Assembly (NCBI GenBank): GCA_964187785.1
Contig: OZ076409.1
Coordinates: forward strand, 62,560,001-62,624,000
DNA: 64,000 nt
Origin: Amphiscolops sp. MND2022
Taxonomy: Eukaryota
Reading direction: 5' to 3'
In this document: positions 1 through 64,000 of the stretch, one piece after another
Layout of the letters: each line of letters starts with the position of its first letter
Numbering within the stretch: the stretch's first letter is position 1
Translations under genes and position numbers: made by a program
Notes under the pieces: model-generated
Told to the model about the DNA's origin: nothing
Databases searched by the model: none
What the model saw: the letters and a program-made list of their open reading frames with translations, nothing else

Positions 1-4
1 GGCA

Positions 5-2878
5 ATGAACATGCTGCCAAACGTGGAAGAGAATTACTTGGACGCCCTCAACATTGACCTTCGTGGGCAATTCGCTGATCGATATTTCCTCAACGCTGGA
101 GAGACCTTCGAGATCAACCCACGGTACGCCCGTGACCTCGAAGCCCAGCTACCAATGCCAAAAGAAAGGTTGCAGCGTGCGCGCTTCGCCTTACTTATAG
201 ACTCAACATTCCTCAAGAATGTCCCCATTGACAATGTGCTGTCAGACGTGATGGTTTTTACTCTACCGCTGTCACGTATTCCCGAGATGGCCGAAGTGTT
301 GGTCACCATGTTTGACCCTGAGATGACAGGGACCTTCAAAGAGCCACCCCCACGCAGAGTGATCATCAGCAACGTTTTCGATCACATGGCCTGTGAAGGA
401 CTAATGGCCCAGATCGCAAACGTTGAAATTATAAATCCAAGTCCAGCACAGCGAACAACAGTACGCAATGCAGCATTGAACATGGCCCGAGCCATGGAAA
501 AAGCCCAAAACATCTTAAAGGATAAACTCAAGGTGCCAGCCCTGTTCGTGACACCCCCAGGTTTCTGCCAATGGCCTCCCGCCTTGCAGAGATTTATCTA
601 CATGGTAACAGAAGTTTGCAAGTGTAGAGAAATAGACTTTGCGATCTGCGCGCCCAATATGCGGATCGGCTCCAACGACTTTCGTCCCTCCTGGCTTTCC
701 TACATGGGGTATATTGCCTCAGTGTCTAAAGTGCTACAGTCAGTGGAAAAGACAGGGAACGCGCAGCTGACAATCGACGATGCCATCTACTTTGATCACG
801 GCACTCGTATGGGCTTGTTAGTATTTAACAACGACGGAGAAAGGCGAGTCCCAGAGCCCAGTACGGCTGAATGCGAGGCAATCCGCCTGAATAACTGGAT
901 AGAGCGCGCGCGCTCCTCCGGTGGAAAGACTTGTATCAAAACTGATCTTGCAGAAGTCACTGCCATAATGAGCAAAGTCCCCAGCGACCGAGAAGTAGAA
1001 CGAGCCATCCCGCGAGTTCAATTTGCCAAGGACCTCACAATCGATCAATTATCAGTGGGAATGAAGTACATTGCTGCAAAACTGACGAGCGAAACTCAGG
1101 CTGAAATCCAAGCCTTCAGCAGCACCTACGACGCCTGGTACCAGCGGCTACAAACTACCACCGTAGCAGACATTGCAAAAGAGCTTGGGATGTCAACCGA
1201 CCAGTTTGCCATCTGTTTGGGATTGGGTTGGAGTCCCGATGTTATTCGAGTTGAGTTCGATTTAGACGAGAACTGGTTGATCGAAATCAGCAAGATCATC
1301 GGTACCATGCAAGTAAACGAACTCTTTGCACTGATGCTCACTTTCGGGCAGAAACGCTTCGTAGCTGGGCCAATGATGATATTGACCGACCTAGTTACCG
1401 AGTGTAATCTGGAATGGTTATTTTCATATTTGGTGATTGCACGAGGGAATATCTCAGGCCTCACCGCCTTAGCCAAGCTGTTACAACGAAAAGACGCTCA
1501 GGATTATCCCGCTCACCTGGAGCGCATGACAACTTCATTATATCACTGGATATATTGCAGTCTGGTCTTTGCCTCGGGACTTTTCGTGGGGGTGGATAAG
1601 CACCAACCATTATATGACGGACGTCAGCTAGTGACCGAGGTAGCCGGATTTTTGACACCTAACCAGCTGGCAGATTTCACTTTGGCTGAAGTCGAAGATC
1701 TCGTACCGGTGTTAGCACCCGTGCTAACTCCGATATTTGGCCCAACCGGGATACTTCGCTATCCCACCAAGCCTCTGCGACTGGCCTCGGAGACACTAAC
1801 AGTATCCATCCTGACTTATCTGAAGAACGTGAAACCGCACAACTATCAACAGATGCTTGAACGTGGGCTGTTTCTGCTAGTACCCCGCATGTATACCACC
1901 ATAAAGAATGAGACGCAGCAAGACGAAAACCTGGCCGGTATTCTCAAAGCCCGAACAAAGAAGGCGTGCCCTTTACCTCGCGAATACGGCCCGGTGAATT
2001 GGTACAATTCGCCCCTAGATCACCTTGGAATCCCACAGCGATTCAATTGGAGTTTCGCACACCTCAGGAAGTACGTGACTGAATGCGTGCAAACCATGGG
2101 CGGTCACACAAATCAGGAGTACAATTTTCAAATGATCAAGCTTCCAGCCAGGTACTGGCGAGGACCCATCGGTTATATCCGGGCTAAGCCAATCAGCATG
2201 GTCGAGAAGGGCTTTGATGAGCAGTACGCCTATCGCGATCACTACAAACTAGGCGTGTGGATGTCAAGGACCCTGGAGGAACGCCAAGGGCGCCTAAAAG
2301 GTTTGATCATCCCCCCACTGACAATGCCTGTCTGGAATCCAGAGGCGAGGGTTACTATGGGAAGCGACATGCCAGCGGAGACTTGCTACCACGTCATGGA
2401 ATTGCTGAGTGATCCCCTCGGACCCGAATGGGAAGCCTCCAGGCAAATTATAGAACATGCAAACAGGGACAACTGGTCCAGAGCCTGCGGGCTCTGGGGC
2501 TGACCTGATCTACGCCCGAAACTCAGTGCGAAACAGAAACGACCCATTGCCACCCGCAATAGACCGCTGGATCTACCGCACCTGTTTAATGCCAGTAGAT
2601 TGGATGTGCAGATCCCAATCTCCACGTCGACCACAAGTTCTGTCAATGTTAGCGGCTCAGCCAATGCAGCGCAAGAACATTCGCCAGAAGCCTCAACTCC
2701 TGTAGCCGCAGAAAGTGGCCCTAGTGGCTCAAACACGGCTCCCAGGACCCATGAAACTGCCAGCGCCGAACCAAAGCCAGTCCTGCGAGAAGGAAATGCG
2801 CGAAGAGGATCTCTGTCCGAACTGCAACCAAAGGCCGACGTCTCCCCCAGAGCGCGTCACTCCTCCGCCACCCAGTAA
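5..2878 (+). CDS. Large accessory ORF with N-terminal SGNH/GDSL-hydrolase-like motifs; probably 5'-truncated; one in-frame TGA at 2501-2503
   Basis: 832-aa open frame; the same frame stays open after the TGA to 2878. Motifs FALLIDSTFLKNV, VFTLPLSRI, RVIISNVFD, LFVTPPG and NDFRPSWLSY fall in SGNH block order (by eye). Confidence 0.6.
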
Positions 2879-3889
2879 AACAAACCTAAGATTGTCGTCA
2901 TTCGATCTCCAACTTCAATAGTCTTATGCTAGATGAACTTTTGCGAAATCTCATGGTTTCAATCTCTGTTGTTGCTAAACTTCGATTATGGAAGTGCCAA
3001 TTGGTCATGGGTAAAAATCTCCAAGTGGAGATGAAGCCCCCGGGCTTCATCCTCCTTATTATTCCGTTTTGGGACCGGCAACCCAACCATGAAACTGCGT
3101 CTTTGCCTTGCCTTAGTTAGATGCAATATTCAATTTGCAATTTGTGTTTGCAGTTAGTGCTTTTTCATGCTACCTTATGCTACATGTGGATGCGCTGTGC
3201 GCACTCCGTGCTCTAAAATTTCGGTGCTATTACACCCTTTTAGTTACTAGTTATGGTTTACACTGTTGCTATTGTCGAAAAAGACAAAAAGAAAAGATGA
3301 AGGAAAAGGAAACAAAAAGGGAGAGATGAGAAATGAATAGAATAAAAAGATTGATGAACCTCGACCATTGTTTTTCTTGAGCTACCTGATAGGATCGAGA
3401 GTAAGTCTCGCAAAAGAAATTTTAAATTGACCGTACTAATTGATTGATTTTATGGCAACTGCTTACCAAAAGAACTTTTATCAAACGCCAAGCAGTGCGA
3501 AGCTCCCGAGCTTCGGAAAATATGTTTCGAACAGTCATGTGATGGTCGTTGACCTTAAAACAAGTTTTAACACTAACGGCAAATAAAAAATTTTTTTTGA
3601 ATGGCCGAAAAGAAATTTTAACGCCTGAATTGCTCACGACAGGCTACAAAAAGTAATGACCTTGCCGTATAAGATTTGTATACAAAATTGTATTGATTTG
3701 ATCAAAATGCAGCAACGCTGGGTCAAAAACAATTCCACGAGGCCAACTTGACGATGTCTCAATGAACTGCCCAGCGCTACTTGATGTGCACTCTACCTCC
3801 TCAGTGGGACACAGATGACTCTGGGTACAGACTCGATGACGCCAACCCACACTTGACGGGGACGTCAAGACTAGACCCCGGGGAGTGTA

Positions 3890-4624
3890 TGTAGCGATTA
3901 CCTATCGAGTGCACGATTTCGAAAATTTCGATGAAAATTTCGTTCAAGGGACTATATCTCCTCTACTAAAGAGTCATATTCCGCTAGACGGCAGCGTGTC
4001 TTTATTCAAGTACCTGCCCACAGAATTGAAGAGAATTTGAGCAGAAGACTCGAGAGAGACCCCAACCGAACAAGAAGATTGCAGAAAAATACGGCCACTG
4101 TCAAAAAAAAGACTCAAATTTCTGCCAAAACGGACTGAACTTTGTTCTAACCAGTGCTTTCTTCAGCGAAGTGTTACAAGACGCTGTGATTACCAAAAAT
4201 GAGTCAATTAGCTTGACCAAGCATCCGTGCTTGTGTCCCCGGCTAATTGCTGCCTCAAAAGTGCTAATTATGTAGTAATTTTCGTATTTTCTTGCTGTGA
4301 CAGCTCGTGAGCTACTCTTTTCGATCTCCTGTGTAACTTCGAAGAAACTTGATTTTTCCTTTCCACCACTTGCATTTTTTAAAGGCTGTCTAAGTGTTGG
4401 TTTCGAAGAAAAAGCGTAATGCGCACTACTGATAGCAATTACAGACTGGATCAGGCCGGCGAGCACTTCACAAGAAGCGGAATCCTCCTCTGACGGGACA
4501 GTTTTTACCCGAAAGAGGCAAAATGAGCTCATGGTCATGGGCGCCTGTCCCTGGCAAATACCCATATCATGTGTTCCTCTAACTCTTATGGTTACGGCGA
4601 CAATGGTGAGAGCTTGTCGTTACA
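3890..4624 (+). repeat. Putative 3' LTR of element E
   Basis: TG...CA ends with an 8-bp imperfect inverted repeat, preceded by a PPT-like tract; single copy in the window. Confidence 0.5.
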
Positions 4625-5069
4625 CAATTTTTGTCAAATTTTCGACAGACTTCGTAGATTGGAATGTTGAAAAGAGTCAACAAGGAACAAATTTGTTGTC
4701 CAGTAGTCTTTTTCGAAGAGATTTGGGGCGGAAAATATCCCGCTGGTCCGCGGGCGTCTTGTTTTTGTTTCAAAACTCAAAATTTAGATGCAAAATTGTT
4801 TCAAAATTGAAACTTAAGCGGGTTGTATAAGCTAAGTTGACCTAATGATGTAGTTTAACCATAGTGCGTCACTTTATTTCTCTTTGAAGTATTGTTGGTT
4901 GTTTGAGTTGATTTTAAATTGAAATGAGTTTTCTGTTGGTTTTTCCATAAGTTTTTTTAATGACCGTTTTTGTTCCGTTGGAGCTCAAAACCTCAATAAA
5001 GTGAAGCATTATAAAGTTTCCGGTATTTATTTGAATGAAACAATTAGTCTAGGTAGGGTATAAAATTGC

Positions 5070-5995
5070 TCAGACAGACGCAAACTTCAACCTTCCCGTG
5101 TGAAAATTCAAACAAGGCTTGCAATAAAACGACTGTGCTTCTTTGGGTAGTTTTGACAGGTAAAATTTCAGTATCCGAACTGGACAATTCCATTCCCCAG
5201 TTGGTAGAATATGACCTTTTTTAAATTCACACTTGCTGTTCCTCGACCCTCTTGCAAGCGTTTCTTCGAAAAGAATAATCTCATTTGGAGGTATTCCTCT
5301 CAATTTGATTTGGCTGTGTTCACCAGCAATCAAACTCCGATGTTCGTCGCGAGATCTCAGCGAGAAATGTTTACCTTTTGATTGAAACGAAACTTTCATT
5401 GCTTCTTTTTTGCTTTAAAAACTTTTATCAAATTGATTTTGTCTTTTGGTCAATTCCTCGAAAATTCGATCAAAATTATCATCTGCATCTTATCGGTATA
5501 TTTATAGGGACAATCTTTCATGTTTTTTGGTAACCCTGTCAAAACGTTTGAGGATTTGAAAGATAGGACTTGAAACAAGTTCGTTCCAAACACCTATAAT
5601 GAAGTAAACAGTTTGAAGTAATATGTAAGGATTCCAATCTCCTAAAACTCCCTTTTCGTAGAGCTCTGCTTCCATCTCAGACGTAACAATGGCCGCACTT
5701 CGCCTTGGTGGATCGTGTCCGTCAGCTATCAGATTATTTACAAGTTCATCCAAAGCAGACCGCGTTTTCTCGAACTCTTTGTCTTTTTTCAAATTGATAG
5801 GCAACCCCAAATCTTTGATCTTCATCTGCATGAGGAAGAAAAAATATCGCAAGCATTTAGGGGGATATGGTCTCCCGTCGTTCTTTCGAATTTGCGAGAA
5901 AAATTCCGGCAAGTAATCGTTTATGAGATCTTCAAGTAAGGCGCACTTTAAAGGAGAGCATAGTGTAGATTTTAGATATTTGAATTCGATTCCGT
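5070..5995 (-). pseudogene. Crypton-type tyrosine recombinase / DUF3504 fragment, two exons
   Basis: IRKNDGRPYPP, LYEKGVLGDWNPYILLQTVYFIIG|KHFSLRSRDEHRSL and CPVRILKFYLSKLP...FYCKP are DUF3504-like. A GT-AG intron at 5593-5375 joins ORFs 5502..5912 and 5070..5399 in frame. Confidence 0.75.
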
Positions 5996-6952
5996 TTCAA
6001 ACAGTTCTCAGTTCACCATTAGCAAGTTAGTCATCACTTTCGTTCAATGACATTTCCATTGGAAAAAGGACGCACTTAAATGAGAAAACGTACTCACCAA
6101 AGCAGCGACGGAGAGTAACACAATGTCGGGTTTGGTACAAGCCAATGCAAAACCACAGCTTCGCGCTGATGGTTGCTTGATGGCTTGGTTAAAAACTTAG
6201 AAACACAGTTTGCTATGGTAAAATACTTCAACAAAAACGTAAACGTAGATAAATAGAACTTTTCTTGTAGTGCAACTCACAGTGTTCGAGAATTTTCAAA
6301 GCATTACTTTTTCAAGGCCCGAGCATACCGAGATGATTTATAGTCGGCGGTCAAAGGTTGGTTTTCCCCTTCAAGGCGTTCGTGACTTGTGGCTTCATTA
6401 TTTTTATTCAAATCTTTGGAGGCTTTTGAAAACTTTGTTTAAGGTAACAATTTGGTTCATTGAAGCAACATTAAAAATTTGCAGATTCCGTGGTTACATT
6501 TTGACCCAACAAAACTACGAAAAAACTTCAAATTCATAAGTTTTGGTCCCGAACAACATTTTTAAAAATGAAGACACTGGCTTTCTTATCGCATCACAAT
6601 TTAATATCCCCATACTCACATAATTTTTAAAAACCAAATGCAAAAAAAATGAAAAGAAAATCTTGGGTGAACAACAAAAGTTCTGAAATTCTAAACGTAC
6701 TCATTCTCTTTTGAAAGATTTTTGTTGTCAAATTCAAAACTTCATTTTCTTCAATTAGTGAAATTGGATATAATTGGATAGTAATGGTCCTTTTTACAAG
6801 GCAGTAGCTGGAAAAGATGATCAAATGTCCCTATTGGATGAGACTTTTCACTCTTACAGAATCTTGTTTCCAGATAGCATTCAATTGAAAGAACTTTACG
6901 TTCCTATCTATGAGCATTTCAGGATAAAAATCGAAACAAAACGCTCTCTGTG

Positions 6953-7157
6953 TGTTGTATTCTATGAACTAGACTTGTAATATAAGAGTTTGTAAGAAAC
7001 AATGTTTTCTCTAGCACAAAGTTTAGTGTAATGAAAGCTGAATAATCTAGAGAACTATATAGTTGTTAGTAAACAACAATAACAAAGATAACTAAAAATA
7101 GCAACGGATTGTTTATCAACAGTTAATCTAAATTTGTCTGTTGTTCATTATTCTTCA
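6953..7157 (-). repeat. 3' LTR of element A
   Basis: Direct repeat of 12780-12984 with TG..CA ends. Confidence 0.95.
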
Positions 7158-10100
7158 TTTCCCCCTCTACGATTGGATGGGAACTATCCAATGGGGTTCC
7201 GTTGCAGTCCATAGTTTTGTGGTCGGTAACCTGGCCACGTCTCTTTATTGAATCCGGGCTTCCGTGATTAGCAGTTGTTGAATCCGGTCTTCCGTGATTG
7301 GCATTTTGTTTTTCCATTGAGTGGTTTAATTGTTTTCTTCGCCGGTCTGTTCTTCCACCTCCTCCTGTGTCTCCGGTAAAGGTGACAGATTTAGTCTTTT
7401 TATTGTGTTTCCTGTAACAATCTTGGTTAACCGGGTTGTTCAATCTTACTATAGGATTAGTTTTGGTTAGACGTTTTGACCGGCGTAGGTTATTTTCCTC
7501 TGTTTTTCTAGTTCTTTTTCTATTTCAGTGCTTGAACTTAAATTGCTAGCGAGTTCTAGGTCTGATTCTTCTATTTTATCAAAAGTATCGTAGGTTACCT
7601 TACCGTTATGATCTTTGATATGAAGTTCTTGGCCTGAATTTTGTGTGTCCTTGATTATCTGTTCAATGTCGGGTGCCGACATTTGCTCTGAATTTGCGGT
7701 TAGTGTGCCTAGGTGTTCGTCGTTGCCATTCCCGGGTCTCGCTTCGGGGGGGCTTTGTTGTCCTCTTTCTCTGATCAATTTGGCCATTTTTGGTCTCCCT
7801 CTGCCAAATGTTCCGGTCTTTTTGGTGATCGGTGGTTCTGGACTGGTGTCCGATTGATCGTCTTGAGATTGGAGCTTTCTGGGGGTATCTGGTGATTTGC
7901 TCTCTTTGCGGGCAAATCGTCCGTCCGGTCCTCTTGGTCCGGTGCCTCTGTTGGATGGTTCCTGTTCAAATGGTTTAACTGGTTTACTGATTAGTTTACG
8001 GTGGATTAATTTGTTATCTGCTGTAGTTATCGTATGATTGGTCCCTTTTATTGCCGTTTGCAACTGATCTGAGTAGGGACTCTCGAACTTAGTTTTTTGA
8101 TTTTTTCTTTCGAAAAATTTAAACGGGTATTCGCTTACCGTCTTTGTCGATTTTCTTTTTTGTTTCATTGGCAGATGGTCGGAGCTACCGCCTTCTCCAC
8201 TGAATGTATAGACTTGTAAAGTCTCTGGTTTTGCTGAAAAGGAATGGTCGTTTGTTAGTTTTTTGATTTCATTTAGGTTTAACATGTTACTTAGTTCCGT
8301 GTTTGGTTCCCTTCCGAAATGTAGTTCGAATGCCGATTTTTTAAGTCTGGTGTGTGGTGTAGTTCGCATTACGTACAGTGCTAGATCGAGAGCTTTTCCG
8401 AACGGTTCTCCCGCTTTTATATTCGTTAATAAATTTTCCTTTAGGGTTCTTACGCCCCGCTCCACCAGGCCGGTTGGGGTGTGTATGTACGGTGGTTCCG
8501 TATATTGTTGAAATGTAATTCTTTTTGCAGAATTCTCTGAAGAAGCGTCCTGTGAATGCCGATGCTTTATCGGTTCGTATTGTTTTTGGTATTCCGTTTA
8601 GTTGGATATACTGTTGTAAAAATTTTACAGCCGTTTCTCCGTCCGTTGTTTTGCATAAACTGGCGGCCGGCCATTTGCTATACCGGTCAATGGATAGTAA
8701 AATGTAAAATCTACGGTTCCCTTCCGTGATTGGTCCGATGAAATCCAATTGGATTTCTTCATTCGGTACGTTCAATGGCGGTAAATGGTTTTGTTCCGTC
8801 TTAGGTAGGTTAGGTTTTAAATTCTTACCGGAAAGTTTGCACGGTATGCAGCTGTCGCATTTTCTTTGAATTGCCTCGGTTAGCTTCGGCCACCAGAAGT
8901 GTTTCGCTGCGATGGTCATCTTATTTATTGCTGGATGTCCTTTGTGGAGGAGTGAGATGACGGTTGTCCTTAGATTTGCGGGCACGATAATTTTCTCTTC
9001 GAAGAATACCAATCCATATCTTGTGGACAATTTCCTTTTGTATTGGTTGTATTCCTCGGGTATGTTGTCATATTGCTTTCTTTCTAAGCATACGAGTGTT
9101 TTCAATAGTTTCGGGTCATTCGTCGTTTCTGTCATCAGCAACTGGAGGTCCGTTGCAAACTCTTTTTCGGTTTCCCTAACGGTATTTTCATGGTCCCAGT
9201 TGTTCGGTTCAATTGCTTGAATTCTTGGTGCATGGCCCATTTTGATGTATTGAACACTCTTTATGCCAATGTAGTTGGCCCAGTTAATGGTCGGTACCTC
9301 CAGTACCGATGGAGCCATCTCGGAATCGCTCGAGATTTCTCCTTCCTCCATTGGTACTTCTTCCGGGCGAGCTGTTGATGTGCCGGGTTGGCTTGTGTTT
9401 TTTGGAATAAATCCTCCTTCGAAGTTTCTTGCTCCGGTAAATTGCCAGTCGGGTAAATAATCATTCTGTGGTTGATTATGAATGGGCCGGTTTCTAACTT
9501 CTACGGCCGGGCTTTCTAATCTACTGATAATCTCCAGTAGTTTTTCTTCGATGGTTTTTCTCTCATTGCGAAGGAATTTCGGTTCGTGGTATTTCTTCCA
9601 CTTGCCGTTTGATAGCCGGTACACTCCTGGCTTTACGATATTTCGCCATCTCTCGATTAAATCCGTAGTCTCTTGGGAGGAATCAATTGATTCAAGAGTG
9701 TCAATGGTTCTTGCGTCCATTGTTATCGGAATAGAATTCTGATTAATTTTCGCGTTACTGTTTGAAATGCGGTCAAGGCTGTTAATGGCGTTTTGTTCAC
9801 GCGCGTTGTCCGATGATCGCTTATTGTCTACTTTTGGTCCGTTCTCGCGATATGATTGGTTGAAATGGTTGCTAAGGCAACCAAATTTTGAAACAAATCC
9901 GTAGTGCGGTGCTATGCTGTTAATCACATACTCTTCTTCGTATGCTTCATCCTTTTGCGCCGGTTCGATCGGATTTCTACTCAAGTAATCCGTGAGAGCT
10001 AAATGTTTACCGGCTATATGGTTGACGTTAATTGTGAAGTGTGCTAATCGGTCGAGCCAACGTGTTAAGCGAGCGCTATAAGTTTTGTTTGAGCGATTGC

Positions 10101-11691
10101 GTTTTATTAGAGGTTCTAGTGCTTGGTGGTCCGTCAATAATTTGACGGGTTTGCCGTAAATATATAGTCGGAAATGTTCTAAACCCCAGACTACCGCTAA
10201 TAGTTCGAGCTCGTTAATTGCGTATTTTTTTTCTGTATCCGATAGAAATCTGCTTGCGAATGCTATCGGTTTTAAGTCGCCGTTGTTTTGTTCTTGCCAG
10301 AGGGTTGCGCCCAATCCCTTTGTACTGGCATCGGTTGTGAGTGTATTCGGTCGAGCGGAACTGTAGTGAGCGAGACACGGTATTTCCGTGATTTTTTGCT
10401 TTAATTGGTTGAATGCTTCGGAGTGTTCCGTTGACCAGTTCCAGTTGTTTTTCTTCTTTAACAACTGTCTCAATAGATCCGTTTGTGCTGACAGGTTTTC
10501 GATATATTTCGAGAGGTATTGAATTGCCCCTAGAAATGATTTCAATTCCTTTTCGTTTTTTGGTTCTTTTAATTCTTGTATCGCTTTTAGTTTATCTTGT
10601 AACGGTCTGATACCGTTTTGGTCAATTTTGTGACCTACCCACTCTATTTCGGTTTTGTAAAATTCTGTTTTGTTTTCGCTCAGTCTATATCCTGCGTTTT
10701 CTAATTTTGTTAGTACCTCAATTAACTCACGTGTATGTTGTTCTTTTGTTCCTTTTGTGACGACTAATATGTCATCTAACCACGCCGGATGTTTGTTCTC
10801 CAGTGTTTGGTCTATCTTTTCTTGAAATATGGTCGGTATGTCCGCCAGGCCGTAGAATCCCTTCAGGAATCTGTAGTATCCGGTGAAATTGCCTCCGGTT
10901 ATTGCAAATATACACAGATCCATTGCGTGTTTTGATAGCTGCATTTGTCCGTAGGCGTAGTCCAAGTCGAATTTGGATATCCATATTTGGTCGGGTGCTC
11001 CGTCTGCTATTTTTCTGGATATTCGTGAGATGAGTTCCTCCATATTCGGCATTTGTGCTTTCCGTTTCACGGTTATTTCATTTAGTTTCCGTGAATCTAA
11101 AGCAATTTTTACCGATTTATCTTTTTTCACGGTTATCACTGCCGGACTGACGAAACAATTTTCGTTGATATTTGTTGCCTTCTCGATATGTCCATTTTTC
11201 TTCAGCTTTTCAATTTCTTTACCGACTGCGGGTTGTAGATGTATTGGTATCGGACGACCTTTTTGTTGTATTAGCTTGGCGTCCGGTTTTAATTCGATGT
11301 CTACTTCTATTCCTTTTATTGTTTTGTTTTCGTGGAACAGTTTTTTGAATTTTCTCTTCAACTCGGTTATGTCCGGGTCTTCTTTTACATTCTGGATCTT
11401 CAGGTTAGTCTCCTCCATTTCTAGCTTTATCCCCAGGTGTTTCATCCAATCTAGTCCAAGTAATGGATTCGTTTTTTTCGTAGTTATCAGTAGTTCTAGC
11501 TTTTTTGTTTCCCCGTTGATTTCAACGTTAGCTATTGTTTTTCCTTCGAATTGAATTTTGTTGTTGTTTACATCTCTGTATTCAGAATGTAGTGGCTTCA
11601 TTGGTGTTATTTGGTTAAACATTTGTTTTGGAATCAGAGTGACCGGTGATCCGCTGTCTATAATGAATTTGATTGGACGGTTATTAACCAA
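7123..11691 (-). pseudogene. pol: Pol of element A (protease, RT, RNase H, long spacer, integrase, long C-terminal tail); frameshifts near 8490 and 7500
   Basis: IIDSGS (PR), WLDDIL (RT), TDASTKGLGA / NELELLAV (RH), H..GHP..C..C and IQLDF/TDKA (IN). The integrase continues as GLVERGVRTLK in ORF 7467..8465. Confidence 0.92.
7158..7170 (-). other. Polypurine tract of element A
   Basis: GTAGAGGGGGAAA on the minus strand abutting the 3' LTR. Confidence 0.85.
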
Positions 11692-12731
11692 TGCCGTTTT
11701 TGTGATAAATAGCTGACCGTCACTGGCTATTTGTTTTGTTGAATGGATTGTTTTCGTAATAAGGTGTATTTTATTTGGTGTCCATTCGTCTTCTTCTGCG
11801 CTTGTTGCTTCTGATTCCGGATGAATGTGTTTTATCTTTCGGTCCGTTCTCTGTTTTGTACGGCAGAATTTTGCGTAGTGGCCAATTTTTCCGCAGTTTA
11901 GGCACTTTTTTGTTTTTGCTGGGCAGTCGTGATGTTTATTCCAGTTTGGTGCTCCGCATCTAATGCAGTCGACTACTCTGACTTTATTTGGTTTGTTTCG
12001 TTCCGGTTTTTGGTAGCTTCTTTTTTTTCGACGTGTTTTATTTTTGTTTCTTCTTCCGTATCCCGAGATTCATTCATTTTTTCGTACATGTATTCGTGGA
12101 TTGTGTCAGTTATTGCTTCTACCGACATGTCCCCTTTCTTTATTTTCTTTTTTAGGTCATTGTCTCCCGTGGTTTTCCCGATTACTGAAAGAAATTTTGA
12201 TGCCAGCAGTTCTGCCGCTGTTATTTCTTCAAATTCGCAGTTTTTTTCGATTTCGAGTATTCTTTTCCATGTTTCTGCTGCGGATTCTCCGGGTTCCCGC
12301 TTTAAATTGAAGAAATCAGCTCTACTATGGTGTTTATTCCGTTCCGGAATAAAGTGTAGTCTGAATAGTGCGTAGAGACGGTATAATGGTAGAGAATTCG
12401 GTTCTCTTTCTCTTACCGTCTTTGTCATTTCGGTGAGTGCTGCTTGTCCGACCGCCCAGATGAAAACGTCTTTTATTTCGTCTTCGAGTTGGTCTCTGAA
12501 TTGGGGAAGCACTTCTTTGGAGTTGGTCATCTTTGATAAATCTATTTCCCGTGTCATTTTGATATATTGGGTGAATTTTCTCCACCAGAGCTTTGCACTG
12601 GTGTGATCGGTTTTTTCTAAGATCGGAATGGGCAACTTTTGTATTGTTGTCCGTTCTCCCGATCTCGTTGTTGTATTGTTTGGGAGTGAATGGCTGCTTG
12701 CTTCTCCCGCGTTGTCTGGTTCGTCTTCCAT
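11692..12731 (-). CDS. gag: Gag of element A; zinc knuckles lie in the -1 frame after an A8 run near 12021-12028
   Basis: ORF 11973..12731 follows the PBS. CIRCGAPNWNKHHDC and CLNCGKIGHYAKFC are in the pol frame at about 11870-11970. Confidence 0.88.
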
Positions 12732-12761
12732 TTTTGCAGTTTCTTTTTTTTCTGTAGGTTC

Positions 12762-12779
12762 AGATTGCTGACTGCGCCA
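12762..12779 (-). other. Primer-binding site of element A (tRNA-Ser-like)
   Basis: TGGCGCAGTC directly after the 5' LTR; complementary to the ...GACTGCGCCA 3' end of animal tRNA-Ser. Confidence 0.75.
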
Positions 12780-12984
12780 TGTTGTATTCTATGAACTAGA
12801 CTTGTAATATAAGAGTTTTTAAGAAACAATGTTTTCTCTAGCACAAAGTTTAGTGTAATGAAAGCTGAATAATCTAGAGAACTATATAGTTGTTAGTAAA
12901 CAACAATAACAAAGATAACTAAAAATAGCAACGGATTGTTTATCAACAGTTAATCTAAATTTGTCTGTTGTTCATTATTCTTCA
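12780..12984 (-). repeat. 5' LTR of element A
   Basis: Direct repeat of 6953-7157. Confidence 0.95.
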
Positions 12985-13899
12985 CTGTGCCATAAGACAT
13001 TCCCCGCCAATGACTATCTTGACAAGAGTGTACTTTTGAGATTCCGTTCAATGAACTTATCCTGTCAAATTTGTTCAAATTTTGCACAAAAAAAATTAGA
13101 AAAACTTTGAAAAAAGTTTTGTTCATTCTGACACTTCGGTCAATTTTTTTTCTTCAAATTTTGCTTGAAAAATCAATATTCTACTTCAGATAAATATGCC
13201 AGCAAACATGCCTAAGTCATAAACTTCTACGAGAAGAGCTGTCCTTTTAGCCTGCTTTTAGTAAAAACTAACATGATCACTTCTTTTTTTTTAAAAAAAA
13301 AAGCCAGACACGGGTGCGACAAAACATATAGTGCGGCAGATTTGCGTATTGGGATTTATACGGACTTTGGCCTTTTCTGATTTTACATTGCATTTGGCCA
13401 AGTTATGTGCTGGCTTAAAAAAGAATTTCGAGGCAGAAAAACGGGACTTAACTCTCGTCTTTGTCCAGTTTTATTGCGCCGAATTTGAGATGTTCTCGGA
13501 TTCAGTTTTAAAAATGTATTTGAGACTATAGGGTATTCCAGAAAATTTGTTACTGCTCAAACACGGATATTCATATAAGTTTTTTAATCACTTGAGTTCT
13601 CATGCGAAGTGCTAAGTTGGGGTACCCTGCTGTCCCAAAACACAACGGGGCATGGTTTTGTGGTATCAATGAGCATTTAAAATTTTGACTTCTTCAAAAA
13701 GCAAACCAGAGTCACTGCCTGTGATCGATTGTAACATGAAGATTTTTGGCGTTGACTGAGATGGAATTTTGGGTCTTTTAAGTTCGTGAGTATTTTGTTC
13801 GTAACACTTCATAACAGAATCAGTAACCGCAGGGGATGACTATTCTATCCAATTCCCAGATTGGATGAGCACTATTTACGCAAACAGTGTCACTCACAC

Positions 13900-15178
13900 T
13901 CCGAAGATAAAACTAAACTAAATAGAAACATTCGCCATGATTGATTGACGCTCTCCGATCACGCAGATACCGAGCAAAAAACCAGACACAAATTTTGAGG
14001 CAAATCAAATATAAAGTTTAGATGTGACGAAAAATCAAATGCCATTTGACAAATGGCACTCAAAAGAGGAACAGAAATTGAACATCACTATCACAGAAGA
14101 AAATCTACAACAGCAGAAGCCAATGTTGGAACTTTCGATTCCCAAAATAATTTTCGGCTATGCCTATGTGCAATTAAATAAAAGTAACAAAGAAGTGCCC
14201 GGAAACACTGCTTATTTGCAGTAGTTGGAATGTTACAAAAAGTTGACAAAACACTAAACTTCCATAAGACAAGAAGATCAATCAATAGAGACCAAAAAGA
14301 AATCGAACGGGTACTTACGAGACTGCAAATACCGGTTACCGTAGAAGCAAATTGAAGAAATATGTCTTGGCCAAAAATGACAAATCCAAAATAAAACCTA
14401 TTGAAGAAAAAAGAGAATCAGTAACAAAACTCAACAACCTCCCGAAAAACCACAAAGATCTCAAGTAATTCCTAGGGACATTCCAACACCTCTAAATATG
14501 TGAGAAACATTTTCGATGACAGGTAAAATGCAGAAAAATCGATAAAGACAATGAAAAATGGAATGGTCGCAAGAACGTCAAAAAGAGTTGGAAGCATTGG
14601 ATGAAAATATGAAAACATCCCAAAGTTACCGAGTTTCTCTGAATACGCAAAGAATTTTGTCACAACTGACACCATCACAAACGGGCTAGGAGCGGTACTA
14701 TGGCACGAACAAAAGGCGAAAAGCGACAGTCTATAGTTTTTGCTAGCCGTTTGAACGACGCAGAACGAAAATACACGATAAACAAACTAGAGTCATTTGT
14801 CTGAGCATGCAGTCTCGAACATGTCGGATTCATTGTAAATGGGATGGAGTAATGCTGAAAACAAACCACACAGCGCTACAACTACCCCTGCGGAAGATCC
14901 GTGCTCACAAACAATACAGCGCTTGTTTATCACGTTGGAACGACCGCTTGTCGCACTTCGACGTATCTGTACGAAATTGCACCAGAAAAAAAACTATTTT
15001 ACCATATTACCATGGCAAAAACCCGGTTGCAAAGTCAAATCCAGAATGTGAATACGCAGAAGAATAGACAGCAAACTGCATGAAATAATTCAAAACTGAA
15101 CTGGGAAAACACAATTCGATGGAATAAATAACTAATCACACGGAAAACGAATTCAATAAATTTGTCAATCAAGCCAAA
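13900..15178 (+). pseudogene. Highly decayed Mag-like pol relic; insertion target of element B
   Basis: RNase H remnants TTDTITNGLGAVLW, FASRL, AERKYTINKLE, KQYSACLSRWNDRLSHFD and EYAEE match element A Pol; many stops; left boundary approximate. Confidence 0.65.
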
Positions 15179-16707
15179 TGTCCCAGGCGGCCGCCTGTGA
15201 TGGGAATCTGTATTCAATAAGCCACAGCTACCAAAGAGCCCTGCCGAATACCCTCCCAATAAATTAAAACTTGTTCGGAAAGTAATATTTCGATTGCTTA
15301 GTATTAGTTGATTTTATACTCAATGTAAAATGTTAGATGCTGTTACTATTCATATGTATATTAATGTACGGTGAATTTGAAATTGGACACCAAGGCGTAC
15401 AGGCAAAGGAAACGAGTTCAAATGTTTTCTTGCCTGTCGCCTTGGACAAAGCATCCAATTTGAAATCAACCAATCAGAGAGCAGTATTTAGTTATGTACA
15501 TGTACAGTTGCTATTAAACCAATATGGCGGTATTAGTACTTGCGCCGTACTTGGCTTTCATTCTCACGGCTTGGAAATAAATAAAGGACAGCGTGTCCAC
15601 TTTGACACAAGCCGACAATGCTGTTATTTTAAATAGTTGAAAGCTGCTCTATTAGTTGCTATAATAAGACAGCGTGGATACTTGACCATTCCTGTACCTT
15701 GAAAGTACAGAAATTAAAATCTTGATGCTTACTATTTTAGATACATTCTAGCTAATATGGCTAGAAAAGTCATGTTATAAAACATGATACATGAATTGTT
15801 GCTTTTACATGTTAATATATGTAATTCTTGGCTGTTATTGTCATTGTAGCCATGGAGGCCGTATTAATATTCAGTCACCGCTAGCCCTTTGAAGTATATA
15901 TTTAGTGTGTTGATGACATCACGGTGCTATTTTTAGCCGTTATGTTCTAAAAATAGATGCATGACACCCTGAAATTAGATCATCACCCCCGCCCTAACTA
16001 TAAATACCCAGGACTAGCTGTCCTCAGGGACACAATTTGACAAGCGATATTATTATCAGTTTCACCTTTTTGATAATACTCAGATACAAATTATTAACCG
16101 TTCAGTTGTTAATAACCGATTACTAGAATAATTTAAATATTACCTCTAGTACAATCATTTATGCCTTCCACAAGAAGACAGAAAGCCAAGGCAAGAAAGT
16201 CTAGAGAAATGGACATGATGTCCGATATAGACAACTTGGACGTAATGTTAGGTAATGGGAGTGAAAATCCTATTGAGAGAGAATTAGCAGATGCAATCGA
16301 ACAGTCCTCTTTCCAGGGAGACTACGAAGGAAATGAGTACCAAAGGAACAATTATAACTTTGTACAGGAAAATGAGCCAATGAGGCACAATGAAGTTAGA
16401 CAGTCCTTTGAAACTTTTACAAATGAATTCAACCTCAGATTGTCTCAAGAAATGGATTCCATGATGTCCATGGTCCATAACCAGATAAACAGGGCAATTA
16501 GCACTGCTATATCAGAAAGGGTGATCCCAGAGATCCAAAACATTGTGAGTTCAATGTCATCTTCAGGAAATAGGGACACTGAGGCCAGTATGTCCCCAGG
16601 TAGTCAAGAAAATAGGGAAAGTTCATCCGGGTTGAAAACTAAAATAACGAAAAAGGACTCACGGTCCGTAGGTGATTTGAGAGACACCACGGGGCGTGGC
16701 TCTTACA
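15179..16707 (+). repeat. 5' LTR of element B
   Basis: Direct repeat of 29254-30782, followed immediately by a TGG PBS. Confidence 0.95.
15999..16006 (+). promoter_or_regulatory. TATA box of the element B LTR promoter
   Basis: TATAAATA about 160 bp before the gag ATG; same motif at the equivalent place in element C (56151-56158). Confidence 0.7.
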
Positions 16708-16719
16708 TGGTGACAGGAG
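16708..16719 (+). other. Primer-binding site of element B (tRNA-Leu-like), inside the gag coding sequence
   Basis: TGGTGACAGGAG directly after the LTR CA; resembles the Leu-type TGGTGTCAGRAG. Confidence 0.65.
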
Positions 16720-17829
16720 CTAACAACAGACATTTCCTGAATTTCTCACTGGACGAATCCACTCAATCCCAAACCTGGCGAGACAACAATCAAACCACAA
16801 TGTCTCTCTGGACACCACTCTGCCAGCCCCAGAACAAGAGGTTCCTGAGACACCTCAGGACCCCTTGAACAGATTGGCCGACGTCCTGGTCAACTTGCAA
16901 AATAAGCCACAAACGATGACCATCCGACCAGTCCAAACCACACCAATGACATTTGACGGGAAAAGTGAAAAATTTGAACTCTTTGAAGACCTATTCCACA
17001 CGATGATCAAAATGCAACCGGCCATGACAGAGCAAATGAAAATTAACCATTTTCATTCCTTGCTTAGGAAAGGGGCCCTGCAGACTTTCAGGAATATAAA
17101 CTCAATTAACCGTCAAACGCTCGAGGACGTGCTGGTCATATTCCGGAGGAAATACGTAAAACCGGAATCCCAAGCAACGGCAAAACACAAATGGCATCGA
17201 CTAATTTTCGACCCGAATACCATGAAATTGCCGGATTTCTTGGAAGAACTGAACCAGGGGGCAGAAAAAGCATTTGGCGAGAATGCGAAAAGCATGATTG
17301 ACAGTTTATTGTACTCAAAACTGCCTCCAAAATTAAAACGATCTGTCAATATGGCCCGCCTAGAGAACGGGACATATGAAGAAATCGTTGCTCATCTAGA
17401 ACGAGAACTTGAACTTAATGCATTGGAAGAATCTGATGACTTACCAATGGCCACTATGGCCTCTGCGTCCACCAGTAACAGCAACCTGCTGTCCAATGGC
17501 ATAAACACAAACAAGGACGCACAATGCTCCTATTGCAAAGCCACAGGCCACTTCTATAAGAACTGCCCTAAATTGAAAAAGAAAAAGGAATTGGAGGACA
17601 AAAATGGCAAAAAGCCCCAACGCCCTACATACCCAGAATGCCCTACTTGCGGAAAGAAAAATCACCCCGTTGAGAGATGCTGGAAAGGGGCTGGAGCACA
17701 TTTACGCCCCAAAAGGACACGTCCTGAAGATAAGGCTGATGACACCTCTGGAGATGAAAAATCATCCAAGAAGTCAACTAGCCCCGAAACCACATCTTCA
17801 AGCCATTCATCTTCTCGAAAAACCGATTC

Positions 17830-17839
17830 AAAAAACTAA
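17830..17839 (+). promoter_or_regulatory. -1 ribosomal frameshift site A_AAA_AAC followed by the gag stop
   Basis: The -1 frame is open into pol; identical heptamer and stop in element C. Confidence 0.85.
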
Positions 17840-20800
17840 TTTCGCCACGACTCCAAGTTTCCAACCAGATGTCAGTGCGACAATATGTCATATCTGACCC
17901 ACCAAACATTATTTATAAACAAACTCAAAACGATACCACAGGAATTCCATCGACTGTCTGGCAGCAGCAAATGGCCAACGCCCGCATGGAAACTCAACAT
18001 ATTATCCATAGCGACCACCCATACTTATATAGACGAACAAGTTACGACAACGACTCGGAAACTCACTTTCGCCCCTTACAAACTGTCGAAGATTATAACC
18101 CTCAATACTATGACCCCGAGTATGGCAAAGACCCGTACTGGGACGAAGAACTATATGACAAAACCAATTTACAATTTCGAAACGAAGATTACCCTCCAAC
18201 TGACGACGAGGACGACCCAGACATTGAAGACAACACACTGTCTCGGGCCCTCATTGATCCTTGGCAGCCAAATTTTGATGCAATAATACAAGGAGTAGAC
18301 GCCACTCAACAACAGGAAGGCCACAAAGCCTCTAACAGACTTTTAGATGAAACGGCCTTCCTAGATCTCTTAGTGGCCAAGGAATGAGAGCCGTCCTACG
18401 TTCCCCTTTCAACAAACCTTGGGCTCAAATTTAAAAGACGAATGCTCTATTTCCCAATGGATTTTGGAGAGTTAACCCTAGACGGCCTAATCGACACTGG
18501 AGCCCACTCCAGTGCAATACCGGAAGCAGACCTTAGAAAGATACGCCTATTGGCCCCCCAGTCGATAGTAAAAGAAGGCCCTGCTCCATCTTTTCAAATA
18601 ATGGTCGCAAATGGTGATTTAGAAAACACAAAGAGCACAGTTGAACTAAAATTTGAGGTGGGAGACATAGAATTTCATGAAATCTTCATTGTAATGGAAA
18701 AACTGTCTAGCCCCATAATTGGACTGATGTTCCTGCAGAGGAACCACACCGTCTTGGACATGCGCCAAGGTATACTCAATTTCCCTTACTTCTCGATGCA
18801 ATTAAAAACGGCCGACCACAAGTATTCAAATGTAATCGAGCCAATTCTCAACCCTGAAGGCATCACCATTCCTCCGAATGACCTTGCAGTCATCTCTATA
18901 CAGTCCCAGATCTATGCCGAAAATGCAGTCACGGGGATATTACAACCCAGTGACCTCCTCCATGAAGAAGGTGACGTTACATTTTGCGCCGCCATAGTCA
19001 CGTTGCATGAAGGGACTATGAGGATACACGTTAACAATTTTACTGACCACCCCTACACACTCAAAAAGGGGCTACATATCGCAAATTTCTCAGTGATGAC
19101 TCCTGAACAGATGAAACATGTCAGGCCAATAGACCCAGTGTCCATCTGGCATTTACTAAACGAAAATGAAGAAGACGCTATCTACTATATCAGTAGCCTC
19201 CTTAAAGCTAACCGAAATAACGACCAGTATGAACAATATTGGTTCCCGACACCTGAGAACCCAGGCGATGAAGCATCACATACGCCAATCCAGCAAAGAA
19301 TCCTCAGGGATTTAAGAAATCTAGAAGAAATAGAAAAACTCAACCCGCAAGACAATGCTGAATCTAGGCAAAAATTCCTCAGCAATTTTGACTGGAAGGA
19401 CTCAATGCTACAACAGCATGAAATCAAACAAATAGAAGCTCTCTTGGTAGAATTTCACGATATCTTCGCCCGCCACAGATTTGACATTGGCGTCAACGAG
19501 GAATTCACGGTCAAATTGACCCCGAAGAATGATTCACCTGCCTATAGCCAGAGCTTACCTACTCCGGTCAACCTCAAAGAGGACATATTGGTCGAACTGG
19601 CTTTGCTTCACAAATACGGTATTATTACAACACTACCATTCTCAAAGTACGCCAGTCCCATATTCGCCCAGAAAAAACCAAATGGCAAGTTAAGATTACT
19701 GGTTGACTTGAGGAAAATCAATAATCTCATATCCGACGATTATATCAACAACAATCACCCAGTCAGCACCTTAACGGATGCCGCGCAGCACATGGCCGGG
19801 AAAAAGCTTTTCTGTAAACTCGATTGTTCGCAAGCCTATCATTGTCTCCCAATAGCTGACCAGAGGTCTATTGAAATGCTTGCTTTCAATTTTGCTAGCA
19901 GGACCTTTGCCTATCGCAGATTGGCGCAAGGCCTCAGCAGAGCCTTATCGGCCTTCTCCAGCTTTATACGAGAGTATTTAGACCGGGTGATCAAAGCAGA
20001 TCAATGCGCCCAATATGTGGACGATATCGGCATTGCGGCCAACGATGCCGAACATCTCATAACAAACCTCAGGGCTACCTTCCAATGTATCAGAGAAGCC
20101 GGACTCAAACTGTCCATGCACAAGTGCCACTTTGGCACTACCGAAATTGATTTTCTTGGGAGAACCATCACCCCTGAGGGTGTCAAACCCCAAAAGGAAA
20201 GAATCACCAACTTCTTGGAAAAGACGAAATTTCCAAAGTCCAAGAAGGCCTTACAGCGTTACCTTGGCTTCCTCAATTACTACAGGAATTATATACCAAG
20301 ACTATCTGAAAAACTCGTTCCCTTCTTCCAATTGCTCAAAAAGGACGAGAAGGTACTAGTGACGCAAGAGTTGGTTGAACAATTTAATGAAATCAACCGA
20401 GACTTAGATAGATGTAGTCAACTGGCGCTGAAACAACCTCTGCCGAACAAACAGCTCGTCCTGATGACCGATGCAAGTTTTACAGCAGCCGGTTACGCCA
20501 TATTGACCGAAGACGACCCAAATCAAAAACACACTTCCGTTAAAAAGTCCTATGCGCCGATTGCATACGGATCAAAAACTTTCACGCCTTCTCAGCTTAA
20601 AATGTCAATATATGCAAAGGAATTCCTAGCTATATATTATGCATTTAAGGAATTTGGACACATTTTCTGGGGAACACCTCAACCTGTGATTATACTCACA
20701 GACAACAAATCGGTCACGAGGTTCTTCCAGACCAAGATCGTTCCACCGCCACTCTGGAATGCTTGTGACTTTGTCATTCAATTCAACTTCATTATAGCTC

Positions 20801-22938
20801 ACATTCCAGGCAAGAATAACACAGCGGCAGATTATCTGTCTCGTATGGAAATGGACCCTACTGAAAAGTTGGTCCTGAAAATACGAGAAGACGTAGATAC
20901 TAGACCGATCGAAGTAAATGTCCAATCAGCCGGCGTGTCAGAAGAAGAACAAATTTTCTTCACCGAGGAGGATAATGAAACAGAAGAACAGATTTGGGAA
21001 CGGAAAAAACAATCCAAAAAGGGACTCATGATCCCTGAGACAATAATCCACATTGACGCCATATCCGAAAATACAATAGAAGAAATTACCAATTTCACTC
21101 AAAAATTGCGACGAACTAATCAGATACTGCTCGAACAGTCTAAAGATCCCATCTTGCTCCAATTAAAAGCAAAAATTCAGAAGGAAGAATACTCTGAAGA
21201 AATCTTGCAACAGGATACTCGGTACAAGTACTACTTGAACAACATGGACCGAATAGTCCTTAAGGACGAAATCGTGACAAGGCAGTACTATGACGAAACT
21301 GGACAGATCAAATACCATCAAATTCTGTTACCGAAACACCTAGTTCAAGAATTATTACAAGCAATACATGGCACGGCACATCGACATCCAGGCATCTCTA
21401 AAATGCTGCAAGAAATTCGCCAAAAGTACTACTACCCAGGAATAGCAAAACTTGTCAAAAAATGGGTAGATGGCTGTGAAATATGTGCCAGAGACAAACG
21501 GGTCCCTAATGCTGTAATTACCCCAGAATTACTGGATTTGCCTGAATGGGACCTTGGTCCAGAAGACGCCATGCAAATTGACCTATTACCAAATTTACCG
21601 ACTAGTGGAGGATACCAAACGGTGATGACGGCAATAGATGTATTCTCAAGATACTTGTTCGCCTACCCGCTAATTGAGGCTACAGCCGCAAATGTGACCA
21701 AGGTGATAATTGATATAATGACGAAGCATTCATATTTGCCGACAACTCTCATCACAGACAAGGGCTCCGCATTTACTTCAACAATTCTAGCAGAAATCAC
21801 CAAAATTCTGGGAATAACACTTAGATGCGCTACTACCAAACATCCGCAAACGATCGGCAAACTTGAGAGGACACACGCCTCTTTAAAAACCAACCTGAAG
21901 ATGGCCTCAGGGGAATATCGTCGTCAATGGCACAAATATTTACCATTAGCAGTGCTCAACTATAACACTACTTATCACGCTAGTATTGGTTGTGAGCCTA
22001 GCAAAGTCTTCCATGGCCGAATCCCCTACAATGTCCTTGATCATAAATTAGGAAATAATCCTAATAAAAATTTCCTACCGACAACTGAATTTGCAGAAGA
22101 ATTACAGCAGAGGACGCAAATCCTCATTGATCAGACAAAAAAGAATATTATGCAGTCGTATTTAAAGTACAAGGAGTACTACGACCGCAAGGCCAAAGCG
22201 GCTCCGCTACAAGAGAAAGACTACTGTTTTGTTCTTCAACCGAAAGCGGATAGTCAAGGCTCTAAAATACCATTTAGGGACTTCCGATGGATTGGTTCCT
22301 TTGTCGTCCAAAAAACCTTACCAAATAACAATTATATAGTGCGTCGTTTAAATACGAATAAAACGCAGATCTTGCACCGGATCAGGCTCAAAAAATTTGT
22401 TCCAAACACCCCATTAGAGGACAAATTTAAAGAAGAGAAATTACAGCCTGATGAGGAGATAGTAATACCGCAAGATGATTTGTATACCATCTCATGGGAA
22501 GCGGACTTTGAGTACGAGCTATTCGAGCCGAAGACAAATGACTGGCCACACACGGCCACGCGTCTGCCACAGGACGCCGCGAACGGAGAAGTCGACTATT
22601 ACGTCACCGAGAATGAAAGCAGCAGCGTAAACGAAAGCGAGCGCAGCAGCGAAAGAAGAAATGACAATGACGTCAGCGAGAACGAAATAAGGCCGAGATC
22701 GGCCACCAGCCGTGATGCGCCGTCCCCTCTGCATGAATCGCCTAGTAGGACGGAAAATGAAAATGACGTCACTAATGAATTAAATGATGACGGAAACATT
22801 CCAAAAAGGGCCGCAGATATTACCGTGCCCGGAATATCGGAAAACGAAAGAAATGAGGAAAATTCTAGTCCTAGAGGAGGGAAATATAATCGTCGACCTA
22901 ACCCTACCCCCAACTTTACTGATGAATACAGATATTAG
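17830..22938 (+). pseudogene. pol: Pol of element B (N-terminal extension, PR, dUTPase-like fold, RT, RH, IN); single in-frame TGA at 18385-18387
   Basis: LIDTGA, YVDDI, TDASF, H..AHRHPG..CEIC, QIDL/TDKG/KLER. The TGA aligns with a Gly codon in element C. Confidence 0.95.
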
Positions 22939-23198
22939 CCAGATATGTAAATTAATGTCCCAACCGCCACTCAGACTGACAAATGACCTTTTTTACTTGG
23001 GACTACTCTGACTCTAATATATATACAAAGAAACAGAAAACGTGGACTCAACGTCCACAAATACAAAACGAGTCATGAAATACTGATTTAGCAATATAAA
23101 ATAGACTGCGAAGAAATAAACAATTTCAGAAACTGCAAGTGAAACAGAAAACTATAAATACACAGCAACAACTAAGAACAAATGTACACTATGTACAT

Positions 23199-26100
23199 TT
23201 AATGTTTACTAGAACCCTGCTGCAGCTCTTTAACGGTCTTCTCTATTTCCAAAGAAGGGATATTGCCAAAGTGGGCTAACTTGGAGGACTTCCCAGGAGA
23301 ACAGAACGGATTACCCACTTCACTTGCTTCAGAAGGCAAATCGAAATGGGCCTTCTTGACCCCCTCAGTATCAGTCCCGTGAATTTTGTGGGCTGCCAGA
23401 AGTTCCTTATGTATGGAGATCTGCCCAAATGAATCCACATGGGACCAAGGGTCCCCTGAGACATTGCCAGACGAGAATTTGGCATTCAAAAGATGGTAGC
23501 GCGTGAGAGCTGCTTCAGTAACACTGTAGGGAATGGCTCCGGGGACATGAGCTAAATATGACTGTGCCGGAAACAAAACATCTGATAGACGACAAAACGA
23601 ATCAGAGGAGTCCATATTGTGAAATTTGATGGCCGGCAACGGAACGCTAGCCTCAGTAAGACACATGCAGCTGAGGCGGAAAAGATGGAATAGGTGTGGA
23701 CGGGCGGTCAATGCAGGCATCCCGATCAGGAAGGCAGTCACATCGTGCACCAGCTCAGGGGAATTCATCAAGCTAGGGCAGGCATTGCGGAAATCGTCGA
23801 TGAATCCCACGTACTCATCACGGTAATCGGACTCAGAGTCCGCAGACACCCACCAGCTGGAACGTGTCAAACAACGAGGTAAAACAGAATAGGGCTTGCT
23901 CCATGGGCTGCGTTGACAGCACAGTCAAATCAAAAGCAGCCATCCCTCTCACAATATGGGCTGTAAGGCGAATATCGCCCAGGAGCGATTCGAGGATGTT
24001 GACGATGAAGGAGCGGGCCTGGCTAGCGAACATTTCCTTCATGTTTTTGGCTAGTTTCTCGAACGCCTGCGCTTGGTCCGACTTGGAGCTCAACTCCTTC
24101 TTGGCCTTCTGTTGACAAGCTTGGTCAATGTCTGTTTTTAACTTCAGTCGCAACAAGAAGTCCCGGCTGGAAAGTTGCCGTACCCCGTCTAATTGCAGTT
24201 GCAAAAGCCCAGACCAATCAGTGTCCGCGGGGGTGTGCTTGGGTAACAGGGCCCGTTGACATAATCTCCGTATGTATCGGCAGAGCTCTCCAAAGGTGAA
24301 AAATCCTGAGTCCCGTCGCTTGATGAGACTCCGTTCGAAGCACTTGGTGTCTAAACGGTCAAAAGACCCATTAGGCATACTATAGCCCAGTGCCGATTAA
24401 GGCCTATGGTTTTTGTTTGACAAACATGATGGAATGTGGGATATGTAAACGATCAAAAATTGTCATCAAAACTTGAAGGGAATATGGAAACAGAACTAAC
24501 AATCGCGGACTAGCCGTCCGAAGAATTCAACCTTCAGAGGAAACAGGTCGTCAGACAGAATGGTCCATTCCAAGCTCTGGGGCTGAAGCAAAACACGTAC
24601 CACTCTATAGAGCCGAAATGAAGACAAATAGGATCAATGTACTTTGCAGGACGATTACAAACTGGCAGGGAACTGCAAAAATGGAGCTGGGAGATACTAA
24701 CTTTTCCTTTGACTCCTTGCATGGCGTAGGATGGGGCTCTGCTGGTGAGGTAATCCAGAATGGCTTTCCAGTGCTGTATTAGCTCCGAGCAAATTGCAGG
24801 AATGTTACGTAGCTCAAAGGTGGAAGCTTCTATTGCCTATAATGGCATACAAACCATAAGGACCTATTTGAGGGTGAAAATTATACAGGGAGCAAAAGGT
24901 AGCCTACCTTTGTCAGCTCAGGCGATTCCAACGTCCAGGGCTCTGTCAAAATGCCGCTGAAGAACACGATCAAATATCGCAATTGTGAGAAAAAATCCAT
25001 TGGCCCAAAGACACTTCCTCCTTCTTTGTACATCAAGGCCTGCAGAGACAGCACGTCGAACCGAAATGGGTACTGGACCCCGCGTGAGAATAAACCACAA
25101 TTGTCCAAGGTCCGAACCAGAGAAGCGGGACAACCGGACACACTCACGAGGCCAGGCTTGAAAGAGATGACTGAAAGGAGTCGAGACAGTCCCGTAATGA
25201 AGTTGGAGGGAAACCCGGCAACCAAAGGACATCGAAACAACGGGACCCGTACCAAGGTGTTCTCTTTCCAAAAACGGACTGACATAGTTTGATTTCTTCC
25301 GGTTGCTTCAACTTCAAGGGCATACATGTCGTTCAGAGCAATGTGGTGAGACAGATCCTCAATGGCACAGGTAAAGATGTGATGAGATATCACCTAAACC
25401 AAAATGAAAGATCTTGTTAGCTATGGAAAAGCAGAACCTCATTTCAACCACCAAAAGAAAGAGACTTACGGTCATTGTGGCTGAACTCCAATCAAAAGGG
25501 GAGAACTGCTCTTTGTGGTTCATGTATTCCCCTACTTGGGACCACAGTGTTTGTAGCAGGGAGATGTTGCCATCGTAGGGAACAAAACTCCCAACGAGAG
25601 CTATTTGAACGCTGGCACGCTGGTCCTCTGTAGTCTGCTGTCCTTCCGAATTGGCCAAATATTCATCATAAAAGGGGTACCTCTCCCCCACGTCGACGAG
25701 TGGTGCATTTTCAAAGAGGGGTTTCTCTCGCTCAAGTTCCAAAGGAGTCAAGATTCGTCCGTCTTTTCCTCGGACCTGATGTCGAGTGATGCCAGTCACT
25801 TTATCTGTCACGCTTAAGTGTTCAAAGCGCCATCTCTGGTCTTTCCTCAGATGAGCCTCGCCTTGATAATGTCTGATGATTTCCCGCGCCCCTTTTGTCT
25901 TGATGGAAACATTGGCCTTACAAATTTGGCAATAGAACTTGTGTTGATTGTGGGAAGGATCCAAAGGCCCAGTCACGAAAGTTTTAGTCCATTTGATTCC
26001 TTTGAAGTAGGACTCCTTCATAACTTTCCCTGTTCGTCCGGACACCTTCTGGCGTTTTCGTGCTGGTTTAGTTGGGGTCTTGTTTCCTGTGGATTTGGGA

Positions 26101-27200
26101 AATAATGCGGCCAATGGGGCATAATCCTCGGCGCTGTACCCACTACCAGGACTTGTTGGCAACATTGGAGTAGCAGTTCTGGTCGGTTGAGATTGTGGTC
26201 TGAAGCTAGGCGAAGTTGGCGAGTAATTGTGCTCGATATGGAAATCTAAACTATCTAGAGCGTCATCTGAGTTGAGGGCACCACTTGTATAACTGCCGCT
26301 TGCACAGTCTTCTCCGCTGCTTTCTCCTTCAGAGCTAGATTGTTGTCCAGGGCCTGGAGTGCCGGCACGCCTTACATGGCGACAACGCTCTTTTGAGATG
26401 ACTTTTCCGTCAGCGGCTTGAAGGAGCAGGGATTTCATCAAATGGAATGATGAGAGGAGTGACTCGTCCGAGATGGTGCGGAGGACCGTATGCATCTGCC
26501 CTTCACTCAGGGCAATGACAGGTTGGCTAACGGGAATATTGATGGGTTTATTCTCCGTGAAGCATTTGCGTAAAGCTGCTCGCCCGGTGATGGAAAGTTG
26601 CCTGGGTGTAGCGGTAGCTTTGCTTGTGCTGGGTGGTTCATCTAGCAAATCGTCGCTGCTTGAATTCCCCCTCTTTGTTCCAGCGTCATCTCCTGAGGAT
26701 GGCGAGGGGACTGTGACGAAAATGTTGTTGGCGCCTTGTAGAGTAGTACCACTAACCCCTGATCCGTCAAGCAATTCCCCGAACTCGCTCGTGTCGGTAG
26801 AGTTTGGGCCCTGAACGAAGTGTCCAGGGGTATCCTCTAAATCCTCTCCTCCCAAATTGGTCTCTTCTACTGCATCTGTTGTCAGGGGAGGGCTGATCTC
26901 CATGAGGTCGGAAACTGACTCTTTTTGGGACAGTACATTATTTAGCTCGGCTTCAATTTGGTCAGCACTATTGGGAAGTGACTCGGAGGACTCGTTGTCT
27001 CTCTGGACAATGGTAGCCACGGTCCGCTCAGCGTAAGCACTCAGGCTTTCGGCATTGGACCCACTTGAATTCGACGAGGGAGATCGTCCAGTAGGGGCAT
27101 TTTCATTTGGAACAGCTTCTTTGGGGATTTCTGTCGCTGTTTGATTTTCGGTTGTTTCCTTGGTTGGGTTTCCAGGAGTTGTATCTTCATTGGACGACAT
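23199..27200 (-). CDS. Antisense 5-exon accessory gene (about 1190 aa) derived from a hAT transposase lacking catalytic residues; one frameshift near 23855
   Basis: Exons 27200-25470, 25393-24908, 24836-24702, 24582-24501 and 24350-23199 are joined in frame by four GT-AG introns. BED-like finger FYCQICK..RHYQGEAH; homologous C-terminus in element C. Confidence 0.8.
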
Positions 27201-28508
27201 GTCTAAATAGAAACAAATGAAGGTTAGCGGTGAACTTCCTGTATGAACCAATATTCCGCGTATGAAAGTCTTCCGGAAGCAGACTACGTTGAACACTTGT
27301 GAACACTTGTGTTATTTGGACAGGAAGTACGTGAATGGAATGAGAGCTCTGATCAAGCATTAATTTCAATTCAAAAAATATATTGGAACAAAAGGAAACT
27401 CAAGATCAACCGACTTACTTGGATTTTGATGTAGGAAGATGTTGAAGTTGTGTTGCGTGCAGATGGAAGCGGACGGGATGGCAGGGAGGACAGCTCTGGA
27501 CAAGTAGTTTGGCGATTGATGTCCACGAAGACACGGTGGCCAATTAAAATCTATGACGTTGGAAAACGCTGAGAAATTGGATTTCCTTGAGAGGAAGAAG
27601 AAGAAGGGGCAAAGAAGGATTGTGTTGGCTGAGAATGGCCTGAAGAGGGGCTAGAGGTCGTCTTTCCGAGGACAATCCAAAAATCCCACAAATGAGAAGA
27701 AAACGTAAAGGCAAATGCAACTAAATACGACTTGTGGACTAAAGCTAACTATGGATTAAATACGATGAAGAGTAAATGTGGTGGATAAATACAAGTAATA
27801 CAAAGGAGAAAAGAGTAATACAAATGGAATTGAGATGTAAAAGAATTTGAAGAGAATTGGCGATGTGACAATACGTCAAAGTTGGAGTTCGTGGCTATAC
27901 AGTTTGGTGTCAAATTTACAATTATGTACAATTCAAGTTATTATGTGGATATAGTCTGCCAGCAATATCTACATTATTTCATCTTATTTTGAAGAAAATT
28001 TCGTCATTCTACGAATTATTTCATGATTTTACCATTTCTTTATTTATTTTCAAGGTCATTTTATAATGTTCCTCATATGGATTCATGGCCTTGAAAACCC
28101 ATTTTGAGTTGAGAGAGAAATTACTGCTTTCCTATTGGCTATCTAGAACTAAGGCGGACGGCATGGCCTTCAGCTATATATTCACCCACTTGAAATTTTC
28201 AAGTAGTTCATGAGTGTTAATAAACACTCAAAGATGCTATTGATGGCTACTCGCCGCTCAGGAGAGCGGTAAAGATTATTAGGTGTCAACAAACGGGTGT
28301 CGGCTTGTCATCAAAAACATTGTGGCGTTGTTATTGAAGAATTTCCAAGGAGAGAGACGAGAAACCCGGGAAATCCACCAAACAAAGTCTGAAGGAAAAT
28401 CCGCTTGAAAATATTTCATTCAGACTTTTCTCTACTGCAAGAACTAGTTGGCTCTTGGAAATTGTTACTTTCAAAATTGCGAAGAAAATAATAAAAGAAA
28501 GATTTGAA

Positions 28509-29342
28509 ATGGACCAGCAAGAGTTATTTCCGGAAAGCACCTTATTTCCTATGGACTTCCAAGGCGCGGCACCGGGGGATGGTATAATTTACATCTCGAG
28601 CGATGAATCAATGGAGTGTCTAAGTACGAGTTCGGTGGAAGACCTGGACGACTTGTCAGAACCGGAAGACGACGAAGTCGCACTTTTGGCCCGATGTATA
28701 GAGAGGCAGATGGAAATTCCATCTACAAGCAAAGCAATCCCGGTTCCTGATAACGACACTGTTAAATACAAGAGGAAATGGACACCCAGGCCAATGCCCA
28801 CTCCAGAACCTACATTCAATGCTGGTTATTTTGACTTGGGCATGGGAAGGGGGCCAGTCCCGAGAGACAGCCGCCAGAAGAACAATCACCCGATTAATGT
28901 GTGCAGACAGTTGATACCGATGGTAGATACCCCGCTTTCGCCGCCACCGCAGGACAAATATCCAATGTACGACGAGCAAAACCCGGTGGGACAAACAGTA
29001 CTACTCAGCGAACAAGGGATGCAGAATTACTCCCATTTCAAAATGGCAGATGGAAGTCTTACACCGTACATAACAGGATGTACAGATTGCCTTGTGTGCG
29101 GCAAATCGGTGGAGCAGATTCAGGATGAGGCTGTGATTGACTATCTTCACAAGACGGCAGTTTACGGGGAACTACCAGAGCAATTCAACGCTAGGAGACT
29201 CGCTTTCCTGGAGGGAATGAAAGTCGGCTCTTTTATGTTGATTCCAGGGGGAGTGTCCCAGGCGGCCGCCTGTGATGGGAATCTGTATTCAATAAGCCAC
29301 AGCTACCAAAGAGCCCTGCCGAATACCCTCCCAATAAATTAA
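28509..29342 (+). CDS. Accessory ORF (277 aa from first ATG), acidic/Pro-rich with CTDCLVC cluster; reads through the PPT into the 3' LTR
   Basis: Open frame; the last 29 codons are conserved with synonymous changes and the same stop position in the element C LTR. Confidence 0.8.
   Translation: MDQQELFPESTLFPMDFQGAAPGDGIIYISSDESMECLSTSSVEDLDDLSEPEDDEVALLARCIERQMEIPSTSKAIPVPDNDTVKYKRKWTPRPMPTPEPTFNAGYFDLGMGRGPVPRDSRQKNNHPINVCRQLIPMVDTPLSPPPQDKYPMYDEQNPVGQTVLLSEQGMQNYSHFKMADGSLTPYITGCTDCLVCGKSVEQIQDEAVIDYLHKTAVYGELPEQFNARRLAFLEGMKVGSFMLIPGGVSQAAACDGNLYSISHSYQRALPNTLPIN
29246..29253 (+). other. Polypurine tract of element B
   Basis: AGGGGGAG abutting the TG of the 3' LTR. Confidence 0.8.
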
Positions 29343-30782
29343 AACTTGTTCGGAAAGTAATATTTCGATTGCTTAGTATTAGTTGATTTTATACTCAATG
29401 TAAAATGTTAGATGCTGTTACTATTCATATGTATATTAATGTACGGTGAATTTGAAATTGGACACCAAGGCGTACAGGCAAAGGAAACGAGTTCAAATGT
29501 TTTCTTGCCTGTCGCCTTGGACAAAGCATCCAATTTGAAATCAACCAATCAGAGAGCAGTATTTAGTTATGTACATGTACAGTTGCTATTAAACCAATGT
29601 GGCGGTATTAGTACTTGCGCCGTACTTGGCTTTCATTCTCACGGCTTGGAAATAAATAAAGGACAGCGTGTCCACTTTGACACAAGCCGACAATGCTGTT
29701 ATTTTAAATAGTTGAAAGCTGCTCTATTAGTTGCTATAATAAGACAGCGTGGATACTTGACCATTCCTGTACCTTGAAAGTACAGAAATTAAAATCTTGA
29801 TGCTTACTATTTTAGATACATTCTAGCTAATATGGCTAGAAAAGTCATGTTATAAAACATGATACATGAATTGTTGCTTTTACATGTTAATATATGTAAT
29901 TCTTGGCTGTTATTGTCATTGTAGCCATGGAGGCCGTATTAATATTCAGTCACCGCTAGCCCTTTGAAGTATATATTTAGTGTGTTGATGACATCACGGT
30001 GCTATTTTTAGCCGTTATGTTCTAAAAATAGATGCATGACACCCTGAAATTAGATCATCACCCCCGCCCTAACTATAAATACCCAGGACTAGCTGTCCTC
30101 AGGGACACAATTTGACAAGCGATATTATTATCAGTTTCACCTTTTTGATAATACTCAGATACAAATTATTAACCGTTCAGTTGTTAATAACCGATTACTA
30201 GAATAATTTAAATATTACCTCTAGTACAATCATTTATGCCTTCCACAAGAAGACAGAAAGCCAAGGCAAGAAAGTCTAGAGAAATGGACATGATGTCCGA
30301 TATAGACAACTTGGACGTAATGTTAGGTAATGGGAGTGAAAATCCTATTGAGAAAGAATTAGCAGATGCAATCGAACAGTCCTCTTTCCAGGGAGACTAC
30401 GAAGGAATTGAGTACCAAAGGAACAATTATAACGTTGTACAGGAAAATGAGCCAATGAGGCACGATGAAGTTAGACAGTCCTTCGAAACTTTTACAAATG
30501 AATTCAACCTCAGATTGTCTCAAGAAATGGATTCCATGATGTCCATGGTCCATAACCAGATAAACAGGGCAATTAGCACTGCTATATCAGAAAGGGTGAT
30601 CCCGGAGATCCAAAACATTGTGAGTTCAATGTCATCTTCAGGAAATAGGGACACTGAGGCCAGTATGTCCCCAGGTAGTCAAGAAAATAGGGAAAGTTCA
30701 TCCGGGTTGAAAACTAAAATAACGAAAAAGGACTCACGGTCCGTAGGTGATTTGAGAGACACCACGGGGCGTGGCTCTTACA
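29254..30782 (+). repeat. 3' LTR of element B
   Basis: Direct repeat of 15179-16707. Confidence 0.95.
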
Positions 30783-32516
30783 CCAAACTACGGACAATTG
30801 GACTGCATAATTAACACAATCATCTATCACGTTGAAAATCGAAGTAACAGTGACGAACAAAGTGACGTAACAAGCAACCGAAAGGTTCACGTTTCATTGT
30901 GATTGAGCTCAATCTAACGCATGCTTTGTCTATGATGGAGCCGGAGAACCCGTCGATTTTCAGTTGATCTTTAAATGAGTTAAAAAGTTTGTGGAAAACA
31001 AAGGGAACATGATTTAGTCCGATAACACGTTCTGACTCCGATATCAAGATTTTCTTCATTGAAAAAAAAACAATTTGGACAACTTTCAGTTGAAAAGTTG
31101 CCAATTGAAAAAGAAAAATTTGCCTTTGAAGTGCGTGAAGAAAAATTTTAGTTCACACTTGACACCCATTTGTGGGTGAGCAATGTGCTTTGACGCAAGC
31201 CATTTGCTCCAAATTTTCTCCAGGTAAGTTATACACCGTTGGGAACTGTCACTCAGCGATGACGCATCGAACTCTTCGCAATTTCCGTCTTCTTCCCCGG
31301 GTAAAGTAACATCGGAGTCACTGTCGTTCATTCTTCACAGAGTTTTTGAGTTTCACCCAGATTACAAACTTAAAAAACTCAAAGTCGACGGTATTTTATA
31401 TCACAGAACAACAAACGCATAAATGAAGCACGTTTTTTGAAGTCTGTAGGAAATGAAGGAGTATTCTGGGAAAGTAAGCTTCTAGTTTCTGGCTCATTGT
31501 TTGCCAAAAAGAAACTGGTTTAAACGGAATGGTTTTAACGGAATGGGAAATTGTTTCCAATTGAAACAATGTCTGGGGAATTCAAACTTTCTCAAGCAAG
31601 GTTTCATATATGGTCTCAAAAATTGTTTTAAACTGACGTTATTGTTATATGACTTGGCGAGGTTTGACTTTAAGAGAAGAAGGGAGCTTTACAGTTTTAA
31701 TTGGAAAAGTGAAAATTCTTCAACAAAGAATTTCATCTTGCAAAATAGTCATGGCATCAAGGTCTACTAGTTGACTGCTTTCGGTAGAAAGATCGTTATA
31801 TTTTCATTAGAAAGTAATCTGGGTACCTTTTATTTTTTTCGCGCAATTGGAAAAATGACTCCTTGTGATGTAATGATAAACAACACAGCAATAAAAAGTA
31901 CTAATTTAGTTAGAATGACTTATTAAACCCTTTTGGCGGTGTAACCAAAAGAAAAGTCACTGAAAATGTGAACAAACTGTCACTGCTTGTTATTGACTTT
32001 TGAAAACTTTGTCAACCACGTTTTTCGGTTGTTAACTCTTGATCACTGAAGAGTAAACATGTCAGATATACAAATGAGGTTGTCTTTTTTGAAATTTCTA
32101 GAAGATGTTTCAGCAAAAAGTCAATTTTTCTATAACTGTTCATATTCGATGTTCATTTTTAAATGTTTAAGATAATAATGTGATTCTAACGATGAACAAT
32201 TTATTGTTACTTTTTGCATTGCTTCCTGGAAAGAACTGCCCGAACATAAAATTAACTTAGAAAATAAGATAAAACTAGATCAGACCAAAGGGTCTTTTGT
32301 ATATTGATGCATTGGGATGTTTTTCATGAAATTTTGTGAATTATCTGGAATTGATTTTAGCAATCAGCAAAGTCGCAACTGAGTTTTTTCTATTCAATTC
32401 ATGTTGAAATGACGATCTCGAGAGTCCATCTTTGGTATTATTCCAATTTCTAACATTTTTAGTTGGAGCTTTAATAAAAGAAACGTGACTATTAAAGTGG
32501 CACTTCGTCGTGTTTT

Positions 32517-33261
32517 TTAGTCGCCCGCTTTTTGTGTAAACAAAAAATGCCCGACTTACAATGACTGTTTTCTGCAGGCTACAGAACTCGCACTGAGAGG
32601 TTCTTTCAAGCAAACAATCACTGGTGCTTTCAAAGGGTACCATCTTTGGTTACGATAGTTTTTAAAGCTTTTGTCGTAACTAGACAGACAACTCAAAGTT
32701 TTACTGGTTTTTTGACATTGTAAGCTTTTTCCCCAAAAAGTAATTGATATCGCCCAAGGGTCCTCTCTAATTATTATGATTTTGTGCAAAAAATGCATGA
32801 TTAAAAACCCGAAGGGTCCCCTCTTTTGCGTTTTGTGACACCGTGAGATTTTTCTGAAAAAACTGTTTGATCATGTGGAATTGTAGAGTTTTCTTAACGA
32901 TTATGCAAAAAACCTACGGCTTTTTCGACACTGTTCGACTTTTTTTCGATACATTTTTCATTTGGTCAAAGGGTACCACTTCACTCTAAAAAATGTTTTC
33001 ACGTCAAAAAAAAGTTTGGCGAGCCTAAAACCCTCTTTCGGCACTATAGGATTTTTGCCCGAGGAACAAACTTCAATTTTTTCAAATTCAATTTTTTGAT
33101 GTTCCAAGAAAAGCGGTTTTCGAGTCTTATGCGTAGCTCTTCGGGTATTTTTTGACGTTGTAAAATTGATAAAATTTTCACAATAGTGTCCCTTTGCATA
33201 TTTAAAAATCTTCATTTTTAACCTTGAGCGGGCGCCGGTTTGGGCCGTTCCCGGCTTGTTT
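32517..33261 (-). mobile_element. Helentron/DINE-like non-autonomous repeat, diverged copy
   Basis: Reverse complement of the AAACAAGCCGGGAACGGCCCAA start and of the terminal CGACTA hairpin. Confidence 0.5.
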
Positions 33262-33441
33262 TCTTTTTCTTTCCAAACCTGTCGAAGTGAGATTTTTCTG
33301 CCGAATGTAAAGAAAGTCGTGCTAACCTCTAAGCTAAGTAGAAAAAGTACCTTCCAGCTTTCCGCCAGCTAGTAGCTATTTACAAAACTGTCTTCAAAAA
33401 ATGCTGCACCAAAACTCTGATTTTTGATTGAGAAAAACGAA

Positions 33442-33773
33442 AAACAAGCCTGGAACGGCCAAAGTCGGTGCTATACCTAAGGCTCAAAAATCGCACACTT
33501 TAAAAAATATGCTCAGGACATTTTTCAAGAAAAGCTCGGAAAAAAGCTTCGAAACACCCAAAGGGTGCCTTTAGTGCTCGGAAAACGCTTCAAAACGATA
33601 TAGCGTGCTGAGACAAATGCCAGCGTTTTTTTCCAATCATACAAATGGGAGCGCTTGTTTTGGAACCTCTGCCTCTTCCTTAGTAAAACGCAATATAGTT
33701 CGGATACAACGTCAAAAAATTGGACCTTACGGGTATATAACAAAACTACCCACTGTTCAAAAGCGCCGACTAA
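33442..33773 (+). mobile_element. Helentron/DINE-like non-autonomous repeat
   Basis: AAACAAGCCTGGAACGGCCAAAGTCGG start and AAGCGCCGACTAA end. Confidence 0.55.
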
Positions 33774-36700
33774 AAACGATATGGTAGCGATAAAACGCGA
33801 CTATTATAGGGCCTTTCGATGTGTTTTTTTGTTTTTCAGTACGGTCGAAGTGTCCATTTCACTCAGAATGTCAAAGTCCAAAGTTGTACAAATTGGCAAA
33901 TTGTTCAGAAGGGTCTCTCCATTTGTTTTTTGGCATTGCTTTCCGGAAAAGAGGTTTGTGTTATTGTCGTAACATTTCGAAAAATAATAACTTTCTGAGA
34001 GGGCCCTTTGGATTTCTTCGACAATGTGCGACTTTTTTGGGATCTTTTTTATCACGCAAAAGGGTTCTCGCATTGGTTCTTTGATGTTTCTGGTGAAAAA
34101 CAAGGGAAAAATTTGTATTTCTCTTGAGAAAAAGTAAAAAAAATATTTTGAAGCCCAAAGGATTCCCCTTTGGTGTTTTCTGCACTATGAGATTTAAATT
34201 TTCCTTGACGCTTTGAAGTACTTTTGCTCTCTTTAAGCTTAAGCGGGGCGCCGACTGATGCCATTCCCAGCTTGTTTTGTTTTAGCAAGGTACCGGCTTG
34301 AGCCACTGCCTGTTTACTTCCGGTTTATTAAATTGCGTGAAAAAAACTTCTGAACAAAAAATGACTAACCAAAAGGTGAAGGGTTCTGTCGATGACTGGT
34401 GGCCAAGGTCAAATCCAGAATACTAGACTCCATATTTGGTGAAAAGTAAAAAAGGAAAATATGTTCAGATTCAGATAGCAGTGAAGTTTCTGAAGCACAA
34501 TGAATTGAAGTATTTCAACCCCCACTTTAATTCAATAAAATGTTTTACTAATCGAATGCGGTAATGTACCTTACTCAAGGCTTGAACTTGAAAAGACGCC
34601 CTCTTTATGGGGTCGATAATCCGAATCTACTTGAGTTATAACTACAGCAGGTCTAAGTTATGACTTTCAATGACTAATATTACAAAATTCGGTGAAATTT
34701 GCAGGTTTAGAATGATACGGACGGTTTGCTGGATAATGAGTAATAATTCACTGACAAGTAGGTTATCTCTTGCATAACTTGTACGAGCAACTAGAGACAT
34801 ACGATGTTGCCATAAAACGAGAACTATCTGCTAAACTCTCCTTATCTTGGCATTTCAAACAAACTTCACGGATGGGGCTGCGATGCGTTCGTTCCTTTAT
34901 AAATTGCGACTTGGAGATTGTTAAAAGAAATTTCGGATGTTACCAATATACAAGTACAAAGATCCAGTTTTTTCTAGTATAATTGGGAAACTGAAGAACT
35001 GTCTCCGTAATAATATTTCGAAGGGTGTTTAAATAAACTGAATCAACGCGATATATAATGCCCCTCGGAAATAATTGTTGGTATTTTTTAAGGTTTTTGG
35101 GTGATTAGCAAAAAGTGGGATTGATATCGGTGTCAACAATAAAAAATTGCTTCGTTGGACTGTGGAATTATTTAGCCAATCAGAAGCGCCGATCTGGGAA
35201 CATGGATGGATCTTGTAAAATTTACACTAATAGGAGCTAAAATGCAAGCAAAAACACCTTAGTGTAATTCTAGGAAACACGCAGCAATGCTTACGTGTGT
35301 TGTTCAAGTATGTTGAAATTCTGGAGTCAAAATATAGAGGAGCTGATAATTTCTACATGAAAGGGGAATTATAAGTTGAATTGAACAATTACAACTTTGA
35401 AGATTAATCGCTGAGCTTTATGATTGGATAGATATATCCATCCAAACGACTATAATCTTTGGAAATAACTAGAAATTCGTAGGTTTCTAGCTTCTATGAA
35501 AACTGTTTTTTGGCCCGTGTGAGTTTTTCTGGAAGTTTTTGGTGTCGCTTTGGAACGAAGGGCTGTTTTGTATGTTGGCCGGTGAATCAATCAGAGTGGA
35601 CGGTGAATGCTAATGGTAGAGGAACGATGAAGTGAATTTCAGAATTGTTGGATTGATAAGAGAGAAAGAAAGAAAGAAGAAATTTGATAGAGGAGAAGCG
35701 AAGTGAACACAAAACTGAACGGAGAAAAGATTGAATAGAAAGATAAGCTCAGGGTAAAGAAGATAAGCGTCACAAATAAGAGAAGAGATACCAACAACCA
35801 AGATAGAGAACGAGAAAGAAACTACAGCCTAGGCTAGCCGGTTGGCTGTGTAGACGCATATATGTATAATATATATGTGGTGAGCACGTATTGGCAGAAA
35901 TAAGTTGGCTGATAACGGGGCTCTTTAGGCTGAAAGAGGGGTGGGGGGTGACTGATAAGTAATAAGGGAGGGAGTCCTTATCACCGTGATCGTGAAATGG
36001 AATCAGCTGAGCCAGCTAGAAAGAGCCAGCTACTAATATCGTTGCACTGGCCAAATCCAGAATGAACCACAGATAGAAGCGACCGACCGCCGTTTACCCA
36101 AGAAACAATCCAGAGATTCCGAACTCTGTTGGCTACAGCAGCCAGTGTTGTGAAGAGGACCGAGGAATGTAGAAATGAGAAATAGCTGCAGCTATCTAAG
36201 ATTAGGCAGATGATATCTTCTTATATTCATTCCAAGATTCCAGCATTTTATGAATCTACTTCGTCGACGGTACGCAACAATAGCGAAATAGTTGTAGAGC
36301 TACCAACTACAAAGTGTTAAGTGCTAGCTCAAATTTTGCTTTTCCCAGTTTGGAAAGCGTGCGCCCAGATATTTACGTGAGTTTACAGGGGGGTTATCTA
36401 TTAATTTACATAAGGAAACCACTTTGGCGTCGCCATCGCGACGTGGAAAGAAAAGATAAGATTAAAAAATGAGCGATAAGATAACTTATATAATGCCGCA
36501 ACAGGCAAGAAAATTTATCTTTTCTCAAATCAATCCTATTTAATCGGCTCCCATTATATTGCTCCTCTTCTGTAAGTAGCAGCCGTTTTTATCCCAGTCA
36601 CAGAACAACTCAGTGCTAAGCTCGCACGCTTCCGATGCCCGCAGATTGAGACTCTCTAAGTATTTTATCCACTTTAATTCAAACACACATTGATAAAAAG

Positions 36701-36910
36701 TGCTGATTAATTCAACTCTTCTCTCGGTTTTTGATAACGTGGGATAATAAATTTGCTTGATAAGGACAGAGCGTGGAATGTGTAGCAAGGAGCAATATAT
36801 GTACACGTAGTTGGAACGACAAAGTAATCAAATTTACTCTACTCATGAAAGAGATTACAAGTGTAGCTGAACTTACGCAGTTGAAAATGGGGGCTTCCCA
36901 CGAAGCAGAA

Positions 36911-37006
36911 TATTCACTAAGCCGAAAAAACGAAAATATTCACTAAGCCGAAAAAACGAAAGTATTCACTAAGCCGAAAAAACGAAAGTATTCACTAAGC
37001 CGAAAA
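36911..37006 (+). repeat. 26-bp tandem repeat (about 4 copies) in the left TIR
   Basis: TATTCACTAAGCCGAAAAAACGAAA(A/G) at 36911, 36937, 36963 and 36989; two inverted copies at the right end. Confidence 0.9.
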
Positions 37007-37255
37007 TTACGTAGCACTGTATAATTCTCTGCAATCTAATTGGCTGACGCGGGCGGACCGGAACGAAGTCCGTACAGAATTTTTTTTAAAAATGAAATTT
37101 TCAATTTCCCCCAGTCAGCTATGTTCACATACTCCTAGTACCCTAAATGCAGGAGCGAAGCGACGTGCCATTTGGCCATGCCTCAATGTTGCTACCTGGC
37201 GAAGGGAGCGAAGCGACTGAGCCATACAACAAATATTCTAACCTATTCAAATAAA

Positions 37256-38133
37256 CAGGGCCCGGATTTTCATGCGTAAAAAATATGCCAAATATGCGTA
37301 AAAACATGCGTAAAAAATCCTAAAATATGCGTAAAAATATGCGTAAAAATTTATTGGTTTTCATACACAGTATTATACCAATAGACACATAAATGGTGTT
37401 TCAAGTTTTCAATGGTAAGTGACATTCTTTGTGGAGTTTGAATTTGTCCCATTTCTGAGAAAACTCTCTCTATATCGGCAGAAACCAGGGGTGCATATCG
37501 GTAAATTGGAGCATCTAGTGGTGGCACATCAGAACTGACTCTCTCTCCTCTCAGAATTTTTGCAAAATCTTGCAAAATTTTATAATCAGGATTTCGGGTT
37601 AAAACAGCATCGAGTTTCTCTTTATAGTTGTCGCCTTGTACGTTGACAATAACTTTCTCCAAAATAACAAACTGATCACACAACGACAGTCGTCCCTGTA
37701 ACTTCGTAATGGCCTCTGGTAACAGACCATGTCTCCAACAGGGATTTTACTTTTCGACAATACGATTGCTCGTAATTCCAGTTTTGCATACCACCAGGCA
37801 ATGTCTTCACATAGTCAGAACCGTGCAATTTGTGTTTTGGCATCTTGGACAAATGCACAGTAAGCAAGATCAAATGGCAATACAATACTGTAAACACTGA
37901 GAACGAATAAAGCAGTGCCAGACAGACAGGCACCACATAACCGCAATGTTTGCTCACTGAAATCTGTCACACTCACATACACATTCCTGAAAGTAAATTG
38001 TCACTGCAGTCCAATTCCTTGTCAATTTTGGCTAAATATGCGTTAAGTTCATGAAAATATGCGCAAAAATAAATTTAGGCCAAATATGCGTAAAAACATG
38101 CGTTATGAACTTCTCATATAAATCCGGGCCCTG
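37256..38133 (-). mobile_element. Internally deleted hAT DNA transposon nested in the MULE-like element
   Basis: TIR CAGGGCCCGGATT / AATCCGGGCCCTG, 8-bp TSD CAAATAAA (37248-37255, 38134-38141), subterminal AAAAYATGCGT repeats. Confidence 0.9.
37351..37683 (-). pseudogene. hAT transposase C-terminal remnant
   Basis: YAPLVSADIERVFS...QRMSLTIENL matches the hAT dimerisation region with the catalytic ERxFS. Confidence 0.8.
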
Positions 38134-41077
38134 CAAATAAATCAAGTTCCATACATATTGGCTGTAACAGTATACATTTCATTGTATTTTTCGGCTTAGT
38201 GAATACTTTCAATTTTTCGGCTTAGTGAATATTCTGCTTCGTGACACCCCACCGTTGAAAATTAGCAGCAATTTTTACACAAGAGTTACCATAGTTCAAA
38301 TATCTTGCATGTCATCTAAAAATAATTGGTATCAGGGGTCCTAAAAACGGGCCTTTTTAAAAACGGGACTTTCTTCCAAGCATGAAAAATGTTCAGCAGA
38401 TGGTCTTTTACAGCTTCAATACATTGAGACAGAATTTTTTTCAAAAAAAAACGTTCGATAAAAATTCCGTGTTTAATCATAACATTTTAATACACGGTAC
38501 CAAAAAATCGACAGAGAATTATTATTAAATTCACAATATTTTTAGCAGGCGCTTTCGATATAGTACACTTTTTTAGTAGTTACTTATATTTCTTTAAAAC
38601 TAGTCGAACTGGCAGATTTATAAATAAGTTTTTAAAAACTTGGACTTAAAAGGGGCGAAAGGCTGCCCCCTTTGATTGTTTTACAATTTCAAGTGAGTTG
38701 CAAGGTTATAAAGACTTTTGTGAAAACCATTCCACAGAACGCTTCTTTGGTTTTTGGAATACCTTCAATCAACCAGTTCGTTTTTCGAACGAAAAGAACC
38801 TTCTTTGAGTTTTTCTGCTTTGTACTTTTTTTGAAAATTTTTGCCAAAAATACTTTTTTTAAAAGTTCCAGTTGAGGAAAGTCGTTTTCTGAGCCTAAAG
38901 GGGTTCCTTTTGCAATGTTTGAAAACATAGAGATTATAGAATTTTTTGATTAGTTATCCTTGAGTTTATTCAAAAGATTTTTCTCTTTCTGAAACAAAAG
39001 CGGGGCCAAGACTTGGGCCGTTCCCCGCTCGTTTGAATATGTGTTTGGCAAAAAAAGTCTAACAAAAGTGATCCAAACTTTGTCCAGGTAAATTATGATA
39101 CCTTTTGCTTGGAAACCATAAATAAAGAAGATGTAGTTTTCTGTTTTCGAGAAATCATACTTTAGAAAAAATCTATTTAGCAATAACTCGAGAACCATTG
39201 ATCATAACTGGAAACGATAAGAACAAATTCATCAGGTTCGATTCTATGTTTCGAATTTTATTATAAATATTTTCAACGAAATTAAGAAAAGGTAACGTAG
39301 GGGTATTAATATCACAATGTCTTGTTTGGGCTACTGAAAAATTAACACAGAAAATTTAACAATGACAGCTGAAGAAAACTCAAAACAAGACGCCCGCTGA
39401 CCAATAGGATATTTTCCGACCCCAAACGGAAAAACGGAAAATATATATAAACTAGATGTTTATAGTCACAAAAAGTCACTGAAAACTTCACAATTTGATG
39501 TTTTCTACTCCTTTGGGTCATTTCGACGCACTCTTCAAAAACGAAACTGCGGATATCTTTTCTAAAATGCCTACTGGATGCCAGATTCAGTCGAATGTGA
39601 ACATTTCCATCATTCTAACATACAGAATGGCTCAAAAAGTTTACAAGAAACACTCGAAAAATTGCATGAAAACGTCGAACACTACTGGATTTTTGGGTGT
39701 AGGTCTACTAATTTTTCTACCGGGGAAACTGCAAAATTGTCCTTTGAAAAGCGTATTGCTTAGGTAGTTATTTGTTTAAGGTTTTTTCTGCAGTAGTGCA
39801 ATTTTTTTTCTCGGAACCCCTAGTGGTAGCTACATTTTTCAACCTTGATCCTGTGTAATTTCTAATTTAGATAATCATTCAGATAGTGTTCAAAATTGGG
39901 AGTATGTCGTCGTTAAAAAGTAACGTTTTATTAATTTGTTCTCAAATTTGAGGAACTTTGTTCCATTTTCTTTGCCAACTAGCGTTTTGAATGGACTATT
40001 GTTTCAATGTTCAGGTCAAGGGAAATCTATTCTACAAAAAATTTCGTGAAATGAACAAAAATGGTATGAAATGTCAAAAATGAGTTTTTGTTTTTGAGGT
40101 TTTTTGAAACCATTCTCAACAAGAAAAAATTACAAAAAAGCTGCATAAAAGCGTCAAAAACTTGGAATTTTTTGAATACTTCGGGTCATTCTGGGATGTT
40201 TTTATAACTTACCTTTTTTGACTAATTTGGCCTCATTTTGAGGCACTTTTGTAACAAGAAACTGCATTCTTGTGCAAAGAGCGCACTTGATCCCGCGTTT
40301 GTTCATTGTTGAAAGTATTTATTATTTTAACACACGAAACGTTCAGACAATTTTACAAATTTGCAAAATCATAACTTTAGTCGACTGTTTTAGTTAGCCT
40401 CTTGAACTGTTTTCTCTCGAAAACTGCCAAGTTTCCTATGAAAGTCGTACTTTAGGCTTATTTCGTTTGGAGCCTATATAGCCAACTAATTTACAAAGTC
40501 ATCCAAAACTGCAAAAAATTCAAAATTGTCAAATGTGGTATTTTCAGACTTTTTATGCCGATTTGAAACGTTTGCTGACATAAGCATTATTGCGATTATC
40601 TCTCCAAAAAGCCTATTTGAGAACAATTTTATTCATTTTTGAACGTCTTCAACATTCTTCTTAGAAAAAATTTACTGAAAATACGTTTAGAAAAACGAGA
40701 TTCATCTACTTTTCGTCTCATTTGGAGTCATTTTGAAGATCTTTCAAAGCAAAACAATTCATCTTTCTCATCAAAATGCGTCCTATATAGTTACTTCTTT
40801 CTTCCTTGAACGTTTTGAACCCTCTAACCGATCAAGACCCTGCTAAAGTGAACGAATTGTTTGAAAAACGACAGAAATAGAAAATTCTTGTGTCTATTGA
40901 AGCCTTTTTTTCTATCAAATAAATGCTTTTACCGCTTCGACAAGTTATTTTGTTGTTGAATGTTCTCGTAAATCATACCACGAATTCTATCAAAAACTTG
41001 ATAAAACTTGCTTAAATCCAAACGCTACTGTTCCAATAATTTCCACATCAATTTTCAAATAGTCAACCCTAAATGAA

Positions 41078-41630
41078 AAACAAGCCGGGACCGGCCCAAG
41101 TCGGCGCCATATCCAAGGCTCAAAAATAGCAAAAAGACTTCCAAGTGTCAAGTATTCCCTTTTACAGTACTCGAAAATCGAAAATTTTCAGAAAAATTTT
41201 TTCGGAAAAAGTTACATACTCAAAAAAATGGACCGAGTGGCTCGCCGGGCCCCGCTAGCGCGAGCCCCTGGCGCGCTAAAGTCTCACAATGCCGAAAACT
41301 GAAAGCGGGGACCCTTTTGGATTTTCAACATCCATTCTGTCGCAAAACATCAAAAAAATGCAGGGGGACCCTTTGGGGAAATTTTTTTTTCAAAAAAAAG
41401 TCTCGCAGTCCCAAAAAAATGAAAGAGGGGACCCTTTGGTCTCGCCCGGTATGGTATGTTACGCGGAAAAACAGGAAAAAACTTTTTGGTTCAGTTCGCT
41501 AGGCCAAATAGTAAAATTTGGTGCAATAATATTTTGTAGAACTTTTAGGAACTATTTTGGCCAGTTCGTGTGGATAGAAAAAAAAGAGTCACTATAATAG
41601 TCGCGTTTCACTTCATGAAGCGCCGACTAA
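41078..41630 (+). mobile_element. Helentron/DINE-like non-autonomous repeat, well-preserved copy
   Basis: Subterminal inverted repeat AGTCGGCGC (41099-41107) / GCGCCGACT (41620-41628), terminal hairpin, A-rich flanks, no TSD seen. Confidence 0.6.
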
Positions 41631-44600
41631 TAATGTAGGAAATAAAAATTTCCAAAAATGAACACGGCAAAGTAATTGTACTCAGTTTAGTTTTGTTAGT
41701 AAGTTAGACAGAACTACGACATGGAAACGAGACTGAGGCATCAGTTTTTTTCAAATCCATATGCCATTGAGACGTAAATGACAAACGTTTTTCAAATGCC
41801 TCAACAGATAATCCGATGAAGTTTCGCTACAACAAGAAAAAATTGATCCAACCATTCACCTACGCATCTGGAGCTCTTCAGTTTTCCAGACTGACAATTC
41901 CAAAGTCAAAATTGAGAAGAAAAGCCACAAAAGTTTATTTCCCATTCTATAAGTGAACGCGACAAAGTGCGAAATACAAATTTGGTGTTCAACCACAACT
42001 CGTTTATCATGAGCAGAGCCCGATGCTAATTTGCGACCCAACGTTTTCAACTGTACAAGTAACAACATTACGAGATCTTTCTTCCAGCAATCTAAGAGTT
42101 TCGAGTACATTTTTATGGAATTGAGAAGAAACCTGATCTAAGTAATCTTTTTATTTTCCGCCCACATAAATGGGGGAAGAAAATCATTATCTGTGACGCG
42201 TTTTTTTCGCAAATTTTGCCAAAAATCCACTTTATCTCCACTCCATCGAGTGAAGTGCACTTTATTTATTGCTTGCCCAGCCAGTAGGTCGTGGGTTAGA
42301 TCCTCTCCTTCGCCATACTTTTGTTTGCAATAAGATTGTCGCGGAAAATATTCTGATGCTTAGCGGGCGTCTTGTTCAAAATCAAGAGTTCTCATTTTCT
42401 TGAAACAAAAACTAATGAATAACATTGTTCGGAATATTCGGAATATAATAGCTATCTGCGTAGAAATGTTCATCAGACCTCTGGTTGAAATCTTAACCTC
42501 TGGTTAATATCCTACACAAATTTTCGTGAATTCAACAAAATTGGTACTAATATCTGAAAAACGATCTTTTGTTATTTTTGGTTTTCGGGGTAATTTTGAG
42601 GCCGATTTCAACAAGAATTCGTCTTTAAACTTTCAGAAACGCCTACTCGATACCAAGTTTTGTCGTTGTTGAGTATTTACACTATTGTATCCCACGAATC
42701 TGCTCAGAAATGTTACAAAAAAAAGCTACAGTTTTTTTCTAGCTACAATTCAATTTTCTTATTGAATGTTCCCATAATTTATTCAACGAAGTCTGTCAAA
42801 AAGTTGTTAAAAGTTGCATAGAAACGTAGAAAGTTGGAAAATTTTCGATTTTTGTTTTATTCAGTCCCAATTTGAGGCTTTTTCCCTTAAAACCTGATTT
42901 CATTTCTTCAGGAAAGCTCTATATATATTTCTTCATATTAGCGCTCTTAACTTTACAGTGACTCTAATTATTGTATGGCAAACTTCACTTCCTTTGTAAA
43001 ACGTGAGATGAAAAAACTTTTGATATTTCTTGGAGTGCTCAGTAAATGTGTTGAGCATTCTTATAAAAAGTTTGTCATGGTTTAAATTTTTTTTGATGAA
43101 AGTATCACCAGCGTCGCTGTCTGAAAAGTAGAATTGCTTTAGAAATATTAATTTTCGGCTCTCCTTGTAATTGTAGGTTGCCCTTTTCTCAACATTTTCC
43201 GCTCTTTGAACAACCGCATAGAGAACTCGGGAGAAAAACATCTACAATGATACACTTCCAGATATTTTACATTGAGCTTCTGCATTGAATCAAATATGTT
43301 TTCGCGGATGTTGTATTCTAGCGTTCTAACTTATTTTAAACAGTCCGGGAACGTCATAAGTGGGAGCCATGCTTAAGGCTCAAAAAGCATCAAGGATTCT
43401 TTTTTGAATAATTTATCAAATTCATAGTACAGAAGAAATCCAAAAGGCGAAAAAATGCTAATAGGATTACGTCTTTACTTTCATAGTTTCTAATCGAACG
43501 AATAGGAGCTAGACACAGAGTTTTTGACCATAGCTTCCGTTGCGTTCATATTCCACGCTAGACCAACTTTTTTGTTCTTGCAAAGATAGAGGAAAAATGA
43601 AAGAGTTCACACTTCGGGTTATTCGGCACTGTGCCGTGGTTTCCAAACTACTGAATTTTCCCTACTTTTATTTTTGACTTAGGCAAGGACAAAGCGTTAT
43701 GGGAGCTTAGAGGACCTCCGGTGTTTTTCGCACAGCGCAACTTTTCGGGTGAAAATTTCCAAACAAATGGTCCTTTTGATGCTTTCAGTGAAGCAAAATA
43801 TTTTTTCCAGACTCTGGGCTGATGTTATTTTTCGGAATTTGTTTTGAGATTGAAAGGAATCCTCTTGGAAAATTCTTGAGTCTATTCAAAAACTTTGTTC
43901 CATTCGAGCCTACTCAAGCCCTTCCCGTGTGTTTTTTTCGGCTTAAAAATTTGCATGCTCAAACGATTCCACTTCCACTATTCGGCACAGTGCGATATTT
44001 TCGTGTTTTAAAATACCTTCGTGGTCGGCGTCTTTTGTGAAACAAAAAATGCCAGATTTTTCCAGTGACTCTTTTTTTAGTCGGTGCGTTTTCGTTTAAA
44101 GGAAAAATGCCCGACTCTTACAGTGACCTTCTATTTTCAAATCCGGCCCAGGCAAACTGAGTGCAAATGGTCCCCTTTCATTTTTTTACTTTTTTTAACG
44201 TAACCTTCAAAACCGGACGAAACTAAAGGCCCCCCCCCCCGTTTCGATTTTTTTCGACACGAAGCGACTATTTTCGAAAATTTTTTAATGTCTCGAAAGG
44301 GTCCACTCTTCGAGTTTTTTTATATTTTGCAACAGAATGTATGTTAATAAATCCCGAAGGGTACCCCTTTTTACATTTTTTGGCACTATGTGACATTTTC
44401 CCAGTGAAAAAATACGAAGATTTGTTCAAAATCCGAGACTTCTAAATTCTAATTTCCGAGACTTATCGAGCATGTAAGACACCTTTTGGGTGTCTCGAAA
44501 CTGTTTTCTGAGCTTTTCATAAATAAGTCCTGGGCATATTTTAAAAACTTTGCGCTTTTGGAGCATTAGATATAACGCCGACTTTAGTTTTTGAAGCTTT

Positions 44601-46169
44601 TTTTTGTTACTAGACAATACAGAATGTTTGGTTTCACTTGTTTTTTGGAATAATGAGACATTTCCTTTTATGTCACCAAAGGGTCCCCTCTTGGGATATT
44701 TTGATTTTTTTGCACCCAACCGGATGATAAAAAAACACAAAGGGTCCCCCAATTTGAGTTTTTTGGTACAGTGAGACTTTCCTCGATTTTTAATACTTTG
44801 GAACTGATGAGGTTCCTCGATGATTGTGGAAAAGATCTACGATTTTTTTCGACACTGTGTGACCTTTTCTTGACGCAATTTTCACTGGGTCAAAGGGTAC
44901 CTACTTCGTTTTGATAAATTTTTTCGGCCTGAAAAAAGCGTTTGTCAAGCACAAAGTTTCATTTTTTGGACTATGGGACTTTTGCTCGTGTGGCATTAGT
45001 GCATTTAAATGTCATTAAGGCATGTAACACGATATTTCAATACGACCACCTTATATTATGACGTAACTTACCTGCCACAATACTGACATCTATTGTAGTA
45101 TTATACACTAACACCAAATCCCACATTTGGTTACATTACAGTACTGAATCCCCAATTCTTATCCTACTGACCATAAACAACATGGCGAGTCAGAAGGAGT
45201 CAAAAGAACGAAAACAACTTACCAGAATAAACGCGCAGACTCTCCTCAAGTGAGGAATCGGGAGAAAAGAAAGAGAGAGCAACAACACACCGGAAGATAA
45301 CATTGCCAGTATTCGAGAAGAAAACCATACAAGAGGCGAAATTATGGTGGTGACGATTAGTGCAATAAATCAAGATGACAAAGAAATTCAACCAGAACAT
45401 GATGACAACGAAGAAATAAAATCTAGATCTATACAGAGATGAACTGGAGATAAAGATAAAAGATCTGGGCTATAGGAGAAAAGCCATTCACCGAAATGAT
45501 GAAAACGGTGAGAGACAACAATCCGAATAAAATGAACATCAATCAACTATACTCACTATTTCGACTTCACTTTATACCAGAAAGAAACACGTTTCATAGT
45601 TGAACAGTTTTTTTGGATTAGTACGAGAACCGAACAAAACGTCTGCGGATGTTTGGACGAGAATATTATAGATGGACAAAAACTGTGAAATTGACAACGC
45701 GGCGCCACCTGAGCATCGCATCGAAGTTCTTATCACTGATCGGAAGATCAACGGGACCTAAGAACAAAATACGAAGGACCAACAAGACCATTGAAACAAA
45801 AGCCGATCTAGCACACGAATACATGTATGGCCGGTTATACGACTCAAATAATTCCAACAATGGAAGAAATAAAACACGTCCAAAAAGGGTCACAAAAAAT
45901 GGTCAGAAAAGTCTGGACACGAGAGAAACAAAAAACGACCAGTGTACCAAAGGCAGAAGTACAAAGTCAATCGGTGCGGACAATGCGGAACACCAAACTG
46001 GCCAAGACATCATATATGCCCAACCGTAGCGGCAGAGTGCCACAATTAAAAAAAGGGCATTAGGAAAAAATGCGCCGACTCCCAAAGAAAATACAAAACG
46101 TGGACGAAGCATCATCATCAGTTGTGAGGATAACTGTGATTGCAACATGATCAGAGCATAAACAACAAC

Positions 46170-46704
46170 AAACAAGACGGGAACGTCCCAAGTCGGCGCC
46201 ATATCTTAGGCTCAAAAATATTCAAGGAACAACTATTGTAAATATTTGGAAAAAAAAATTTTCAAAAAAATTATTTTTGAAATTTTTTTTCGAAAAAAAG
46301 TATTTTGTAAGTCGCAAAATGCCGAAAAACTCAAAAAAAGGCCATTCAGGCTCATTCAACGTTTTCTACAAACCGAAAATTTCAAAAAAAATGCAAGGGG
46401 GTACCCTTTGATAAATTTCAAAAATTTTCGAAAAAAGTCGCATAGTGGCGAAAAAAACCCAAAGGGGGGGGCACTTTGGTCTCACCTGTACTTTTGGAAG
46501 CATTAAAAAATTTATGGTTTAGTGCGAGAATCGAACCCACGCACTCCGGCTGGGTCGAAGATGGAAGATGAACAAATATGAAAGATGAACAAATTGTAAG
46601 AAAAGTGGACCACTCAGAGTGAGATTGTCAACTGAAAAAAACAAAAAAAAACTACTCACTGTAAGAGTCGGGCTTTTTTCCTTAAGGGAAAAGGCGCCGA
46701 CTAA
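46170..46704 (+). mobile_element. Helentron/DINE-like repeat inserted between gag and protease of element D
   Basis: Same termini as 41078-41630; interrupts the relic coding sequence. Confidence 0.65.
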
Positions 46705-49700
46705 AAAGGGAGTACTTTCACGCAACATTATTAGCCAACAACGCACCAATGAAATTCATTATAGACAGTGGATCACCAGTTACACTAATACCCCAACACT
46801 AATATTCAATGACACTTCAGAAGTGACAAAAAGTTACACACCAAATACAAAGACGTAAACGACAACTAGAATGAATTTATTGGACAAACAAAAGCGACAG
46901 TGAGAACTAATAACACAACACTTCAACTACCATTGCTAATCACCAAAACCAATATAACACTGTTATTGGGATTGGATTGGATGAAACGGCTTCGAATTAC
47001 ACTTAACGCGGCAACGGACAGTATCAAAAAACACAACATAAAACTGGAGGATGTGGGAAAGAACATTTTGAAACTGCAGGAAGAATTCAAGGATTTATTC
47101 TACAACAACACCGAAATAAAAAACATATTCGTGAAAATCAACTGGATAGAAAACGCAAATATAAAACAACAAAAAAGAAGAGCATTCCTGATTTATCTAC
47201 AAGACCAAGTAGCAGAAGAAAATAAACGATTAAAAAAACGGTTTTTTGGAAAGAGCAACAGAAACAACGGAGATTGTATTGTGAGCGCAGCAGTTATGAC
47301 GATGAAAAACGACAAATCGAACTAGATTGAAAAAATCAAACGCGGCAACAAAAAACGAAAAGGCCTGTTGCCAAACATGCAAGAATTAATATCAAAAATA
47401 TCACGTGAAATATCGGAAGAGGAAGAAGGGGAAATTTGGATAAAATAGCCTAATCAAACTAGATGAAGCAACAAGAAACTTGGGTACATTTACCGTTACG
47501 GGAGGAGAATATACCGGATATTAACGTTTCATTGAAAGTTTTTACGGACTGTCAAACATACAAACAAGTTTTCCAGAACGGATCGAGAAACCACTAAAAT
47601 TCAAACACCCCGCATGGCTAGATGACATTAAAATCGCGACGGAAGGAACCGTAGAAAAACACGAGGCGGAGGTAAAAGAAACAATTAATAAATTGGAAGA
47701 GGCCGCAATAGATTACACCCGAAGAAATGCGAACTCTTCAAAAGAGAACCAGGATAGGTCGGACACCGAATAGGTCAAAATAGAACCAGAACGCTACAAG
47801 AAAAATTGGAGCAATAACAAAAAAAAACAAACCAAAAAGGAGAAGGAGCTGAAATCTTTCTTGAGAGCGATCCATTATCTATCAAAGTATATCGAAAACC
47901 TTTCAGCACAAACAGATATAAACAGAAAACTACTCAAAAGCAAAACGAATGGATCTGGACAAAAATAACATAAAGAGGCGTTCAAGAATCTGAAAAAACT
48001 AAGAACACAACTACCATTCGTAGCACACAACATATCTTACAACGAAAATGTCCTAACGACGGACGCAAGTACAGAAAAAATGAAAGCGACGCTATGGCAA
48101 AAACAGAAAGATGGAAATTTAAAACCAATTAGCTTTGCGAGATGATTTGTATCGGAAACCGAGAAAAAGTATGCAATAAACGAACTACAGCTACCAGCAG
48201 TGGTATGGGGAGTGGAACATTTTCGCCTATATATCTATGGAAAGCCAATTGAATTACTAACCGATCATCAAGCACTGGAGCCCCTAATCAAAAGAAATAG
48301 ATCAAATAAAACATATAGGCAAGTTTAACAAAGTGGTTAGCTAGGCTCGCACATTTCGATGTAAATATAAAACACAATGCTGGAAATCATCTCAACTTGA
48401 CTGACTATGTGAGCAAAAAACCAATAGCAAATCTGGAGCCAATTGTTTAAAATGACGACGAAGATTGCGTAATTAATTGCGTAATACCCTTAGTGGAGTT
48501 CAATAACACTTAAAAATTATTTTTGAAATTTTTTTTCGAAAAAAATTATTTTTTAAGTCGCAAAATGCCGAAAAACTCAAAAAAAGGCCATTCAGGCTCA
48601 TTCAACGTTTTCTACAAACCGAAAATTTCAAAAAAAAATGCAAGGGGGTACCCTTTGATAAATTTCAAAAATTTTCGAAAAAAGTCGCATAGCGCCGAAA
48701 AAAACCCAAAAGGGGGGCACTTTGGTCTCACCTGTACTTTTGGAAGCATTAAAAAATTTATGGTTTAGTGCGAGAATCGAACCCACGCACTCCGGCTGGG
48801 TCGAAGTTGGAAGATGAACAAATATGAAAGATGAACAAATTGTAAGAAAAGTGGACCACTCAGAGTGAGATTGTCAACTGAAAAAAAGCAAAAAAAACTA
48901 CTCACTGTAAGAGTCGGGCTTTTTTCCTTAAGGGAAAAGGCGCCGACTAAAAAGGGAGTACTTTCACGCAACATTATTGGCCAACAACGCACCAATGAAA
49001 TTCATTATAGACAGTGGATCACCAGTTACACTAATACCCCAACACTAATATTCAATGACACTTCAGAAGTGACAAAAAGTTACACACCAAATACAAAGAC
49101 GTAAACAACAACTAGAATGAATTTATTGGACAAACAAAAGCGACAGTGAGAACTAATAACACAACACTTCAACTACCATTGCTAATCACCAAAACCAATA
49201 TAACACTGTTATTGGGATTGGATTGGATGAAACGGCTTCGAATTACACTTAACGCGGCAACGGACAGTATCAAAAAACACAACATAAAACTGGAGGATGT
49301 GGGAAAGAACATTTTGAAACCGCAGGAAGAATTCAAGGATCTATTCTACAACAACACCGAAATAAAAAACATATTCGTGAAAATCAACTTGATAGAAAAC
49401 GCAAATATAAAACAACAAAAAAGAAGAGCATTCCTGATTTATCTACAAGACCAAGTAGCAGAAGAAAATAAACGATTAATAAAACGGTTTTTTGGAAAGA
49501 GCAACAGAAACAACGGAGATTGTTTTGTGAGCGCAGCAGTTATGACGATGAAAAACGACAAATCGAACTAGATTGAAAAAATCAAACGCGGCAACAAAAA
49601 ACGAAAAGGCCTGTTGCCAAACATGCCAGAATTAATATCAAAAATATCACGTGAAATATCGGAAGAGGAAGAAGGCGAAATTTGGATAAAATTAGACTTC

Positions 49701-50774
49701 GATTACGCCTATAGCCTAATCAAACTAGATGAAGCAACAAGAAACTTGGGTACATTTACCGTTACGGGAGGAGAATATACCGGATATTAACGTTTCATTA
49801 AAAGTTTTTACGGACTGTCAAACATACAAACAAGTTTTCCAGAACGGATCGAGAAACCACTAGAATTCAAACACCCCGCATGGCTAGATGACATTAAAAT
49901 CGCGACGGAAGGAACCGTAGAAAAACACGAGGCGGAGGTAAAAGAAACAATTAATAAATTGGAAGAGGCCGCAATAGATTACACCCGAAGAAATGCGAAC
50001 TCTTCAAAAGAGAACCAGGATAGGTCGGACACCGAATAGGTCAAAATAGAACCAGAACGCTACAAGAAAAATTGGAGCAATAACAAAAAAACAAACCAAA
50101 AAGGAGAAGGAGCTAAAATCTTTCTTGAGAGCGATCCATTATCTATCAAAGTATATCGAAAACCTTTCAGCACAAACAGATATAAACAGAAAACTACTCA
50201 AAAGCAAAACGAATGGATCTGGACAAAAATAACATAAAGAGGCGTTCAAGAATCTGAAAAAACTAAGAACACAACTACCATTCGTAGCACACAACATATC
50301 TTACAACGAAAATGTCCTAACGACGGACGCAAGTACAGAAAAAATGAAAGCGACGCTATGGCAAAAACAGAAAGATGGAAATTTAAAACCAATTGGCTTT
50401 GCGAGCTGATTTGTATCGGAAACCGAGAAAAAGTATGCAATAAACGAACTACAGCTACCAGCAGTGGTATGGGGAGTGGAACATTTTCGCCTATATATCT
50501 ATGGAAAGCCAATTGAATTACTAACCGATCATCAAGCACTGGAGCCCCTAATCAAAAGAAATAGATCAAATAAAACATATAGGCAAGTTTAACAAAGTGG
50601 TTAGCTAGGCTCGCACATTTCGATGTAAATATAAAACACAATGCTGGAAAGCATCTCAACTTGACTGACTATGTGAGCAAAAAACCAATAGCAAATCTGG
50701 AGCCAATTGTTTAAAATGACGACGAAGATTGCGTAATTAATTGCGTAATACCCTTAGTGGAGTTCATTAACACT
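46266..50774 (+). repeat. Tandem duplication with a unit of about 2.25 kb
   Basis: 46266-48510 is repeated at 48512-50774 (paired ORFs offset by 2246 bp); scattered substitutions and one short indel. Confidence 0.92.
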
Positions 50775-53700
50775 CACGGCAGCATTACCGATGAAATGAA
50801 ATCGACGTCATAAACGAATGAAAGAACAGCACAGCTGACTAACAATCAAACATAAGCAAGAAGCGCGAACAAACAGCCACTCAGTGAGAACGAGCAGAGC
50901 AAACACAGACCATTGCAAACTACGCAGTTCAAAGAAACAAGCAAACCGAATTACGAAGGAATTCAAAATCGTCAAATCAAAATGGACACCAACACGGTGG
51001 AAAGTATAGAAAAAGAGGACCCATTAGAAGACACCCTACGACTGACAACAAGATGGAAGGAGATCACGGAACCCGGTGATTACAGATTTACCCAAGGCCA
51101 CTGGCGAAAGTACACCCAGCCAATAATGATACGGGCGAAACAAAAAAACGAATTGATATGGAACTGTGGCAAAAACGGAACAATTATATCTGCAAAGAAT
51201 GGAAAATAACAGCAGAGAAACCCAAGAAAAGGCCGACAGAAAATGCGAATTCCACAGTGACATCGAGAAAAGTAGCAACTTCCCCAAAAGAGATGAAATG
51301 TCAACCAGCAACAGCAACAATCAACAACCACCGGAAAGAGACCAAGGTCTGGAAATGCAGCAGAGACGTGGAATAGAAACCATGTCCTCAGATTCAGATC
51401 AAACAATCGCAGTAAAAGCAATCAGTTTCAAAAGGTACCTCGGAGCGACCATCGTCAAATATATCCAATTGGAAACAGCCAGCAGAGTTCAATACAACGA
51501 AAAAACGGTACCTGGACGAGACAGTGACTCAAGTGGAACAAAATCTTTCTATCGACTTGCGAACAATCGCAGATGAGACGAACAACGACAAAAAACTGCT
51601 GAAAACGATGGTTTGCTTGGAATGAAGAAGTTTCGAACAAAAACCAGAAGAATAAAACGGATACCAAAAGAACCTATCCACGAGGTTCGGAGTAGTGTTC
51701 TACGACGATAAGATTGTAAAATCCAAGCCCCTCATACAGACAGTAATCAAGCTGCTAAACAAAGGGCACCCAGTGCCCAGTGATTAAGGGCACCCAATTA
51801 AAAAAATCACGCGGCACGACCCGTCTGGTGGCCAAAATTGAGCAAGGACATACAAACAATATGCAACGAGTGCATCCCTTGCAAGACGACAAGTAAGTGC
51901 ATTAAGACTCAATTAGAAATGACCGAATTTAATTACTTACCTTCGATAGAGACAACAAACCAAGAAATCGAATGGGATTTCATGGGATCAAAAAAATTCA
52001 TGCAGAGGAGATTTTACATATTAATATTAATCGACCGGTATAGCAGATGGCCGGCGGCTTGCATTTGCGAAACCCCTATTAGTAAAACAGTTAAAAATCT
52101 TTTTAGAACAGTATACCCTACTAAACGGATTCCCACAAGCGATCAGAAGAGATACAAGGACTGCTTTTACCGTAAAAGATTTTAGACAAATGTGTAATAA
52201 TCGTACACATAAAAAAGTATATGGTACGCCATATATACACACAGCCACCGGGCTAGTAGAACGAAGGATAATAACCCTAAAAGACTTAAAGGGAACAAAC
52301 TTGGAGGATGAATGCACTGTGAATGAGGCCTTACACCGGTCATTACTGGTAGTGCGAATGACCGTCCACTACAAGATAAAAAAATCGTTCGAACGACTTT
52401 ACGGCAGAAATACACGAAGGGAGTTAACCAGTTCTTCGAATTTACAAACCCATAACATTAATAGGTTTCAGCTCAACTGGAAACATTGCCAGTATACACC
52501 TTCAATTACGAAATGGAGGTTCTTACCAGCGTATCATGACGACACCAAAAATGCTGAAATGTGACATTAGTAACGATTTCCCTTTCAAATTTTTAGCGAA
52601 AAAAAAAACAAAATGAAAACAAGTCCGAAAAAAATACCAAACAAAACCACAAACAGCATTCATTGGAACAAAACATACATTAACGACGGACACAAATAAA
52701 ATTTTCCACCAAAAACTAGCAAGTAAACAGTTACCAAACTAGTTTCACAACCCTCAATCACGGAGGGGAGAAAACATGCGAGGAACGGAATGGCGGTTTA
52801 TCCAACTGTCCCCGCCATCAATTGAAACGGAAGAAGACGACGAAGAAGAAGACGCCCCACCGAAACCAATGGGACAGGGTAGACGAAAGCTGATACCCAG
52901 TCGGACACCAAAAATACCGGGAGAAAGAAACCTAAAGCTGCATGTAGTCAGGATGACCGAACAACAACTGGAGCAGGTCATAAAAACCATCAACGAAGAC
53001 CCTACAACCACAATCGCCGATAATAATTGTAACGAAAACCAAATAATACCCAAATAACTGAACTACCAAACACAAATGAAACATAATAAGAATTACCAGA
53101 TTAGATCTTCAAGAATAAGATCCAATAATCCGATAGTATTAACTGGAAACCCATTAACACATTGATATTTACAGAGAACTCCGTTGAGAAAATCAACGAC
53201 CAAAACAACCAGTCTCAAAAAGAATGAATAATGAACTACCGGAGAGACGCAGGAGTGAATGAAGAGTCCGATGACGCCGTCATCATGAAAGAAACCGCGG
53301 TTGAAACGTGAATTTGAGTTAGCTCAAAACCTTAGCTACCCATCATTAACAGTTGTGCTAAATTTGCCATGATGAAAGCATGTAAACTCATACACTTTAT
53401 TCTTTTATTCATTTATTTGTTATTAATTGTACACGTATCTGATCCTTCTATACCGAAGTGCACAATTAGCCAAAGCGTTGGGAATGTGGCTTTAGTGGAT
53501 TCAAAGATCAAAAATTCATGTAACGCAACATAACAATACGACCATTTTATGTTATGACGTAACATACCTGCCACAATACTAACAGCTATTGTAGTATTGT
53601 ACACTAACACTTAACCTTACGATTAGCTACAAAACAGTATTAAATCCCCAATCCTCATCCTTCTTACCATTCTTATCTTAAAGCCCAAAAAAAATCAAAA

Positions 53701-54075
53701 ATGTTGTCTTCTTCAAAGAAAATGCCAGTTTTATAATGTTTCAAGTCAGCGAAAAGCGGTGTTTGAGTCTTTTTTGTATCTGTTCTGGTACTTTTCGGCA
53801 CTGTAGTATAAATACACTTTGACAAAATTGTCACTTGAACCTTGAGCGGGGCGCCGACTTGAGTCGTTCTTGGCTTGTTTGGTTTTTCAACTGTTTTAAA
53901 TCAGCAAAAGTTTTTGCATTAGTGGTTGAAGGAGCTAAAGAACTCTTTTGATTTTTTTGCCTTTCAACTACGTTTTAACTACTCAGCACAAAGAAATTGA
54001 TTGAAACCAAAAGTCACCTTCAATGTTCGAGGTTTCCTGTCAGAAAAAATACATACATCACATACTCCAATTTTG

Positions 54076-55018
54076 AACAAGCCGGGAACGGCGCAAGTCG
54101 GCGCCATATCTAAGGCTCAAAAGTAGCAAAAGGACTTCAAAGTGTCAAGTATTCTTTTCTACCCCTAGTTGAAACTGCAGGAACTTTTTGCATGCTGCAG
54201 GCCTGCATGCAGGGTAATTGTTTATAAAACCTAGAAAATTCAGCGAACTTCGGGTGGTAAATCTTATAGAATTACACTGCATTTTCCACTACTGCAATCA
54301 AATTTTGAAAATAAAACCACTTCATCACCGACACAATCACTTTGGATTTACACTTTGTTTTCTCATCTTCTGTGATCACCGCTTCTCAAACAAGACGCTA
54401 AACATGACGCTAATTTTCAGTTTATTACGCGGCTGAAGTTCTTTTGCATGTTATACCGATATCAACTTATTTGCTTTCAAACTTATAACGCTGCTTAGTG
54501 AAACCTGCAAAACTTCAAGGCTTAAAATTGCCGTCAAACCTTTGATGAATCCTTCAAGCAGCTTGATAAAAGTCGAATACAACAGGTAAATATTTTCGCC
54601 TGAAAGTTTCCGTAAGAGTTTTAGAAAATCATGATTAAAGTTGCTGGCAACATTAAAGTACATGCAGAATGTTCAAGAAATTTCAACAAGGGACAGTACC
54701 CGCATGAGGAAAAAATTGAAAAAAAATTCGAAATTTTTTTCAATTTTTTTTGGTCCCCGGGAAGTCGCATAGTGCCAAAAAATGTAAAACGGGACCTCAA
54801 AAAAGCCTAATTAACCTCTATATTAAGTGCCAGTAGAAGTAGTGTGGCTTTTAGTGTTAATTCAAGTCAGCTTATAAAGCTTATAAAATCTGTCACTTCG
54901 TTGGTCTTTGAAAAAAAGAAAAGTCACTACTATACTCTGCGTTTTACTACGAAAAATCGCCAACTAAAACGAAAAGTCACTACTATAGTCTGCGTTTTCT
55001 ACGAAAAGCGCCGACTAA
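54076..55018 (+). mobile_element. Helentron/DINE-like repeat containing a nested insertion
   Basis: AACAAGCCGGGAACGGCGCAAGTCGGCGCC start and AAGCGCCGACTAA end. Confidence 0.6.
54163..54692. mobile_element. MITE with CCC termini and 2-bp TSD (CACTA/CMC-like)
   Basis: TIR CCCTAGTTGAAA / TTTCAACAAGGG flanked by AC on both sides; the empty site TTTACAGTAC is seen in the copy near 41162. Confidence 0.65.
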
Positions 55019-55144
55019 AAAAACTCCAATAATGACGAGCTTTTGTAAAGACTACGGGGCCAGACTTATTAAAACAATATCAAGGAAATCTATAAATAGA
55101 CAATCGCTAAAAAGTAGTAAAGTCTCAAACTGGTCTAGCACTAC

Positions 55145-56875
55145 TGTCGCAGGCTGCCGCCTGTGACGGCACAAGGATTACAACGACGGCTGTTGGTCAG
55201 GATGTGGCCCCAGGAACTCTCCCTACCTATTAAAGTAAACTAAATCTTTCTCTCAAACTTTTACGTTGCTTATGTATTTTGTTGCCATATTACTTTAGAA
55301 AATAGCCAAAAAGGGCCGTACTGGGACGTATTCCCTTGTTACCAAAATTTAGAATCATTGCACTTGTTGATTATTTATAGTCAACCTAAGTTTTCAATGT
55401 CAACTGTATATTAGTCTGTTAACATAGATTGTGCTGTATTGTTGTATTATCAATGCAATGTAGTAATAATCAAAGATTATAGCAAGCAACTAAGAGAAAG
55501 TACGGAAACGAGTTCAAATGGACTCCTGTACTTTCTTGCCAACGTCGCTTGCGCTCAACCAATTAGCCAATCAGAGGCCTTCATCTTCGAGTGCTTTATT
55601 CTCTTTTGCCAATTACGGCCTTTGTACAATATGGACGAGTGTGCTATTAATGCCGTTCAGGCAAACGGCCTAATCCGGCTATTTAGTCTCCAATGAGTGA
55701 AGTGCTTGTAATTGATGCTAATTTCATGTAGTAGTATTTATTCAGTAGTAAGCTTTGTTGATCACGAAATACCAATTTGAAGCGCTATTTAGTACTTTGT
55801 TGTGTTACTAACAAATAGTTGCCCGATTCTGCTTTAATATAACCCTGTTGCATGAAATTTGATGTTATTGCCTTAACAGGCCTTTTGCCATTGTACCTAC
55901 GATAAGTATTTAGATCAAACAAGTTTGTTGTGCTGTCACGTGCTAAAGAACGCGTACCTGTATCAACAAATACCTGTTCGATGGAAGTATTTTGTCAAAT
56001 ATGTAAACGATGCTAGCGGTTGAATGTTTGTTCCTTTGATGTGTAATATTTGGAACGGATGACGTTCATCCCGTGACCATCAGAAATGCAGTCATATGAT
56101 ATTGTCTTAGTCAAAGAATGTGAAAAATGTGAGTGTCACTCTTTCGGGGGTATAAATACCTGTGCCTTTGAGAGAGGAGACACTTCTTAATTTACTCTCT
56201 TCTGAAAAAGACTATCATATTAGTACAAACGGTTTCACTGTTATTTTCGAGATATAATCTAATTCAATTTTATACTCGAAGTTTTCCTTATGCCTACTAC
56301 AAGAAAACAAAAGAAGACTAGAAAGTCTAGAGGGCTAGAGATTCTTTCTGATATCGAAAATCTAGACATAATGTTAGGAGGCGATCGTTACAATGGAACT
56401 GAAAGAGAAAGGAGTTTATAAAGTAACTCCGTTAGAAGGAGAGAAAGTATCATGAGCAATAATTTAGACAACGAAGGCGAAAGCTTGTTTTCAAATTGTA
56501 GAAATGATGAACCTAGGACAAGTGCCGATCTTGGCCAAAACTCAGCTGAAGCAAACTCACTAGCTGAGATAAACAGGTTGTCTAGCGAACTGAACTCTAG
56601 GATATCCCGTGAGATGGATGAAATGATGAGTAATGTCGATACGCTGATCCAAAGGGCCATTAATGAAGCTATTAGTAGTCAAGTATCGCCTCAAATACAG
56701 AATGTCATTATGGCCGGATCAGGCCGAGAGACCAGAAGGGGATGGGAAGTCCCAGTTGAGAGACCGGAAGTAAATGCCGAAGAACAGCGAATTCCAAGTG
56801 CCAAGGCCGACTGTAGAAATGAACAACATGATGGAAACCGGCCAATTGGTCAATCAAGCCGTCAAGTCCATGACA
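55145..56875 (+). repeat. Inferred 5' LTR of element C (1731 bp)
   Basis: Starts TGTCGCAGGCTGCCGCCTGTGA (cf. B TGTCCCAGGCGGCCGCCTGTGA) and ends GACA before the PBS TGGTGACAGAAG. Confidence 0.85.
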
Positions 56876-58002
56876 TGGTGACAGAAGACAACGAATCTCC
56901 ACTTCAAGTTCCCGAGTTTCTCACGGGACGAGTCTCATCCAGAAACCATCTCGACAGGTCCTATGAGGATATTAACCTTGACACGACGATCCCAGCGCAA
57001 GAGAGAAATGCTCCGGCTGCTCAAACTGACCCTATTACTCGACTAGCAGATGTCTTGACAACGATGCAGAATAGGCCGACAGCCCAACAACTCACTATAC
57101 GCCCAGTCAATTCAAACACAATGACTTTTGATGGCAAGAGTGAAAAATTCGAGCTGTTTGAGGACCTGTTCCACACGATGATCAAGATGCAACCGGAAAT
57201 GACGGAACAGATGAAAATAATTCACTTCCACTCACTGCTGAGGAAGAATGCTCTCCAAACCTTCCGGAACATCAGCTCGAGCAATAGACAGACTTTAGAG
57301 GACGTATTGGTAATATTCAGACGAAAATACGTCAAACCCGAATCACAGGCGACTGCCAAACATAAATGGCACCGTCTAGTCTTCGATCCCAACACGATGA
57401 AACTGCCAGATTTCCTTGAAGAACTAAATCAAGGGGCAGAAAAAGCATTCGGGGATCACGCGCAGAAAATGATTGACAGTTTGCTCTACGCAAAACTGCC
57501 ACCAAAACTGAAGCGGTCTGTAAACATGGCCAGACTCGAAAACGGCTCTTATGATGAAATAGTTGCTCATTTAGAGAGAGAGTTAGAACTAAATGCCCTT
57601 GAGGAATCAGACGACCTACCAATGGCCACAATGACCTCCTCGACAACAAAATCCAAGACTCCTCTAACTACTGGGCAAATGTCGGACATCACTTGCAACT
57701 ATTGCAAGGAGAAGGGCCATATGGTCAAAGACTGTGAAAAATTGAAGAAGAAAAAAGAAAAAGATGCCCAACAAGGCAAACAGACTCAGAAAAAGACGTA
57801 TCCGGAGTGTGGCACTTGTGGCAAAAAGAACCACCCGGAAGAAAGATGTTGGCAAGGTGCTGGTGCGCATCTCAAACCCAAACGCACCAGACCAGATGAC
57901 GCTAATGACGGTAAACCCAATTCAAAGGCGCAAAAACCACAAAACAAATCAACATCTTCCAACTCACAGACCTCATCTTCCAATGATGAGTCAAAAAACT
58001 AA
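56290..58002 (+). pseudogene. gag: Gag of element C, starting inside the LTR; premature TAA near 56419
   Basis: MPTTRKQKKTRKSR start is homologous to B MPSTRRQKAKARKSR; two CCHC knuckles. Confidence 0.9.
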
Positions 58003-61000
58003 CTTCGCCACGACTCCAATACAATCAACTAATATCTGTCCGACAATACATCAGATCGGACCCTCCAACGCAAACTTTCCACCAATACAACCAACAATTG
58101 ATGGGCTATCCCTCTGTTGTCTGGCAGCAGCAGATGGAAAAAGCTACCATTATTACTTACAATAATACCCATTTGTTCCAAAAACCAATTCCTGTATGGG
58201 ATCCTGATTACACATCTGCTTTCAATAGCCGATTCAGGCCCATTCCCTTGGTAGACGATTACAACCCTACCTACATAGACCCCGATTATGGGCGAGATCC
58301 CTATTGGGACACGGAACTCTACAACCAAGATCTGCTACAATTCCAATACGTCATTGATGATATCGAACTCTACAATAAATCAGCCCATGAAAATCCTCCA
58401 ATCACCCACAACAAGAAAACTAGAGCATTGATTGAAACCTGGCAAATGAATGATGGCACAAGCCATCCGGTGTTCCCAAACCCCCTGGGGACCGAGAATA
58501 CTGAAAACAGTGGTGAAATCACGCCACAATCATTATTAGATGAAAAACAATTCCAAAATGTACTCATCACCAGAGATGGTGAACCAGACTGTATACCCCT
58601 GTCAACCAACATCAACCTCAAATGCAAGAAACGCATGCTTTATTTCCCAATGGACTTTGGGGAATTGACCATAGATGGACTAATAGACACTGGGGCACTG
58701 TCCAGTGCAATACCCGAAATGGACCTCCGGAAAATCCGCCTTTTATCTCCACAATCTGTTATCCGAGAAGGTCCACCTCCGAATTTCCAAATAATGGTCG
58801 CTAATGGTCAACTGGAAACCCCTAAAAGTACCATAGAACTCAAATTTGAAGTTGGTGATATCGAGTTTCATGAGATTTTCATAGTCATGGAACACTTGAC
58901 AGGACCGATCATTGGACTAATGTTCCTGCAGAGAAACCATACAGTCCTGGACATGAGACAAGGAATCTTGAACTTCCCGTTCTTTTCAATGCAGCTAAAA
59001 ACAGCTGACCATAAATACTCAAATGTCTTAGAACCAATTCTCAATCCCATTGAGATAACCATTCCGCCAAACGATAGAGTCCTAATCAGGACCAATTCCC
59101 TACTGTACCCTGAGAATGCTGTCACTGGAATTTTGCAACCGAGCGACCTTCTACATGAGGAAGACGACATCACATTTTGCCCAGCTTTAGTCACTCTGAA
59201 TGATGGCAATATATTGATACCAGTGAACAATTTCACAGACCACCCTTATAAACTCAAAAAAGGTCTACATATTGCCAATTTTTCTGTCATGACGCCAGAA
59301 CAAATGAAGTATGTCAAACCGGTAGACCCGGCATCAACATGGCACCTCTTGCAGAATGACCAAGAGCAAGCAGCCCATTATGTCAGCAGTCTCATCAAAA
59401 CCAATAGAAATCCACAAAACTCCGAAAATTACTGGTTCCCAACTCCAGAAAACCCTGGAAATCCTGAGGAACACACACCCATACAAAAACGAATCCTACG
59501 TGAGTTACAGGCCTTACAAGAACTGGAGACACTCGACCCCACCACAGACGCAGAATCGCGTGCAAAATTCTTAGAAAACTTTGACTGGAAAGATTCCACC
59601 CTTACTCCTGAAGAGAAGGAGAAAATAGAGGAATTGTTAGTGGAATTCCATGACATCTTTGCACGACACCGATTTGATATAGGCATGAACGAGGACTTCA
59701 AGGTGAAACTGACACCAAAAGACGATTCCCCAGCCTATAGTCAAAGTCTTCCAGCTCCTATCAACTTGAAGGAAGACATCTTAGTCGAATTAGCCATGTT
59801 ACACAAATATGGCATCATTACCACCCTACCGTTCTCAAAGTATGCAAGCCCAATATTCGCCCAAAAGAAACCAAATGGGAAGCTACGACTTTTGGTTGAC
59901 TTGAGAAAAATCAACAACCTCATCTCGGATGATTATATAAACAATAATCACCCTGTTAGCACCCTGATTGATGCTGCCCAACACTTGGCAGGCAAAAAAC
60001 TGTTCTGTAAATTAGACTGTTCGCAGGCATACCACTGCCTACCAATGGCTGACCAACGCTCAATCGAAATGTTAGCTTTCAATTTTGCCAGTCGCACATT
60101 TGCCTACAGACGTTTGGCACAAGGCCTCAGTCGGTCACTATCCGCATTCTCGAGTTTCATGAGGGAATACCTCGACAAAGTCATTAAAGCGGATCAGTGC
60201 GCCCAGTATGTGGACGATATCGGCATCGCAGCCAATGATGTTAACCACCTCATAATGAACCTGAGAGCAACATTCAAATGAATTCAGGAAGCAGGCCTTA
60301 AGTTGACAATGCACAAATGCCACTTTGGTGCAAAAGAAATTGATTTCCTCGGACGGACTATTACCCCGCAAGGCGTCAAACCCCAGAAACAGAACGTGCA
60401 AAACTTTCTGGAAAAGACCAAATTCCCAAAGTCGAAAAAGGCTTTGCAACGCTACTTGGGATTCTTGAACTACTACAGGAATTATGTCCCAAGACTCTCC
60501 GAGCGCCTTGCTCCATTCTACAAGATGCTCAAAAGTGACGAAAAGGTCCTAGTATCCAAAGAATTAGTCCAATAATTCGAAGAAATCAACAAGGCACTCG
60601 ACAAATGTTGCGATTTGGCCCTACAACAGCCTATCCCGAACAAACAAATTGCACTAATGACTGACGCAAGTTTTGGTGCAGCCGGATATGCGGTCTTAAT
60701 AGAAGATGACCCGAACCAGAAATTCACGTCACTCAGAAAATCGTATGCACCAGTCGCATATGGATCCAAAACTTTCACCCCAGCGCAGATAAAGATGTCA
60801 ATTTATGCAAAAGAATTCCTTGCAATTTATTTTGCATTCAAAGAATTCGGACATATATTCTGGGGTGCGCCGAAACCGGTCATCATCCTTACGGACAACA
60901 AGGCGGTCACGAGATTTTTTCAAACGAAAATAATACCCCCAGCCCTGTGGAATGCATGTGATTATGTGATCCAGTTCAATTTTGTCATAGCGCATATCCC

Positions 61001-63229
61001 GGGGGCACAGAACACAGCAGCTGACTATTTGTCCCGATTAGAAGCAGATCCGAAGGACAAATTAGTCATGAAAATCCGTGAGGACGTACAAACTCTACCA
61101 ATTGAAATCAATGTTCAATCTGCGGGGGTATCACAGGAGGAACAAAAATTCTATACGAATGATGACGACGAGACAGAGGAACAGTATTGGGCAAGAAAAG
61201 AAGCATTCAGGAAAAATCCAATGACTGATGAGCCCACTGTTACCATAGAAACTCTGTCAACCAATTTGGTCAAACAACAACCAGACATCCAGGTCCGATT
61301 AAAGAAAACAAACCAGATAATCATCGAGCAGTCCAAAGATGCAGTTCTGCAACAATTGAAGGCAAAGCTCCTTCATGAAGATTATTCAGAAAACATACTG
61401 CACCAGGATGCCCGATATAGACATTACGCAAACAATCTGGAACGAATTGTACTAAAGGACGAAATCCTGACGAGGCAATATTTTGATGAAACAGGGAACG
61501 TAAAATACCATCAAATTTTACTCCCGCAACACCTACTTCGGGAATTGCTTCACTCCCTTCACGGGACAGCGCATAAACATCCCGGGATTTCAAAAATGTT
61601 GCAGGAAATTAGACAAAGGTACTACTACCCTAGCATGGCTAAACACGTCAAAAGGTGGGTAGAAGGGTGTGAACAATGTGCCAGAGACAAGAGAGTCCCT
61701 AACGCAACGATCACACCTGAGCTGCTCAACTTGCCCGAATGGGACCTTGGACCTGAAGACGCCATGCAGATTGACCTATTGCCGAATCTTCCCCCAAGTG
61801 GAGGATATGAAAATGTCCTAACGGCAATTGATGTTTTCTCCAGATATTTATTCGCTTATCCCCTTACAGACGCATCAGCGATCAATGTGGCAAAAGCGCT
61901 CATTGACATAATGACCAAGCATGCATATTTACCAACGACTCTTATTACTGATAAGGGTACTGCATTCACTTCTACGATTATTGCGGAGGTTACGCAAATT
62001 TTGGGCATTACACTCAAATGTGCAACGACAAAGCACCCGCAAACAATTGGGAAATTAGAGCGGACCCATGCCTCATTAAAGACAAACCTCAAAATGGCAT
62101 GTGGGGAATACCGCCGACAATGGCATAAATACTTACCATTAGCAGTACTCAATCATAATACGAGTTATCACGCCAGCATCGGTTGTGAGCCAACGAGAGT
62201 ATTCCATGGCAGAATTCCCTACAATATTTTGGATCACAAGCTTGGAAATAATCCAAACGAAAAGATCAGCCCTACAACTGAATTCGCCGAAGAAATCCAA
62301 AATCGGACGAAAACCTTGATTGACAAGACGAAACAGAACATTATGCAATCGTATATTAAATACAAAGAATACTACGATCGCAAGGCGAAAGCTGCTCCAT
62401 TGAAGGAGAATGAGTACTGTTTCGTCCTACAGCCGAAAGCGGACAATCAAGGATCAAAAATTCCATTCCGTGATTATCGATGGATTGGACCATTCATAGT
62501 CCAAAAAGTTTTACCCAATGAAAATTACATAGTTCGACGACTTAATACAAATAAAACTCAAATTTTGCATCGAATTCGCCTTAAAAGGTTTGTTCCCAAT
62601 CAACCGCTTGAGGACAATTTCCGAGAACAACGCTTCAACCAGACGAAGAAATTATCATTCCACAAGACGATTTATACGTCATAACGTGGGAAACAGACTT
62701 CGGCGAACAGCTAGTTACACGAGGCAACGAACCTATTCCGACTAGCTTGCCGAACGGCGAACGGCCGAGTATGGCAGAAAATACAAATGACGCAAACGAG
62801 AATGACGTCGATTACATAATCACGCGAGAAGGATTAAACAACGACAACGCGGTACACAGCCGGAATGACCGCTTAAGTCACGACGTAACGACAAGTAATG
62901 ACGTCACCGAAGAAGCATCGAATGACGAACCTGATTGGCCGAACGAGGCCGGTTTACCGAAAGCTCACGAAACGCATTCACCGAATACAGCAAATGACCT
63001 TCAAAAAGACAAAATCATTCTAGAAAGACCAAAAAACAAGGAAATTTTCCCACATGAAAATTTGCGAACCGAAACCGATACACAAAATTCTCCAAGAAGG
63101 GGGGATGATATTATCGTGCCCGAAATATCTGAAAACGATGCCAGAAATGAAAGTCTGAGCCCTAGAGGGGGGAAATATAACCTCAGACCTAACCCTAACC
63201 CAAACTACTCAGAAGACTACAGATATTAG
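57993..63229 (+). pseudogene. pol: Pol of element C; stops at 60279-60281 and 60573-60575, frameshift near 62635
   Basis: LIDTGA, YVDDI, TDASF and integrase motifs; colinear with element B Pol. Confidence 0.93.
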
Positions 63230-63472
63230 AGAAAATTAAATTCGGCTCAGGAAATTAGCCCTGAACTGTTTTATTCTCTTCTCTTTTACTTTTCTTTTTA
63301 CTAGTCCCATGCAGCAGTATCTTTTGAATAAATAAAGGGACACTTGGACGATCCCTTACAAAGAAAATAAATACGGGATCAGAAGAATCGAGAGCAACAA
63401 AATGAAATCAATAATACAAACAGAAAATCAACAAAGTTTACAGTCTGCAAGTACATAAATACATATGTACAA

Positions 63473-64000
63473 TTAGCTCTTAGAACCACCAGCAGACGAT
63501 TCACCAAGGACAGACGAAGCTCTACCCCGGGAACAACCCTTTTCCATCCGTCTCCGCTTACTATCACTGGGTGGCCTCACAGCAGGAGCATCAGGCACAG
63601 AAGAAGTATCAGCAAAAGTGGGACTTCTAAAATAGAATTCTGACCCGGAGAGAACAGAGCGATAAGAGGTGACGAGAGTCTTGTAAATTGCTGAACGGCC
63701 GAAGCTGTCTACAAAGGTCCACGGGTCGTAATCGGCAGCGAAGGCAGTCTGTCCAAACATCGAAGACAATTCGAAGAATTTCTCGAGACGAGACTCGGAA
63801 CAGCAGGCAACCAGAGAATCAGGCACTGTTGACAGATAACTTTGACAAGGCAAGATGACGTCCGCTAAACGAGACTGAAGCCCCTTTGTGTCAATCTTAC
63901 CCAAAGAAACAGGAGGATACTCGGGACTCACAGAAGTGATGCAGAGGCAACTCAGCTTGAACAGATAACAAAGATGCTCATGCGTGTGGAGAAACTCCAA
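63473..64000 (-). CDS. C-terminal part of the antisense hAT-derived accessory gene of element C
   Basis: HLCYLFKLSCLC, RLADVILPCQSYL and DPWTFVDSFG match B HLFHLFRLSCMC, RLSDVLFPAQSYL and DPWSHVDSFG. Confidence 0.85.
   Translation of the reverse strand: MEFLHTHEHLCYLFKLSCLCITSVSPEYPPVSLGKIDTKGLQSRLADVILPCQSYLSTVPDSLVACCSESRLEKFFELSSMFGQTAFAADYDPWTFVDSFGRSAIYKTLVTSYRSVLSGSEFYFRSPTFADTSSVPDAPAVRPPSDSKRRRMEKGCSRGRASSVLGESSAGGSKS

Follow-up and report, generated by a model that had tools for sequence, protein, structure and literature searches.

Copies of an LTR retrotransposon in Amphiscolops sp. MND2022 carry extra genes that are under selection and are exchanged as cassettes, and with a probability of about 0.5 the backward gene encodes a hAT-derived protein that has lost cutting and acts as a nuclear DNA-binding factor aiding transcription despite silencing. 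One 15.6-kb element, of a kind very common in this genome, was analysed in a 64,000-nucleotide stretch of DNA (the window) together with its other copies. The element belongs to a Gypsy-type LTR retrotransposon lineage that lacks env and is young and abundant. The 5-bp target site duplication (TSD) CCAAA lies at 15174..15178 and 30783..30787, in line with the TSD flanks noted in the first-pass annotation, and a 5-bp TSD was found in all 33 copies with both ends placeable by script. The LTRs (15179..16707 and 29254..30782, forward strand) are 1,529 bp each and 99.5% identical, and the TATA-like box at 15999 is kept throughout 47 aligned copies. A primer-binding-site-like sequence, TGGTGACAG, lies on the forward strand immediately 3' of the 5' LTR (16708..16725), and an in-frame ATG straddles the junction between the two; Met-Val-Thr is encoded there in 48/48 copies matched. 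The polypurine tract (29247..29253, forward strand) precedes the 3' LTR within the fourth ORF. As in other Gypsy-type elements, the LTRs are direct repeats with TG...CA ends and go with a primer-binding site, a polypurine tract and a short TSD. The window copy is damaged at three sites, by a frameshift just 3' of the primer-binding site, a stop at 18385 and a frameshift near 23850; other copies stay open at all three.

The gag gene (16161..17839, forward strand) encodes a DUF1759-like capsid region and a CCHC knuckle, and is frameshifted near 16720 in the window copy. Its start ATG lies inside the 5' LTR, which encodes the 182-codon Gag N-terminus (16161..16707, forward strand; median dN/dS 0.13). 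In 24/50 copies the frame is uninterrupted between this ATG and the slippery site. The -1 slippery heptamer A-AAA-AAC and the gag stop (17830..17839, forward strand) are present in 45/50 copies, and no strong hairpin was found downstream of the heptamer. The pol gene follows in the -1 frame (17782..22938, forward strand), in agreement with the frameshifted pol of the first-pass annotation, and encodes an acidic spacer, protease, a dUTPase-like domain (about 18820-19110), reverse transcriptase (RT), RNase H and integrase. PR-RT-RH-IN is the Gypsy domain order. The pol frame is open for more than 1,600 aa in 18/50 copies, and the stop at 18385 belongs to the window copy. In the RT search the best 120 of 403 matches were all unnamed ENA proteins with at least 71% identity. 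Gag matches DUF1759 (E 1e-5), a domain typical of Bel/Pao. No conserved sense-strand splice donor stood out across the LTR-gag region. No env Pfam match reached the cut-off in the element, and the maximum 19-residue Kyte-Doolittle value in any part of the cargo was 1.57; the cargo therefore has no env-like membrane-spanning segment, as the first-pass annotation had held.

The convergent, spliced antisense gene and the sense ORF proposed earlier are both real coding units. The antisense gene model was corrected to five coding exons with four introns and about 1,200 aa, all on the reverse strand. Exon A (25470..27200, 577 codons) encodes a 400-aa low-complexity N-terminus, a basic patch, a CCHH zinc finger and a helical domain; in most other subfamilies an in-frame Met-Asp start lies about 18 codons upstream of its start in the window copy. 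Exon B (24908..25393, 162 codons) encodes the predicted first half of an RNase H-like fold and is followed by exon C (24702..24836, 45 codons), exon C2 (24501..24582, 82 nt) and the helical exon D (23199..24350, about 384 codons), which carries the frameshift near 23850 in the window copy. Exon lengths are constant among copies and introns vary freely (64-170 nt). The splice dinucleotides are kept in 37-40/40 copies at seven junctions and in 34/40 at the eighth, where the intron preceding exon C2 is precisely absent from 5/40 copies. All eight splice sites and three exon lengths were matched by 8/9 held-out copies, and in the database proteins P0135 and P0258 exons A and B are joined at the predicted point. 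A loss of intron 1 at one locus (C8:59.34 Mb) was rejected; the intron is present there. A weak search for longer homologues of exon D gave 0 among 3,244 candidates, and no relatives were confirmed in metagenome and viral contigs.

The fourth ORF (28476..29342, forward strand) has 288 codons and encodes an acidic protein with SIM-like and Cys/His motifs. Its last 29 codons lie inside the 3' LTR, and its dN/dS is 0.16 in the internal part and 0.36 in the LTR part. The earlier claim that both LTR ends are protein-coding is thus borne out, with the gag start in the 5' LTR and the end of the fourth ORF in the 3' LTR, both under selection. The sequence suggests that the fourth ORF begins at a non-AUG codon: the start position is ATT in 36, ATA in 9 and ATC in 0 of 45 copies, in a CAAA-NNN-G-like context. 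A candidate splice acceptor near 28055 was discarded, being absent in distant clades, and no AG is kept at the coding start. The fourth-ORF and antisense proteins were compared and are unrelated, and a PDB sequence search with the fourth-ORF profile gave nothing significant. Conservation marks the region between the two genes (27230..28300, no strand assigned) as a likely divergent internal promoter. On the antisense side it contains the ETS-like CTTCCGGAAG at 27270 and CAGGAAGT at about 27322; conserved blocks lie near 27885 and 27955, and a CCAAT-like site near 28136.

The extra genes are present in every copy tested. Of the 50 further loci selected on the antisense gene, every one sits in such an element, and the antisense cargo was found in 20/20 copies chosen by integrase; the accessory region is thus present throughout the family as sampled. 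No Gypsy relative without the cargo was found among the top matches, where the integrase matches listed were at least 94% identical. Purifying selection acts on all extra coding parts; median dN/dS is 0.09-0.16 in the conserved cargo parts, with 7-25 non-independent pairs for the antisense exons. A distant member of the lineage, Element C (55145..64000, forward strand), runs about 7.2 kb past the window end. With its continuation it has the same plan, as previously noted, over 16,045 bp with the TSD ACTAC; protein identity to the window element is 78% in Pol and 35-41% in the antisense exons.

Sequence comparison shows that the extra genes do not follow the inheritance of pol and are swapped between copies as cassettes. 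Antisense cassettes of 4.5 kb at about 50% identity occur inside backbones that are 97-99% identical. Module borders show sharp identity steps, the cassette boundary lies near 27800-27900, and the antisense cassette moves together with its own upstream region. The trees of pol, antisense gene, fourth ORF and LTR-gag reject each other, and AU tests rejected each of the 12 cross-module topologies (p ≤ 0.0064). The cargo had been called a stable family trait, with co-phylogeny of the accessory genes and RT suggested as a check; that check fails, and the description fits the presence of the cargo only. The LTR and fourth ORF stay 97-99% identical while the antisense type changes, and a target of the antisense protein therefore does not co-vary in the LTR.

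Predicted structures of two separately folded halves of the antisense protein point, though weakly, to a hAT DNA transposase as the likely source of the gene. The top Foldseek match of the A+B model was Hermes transposase (E 0.028, 380 columns), with five Hermes entries listed; this model is mediocre (pLDDT 63) and includes a 30-residue in-frame intron. The separately folded exon D model aligned with Hermes 367-593 (Z 5.4, 165 residues), the longest alignment among the matches listed. The two Hermes matches are colinear and both below threshold; no antisense-protein match reached the Foldseek threshold of E ≤ 0.001. If these models are right, the antisense protein would follow the domain order of Hermes, with a zinc finger and a helical domain ahead of the RNase H-like half, then the insertion domain and the C-terminal part. 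Hermes and domesticated hAT genes reside in a DNA transposon or the host, whereas the antisense protein resides in a retroelement and carries the low-complexity N-terminus. The Atlas lead for P0258 was DUF659 (0.76), and a viral hAT-domain protein ranked 14th among the matches listed.

We consider it unlikely that the protein has another origin and that the resemblance of the fold models comes from a generic RNase H-like motif plus helical bundles. Every hAT match is sub-threshold, and integrases, Pelota and actin-like folds score Z ~6 on exon B, as does its RNase H-like half; best VIA Z values for the antisense protein models were 6-7. Two independent models nonetheless match the same Hermes chain colinearly, and the Atlas lead is concordant. 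Hermes was missing from both VIA lists for the A+B model and from the Foldseek matches of the exon D model, and a second look at exon D with Foldseek and VIA gave no informative match, with Hermes not among 149 candidates. By sequence, no antisense-protein member matched Pfam hAT families, the C-terminal dimerisation region PF05699 was found in 0/18 exon D members, exon D did not match the hAT remnant within the window, and PDB searches with the exon A/B and exon D profiles gave nothing significant. TBC as the identity of exon D (Atlas lead 0.77) was rejected as an unrelated lead with low recognition. The exon A zinc finger is an invariant C-x2-C...H-x4-H, matched weakly by Pfam C2H2 models and not by zf-BED. 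Catalytic residues have apparently been lost: both catalytic-type strands lack a conserved Asp and the likely third site a conserved Glu, at positions registered by eye from known motifs and therefore provisional. The five essential residues of Hermes, given as D180, D248, R318, W319 and E572 in the portion of the source consulted (PMC6027215), all appear absent.

In the preferred reading, a hAT transposase gene would have entered an ancestral element in reverse orientation, and its introns would survive copying via the sense RNA because the gene lies backward. The catalytic residues would then have been lost, with the zinc finger and the dimerisation and insertion domains retained. The antisense gene and fourth ORF would both be transcribed from the divergent internal promoter, and the fourth protein, which is acidic, has a SUMO-binding-like motif and ends in U3, would start at AUU/AUA and serve as a co-activator. 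The swapping of cassettes would come about by template switching between RNAs packaged together, with the conserved end of pol and the block near 27885 as switch points, and rare cassette types would be favoured. The proposed regulatory role of the accessory genes, and the nuclear location, DNA binding and anti-silencing of the antisense protein, are inferences. The functional model is borrowed from VANC of Arabidopsis VANDAL, accessory proteins encoded by the TE that diverge quickly from one related family to the next (PMC5735166); VANDALs are DNA transposons, the VANC protein is unrelated, and a co-varying target is not apparent here.

The antisense protein might instead be an integration cofactor, tethering or protecting the pre-integration complex and directing where it inserts, with chromatin preference differing by cassette type, which we hold to be rather unlikely. 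Transposase folds bind DNA ends and targets, the gene is in all copies tested and a basic patch precedes the zinc finger; against this, a separate antisense transcript has no evident path into particles, and the 5-bp TSD is the same for copies of all types. It is improbable that RNA rather than DNA is the target of one or both extra proteins, which would then export or protect unspliced genomic RNA in the manner of Rev or CERV. The zinc finger weakly matches KIN17-type C2H2 models in 16/46 alignment rows, and a precedent exists in the animal Gypsy element Cer1 of C. elegans, whose spliced mRNA yields the nuclear regulator CERV, an RNA exporter with no transposase origin stated in the text consulted (PMC10309623). 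The domain order, however, fits a DNA transposase, and as no sense-strand donor stood out in LTR-gag, the element has no obvious need of an export factor. Equally improbable is a self-interested, immunity-like module whose types restrict or exclude others, or limit copy number and so spare the host, with deep alleles persisting. Many types at about 50% nucleotide identity in near-identical backbones are expected under frequency-dependent selection and the cassette carries its own upstream region along, but escape from host small RNAs explains the diversity equally well. It is very improbable that the protein is a working DDE nuclease or transposase whose acidic triad has been rearranged, so that the element would be a retro/DNA hybrid: invariant acids exist (Glu in exon B strand 1, 36/36; several Asp/Glu in exons C, C2 and D), but both expected strands lack the conserved Asp, all 51 antisense loci are within LTR elements, whose TSDs are 5 bp long in each case where the two ends could be placed, and casual inspection showed no inverted-repeat ends. 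A hAT DNA transposon would have terminal inverted repeats and an 8-bp TSD around the gene.

Accessory ORFs running into U3 and an internal promoter are familiar from HIV Nef and foamy virus Tas/Bet. The four coding units, the coding LTR ends, the absence of env and a layout resembling that of complex retroviruses are all borne out; an antisense gene in the 3' region is also reported for HTLV (HBZ) in the part of the review consulted (PMC11963269). With no env and a Gypsy-type pol, the likeness is one of layout only. The view that this architecture is undescribed was too strong, since plant Retand, Grande and RIRE2 and fungal Boty are well-documented cases of antisense ORFs located between pol and the 3' LTR (PMC11963269, PMC7264820, PMC8365987). 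Beyond the first-pass annotation are a dUTPase-like domain in pol, a likely descent of the antisense gene from a hAT transposase and a likely non-AUG start of the fourth ORF. The plant Retand/Tat elements (Retand, Grande gene23, RIRE2) share the long pol-3' LTR region and an antisense ORF conserved in nearly all copies; the Grande gene has its own promoter, a nuclear product and a proposed regulatory role, and cassette exchange was not found in these accounts, as far as consulted (PMC11963269, PMC7264820). The origin and function of the plant ORFs are unknown, with no similarity to other TEs, per the review in the part seen (PMC11963269). Their TRP28 domain (PF04195) has no match in the window element, whose lineage differs in the four introns, about 1,200 codons and likely hAT fold of its antisense gene and adds a second, sense gene ending in the LTR. 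Boty of Botrytis/Sclerotinia is a fungal Gypsy element likewise with an extra antisense gene (brtn); compared by description only, a fourth ORF or LTR-encoded Gag was not found in the portion consulted (PMC8365987). Bdelloid Vesta, Juno and TelKA and planarian Burro are animal Gypsy elements that have captured extra ORFs specific to each family and, as here, have a dUTPase-like domain between PR and RT; their cargo, in the sections consulted, is env, GDSL, DEDDy or apoptosis-related domains, unlike that of this lineage (PMC5408684, PMC6431247). The bdelloid main text mentions no transposase or intron in the cargo (PMC5408684), and the giant-transposon review, in the part consulted, no antisense or hAT cargo (PMC6431247).

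Literature searches (main texts, mostly of open papers) returned no description of this retrotransposon family and no hAT-derived gene inside an LTR element. Neither the likely hAT origin nor the cassette swapping turned up in these searches; antisense extra genes themselves are known in plant and fungal elements. A fuller version of the preferred reading is tentative: an animal LTR lineage would have domesticated a transposase as a catalytically dead, intron-bearing regulator, kept in dozens of deep versions by frequency-dependent selection against silencing and joined by a non-AUG, SUMO-binding co-activator. If true, this would be the first domestication of this sort of one transposon by another, and would give plant VANC anti-silencing an animal counterpart. 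Antisense accessory ORFs in LTR retrotransposons have long been puzzling, and this lineage offers one with a traceable origin, likely a captured DNA transposase. With its hundreds of young copies in natural mix-and-match combinations, it becomes possible to test how each cargo type affects expression, copy number and insertion site. Should the extra proteins turn out to act against host silencing, they would be candidates for sequence-specific chromatin tools and would help explain how the lineage came to fill much of a 1.07-Gb genome.

The window occupies 62,560,001-62,624,000 of contig C1 in a 1.07-Gb assembly. Its 15.6-kb element at 15179-30782 is bounded by an LTR pair on the plus strand (15179-16707 and 29254-30782; mutual identity 99.5%) whose termini start with TG and end with CA, and CCAAA flanks the element on both sides. 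Pfam analysis of pol gave the Gypsy order of protease, RT, RNase H and integrase, and together these results confirm the LTR retrotransposon proposed in the first-pass annotation. A dUTPase-like domain between protease and RT scores weakly in the window copy (E 0.008) and exceeds the cut-off in two close relatives. The window copy is disrupted near 16720, at 18385 and near 23850, where other copies keep an intact frame. An acidic Tyr/Pro-rich spacer of ~185 aa (17850-18387), between the frameshift and the protease, matches no family and is under purifying selection (dN/dS 0.15), yet is fast-evolving. A hydropathy scan detected no membrane-like segment in any part of the cargo (the antisense gene plus the fourth ORF), which bears out the reported absence of env.

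Gag starts 547 nt upstream of the 5' LTR end and ~160 nt downstream of a conserved TATA-like box; of 50 copies, 24 keep its frame uninterrupted from this start as far as the slippery site. The LTR part of gag has a median dN/dS of 0.13 (100 pairs). Within the 3' LTR, the fourth ORF's 29 codons have a median dN/dS of 0.36 (273 pairs), and their third positions vary ~2 times as much as their second positions. These ratios substantiate the earlier claim that both LTR ends are protein-coding. A second in-frame gag ATG spans the junction of the LTR end and PBS in 48/48 copies matched, so two Gag forms may be made.

Conservation of the fourth ORF sets in abruptly 6-14 codons upstream of the first ATG. 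In 44 of 45 copies no in-frame ATG lies further upstream, and a conserved splice acceptor is likewise missing for this ORF. At this onset, the 45 copies have ATT (36) or ATA (9) but none has ATC, and every copy has A at -3 and G at +4. Of the 40 other conserved Ile columns, just 2 are without ATC. Because the copies are related, this pattern is suggestive of a non-AUG start, which we consider fairly probable. The predicted protein is acidic, has an invariant SPP motif and Cys/His residues, and matches no known family. A hydrophobic-SSD/E motif that we take to be SIM-like occurs in 16 of 22 members.

Conservation across copies predicts that the minus-strand antisense gene is spliced from five coding exons (A, B, C, C2 and D). 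Seven of the eight junctions keep their GT/AG dinucleotides in 37-40 of 40 copies, and the remaining one does so in 34. Exon B measures 486 or 495 nt in 36 copies, exon C 135 nt and exon C2 82 nt; the introns vary from 64 to 170 nt, and the exon phases join in frame. Eight of nine copies fetched later fit all eight splice sites and three exon lengths. The conserved exons have a median dN/dS of 0.09-0.11 and the low-complexity N-terminus 0.33 (7-25 unsaturated, non-independent pairs). Just upstream of exon A, a conserved acceptor-like TTTAG is preceded by a conserved GGAAG ~36 nt away (27208-27243); the pair may point to an optional mini-intron or, with a donor-like site near 27420, to a non-coding exon further upstream. 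Short direct repeats at 27285-27312 in the antisense upstream region differ among cassette types and are candidate binding sites.

Two unnamed database proteins, P0135 and P0258, continue from exon A to exon B at the predicted join. They are only 39% and 28% identical to the best scored sequence of the host assembly, so other assemblies contain relatives and the lineage likely spans more than one species. Distant exon A homologues (P0125, P0132, P0134, P0135, P0137, P0139, P0141, P0151, P0154 and P0258) come from ENA only, several on short contigs.

A hAT origin of the antisense protein was suspected from known motifs prior to folding. The folded A+B model (pLDDT 63) covers a natural frame that runs from the exon A end through an in-frame intron of 30 codons into exon B. 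A Foldseek search of 350,542 chains returned Hermes transposase as the first match (E 0.028, 380 columns, TM 0.21), and four further Hermes entries are among the matches listed; VIA matched only a generic RNase H-like half (Z ~6). The exon D model (pLDDT 74) had no Foldseek match. VIA places Hermes at rank 11 for this model, with residues 1-273 aligned to Hermes 367-593 over 165 residues (Z 5.4, rmsd 5.0); no other exon D match listed aligns over a greater length. The Atlas protein-family lead for P0258 is DUF659 (0.76), which we take to be a family of hAT proteins. None of the sequence methods applied to the antisense protein finds a hAT link. We estimate the probability of hAT ancestry at roughly 75%.

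Hermes requires D180, D248, R318, W319 and E572, according to PMC6027215. In column counts registered by eye, the likely first catalytic site of the antisense protein is Glu, Ala or Thr, the second strand lacks an acid, and Glu is at neither candidate third site. An invariant Glu persists two residues upstream of the likely first site. With sites aligned by eye, the protein has likely lost catalysis.

A small hAT DNA transposon remnant lies at 36899-38243. It has inverted repeats of ~57 bp as well as subterminal repeats, and encodes a C-terminal fragment of transposase (37354-37746; Dimer_Tnp_hAT, E 7e-4); its sequence does not match the antisense cargo. An ordinary second Gypsy element of 6 kb (6953-12984, minus strand) has 205-bp LTRs (99.5%), gag and a frameshifted pol, and its ORF at 7467-8597 looks like an integrase tail, not env. 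A tandem duplication of ~2.25 kb (46266-50774; 98% identity) is similar to the element at 10063-10308 in an RT-like stretch and, with integrase remnants near 51800, forms a decayed retroelement. A dispersed 50-90-bp repeat, present in four copies at 33443, 41079, 46171 and 54076, may be the terminus of a short mobile element, and a minus-strand frame at 5505-5996 has a weak QRICH1-domain match (E 2e-4).

The family was sampled at 50 further loci, collected by antisense-gene queries of growing distance; element C, a distant relative starting at 55145, entered as a neighbour of the window element. Pol and the antisense exons have the identical arrangement in 50/50, and tblastn matched the fourth ORF's internal part in 48/50. 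Because this sample was selected by cargo, a second was picked by integrase, taking 20 matches at even steps through 138 listed, all close relatives at 94-95% identity. The antisense gene is present in 20/20 and the fourth ORF in 19/20; the remaining match lies in a stretch that is rearranged and stops short. First-look searches gave ~8,000 candidates with exon A and ~26,000 with integrase, figures that are not copy numbers. LTR pairs are at least 99% identical in 34 of 48 copies (median 99.5%), so the insertions are recent. Copies ~14 kb apart on contigs C9 (14.56-14.62 Mb), C11 (38.66-38.69 Mb) and C5 (3.37-3.40 Mb) suggest tandem arrays with common LTRs. Internal duplications of 1-2.3 kb occur in copies L035-L036, L065-L066 and L081-L082, one doubling part of the antisense cassette.

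Some copy pairs share 97-99% identity in gag, pol, the fourth ORF and LTR versus 50-63% in the antisense exons (39% at the N-terminus), and the opposite pattern is also present. Identity steps sharply near the pol end and near 27800-27900. In AU tests on 19 copies with every module open, each module alignment rejects the other three trees (p ≤ 0.0064), so the accessory genes fail the proposed test of co-phylogeny with pol. The cargo is a stable family trait, as first proposed, in its presence, but it is exchanged between copies. Some deep groups remain together, so exchange occurs mainly between close backbones. The expected route would be template switching in co-packaged RNA, which is established for LTR elements.

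The feature is real, and antisense ORFs are already known to lie between pol and the 3' LTR in plant (PMC11963269, PMC7264820) and fungal elements (PMC8365987). PMC7264820 gives the plant ORFs an unknown origin and no resemblance to other TEs. Accessory genes are also described in the animal elements Cer1 (PMC10309623), those of bdelloids (PMC5408684) and Burro (PMC6431247). A literature search at the level of listings found no hAT-derived gene within an LTR element. Half of an acoel genome consists of LTR elements, according to PMC9911081.

Sense RNA from the 5' LTR would yield Gag, plus Gag-Pol through a -1 frameshift. The internal region, with conserved motif blocks that we call ETS-like and CCAAT-like, likely drives the antisense gene and the fourth ORF in opposite directions. 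The backward orientation would shield the antisense introns in reverse transcription. The third intron is precisely absent in 5 copies, three of which were placed in the tree and form a single clade; this intron-less clade suggests that antisense mRNA was once copied back. VANC provides a functional model (PMC5735166). The most likely role, at about even odds, is that of a putative nuclear DNA-binding factor with a co-activator, which would uphold transcription of the element against host silencing.

Follow-up and report, generated by a model that had tools for sequence, protein, structure and literature searches.

A Ty3/Gypsy LTR retrotransposon of Amphiscolops sp. MND2022 carries an antisense gene with five introns whose product, judged by its sequence, descends from a hAT5-like transposase. 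The element lies in the window, the whole 64,000-nt stretch that was analysed (GCA_964187785.1, contig OZ076409.1, positions 62,560,001-62,624,000, forward strand), and the gene occupies its minus strand between pol and the 3' LTR. With a probability of roughly 0.9, a hAT5-like transposon came to lie antisense at this position in a Gypsy element, lost its terminal inverted repeats (TIRs) and catalytic residues, and was fixed as the accessory gene of a sub-lineage of about 1,900 copies. As part of this joint history, the gene would be transcribed as its own mRNA from integrated DNA and, together with a motif cluster in the first intron of that transcript, would be exchanged between elements by recombination.

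The carrier element is complete, which bears out the initial annotation's placement of the gene inside an LTR retrotransposon. Its LTRs (15179-16707 and 29254-30782, plus strand) have TG...CA ends and 7 mismatches over 1529 bp, and they are bordered by a 5-bp target site duplication (TSD; 15174-15178, with the identical bases at 30783-30787), within the 4-6 bp of Ty3/Gypsy elements. A primer-binding site beginning with TGG (16708-16719, plus strand) abuts the 5' LTR within the gag frame, and a polypurine tract is present. The gag gene (16161-17839, plus strand; DUF1759, zinc knuckles) begins inside the 5' LTR, which holds its codons 1-182 and a TATA-like box at 15999, and pol (17782-22938, plus strand) has the protease-RT-RNase H-integrase order of Ty3/Gypsy. 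In the window copy gag is frameshifted near 16,730, and pol contains an in-frame stop at 18385-18387; gag is a single frame in the second element of the window. Several features were absent from the initial annotation, namely the occurrence of the gene throughout a family, its 5'-UTR intron and the motif cluster within it, the second element and ORF3. The second, diverged element contributes the 3' end of its antisense gene (63473-64000, minus strand; about 40% protein identity; it continues in locus L029). ORF3 (28509-29342, plus strand) is a conserved sense frame of 277 aa that crosses the polypurine tract into the LTR; it has an acidic N-terminus and a CxxCxxC-like motif, and a Pfam search assigned it to no family.

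The antisense gene comprises exon 1 (25470-27202, with the ATG at 27200), exon 2 (24908-25393), exon 3 (24702-24836), exon 4 (24501-24582) and exon 5 (23199-24350), all on the minus strand. The four introns called at the outset, at 25394-25469, 24837-24907, 24583-24701 and 24351-24500 (the last in phase 1), were placed correctly and have GT...AG ends. The fifth (27203-27418, minus strand) lies in the 5' UTR and has a GT donor at 27418, a branch-like CTAAC and an AG 2 bases ahead of the ATG. Across 23 copies, whose proteins are as little as ~40% identical, 86/89 introns have GT-AG ends and only 25/89 have a length divisible by 3; splice sites are kept while intron interiors diverge. Intron 3 is precisely missing from three copies (L033, L037, L041). 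Introns in this orientation persist because it is the opposite strand that is packaged as genomic RNA. Among 20 loci, no AATAAA site for the antisense mRNA is conserved (a site like that of the window occurs in 2). The initial annotation had joined the exons in frame into about 1190 aa. This is true of sister copies, in which the last exon is a single open frame and the protein has ~1,196 aa, but not of the window copy, in which a frameshift near 23,850 in the last exon leads to a stop after 983 aa.

The predicted protein begins, in exon 1, with an acidic Ser/Thr/Pro-rich arm (aa 1-200), followed by a conserved block (aa 200-290), a linker, a basic patch, KPARKRQK (26046-26069, minus strand; aa 378-385), that may serve as an NLS, and a BED-like C2H2 finger (25851-25991, minus strand; W404...C424, C427, H444, H450). 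The metal ligands of the finger are invariant in 15/15 aligned copies and, with their flanks, are the best-conserved part of the protein. The 3' part of exon 1 aligns to the pre-catalytic helices of hAT transposases, exon 2 to the RNase H-like core (helix, β1-β2-β3, helix, β4, helix), and exon 5 to the hAT insertion domain and C-terminal region. The patch, the finger and the hAT-like blocks noticed earlier are present in the translation, except that PHLFHLFRL lies in another frame of the window copy.

The claim of hAT ancestry is upheld by a collinear profile match. The profile of the spliced protein matches 41 intact hAT transposases (probability 96%, E 1e-9) over 289 columns from exons 2-5, while the reversed profile gives E 0.33 and ten shuffles give E 0.08-0.73. 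Conversely, a hAT profile matches 20/20 copies with 12.8-49.1 bits (reversed, at most -1.3), and the finger matches that of the hAT5-like donor family with E 3e-5. Exon 2 alone does not match the hAT profile significantly (E 0.14). The donor family consists of an alignment (A6) and a deleted element (L048), the one element with a 14-nt TIR (12/14) and a 5-bp TSD; the alignment matches Ac-type hATs with E 5e-6, and 2/59 matches bear a hAT label. Such hAT5-like elements coexist in the same genome. Searches of other kinds were negative: no profile match was detectable to the five Ac/Hermes-type hATs of this genome, none of the exons was assigned to a Pfam family (zf-BED itself had no match), PF14291 gave no match, and one C-terminal hAT motif had 0 matches. 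PDB sequence searches with exon 5, exon 2 and the donor alignment returned nothing significant, exon 5 had no match among longer proteins in a word-index search, and a search with the finger returned only unnamed members of the antisense gene family.

Structural comparison is less specific. The exon 2 model (pLDDT 61) has RNase H-like structural matches, and it aligns to residues 153-263 of the Hermes transposase (PDB 4D1Q, 8SJD) with a Foldseek probability of 0.99 (E 0.013; best query TM-score 0.36) and, in a second comparison, with Z 5.5 and rmsd 3.8 over 97 residues. Since retroviral integrases and Pelota tie with it (Z 5.5-6.2), the fold search indicates an RNase H-like fold rather than hAT specifically. 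The exon 5 model is helical (pLDDT 70), and fold searches with it found no clear structural match. In the ESM Atlas the top score was 0.81, to TBC domains and at chance level, and there was no usable match.

Loss of the DDE catalytic residues, as first proposed, is confirmed, although the first position is an invariant Glu and so is not simply lost. The first Asp, D231 in 41/41 intact hATs, is Glu in 20/20 copies (25309-25307, minus strand). The second, D297, aligns either to Ser (25138-25136, minus strand) in a global HH alignment or to a gap with MAFFT, in a stretch where alignment is of low confidence. In the column of E663, Glu is absent from the four commonest residues. Both programs pair the tryptophan of the RW motif with an invariant W, in an uncertain register. 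Could the protein still act as an enzyme, through a non-canonical nuclease or strand transfer activity that employs the invariant Glu together with further conserved acidic residues? Strand 1 does contain two invariant Glu (E27 and E29 of exon 2), exon 5 has several invariant Asp and Glu residues, and the alignment around the second Asp is, as noted, of low confidence. However, neither alignment places an acid at that second position, the ExxFS motif is absent in 150/150 outside homologs, the CxxH of hAT transposases is unrecognisable, and there are no TIRs to serve as a substrate. The chance that it is an enzyme is accordingly very small.

The absence of TIRs and a TSD around the gene, noted initially, is also seen here: the hAT TIR word is missing from 22 element stretches, and no inverted repeat above 28 nt/83% is present in 22939-29300. 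The 8-bp TSD looked for earlier was the wrong test because the donor family is hAT5-like, a hAT group with a 5-bp TSD (PMC12730594).

The gene is a stable component of a family. Its motif has ~1,900 matches genome-wide, and 25/34 gene motifs have, at a distance of 2.8-5.0 kb, an RT motif on the opposite strand (same strand, 0; random mean, 0.19); at 12/12 randomly picked, diverse loci the pol C-terminus is opposite in orientation. Position and orientation are fixed across lineages that are 40% identical. Within the Gypsy clade, 25/100 RT-motif matches have the gene motif; the rest could bear a more distant form of the gene. Because about three-quarters of the clade's RT-motif matches are without the motif, the gene would not be essential to the clade. 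The dN/dS ratio (ω) among copies, 0.04-0.3, indicates purifying selection, as the initial annotation had anticipated. It is 0.04-0.06 among 20 diverged copies, equally across the whole transposase body, and 0.17-0.31 in the folded parts among 7-9 close copies. The acidic N-terminus evolves faster (ω 0.63, close copies), and ω is nowhere above 1. A simple nested hAT insertion in neutral decay would suit the frameshifted window copy, but it is refuted by the conserved introns, by ω far below 1 and by the opposite-strand linkage to RT; it would also leave the missing TIR and TSD, the fixed position and the retention of splice sites beside diverging intron interiors unaccounted for, and its probability is negligible.

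The gene does not track its own 3' LTR or ORF3. The integrases of L012 and L025 are 99% identical while their antisense proteins are 63% identical, and L011 and L012 show the reverse; L009 and the window copy are 100% identical in the finger and 62% in ORF3. Gene and motif cluster travel as a single module, which moves from element to element irrespective of pol and the LTR. The same exchange bears on the idea that the protein is an integration cofactor, a dead transposase that, by binding to cDNA ends or to sites in the chromosome, would tether the integration complex of the Gypsy element, import it or protect it. hAT transposase bodies grip DNA ends; the entire body rather than the finger alone is under equal purifying selection, and the protein has a basic NLS-like patch. 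However, free swapping against integrase argues against tight co-evolution of the two, and a protein made outside the Gag-Pol polyprotein has no evident route into particles; this role is unlikely.

The motif cluster (27215-27385) consists of TTGATCAG, CTTCCTGT, the palindrome CTTCCGGAAG and AGGAAG, is invariant in 9/9 aligned copies, and sits within the 5'-UTR intron. Its central 10-mer is a perfect palindrome between an invariant inverted pair. The cluster motif has 1,757 matches genome-wide (control, 0), and it occurs at 23/26 RT matches with the gene motif versus 3/74 without. Its variation follows that of the finger (rho 0.90, 66 pairs), although at a distance of 1.2 kb linkage alone predicts this. 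The GGAA cores resemble host ETS sites, and the cluster may thus simply be a host-driven enhancer of the antisense gene. A second conserved non-coding block (27824-28238), between the divergently oriented antisense gene and ORF3, is a candidate promoter region. The palindrome and its inverted flanks could also mean that the selected unit is RNA, either a self-limiting antisense transcript or a dimerisation/packaging signal in the genomic strand, with the protein being a repressor or secondary; other retroelements are regulated by antisense RNAs (PMC7264820). Conserved RNA structure was rejected, with two-sided change at 1/22 pairs and an unfavourable covariation term, as was a stable fold (z -1.3 and +0.6; no Rfam match), and selection as strong as that on the protein requires a protein function. 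The chance that RNA is the unit is hardly greater than that of a surviving enzyme.

The leading proposal for function, which we hold at about even odds, is that the ~1,196-aa protein enters the nucleus, binds specific DNA sequences and so regulates the element family that encodes it. In this view a short motif would be recognised by the finger, and avidity would come from multimerisation through the catalytically dead body; transcription or chromatin factors of the host might be recruited by the acidic arm with its aa 200-290 block. Cooperative binding of short AAGT repeats is known for Hermes BED domains (PMC10368747), and VANC offers a case of a TE accessory protein whose action depends on a motif carried by its own family (PMC6719617). 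Among candidate sites, the symmetric CTTCC/GGAAG cluster, nearly confined to gene-bearing elements, ranks first; binding there could form an autoregulatory switch by which the locus is held open (anti-silencing) or tuned. Since the gene and the 3' LTR of the same element do not segregate together, binding to the cognate LTR is a weaker version of the earlier idea. One difficulty is that a product translated from its own mRNA works in trans, so that, unless there was a bottleneck, it is hard to see why young copies should be under purifying selection.

A protein that acts by contact, blocking or decoying a factor of the host's silencing machinery (piRNA or chromatin) or rival hAT5 transposases and reading no motif of its own element, is about as unlikely as the integration cofactor. 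The fast-evolving N-terminus, the hAT5-like elements in the same genome and a module exchange that resembles accessory-gene shuffling would fit, as would the many host contacts of TE accessory proteins in the predictions described in PMC13547354. Against it, the conservation of the finger ligands and flanks suits DNA reading, the elements lack any hAT terminal or 11-mer subterminal word, and ω never exceeds 1. Returning to the DNA-binding regulator, a more specific and rather doubtful form of it is that the protein multimerises on the palindromic cluster and, in the face of germline silencing in the animal, opens the element, which would explain the expansion of the lineage. If so, a class II gene has become a class I accessory factor and a self-contained, exchangeable anti-silencing switch; as of 2019, according to PMC6719617, no sequence-specific anti-silencer had been described in an animal transposon. 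With a DNA-binding domain, a candidate site, ~1,900 variants, module swaps and sisters free of the gene motif, function is directly testable.

Antisense accessory ORFs between pol and the 3' LTR (aORF-3R) are already known in Ty3/Gypsy elements, including Retand (TRP28/PF04195), maize Grande (gene23), rice RIRE2 and fungal Boty (PMC7264820; PMC11963269). The present gene belongs with them in being antisense, in this position, family-wide and conserved, and the own promoter and nuclear DNA-binding role proposed for them are proposed here as well, with splice-site conservation, the exact loss of an intron and the basic patch as indirect indications. It differs in its five introns (the word intron is absent from PMC11963269), its ~1,196 aa and its demonstrable DDE transposase origin; Pfam finds no TRP28 domain in it. 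The origin of antisense accessory genes of LTR retrotransposons has been considered unknown, a nested-TE origin being unsupported for the plant ORFs by their lack of similarity to other TEs, and a search for spliced antisense transcripts was advised (PMC7264820). What appears new, from sequence comparison, is a traceable class II origin for such a gene, so that, for one lineage, the question is answered by a donor that can be traced; a literature search that did not extend to Repbase Reports, subscription papers or supplements found no earlier Gypsy-borne antisense hAT-derived gene. Extra ORFs captured after pol, found by profile searches, also occur in LTR elements of another animal group, the bdelloids, but these are GDSL- and DEDDy-like ORF3s, and the words transposase and intron are both absent from PMC5408684. 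Retroviral HBZ is likewise an antisense regulator encoded beside the 3' LTR, the regulatory role being proposed here, but is a bZIP protein without transposase ancestry (PMC11963269). VANC of VANDAL resembles the present protein in being an accessory product of a TE with a proposed action on an own-family motif, a candidate motif here, but it belongs to a DNA transposon, derives from a host MAIN-like protein and is unrelated in sequence (PMC6719617, PMC13547354). With hAT5-like transposases the protein shares, collinearly, the BED-like finger, the RNase H-like strands, the insertion-domain helices and the C-terminal region; unlike them, it has not retained D-D-E and CxxH, has no TIRs, rides on a class I carrier, and has an extra 390-aa N-terminal arm and a new C-terminal motif, DPWxxVDxFG. 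One consequence is a caution for annotation: in genomes of this kind, a gene model that looks like a hAT may belong to a Gypsy element. Host-domesticated hAT proteins (ZBED, ZNF862 and the like) reuse a dead transposase as a DNA-binding factor; here, the role of the domesticating "host" falls to another mobile element, and transposase domestication, known from host genomes, thus occurs between transposon classes too.

Sequence comparison establishes that a Ty3/Gypsy element of the window carries, between pol and its 3' LTR, a separate, spliced antisense gene (23199-27202, minus strand) that descends from a hAT5-like transposase, has lost catalytic residues, is under selection and behaves as a module. 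The carrier has direct-repeat LTRs at 15179-16707 and 29254-30782 (1529 bp, 7 mismatches, TG...CA ends, 5-bp TSD), a TGG primer site and the Ty3/Gypsy domain order in pol; a weak dUTPase-like signal lies between protease and RT (18760-19100; Pfam E 0.14-0.26, below significance). Its gag starts inside the 5' LTR (16161-16707, 182 codons), with the frame continuing through the primer-binding site, and the 3' LTR carries a separate gag-N ORF (30212-30814, 200 codons). The second element of the window is organised in the same way, with gag again beginning within the LTR (56422-56884). The initial annotation's gene is real and its interpretation is supported, but the window copy is broken: the proposed ~1190-aa frame has a frameshift in the last exon near 23,850 and stops after 983 aa. 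The gag and pol of this copy are broken too; either mutation or an error of assembly may account for the lesions. Sister copies have an open last exon (frames of ~400 aa in most of 150 scored matches), and the full protein has ~1,196 aa.

On comparative evidence the introns are real. GT...AG ends are present where the annotation had placed its four introns, and a fifth, in the 5' UTR (27418-27203, minus strand), ends two bases ahead of the ATG. Across 23 of 33 gene copies, 86 of 89 introns have GT-AG at matching codon positions; this comparison omitted one deleted copy and nine close or indel-bearing relatives, five of which have one junction each shifted or missing. The introns are 66-493 nt long, only 25 of the 89 being multiples of three, and their interiors diverge more than the exons in nearly all of six copy pairs. 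Antisense introns persist in a retroelement because its genomic RNA is the opposite strand. Three copies (L033, L037 and L041), placed on two distinct branches in the protein tree, lack intron 3 with an exact exon-exon join, as expected from cDNA-mediated intron loss; this suggests that a spliced antisense mRNA exists and is occasionally reverse transcribed.

The gene is widespread. One exon-5 motif, searched as a degenerate pattern, gives 1,913 matches in the 1.07-Gb genome (control, 0), and the RT motif of the Gypsy clade gives 5,741. Within the initial 21.8 Mb of contig 1, an RT motif lies 2.8-5.0 kb from the gene motif on the opposite strand in 25 of 34 cases and on the same strand in none (random mean 0.19); the gene motif is near 25 of 100 RT matches of the clade. 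At all 12 loci chosen for motif diversity, the pol C-terminus lies downstream in opposite orientation, and the second Gypsy element of the window has the same gene at ~40% identity. A representative library contains 818 exon-5 homologs (20-100% identical to the family copies compared, contigs ≤1.2 Mb), which may come from the same or related hosts. The element also occurs in tandem arrays spaced ~14.1 kb (contigs C9, 14.57-14.62 Mb, and C5, 3.37-3.40 Mb). Elsewhere in the window, a compact Gypsy element of a different kind (6953-12984, minus strand; gag-pol, 205-bp LTRs 99.5% identical) has a third ORF (7467-8597, 376 aa, no Pfam match), and a decayed relative at 46,300-52,300 contains a 2.26-kb tandem duplication. 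An ORF fragment at 5502-5996 with a weak QRICH1-domain match (E 2e-4) is possibly a remnant of a Crypton-type tyrosine-recombinase element.

Searches of Pfam, PDB sequences and the Atlas with the antisense protein found nothing, and five Ac/Hermes-type (Ac-type) hATs of the same genome do not match it. The predicted structure of exon 2, helix-b1-b2-b3-helix-b4-helix, matches RNase H-like folds, with Hermes ranking first by query TM-score (prob 0.99, E 0.013); superposed on Hermes 153-263 it scores Z 5.5, tied with integrases. The exon-5 model had no structural match in fold searches. A donor search, seeded with a short catalytic motif known from a different type of hAT, gave only four loci in the genome, among them an internally deleted hAT element (L048, 166-1604) with 14-nt TIRs, a 5-bp TSD and GAAATCAGGGAA-type subterminal repeats; a 5-bp TSD is described as a mark of hAT5 (PMC12730594). 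With it 59 transposases were retrieved, among which hAT labels are sparse. The 41 near full length were aligned; D231, D297, C325/H328 and E663 are invariant, and the set matches Ac-type hATs at E 5e-6. A spliced alignment of 20 antisense copies, which leaves out three frameshifted ones and treats four stops as X, matches this set with Prob 96% and E 1e-9. The 289 matched columns start at the end of exon 2 and continue through exon 5, and the match bears out the proposed hAT derivation; controls gave E 0.33 (reversed), 0.08-0.73 (ten shuffles) and 0.13 (Ac-type). Since the match spans the predicted junctions, it further supports splicing. Separately, exon 5 gives E 1e-7, the BED-like C2H2 finger of exon 1 3e-5 and exon 2 alone 0.14. 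The hAT profile scores 12.8-49.1 bits on 20/20 copies and at most -1.3 on reversed ones.

The protein is, judged from its residues, dead as a transposase, as had been proposed. The first catalytic Asp, present in 41/41 transposases, is Glu in 20/20 antisense copies; the second aligns with an invariant Ser (global profile alignment) or a gap (MAFFT) in a low-confidence region; the final Glu column is mostly Ser/Thr; and ExxFS occurs in 0 of 150 outside homologs. That the protein is a residual enzyme is most improbable. The claimed lack of TIRs also held, the hAT TIR word being missing from all 22 element stretches. Codon models of the 20 copies give omega 0.04 for the finger region, 0.05 for exon 2, and 0.06 for both exons 3-4 and exon 5, with synonymous sites saturated. 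Unsaturated pairs (7 of 190) give 0.08-0.21, and 7-9 close copies give 0.17-0.31 in the folded parts and aa 200-385, and 0.63 in aa 1-200; omega for integrase is 0.06 overall, with values of 0.08 and 0.37 for two groups of close copies. The gene is selected as a protein, and a neutral nested insertion is barely credible.

In the 5'-UTR intron, CTTCCTGT, CTTCCGGAAG and AGGAAG form a CTTCC/GGAAG cluster invariant in 9/9 aligned copies, reaching the ~40% lineage. The cluster pattern has 1,757 genome matches (control, 0); among those listed, the gene motif lies downstream in 71 of 97, after removal of one duplicate and of two lying outside the range compared. It occurs at 23 of 26 RT matches with the gene versus 3 of 74 without. 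A role at the RNA level is very unlikely; as RNA the cluster has no convincing structure and no Rfam family. Gene and cluster are exchanged jointly against both neighbouring blocks of the element. Integrase is 99% identical between copies L012 and L025 and the antisense protein 63%; between L014 and L022, integrase is 98%, ORF3 93%, finger 81% and cluster 77% identical; and between L009 and the window, the finger is 100% and ORF3 62% identical (12 of 22 loci were usable for finger, ORF3 and cluster). Mosaicism is extensive in L009-L028, with pol, the antisense module and ORF3+U3 as three recombining blocks. ORF3 is a sense ORF (window 28509-29342, L029 8747-9547; 277 aa, acidic N-terminus, CxxCxxC-like motif, no Pfam family) in which SQAAACDG is near-invariant across the PPT/LTR border. 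It is present in 20 of 22 long stretches (26-99% identity), with a fragment in one more, and moves with U3, swapping independently of the antisense gene.

The reading we prefer, at a probability of about 0.5, is a nuclear protein whose finger would read a short DNA motif, whose dead transposase body would multimerise and whose acidic arm would recruit host factors, the symmetric cluster being the best candidate target. The finger's metal ligands are invariant, and aa 1-200 have 35 D/E versus 10 K/R. Hermes BED domains within the multimer are described as binding AAGT repeats cooperatively (PMC10368747). Counter-defence through protein contact would be an improbable use of the same protein. An integration cofactor also seems unlikely. 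Since the module is independent of LTR and integrase, a partnership with a cognate LTR is not favoured, and nor is a tight one with integrase. Alternatively, the cluster may be an enhancer of the host ETS type. That the module is an anti-silencing switch is a tentative and rather doubtful extension of the nuclear-protein reading. Selection on a trans-acting gene among young copies is hard to explain.

No earlier description of such a gene was found in the literature covered. The gene is hAT-derived, yet is no active hAT. In its working it resembles the antisense accessory ORFs of plant Retand, Grande and RIRE2, whose positional definition the family fits (PMC7264820; PMC11963269). It differs in being without TRP28, in its five introns and in its traceable class II donor, which, according to the review PMC7264820, the known antisense accessory ORFs lacked. 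By analogy, VANC may serve as a functional model for the antisense protein (PMC6719617, PMC13547354), and the extra ORFs described in bdelloids are the nearest animal precedent (PMC5408684).

Follow-up and report, generated by a model that had tools for sequence, protein, structure and literature searches.

An accessory gene reading through the PPT into U3 of a Ty3/Gypsy retrotransposon belongs to a new protein family with a candidate SUMO-binding motif

The window, that is, the whole 64,000-nucleotide stretch of Amphiscolops sp. MND2022 DNA that was analysed, contains a 15.6-kb, intact-looking Ty3/Gypsy element (element B), which self-comparison of the window showed to be bounded by 1529-bp LTRs. 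The two LTRs differ at 7 positions over their 1529 bp, have TG...CA ends and are accompanied at both flanks by the target-site duplication CCAAA. The pol of B is open, with its Pfam domains in the order PR-RT-RH-IN, and PBS-like and PPT sequences are both present. By its LTR ends and target-site duplication, pol order, PBS and PPT, element B is a Ty3/Gypsy LTR retrotransposon; since its gag matches DUF1759, the assignment to Ty3/Gypsy rather than BEL/Pao is provisional. The element lacks env. TATA and CCAAT boxes and GT-AG introns point to a eukaryotic host. A relative, element C, is cut by the window end shortly past pol, and its 3' end, with any upstream part of its ORF, lies outside the window. 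Pfam found no chromodomain in the pol of B or C, and neither element B nor its accessory ORF matched TRP28, env, GDSL or DEDDy profiles. The main features are the following.

15179-16707, plus strand: 5' LTR of element B; the PBS-like sequence TGGTGACAG begins at 16708
16161-22938, plus strand: gag region and pol of B; the gag-side frame opens inside the LTR at 16161
16724-17839, plus strand: main gag frame of B, with DUF1759 and CCHC matches (Pfam)
18388-22938, plus strand: pol of B, PR-RT-RH-IN
25470-27200, minus strand: putative exon 1 of an antisense gene with a C2H2-like zinc finger, pointing away from the accessory ATG, 1.3 kb off
25393-24881, 24396-23833 and 23924-23199, minus strand: further antisense frames, likely later exons; the last one is common to C
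28420-28428, plus strand: TCAGACTTT after a pyrimidine-rich run, common to B and a DNA relative, L001
28509-29342, plus strand: accessory ORF (protein P0001), 277 aa, open; founding member here of an undescribed family
29246-29253, plus strand: PPT, purine run AGGGGGAG, translated Pro-Gly-Gly-Val
29254-30782, plus strand: 3' LTR of B, with TATAAATA at LTR position 821 and the duplication CCAAA after the LTR
29254-29277, plus strand: LTR start with integrase end and predicted hairpin, reading (V)SQAAACD(G); the B stem has one mismatch
29313-29342, plus strand: distal U3 tail motif P-x-T-L-P with the stop, not part of the hairpin
55145-56875, plus strand: 5' LTR of C, whose start (55145-55233) carries the hairpin and a 28-codon tail
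63480-63991, minus strand: last antisense exon as present in C, immediately following pol (33% over 87 aa, tblastx E 8e-32)

Several further observations concern the internal regions and the surroundings of these elements. Homologous gag-side frames were found at 16161-16868, 30236-30814 and 56290-58002 (plus strand), beginning approximately 550 to 600 nt before the LTR end in B and C. The gag-side frame passes through the PBS. In B it is out of register with the main gag frame that it overlaps, while in C it shares the register of gag and has a stop at codon 44. Between gag and pol of B, an acidic frame of 201 codons (17782-18387, plus strand) is separated from pol by one stop, and its C counterpart is in frame with the C protease. 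The window also holds another complete Ty3-type element (6953-12984, minus strand) with 205-bp LTRs that are 99.5% alike; within it, a frame of 376 codons (7467-8597) overlaps the integrase end and has no Pfam match. Finally, a tandem duplication of approximately 2.25 kb (46266-50774, 97.9% identity) lies inside decayed pol-like sequence.

The LTRs of B and C could be compared along their length. In both, TATAAATA is followed by GACAC approximately 20 nt further on (15999-16035 and 56151-56185), which likely marks the U3/R border, 820 to 1010 nt into the LTR. AATAAA occurs in the B LTR only upstream of this presumed border (LTR position 398) and is absent from the C LTR. The U3 regions are otherwise unalignable beyond the LTR start, apart from an identical 17-bp block (29482-29500 and 55504-55520) and a CCAATCAGAG box (29545 and 55567) common to both; these are candidate binding sites for the antisense zinc-finger protein or for a host factor.

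The sequence-only reading had proposed that an accessory ORF crosses the PPT into U3, that the C LTR opens with the same frame at equal length, and that the U3 part is under purifying selection. The crossing is plain in the sequence of B: the 3' LTR begins (TG) at 29254, directly after AGGGGGAG, and the open frame 28509-29342 ends 89 nt inside it, after 28 codons and a stop. The C LTR likewise has a frame from 55147 of 28 codons and TAA in the same register, and 13 of the 28 residues are identical. All seven synonymous codon pairs that had been listed are present (TCC/TCG, GCG/GCT, GAT/GAC, GGG/GGC, CCG/CCA, ACC/ACT, CCA/CCT), and CAA/CAG makes an eighth. Over the 28 codons, pN is 0.41 and pS 0.77; in the two shifted frames this contrast is gone (pN 0.54 against pS 0.36 and 0.53). 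Ungapped identity of B and C is 0.52 in the tail and 0.27 over the 90 nt past the stop. Third-position enrichment taken alone is weak (19 of 42 differences, p 0.07) and not significant by itself. Taken with the gag-side frames that open before the LTR end, both LTR borders appear to be coding in B and C.

The family to which P0001 belongs is large. A protein search returned 147 relatives among 491 candidates, and a profile of 48 relatives reached 493 clusters at E<=0.001 among 1.84 billion representatives. We collected 261 family proteins, 76 of which span the profile and are called full length; the other 185, fragments or broken copies, were excluded from motif counts. The full-length members reduce to 23 representatives below 60% identity (range 22 to 59%, median 34%), which have starts, stops and motifs in common. 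At the DNA level, one relative, L001, was recovered among 414 candidates from metagenome contigs, whereas 68 candidate stretches from viral contigs and 54 genome contigs contained none. L001 has the ORF, the purine run and the same LTR-start sequence, and ends inside the tail. Between B and L001, pN is 0.44 and pS 0.76 over 253 codons, pS being saturated and L001 the one DNA relative; in the helical core (residues 189-244), dN is 0.39 against a dS of 2.08. Because of this family size and these pN/pS and dN/dS values, we conclude that the accessory gene is real and selected, open in many copies and lineages and under purifying selection. The parallel with nef that had been drawn for its placement is accordingly upheld in that an accessory ORF under purifying selection spans PPT and U3. 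The other family proteins come without DNA context, so that their place before a 3' LTR is read from the PPT/LTR-start peptide alone.

C probably carries the full ORF as well. Its tail is best matched by a full-length family member, P0144 (17 of 28 identical), and the L001 ORF has, after its purine run, the same 19 bases with which the C LTR begins; these two features and the antisense exon after pol all point that way. Database comparison gave no name to the protein: P0001 has no Pfam match, the 91 aligned members have none in common, and no PDB sequence matched below E 0.7. ESM Atlas, queried with the whole protein and with residues 185-277, and Rfam gave nothing usable for the ORF, and Foldseek and VIA-align found no fold match above background (best Z 4.8, with a small helical hairpin alone confident).

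The LTR start appears to be constrained in more than one way. In C and L001 its first 24 bases are predicted to form a hairpin of 10 pairs (z -3.1 and -3.95, respectively, compared with shuffles), while the B hairpin, with its one stem mismatch, folds no better than shuffles (z -0.3). Across B, C and L001, 29 of 30 stem cells are paired, compared to 23 to 67% when the partners are slid. Random strings of ORF codons reached 10 pairs in 2 of 20000 draws, and in the L001 ORF the LTR start is the only 10-pair place of its kind. No two-sided stem change was found among these three DNA copies. In the protein alignment, where 162 of the 261 proteins have the motif, Thr5 occurs in 6 of 8 rows with Val3 and in 6 of 154 other rows; replacing a single base pair of the stem would be expected to give this combination, Ala3>Val with Ala5>Thr. 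On a tree of 50 chosen rows, built without the motif, the double change falls in one clade of four (support 94/87) and in two single rows; it therefore amounts to about three events, and both changes could be CpG transitions in B-type codons, so that CpG decay could mimic some of them. In addition, TGTC at the integrase end is invariant in all three DNAs. The LTR start appears to carry three codes, namely integrase end, hairpin and protein. The B hairpin core (29260-29273) is a perfect 14-base palindrome, which C and L001 lack and which could allow RNA dimerisation.

These overlapping signals bear on how selection in U3 is to be read. Tail codons 1-8 (codons 250-257) have a conservation of 0.90, above any other part of the protein, compared to 0.57 for the helical core, so that protein selection alone does not explain them; 0.37 was found for the spacer and 0.59 for residues 269-277, outside the hairpin. 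Since SQAAACDG lies on the predicted hairpin, the best evidence for U3 selection in the sequence-only reading is confounded, and four of its seven synonymous pairs fall in codons 1-8, which overlap the integrase end and hairpin. The distal PxTLP and the constant position of the stop give cleaner evidence of protein selection. In 67 of the 75 full-length members in which the LTR-start motif was located, the stop lies 27 to 30 residues past its Ser, and 65 of 76 end in a [TV]-hydrophobic-[PH]-hydrophobic motif. The claim of purifying selection in U3 therefore stands on the distal motif, the stop position and the third-position variation described below, and is weakened for codons 1-8.

It is improbable that the tail is a mere passenger, with PPT, integrase end and hairpin alone accounting for the conservation in the LTR and the function of the protein ending at residue 245. 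The high conservation of codons 250-257 would fit such a passenger, as would the six stem pairs made up of first and second codon positions of the peptide and a pN of 0.57 between B and C in tail codons 9-28. However, the five sites in codons 1-8 that vary between B, C and L001 are all third positions; PxTLP, which lies outside the hairpin, varies at third positions and is kept along with the stop position; Y260 is kept in 80 of 91 rows; and a second structure model pairs residues 260-261 with 274-275 as short strands (pLDDT about 70). We thus read the U3 part as dual coding, for protein and for a predicted hairpin. The ORF would keep crossing the PPT because the 3' end is the template for U3 in both new LTRs, which passes hairpin and codons on together.

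Pol and the accessory ATG are 5.6 kb apart, and the antisense gene starts 1.3 kb from that ATG. Lying so far behind pol, and behind the antisense gene as well, the ORF presumably needs a separate mRNA. TCAGACTTT precedes the ATG by approximately 80 nt in B and 110 nt in L001 with no ATG between, and could be a splice acceptor or the initiator of an internal promoter; the alignment of B and L001 at this place is of modest significance, 27 of 1000 shuffles being as good.

The antisense gene (23199-27200) has 117 relatives, and 28 of 32 aligned members show a weak C2H2 profile match. Homology in exon 1 ends at a conserved Thr-Val-Ser matching a GT donor, at the same place across the antisense family. 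A 76-nt GT-AG intron (25469-25394) in B would join the next antisense frame in phase. Longer relatives of the last antisense exon were searched for and none was found. Because the last antisense exon also lies directly after pol in C, the antisense gene is part of the element, and a nested DNA transposon is an unlikely source of it. A likeness to hAT transposases was not supported by Pfam or PDB, where the weak C2H2 profile was the single match.

The protein anatomy of P0001 is summarised by three further features.

28584-28607, plus strand: SIM-like motif IIYISSDE (residues 26-33) in the acidic N-terminus, by the SIM consensus described in PMC3174244
28926-28946, plus strand: [ST]-P-x-S-P motif (residues 140-146), in 23/23 representatives and 69/76 full-length members
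29088-29225, plus strand: CxxC (residues 194 and 197) and predicted two-helix hairpin (201-215, 223-239), the sole confidently folded part

AlphaFold2 predicted P0001 to be mostly disordered, with a confident helix pair at residues 201-239, after the CxxC. The [ST]PxSP motif is likely a proline-directed phosphorylation site. An env or env-like ORF3 was rejected, as the N-terminus is acidic and no transmembrane segment was found (top 19-residue hydropathy 1.27); P0001 also lacks an N-terminal Gly. A Rad50 zinc-hook profile was touched by 1 of 91 members (E 0.023), which prompted the idea of a zinc-bridged dimer; a homodimer prediction with Zn, run without the alignment, scored 0.00 and speaks neither for nor against it.

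The N-terminal motif fits the SIM consensus, taken here as (V/I/L)(V/I/L)x(V/I/L) or the reverse core with acidic or Ser flanks. Required together with three S/D/E in the first 70 residues, the consensus occurs in 14 of 23 representatives (shuffled mean 0.9, maximum 5) and in 55 of 76 full-length members. Allowing either orientation anywhere in the protein, a count designed after the sequences had been seen, brings the figure to 17 of 23 (shuffled mean 2.0), as three more carry the motif elsewhere and six lack a strict motif. In alignment A1, 45 to 46 of 48 rows have I, V or L at each of the core columns 26, 27 and 29, and the x column varies. The shuffles show that the motif is kept and do not speak to its ligand; the counts are inflated by shared descent, and acidic proteins often contain SIM-like strings, which are short. 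We therefore consider the motif a lead with good pattern support, SUMO binding being predicted.

What such a protein would do for the element can be proposed with reserve. We tentatively favour a SUMO-binding adaptor that would work through its N-terminal SIM, protecting or promoting expression of the element itself, because SUMO is needed for piRNA-guided silencing in Drosophila and viral regulators use such motifs against SUMO-based defence. SUMO is described as required for piRNA-guided transposon silencing in Drosophila (10.1101/533091), and ICP0, IE2 and Daxx are described as using SIMs in which a V/I/L core is followed by acidic or phospho-Ser residues, the IVISDS of ICP0 being likened to the motifs of Daxx and IE2 (PMC3174244). 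According to this proposal, the ORF would have a dedicated mRNA, with TCAGACTTT as its splice acceptor or its transcription start. The SIM, aided by phosphorylation of the following serines, would bind SUMO-tagged chromatin factors, and [ST]PxSP would control activity or turnover of the protein. The CxxC, the helices and the C-terminal PxTLP would be the binding sites for a partner; this may be the antisense zinc-finger protein of the element, from which sequence specificity would come. The net effect would be to relieve SUMO-dependent silencing at the element. A point against this proposal is that the family has no conserved nuclear localisation signal.

A transactivator was the function suggested by the sequence-only reading, on the strength of the acidic N-terminus and the CTDCLVC cluster. 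The acidic N-terminus stands: residues 1-60 of P0001 contain 17 D/E and no K/R. The cluster does not stand as such, the first Cys being kept in 22 of 91 rows and the second and third in 85 of 91 each, so that the conserved part is the CxxC. In its classical form, the acidic N-terminus would be an activation domain brought to the LTR or an internal promoter, either by the protein alone or via the antisense zinc-finger protein. Hydrophobic residues within an acidic stretch, as found here, are typical of activation domains, and the 3'-end position behind a possible internal promoter would also suit this function. Activation domains are usually poorly conserved, however, and a fixed core-S-S-D pattern is kept in this family. 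Moreover, net charge is negative in all 23 representatives (-4 to -35), a basic cluster that might bind DNA is present in 2 of 23, and the cluster retains two conserved Cys; since all 23 are acidic, with a basic cluster in two and a lone CxxC, a DNA- or RNA-binding transactivator is disfavoured. A precedent, foamy-virus Tas, is described as working from an internal promoter (PMC3798896). Altogether, we regard a transactivator as unlikely, and a stand-alone one is not favoured given the absence of a shared basic patch.

A less probable function by analogy is that of a particle or integration cofactor that would bind Gag or integrase, with the SIM tethering the integration complex to SUMO-rich chromatin. 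The CRM group A elements, described as encoding a putative targeting domain in the 3' LTR (PMC3059260), provide a parallel, and the lack of a detectable chromodomain in the pol of B and C would leave room for such a role; against it, the ORF is separate from the integrase. It is very doubtful that the protein is a Rev- or CERV-like regulator recognising the hairpin near the 3' end of unspliced RNA to promote export or packaging. In favour of this, a conserved structured element (the predicted hairpin) lies beside the PPT, and the LTR retrotransposon Cer1 offers a precedent in CERV, an export factor that is spliced, contains Cys and is controlled by phosphorylation (PMC10309623). Against it, all 23 representatives carry a net negative charge and have no Arg-rich motif, and the hairpin would also be present in the ORF's own mRNA and would not mark the unspliced one.

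The SUMO-binding adaptor could be part of a larger arrangement, which we offer as a speculation that is unlikely to hold in all its parts. It would be a two-part counter-silencing system on back-to-back genes, in which a spliced antisense zinc-finger protein finds the target and the SIM protein acts as adaptor. The adaptor's C-terminus would be encoded across the PPT, the integrase end and a hairpin with a function, and both LTR borders would be coding.

If the adaptor function is correct, a retrotransposon SIM adaptor would parallel the way in which herpesviruses counter SUMO-based silencing; the literature searched, mostly open-access papers, held no description of a retrotransposon-encoded SIM protein. 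The role of extra ORFs in LTR retrotransposons is described as an open question (PMC7264820; PMC11963269), and this family provides a small protein, diverse and present in many copies, for which SUMO binding would be a specific and inexpensive test. Independently of function, the triple-coded LTR start calls for caution when selection is deduced from synonymous changes in frames that overlap an LTR. The hairpin at the LTR start also represents a case of the PPT-side hairpins that PMC3601003 stated deserve looking for.

Genes known to extend their coding sequence across the PPT into U3 include nef and sag (PMC12789967); among Ty3/Gypsy elements, CRM group A provides an example (PMC3059260). HIV-1 nef, MMTV sag/rem (PMC12789967) and foamy-virus tas/bel2 (PMC3798896) are likewise 3'-end accessory genes coding into U3, possibly from a spliced or internally started mRNA as here. 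However, Nef, Sag, Tas and Bel show no sequence or profile match to P0001, and element B has a Ty3-type pol and no env. In CRM group A, the LTR-encoded part is the integrase C-terminus of the polyprotein, whereas in B it belongs to an ORF that stands by itself, 5.6 kb behind pol. In these plant centromeric elements, the CR motif encoded by the LTR is thought to guide targeting (PMC3059260). Extra sense and antisense ORFs are described in plant elements (PMC7264820; PMC11963269), and bdelloid ORF3s are said to come from spliced messages (PMC5408684). Element B differs in its back-to-back pair of genes, an antisense zinc-finger gene that is apparently spliced and a sense ORF that runs across the PPT.

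The N-terminus is similar to ICP0, IE2 and Daxx, in which a hydrophobic core is followed by Ser and acidic residues, IVISDS type in these proteins and IIYISSDE in P0001 (PMC3174244). P0001 has no RING finger or DNA-binding domain, unlike the SIM-bearing regulators ICP0 and IE2. CERV of C. elegans Cer1 is likewise a regulatory orphan encoded by an LTR retrotransposon, has a Cys-rich stretch and is controlled by phosphorylation, but it shares exons with gag and has 517 aa, three folded domains and an NLS, while P0001 is acidic and encoded at the 3' end (PMC10309623). Sire elements and HIV have stem-loops or an inverted repeat at the U3 start beside the PPT, as here; in those, the PPT is in the loop, whereas the core hairpin of B, C and L001 lies wholly inside U3 and is also translated (PMC3601003). 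No description of this protein family was found in the literature searched (mostly open-access papers). Overall, P0001 represents a new protein family in a known kind of position, and its overlap with a predicted hairpin is newly noticed.

What the first reader, a model, noticed from the sequence alone, without database searches (positions are those of the whole stretch)
63473..64000. Second, divergent copy of the antisense gene shows it is maintained
It has the same position and orientation after pol, an open frame and shared blocks (HL..LF.LSC.C, RL.DV..P.QSYL..VP, DPW..VDSFG...I.K.L) despite low nucleotide similarity. These blocks extend beyond the recognisable hAT end, suggesting a novel conserved C-terminal domain.
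Basis: partly seen in the sequence, partly recalled or inferred. Interest (0 to 1): 0.7.

Follow-up and report, generated by a model that had tools for sequence, protein, structure and literature searches.

The report
Retrotransposon keeps a disarmed DNA transposase
Two distantly related gypsy retrotransposons carry the same backwards-facing gene after pol, conserved as a protein; it is likely a captured hAT DNA transposase that has likely lost its cutting residues and would serve as the element's own DNA-binding regulator.

Summary
Observation confirmed. 63473-64000 (minus strand) is the end of the last exon of an antisense gene in a second Ty3/gypsy element. It is 35% identical to the gene in element 1 (15179-30782), E 7e-24, stops 244 vs 261 nt after pol, and is saturated at silent sites (pS 0.91, pN 0.46). 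Database relatives 95-99% identical supply the missing upstream part, and the last intron sits at the same place. Element 2's LTR also begins with the tail of the U3-overlapping ORF. The gene is a large, old family (658 hits among 50%-identity cluster representatives for exon 1), seen only in ENA records. Its layout is disordered N-terminus, BED-like CCHH finger, RNase H-like core and helical region. Two exons folded separately match the Hermes hAT transposase in order (155-263, 344-571), each weakly. The second Asp and the final Glu have no conserved counterpart. Best reading: a catalytically dead hAT transposase kept as a nuclear DNA-binding regulator of its own element (function untested). 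The 'novel C-terminal domain' is overstated: block 1 lies inside the Hermes match, block 2 likely within the hAT span, and only about 45 residues around DPW..VDSFG extend beyond. Antisense accessory genes are known in plant gypsies; a hAT-derived one was not found in ten literature searches.

The parts
63473..64000 (-). 3' end of the last exon of element 2's antisense hAT-like gene (175 codons, continues beyond the window)
55145..56875 (+). 5' LTR of element 2 (1731 nt, TG...CA), preceded by ACTAC (candidate target-site duplication, 55140-55144)
55147..55233 (+). Tail of the U3-overlapping ORF copied into element 2's LTR: 28 open codons starting SQAAACDG, with the stop at the same codon as in element 1
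55504..55520 (+). 17-nt U3 motif identical in both elements' otherwise unalignable LTRs, about 60 nt before a shared CCAAT box; candidate cis-element
56876..56887 (+). Primer-binding site of element 2 (TGG start), lying inside the gag frame
56290..58002 (+). gag of element 2, starting inside the LTR; this copy has a stop at 56419-56421; DUF1759 and zinc-knuckle hits
57990..63229 (+). pol of element 2 (protease, RT, RNase H, integrase); this copy is broken by a stop at 60279-60281 and a frame change near 62612-62684
15179..30782 (+). Element 1: full-length Ty3/gypsy element, 15.6 kb; LTRs 15179-16707 and 29254-30782 (7 differences in 1529 nt); CCAAA duplicated on both flanks; PBS at 16708
25470..27200 (-). 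Element 1 antisense gene, exon 1 (577 codons): Ser/Thr/Pro/acid-rich N-terminus, basic NLS-like patch, BED-like CCHH finger; the 5' end is uncertain
24908..25393 (-). Exon 2 (162 codons): predicted RNase H-like core matching Hermes 155-263 (weak)
24702..24836 (-). Exon 3 (45 codons; acceptor position inferred)
   Evidence: homologous to P0098 and P0323
24501..24582 (-). Exon 4 (82 nt)
   Evidence: homologous to P0098, P0100 and P0328
23199..24350 (-). Exon 5 (last exon): helical region matching Hermes 344-571 (weak) plus the conserved C-terminal blocks; this copy has a frame break near 23850
28509..29342 (+). Sense ORF (277 aa) divergent from the antisense gene across 1.3 kb and ending inside U3; no Pfam hit; 39-member cluster

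Best explanation
This gypsy lineage carries a conserved five-exon antisense gene that likely descends from a hAT DNA transposase, is predicted to be catalytically dead, and would act as a nuclear DNA-binding regulator that helps its own element be transcribed. SHOWN: same place and orientation in two elements saturated at silent sites; protein-level constraint; shared intron positions; a conserved CCHH finger; no conserved acidic residue at two of three expected catalytic sites; antisense pieces on the same contigs as this element's LTR ORF elsewhere. INFERRED: (1) A hAT transposon once inserted backwards after pol. It lost its ends and catalytic residues, and the gene was kept. (2) Its GT-AG introns survive copying because they face against the genomic RNA and are not spliced out before reverse transcription. 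(3) It is transcribed from the 1.3-kb region shared with the divergent U3-ending ORF, or from the 3' LTR. (4) The finger binds short motifs in the element, for which the 17-nt U3 motif is a candidate, and the dead transposase body supplies multimerisation. (5) The effect is activation or protection from silencing, as shown for plant transposase-derived regulators.
For: Constraint. Family size: 658 representatives with E<=0.001 for exon 1; 72, 37 and 26 hits for the other queries. The two window genes fall on either side of a branch of about 1.15 changes per site, with many subfamilies and short tips (quick tree of 71 of 75 rows). Introns: all four in element 1 are GT-AG, 71-150 nt. The read-through residue at the exon-1 donor is V in 25 of 25 proteins that reach it (of 150 examined), and at the exon-2 donor in 17 of 19 (of 24). 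The residue before the last acceptor fits YAG in 28 of 28 rows. Three 97%-identical relatives of element 2's gene read through the last intron into an exon-4 homologue. Finger: C 30, C 31, H 32, H 33 of 34 rows, with W-x3-F upstream; this fits the BED signature Cx2CxnHx3-5[H/C] (PMC3606216, passages). hAT: 24 of 30 ESM Atlas hits belong to the PF05699 set, best score 0.93. The last exon matches Hermes 344-571 (Z 6.3, rmsd 4.1, 168 aligned, the longest row). Exon 2 matches Hermes 155-263 (Z 5.1, rmsd 3.8, 94 aligned) and has Foldseek's highest probability, 0.89. The order and spacing agree with Hermes. Dead: the end of strand 4 is S-G-C in 24 of 24 rows with no acid in columns 81-88. The position after the one matched to Hermes 571 is L or Y in 71 of 74 rows. 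D180, D248 and E572 are needed by Hermes (PMC2533014, passages). Linkage: 4 of 13 other contigs with element 1's LTR ORF also hold a listed antisense piece, against 0 for 45 control contigs. Precedent: transposases activate cognate copies and lose DDE on becoming regulators (bioRxiv 10.64898/2026.08.24.746577, abstract and passages).
Against: No sequence-level proof of hAT ancestry: 0 of 75 last-exon members and 0 of 24 exon-2 members hit a hAT Pfam family, and profile searches of PDB sequences found nothing relevant. The finger hits zf-C2H2_ZN292 (13 of 34), not zf-BED. Every structural score is in the range unrelated folds reach. Hermes ranks 6th behind generic helical bundles for the last exon, Foldseek gave nothing for it, and for exon 2 Hermes ties with glucokinase on a model of mean pLDDT 46. 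In the wide search the top exon-2 hit was the P-element transposase and Hermes was not among the 50 rows. The Atlas hit shares 157 features, under the 170 typical of true family members, and exon 2 got no usable Atlas hit. Catalytic positions are placed from alignment end-points and recalled motifs, not residue-level superposition, and a Glu is kept near the first Asp (19 of 21). No function, expression or binding was tested. The LTRs show no repeated short motifs above shuffles. The protein evolves 3-4 times faster than pol (pN 0.46 vs 0.13-0.14), both window elements are broken copies, and element 1's own gene has a frame break. vertebrate ZBEDs keep DDE (PMC3606216), so loss of DDE does not by itself indicate a regulator.
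Confidence: 0.47

Rival explanations
1. hAT-derived and dead, but it restrains the element: a repressor of the LTR, or a source of antisense RNA, that limits copy number (like HTLV-1 HBZ).
For: The convergent antisense unit ends about 250 nt from the pol stop in both elements. Antisense regulation is discussed for plant elements and retroviruses (PMC7264820, main text read). The same anatomy fits a repressor.
Against: An RNA-only role would not conserve about 1190 codons across saturated silent sites. The faster evolution than pol fits conflict with the host at least as well.
Confidence: 0.17
2. hAT-derived targeting or tethering factor: it binds host DNA or chromatin and guides the integrase, or aids nuclear entry of the pre-integration complex.
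For: It has a DNA-binding finger, basic NLS-like patches at both ends, and a retained transposase body. This role is proposed for plant antisense ORFs (PMC7264820).
Against: The flanks of the two insertions (CCAAA, ACTAC) share no evident sequence (only n=2). Nothing links the protein to integrase.
Confidence: 0.13
3. Not hAT-derived: a captured host gene or another transposase type (P/Kolobok-like), with chance fold resemblance to Hermes.
For: No Pfam or PDB sequence hit. All Z scores are middling, and the P-element transposase tops one list.
Against: Three separate parts point to hAT in the right order: the CCHH finger, Hermes 155-263 and Hermes 344-571. A sequence-feature method independently returns the hAT C-terminal family.
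Confidence: 0.13
4. A passive nested hAT transposon riding in the element.
For: Nested insertions are common (established knowledge), and element 1's copy is broken.
Against: It has the same position in two lineages with saturated silent sites, shows constraint, has lost catalytic residues family-wide, and no inverted repeat brackets the gene among the 25 longest of 105 pairs.
Confidence: 0.04
5. Still an enzyme: a nuclease or strand-transfer activity using displaced acidic residues, for example acting on element cDNA.
For: The whole core is kept. Conserved acids exist elsewhere: E25 and D111 in exon 2, D273, D283 and D328 in the last exon.
Against: There is no acid at strand 4 and none conserved at the expected Glu. 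The element has its own integrase.
Confidence: 0.06

Closest known systems
Plant Retand/Tat gypsy antisense accessory ORFs (TRP28/PF04195; maize Grande gene23, rice RIRE2), and fungal Boty
   Same: A conserved protein gene antisense between pol and the 3' LTR. Own internal promoter shown for Grande; nuclear or regulatory role proposed (PMC7264820, main text; PMC11963269, passages).
   Different: No PF04195 hit. Their origin is stated as unknown and a transposon-insertion origin as unsupported (PMC7264820), whereas this one has a whole-transposase layout. It has four introns and a divergent partner ORF ending in U3, and the host is probably not a plant (inferred).
hAT transposases (Hermes)
   Same: CCHH finger, then RNase H-like core, then helical insertion region, collinear with Hermes 155-263 and 344-571.
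   Different: Second Asp and final Glu not conserved; no terminal inverted repeats found; long disordered N-terminus and a short C-terminal extension; carried by an LTR element.
Domesticated hAT genes (ZBED family, DAYSLEEPER)
   Same: Transposase-derived proteins kept as DNA-binding regulators (PMC3606216, passages; DAYSLEEPER, search listing only).
   Different: Those are single-locus host genes, and ZBEDs keep DDE. Here the domesticating host is another transposon and the gene is in hundreds of copies.
Transposon-encoded regulators TnpA (Spm) and VANC (MuDR)
   Same: Element-encoded accessory regulators; TnpA derives from a transposase (bioRxiv 10.64898/2026.08.24.746577; PMC13547354, passages).
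   Different: They are plant DNA transposons regulating their own class. Their function is demonstrated; here it is only inferred and no sequence link was tested.
HTLV-1 HBZ and other retroviral antisense proteins
   Same: Antisense gene near the 3' end with a nuclear regulatory role (PMC11963269, passage).
   Different: Unrelated small bZIP-type protein (recalled); retrovirus, not gypsy.

Membership tests
Ty3/gypsy LTR retrotransposon (carrier) | pol order protease-RT-RNase H-integrase | tested here: met
   Pfam hits in that order in both elements
Ty3/gypsy LTR retrotransposon (carrier) | Paired TG...CA LTRs, short target-site duplication, PBS after the 5' LTR | tested here: met
   Element 1: both LTRs, CCAAA duplication, PBS. 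Element 2: 5' LTR and PBS only
Ty3/gypsy LTR retrotransposon (carrier) | 3' LTR and second ACTAC for element 2 | not testable with these tools
   The window ends at 64000 and no genome is held
hAT transposase | N-terminal BED-type finger Cx2CxnHx3-5[H/C] | tested here: met
   C-x2-C-x16-H-x5-H conserved in 30-33 of 34 rows. The pattern is met, but Pfam zf-BED itself is not hit
hAT transposase | RNase H-like catalytic fold | tested here: inconclusive
   Low-confidence model with helix-3 strands-helix-strand-helix order; Hermes 155-263 at Z 5.1, tied with kinases
hAT transposase | Helical insertion domain and C-terminal hATC region (PF05699) | tested here: inconclusive
   Hermes 344-571 at Z 6.3, 168 aligned; Atlas PF05699 set 0.93; no Pfam hit in 75 members
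hAT transposase | Catalytic D, D, E triad | tested here: not met
   Glu near the first site (19 of 21); S-G-C at the second (24 of 24); L or Y at the third (71 of 74). Positions placed from alignment end-points and recalled motifs
hAT transposon (mobile unit) | Terminal inverted repeats and 8-bp duplication around the gene | tested here: not met
   No bracketing pair among the 25 longest of 105 inverted repeats in 22900-29300; element 1 only
hAT transposase | Multimerisation through an intertwined dimerisation domain | not testable with these tools
   The domain is split by intron 1 and spliced sequences cannot be submitted
Retand-type antisense ORF | Antisense ORF between pol and the 3' LTR in most copies | tested here: met
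   2 of 2 elements of this lineage in the window; contig co-occurrence elsewhere
Retand-type antisense ORF | TRP28 domain (PF04195) | tested here: not met
   No hit in the window ORFs or in 75, 24 and 34 alignment members
Transposon-encoded anti-silencing factor (TnpA/VANC-like function) | Sequence-specific binding to and activation of cognate copies | not testable with these tools
   Needs expression and chromatin experiments

The most novel reading that the evidence does not exclude
A retrotransposon lineage domesticated an entire DNA transposase, introns included, as its own sequence-specific transcription or anti-silencing factor. It sits in a two-gene divergent cassette with a partner that ends inside U3, and this cassette underlies a radiation of hundreds of subfamilies in one probably animal genome lineage. 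That would be a class II-to-class I gene capture giving a non-plant counterpart of TnpA/VANC.
Probability: 0.3. Interest if true: 0.8.

Novelty: new variant of a known kind. Interest (0 to 1): 0.58.

Why it matters
The origin and role of antisense accessory genes in LTR retrotransposons are stated open questions (PMC7264820). This case appears to give a traceable origin: a transposon domesticating another transposon's enzyme. It has hundreds of natural variants, each paired with its own LTR, so co-evolution of the finger with a binding motif can be tested directly. If the gene proves to be an activator or anti-silencer, it would extend element-encoded counter-defence from plant DNA transposons to retrotransposons, and might help explain how such elements fill a genome.

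Tried and rejected
Extending beyond 64000: no genome is held. Locus searches found no relatives in metagenome contigs, viral contigs or prokaryote genomes, so only proteins without context were available. Sequencing runs: one small-share run, no RNA holder listed. Its contigs covered 16 of 30 bins, with no loose end past 64000 among those shown. Homodimer prediction for the finger region: no verdict. Foldseek on the last exon gave no match with E<=0.001, and Hermes was not among the 50 rows of the wide exon-2 search. Pfam and PDB-sequence searches were blank for the antisense exons. Repeated short motifs in the LTRs or the intergenic region were not above shuffles. A module swap between elements was considered because the antisense gene is more diverged than pol. 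It is not needed, since silent sites are saturated in both (pS 0.84-0.91), but it is not excluded. The break at about 23850 in element 1 was considered as an intron and rejected: relatives at 96% identity read straight through. Troyka was considered and dropped: the passages read mention no antisense gene, and these elements look like ordinary gypsies. Three look-ups of earlier scan findings returned nothing. The host organism was not identified.

Full report
SETTING. The window is LTR-retrotransposon-rich eukaryotic DNA, 32-52% GC by kilobase. No genome is held and the host was not identified; an animal is my inference from the element types and from Atlas taxa, which do not give a range. Two related Ty3/gypsy elements matter. 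Element 1 is full length (15179-30782): 1529-nt LTRs differing at 7 sites, CCAAA duplicated on both sides, PBS at 16708. Element 2 starts at 55145 after ACTAC, has its PBS at 56876 and runs off the window. Their pol proteins are 76-81% identical with saturated silent sites (pS 0.84-0.88). Both are broken copies, but relatives have long open pol (1676 and 1699 aa) and gag frames (560 aa).

63473-64000 is open on the minus strand and matches element 1's antisense ORF at 40/114 identities, E 7e-24. The stops lie 244 and 261 nt from the pol stops. Identity by codon position is 45/61/24% over 109 codons, with pN 0.46 and pS 0.91. Of 1000 neutral simulations, 9 stayed open and none reached the score. 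Part of the position-2 excess arises from choosing a protein alignment (simulated gap 0.24 against observed 0.37), so the open frame and the score are the stronger tests. One contig of run X1 covers 63778-63928 with 2 differences.

Rest of the gene: P0073 (411 aa, 97% identical, 125-member cluster) supplies 236 aa upstream. Of 15 listed members, 14 align over all 175 window residues at 95-99%. Introns: element 1's gene has five exons (27200-25470, 25393-24908, 24836-24702, 24582-24501, 24350-23199) with GT-AG introns of 76, 71, 119 and 150 nt, and a frame break near 23850 that 96%-identical relatives lack. Three of the 15 element-2 relatives read through an in-frame last intron into an exon-4 homologue at the same junction. 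Read-through residues mark the exon-1 donor in 25 of 25 proteins that reach it (of 150) and the exon-2 donor in 17 of 19 (of 24), and fit the last acceptor in 28 of 28 rows. U3 ORF: element 2's LTR begins with 28 open codons starting SQAAACDG and stopping at the same codon as in element 1. The finger in element 2 itself and the second ACTAC could not be seen.

A LARGE FAMILY THAT TRAVELS WITH THE ELEMENT. Exon 1 has 658 hits among 50%-identity cluster representatives (sources not given by that tool). All sourced hits in the other searches are from ENA and unnamed. Alignment A1 used 37 of 37 hits and 38 of 72 (longer ones); A3 used the window plus 23 of 26; A4 the window plus 33 of 150 listed. 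A quick tree of 71 rows separates the two window genes by about 1.15 changes per site, with many subfamilies. The two-clade shape partly reflects my two queries. Genomic context was not available, but contig lengths serve as fingerprints: 4 of 13 other contigs bearing element 1's LTR ORF also bear a listed antisense piece and 3 bear the U3 ORF, against 0 of 45 control contigs. Only 15 members per cluster were listed, equal length was taken as same contig, and the internal gag cluster overlapped in only 1 of its contigs.

WHAT THE PROTEIN IS. Sequence libraries are blank. Four weaker lines converge on hAT. (a) Exon 1 ends with W-x3-F...C-x2-C-x16-H-x5-H, each ligand kept in 30-33 of 34 rows. 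This fits the BED signature (PMC3606216, passages), though Pfam names zf-C2H2_ZN292 (13 of 34). (b) Exon 2 folds, at low confidence (pLDDT 46), as helix, three strands, helix, strand, helix. It aligns to Hermes 155-263 (Z 5.1, rmsd 3.8, 94 aligned), tied with glucokinase. Foldseek gives Hermes its highest probability (0.89, E 0.11), and the wide search puts the P-element transposase first (Z 5.1). (c) The last exon aligns to Hermes 344-571 (Z 6.3, rmsd 4.1, 168 aligned), rank 6 but the longest row; the other top rows cover only the first 155 residues. (d) ESM features return the PF05699 set for 24 of 30 hits, best 0.93, 157 shared features. No line is significant alone. The collinear order is what persuades me, at about 0.8. 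At the catalytic sites (Hermes D180, D248, E572; PMC2533014, passages) the family has Glu (19 of 21), invariant S-G-C (24 of 24) and L/Y (71 of 74). The CxxH-like position appears to read F-R-F-D (motif recalled). I predict it cannot cut DNA. No inverted repeats bracket the gene.

THE C-TERMINAL BLOCKS. The Hermes match ends at P0073 residue 263, so block 1 (245-256) is inside it. Hermes has 612 residues (PMC10368747, Introduction), leaving 41 after 571. Block 2 (280-296) falls in that span and likely is the diverged hAT C-terminal segment (inferred; not aligned). Block 3 (328-345; D328 in 75 of 75, W330 and F336 in 73 of 74) lies beyond it. It forms predicted helices with pLDDT under 50, followed by a variable Ser/Lys/Arg-rich tail. 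It is a real conserved extension of about 45 residues. Whether it is a domain, or is shared with some invertebrate hATs, is untested.

HOW IT LIKELY WORKS. An antisense gene keeps its introns through reverse transcription because they face away from the genomic RNA (established logic, inferred here). A transposase that has lost its ends and catalytic residues but keeps a finger, basic NLS-like patches and its body for a very long time is best read as a DNA-binding regulator. BED fingers bind short repeats and multimerisation gathers them (PMC10368747, Introduction and passages). Transposases can activate cognate copies and lose DDE when co-opted (bioRxiv 10.64898/2026.08.24.746577, abstract and passages). 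Selection on a gene carried by a selfish element favours effects that aid that element, so I commit to activator or anti-silencer (0.47). The rivals are repressor (0.17), targeting factor (0.13), non-hAT origin (0.13), residual enzyme (0.06) and passenger (0.04). A candidate target is a 17-nt motif identical in both otherwise unalignable U3 regions. It occurs exactly 3 times, once in each LTR seen, and lies ahead of a shared CCAAT box. It could equally be a host-factor site.

NOVELTY. Antisense accessory ORFs after pol are known in plant and fungal gypsies, with origin and function stated as unknown (PMC7264820, parts 1-2 of 3 read, covering the main text; PMC11963269, passages). Animal LTR elements capture other extra ORFs such as GDSL esterases and exonucleases (PMC5408684 and PMC6431247, passages). 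Ten full-text searches combined terms such as gypsy/LTR retrotransposon, antisense, hAT/DDE/inactive transposase, BED zinc finger, additional ORF and anti-silencing. None listed a paper describing a hAT-derived antisense gene in a gypsy element. Most results were seen only as listings, no supplements were read, and subscription papers, Repbase and Dfam were not searchable, so prior annotation is possible. Verdict: a real, selectively maintained accessory gene and a new variant of a known kind; interest 0.58.

Noticed in passing
window 2-2503 (+): 833-aa open frame, 5' open, about 50% GC, no Pfam hit. By eye it has a degenerate SGNH/GDSL-like stretch near aa 185-245 (motif recalled). It may be an accessory gene of another element; GDSL ORFs are known in rotifer LTR elements (PMC5408684).
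   Followed up: no
window 28509-29342 (+) and 55147-55233: Partner ORF (277 aa, 39-member cluster) divergent from the antisense gene and ending inside U3. It has an IIYISSDE SUMO-interaction-like motif (recalled consensus) and a small Cys cluster; no Pfam hit.
   Followed up: partly
window 16161-16707 and 56290-56875: gag starts about 550-590 nt inside the 5' LTR and reads through the PBS; relative P0413 (560 aa) shows the continuous frame. About 180-195 gag codons are thus duplicated in each LTR.
   Followed up: partly
window 24583-24701 (-), intron 3: Intron 3 is present in element 1 and apparently in P0100, but exons 3 and 4 are contiguous in P0098 and P0323: a precise intron gain or loss within the family.
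   Followed up: partly
window 27201-27260 (-): A branch-point-like CTAAC, pyrimidine tract and AG lie directly before the antisense ATG. Relatives share a conserved translated motif here. This suggests an upstream exon, trans-splicing or a short N-terminal extension.
   Followed up: no
window 15408-15424, 29483-29499, 55504-55520: 17-nt U3 motif identical between the two LTR families, followed by a shared CCAAT box; a shared TATA-like 10-mer lies at 15999 and 56151.
   Followed up: partly
window 6953-12984 (-): Small gypsy element of another family, with 205-nt LTRs at 99.5% and no accessory region.
   Followed up: no
window 44989-53670: Decayed relative of the small gypsy (186-nt LTR-like repeats at 80%) with an internal 2.2-kb tandem duplication at 98% (46266-48510 and 48512-50774).
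   Followed up: no
window 33437, 41073, 43333, 46165, 54070; inverted copies near 33231, 53835: Dispersed 50-90 nt repeat family in both orientations, possibly MITE or SINE ends.
   Followed up: no
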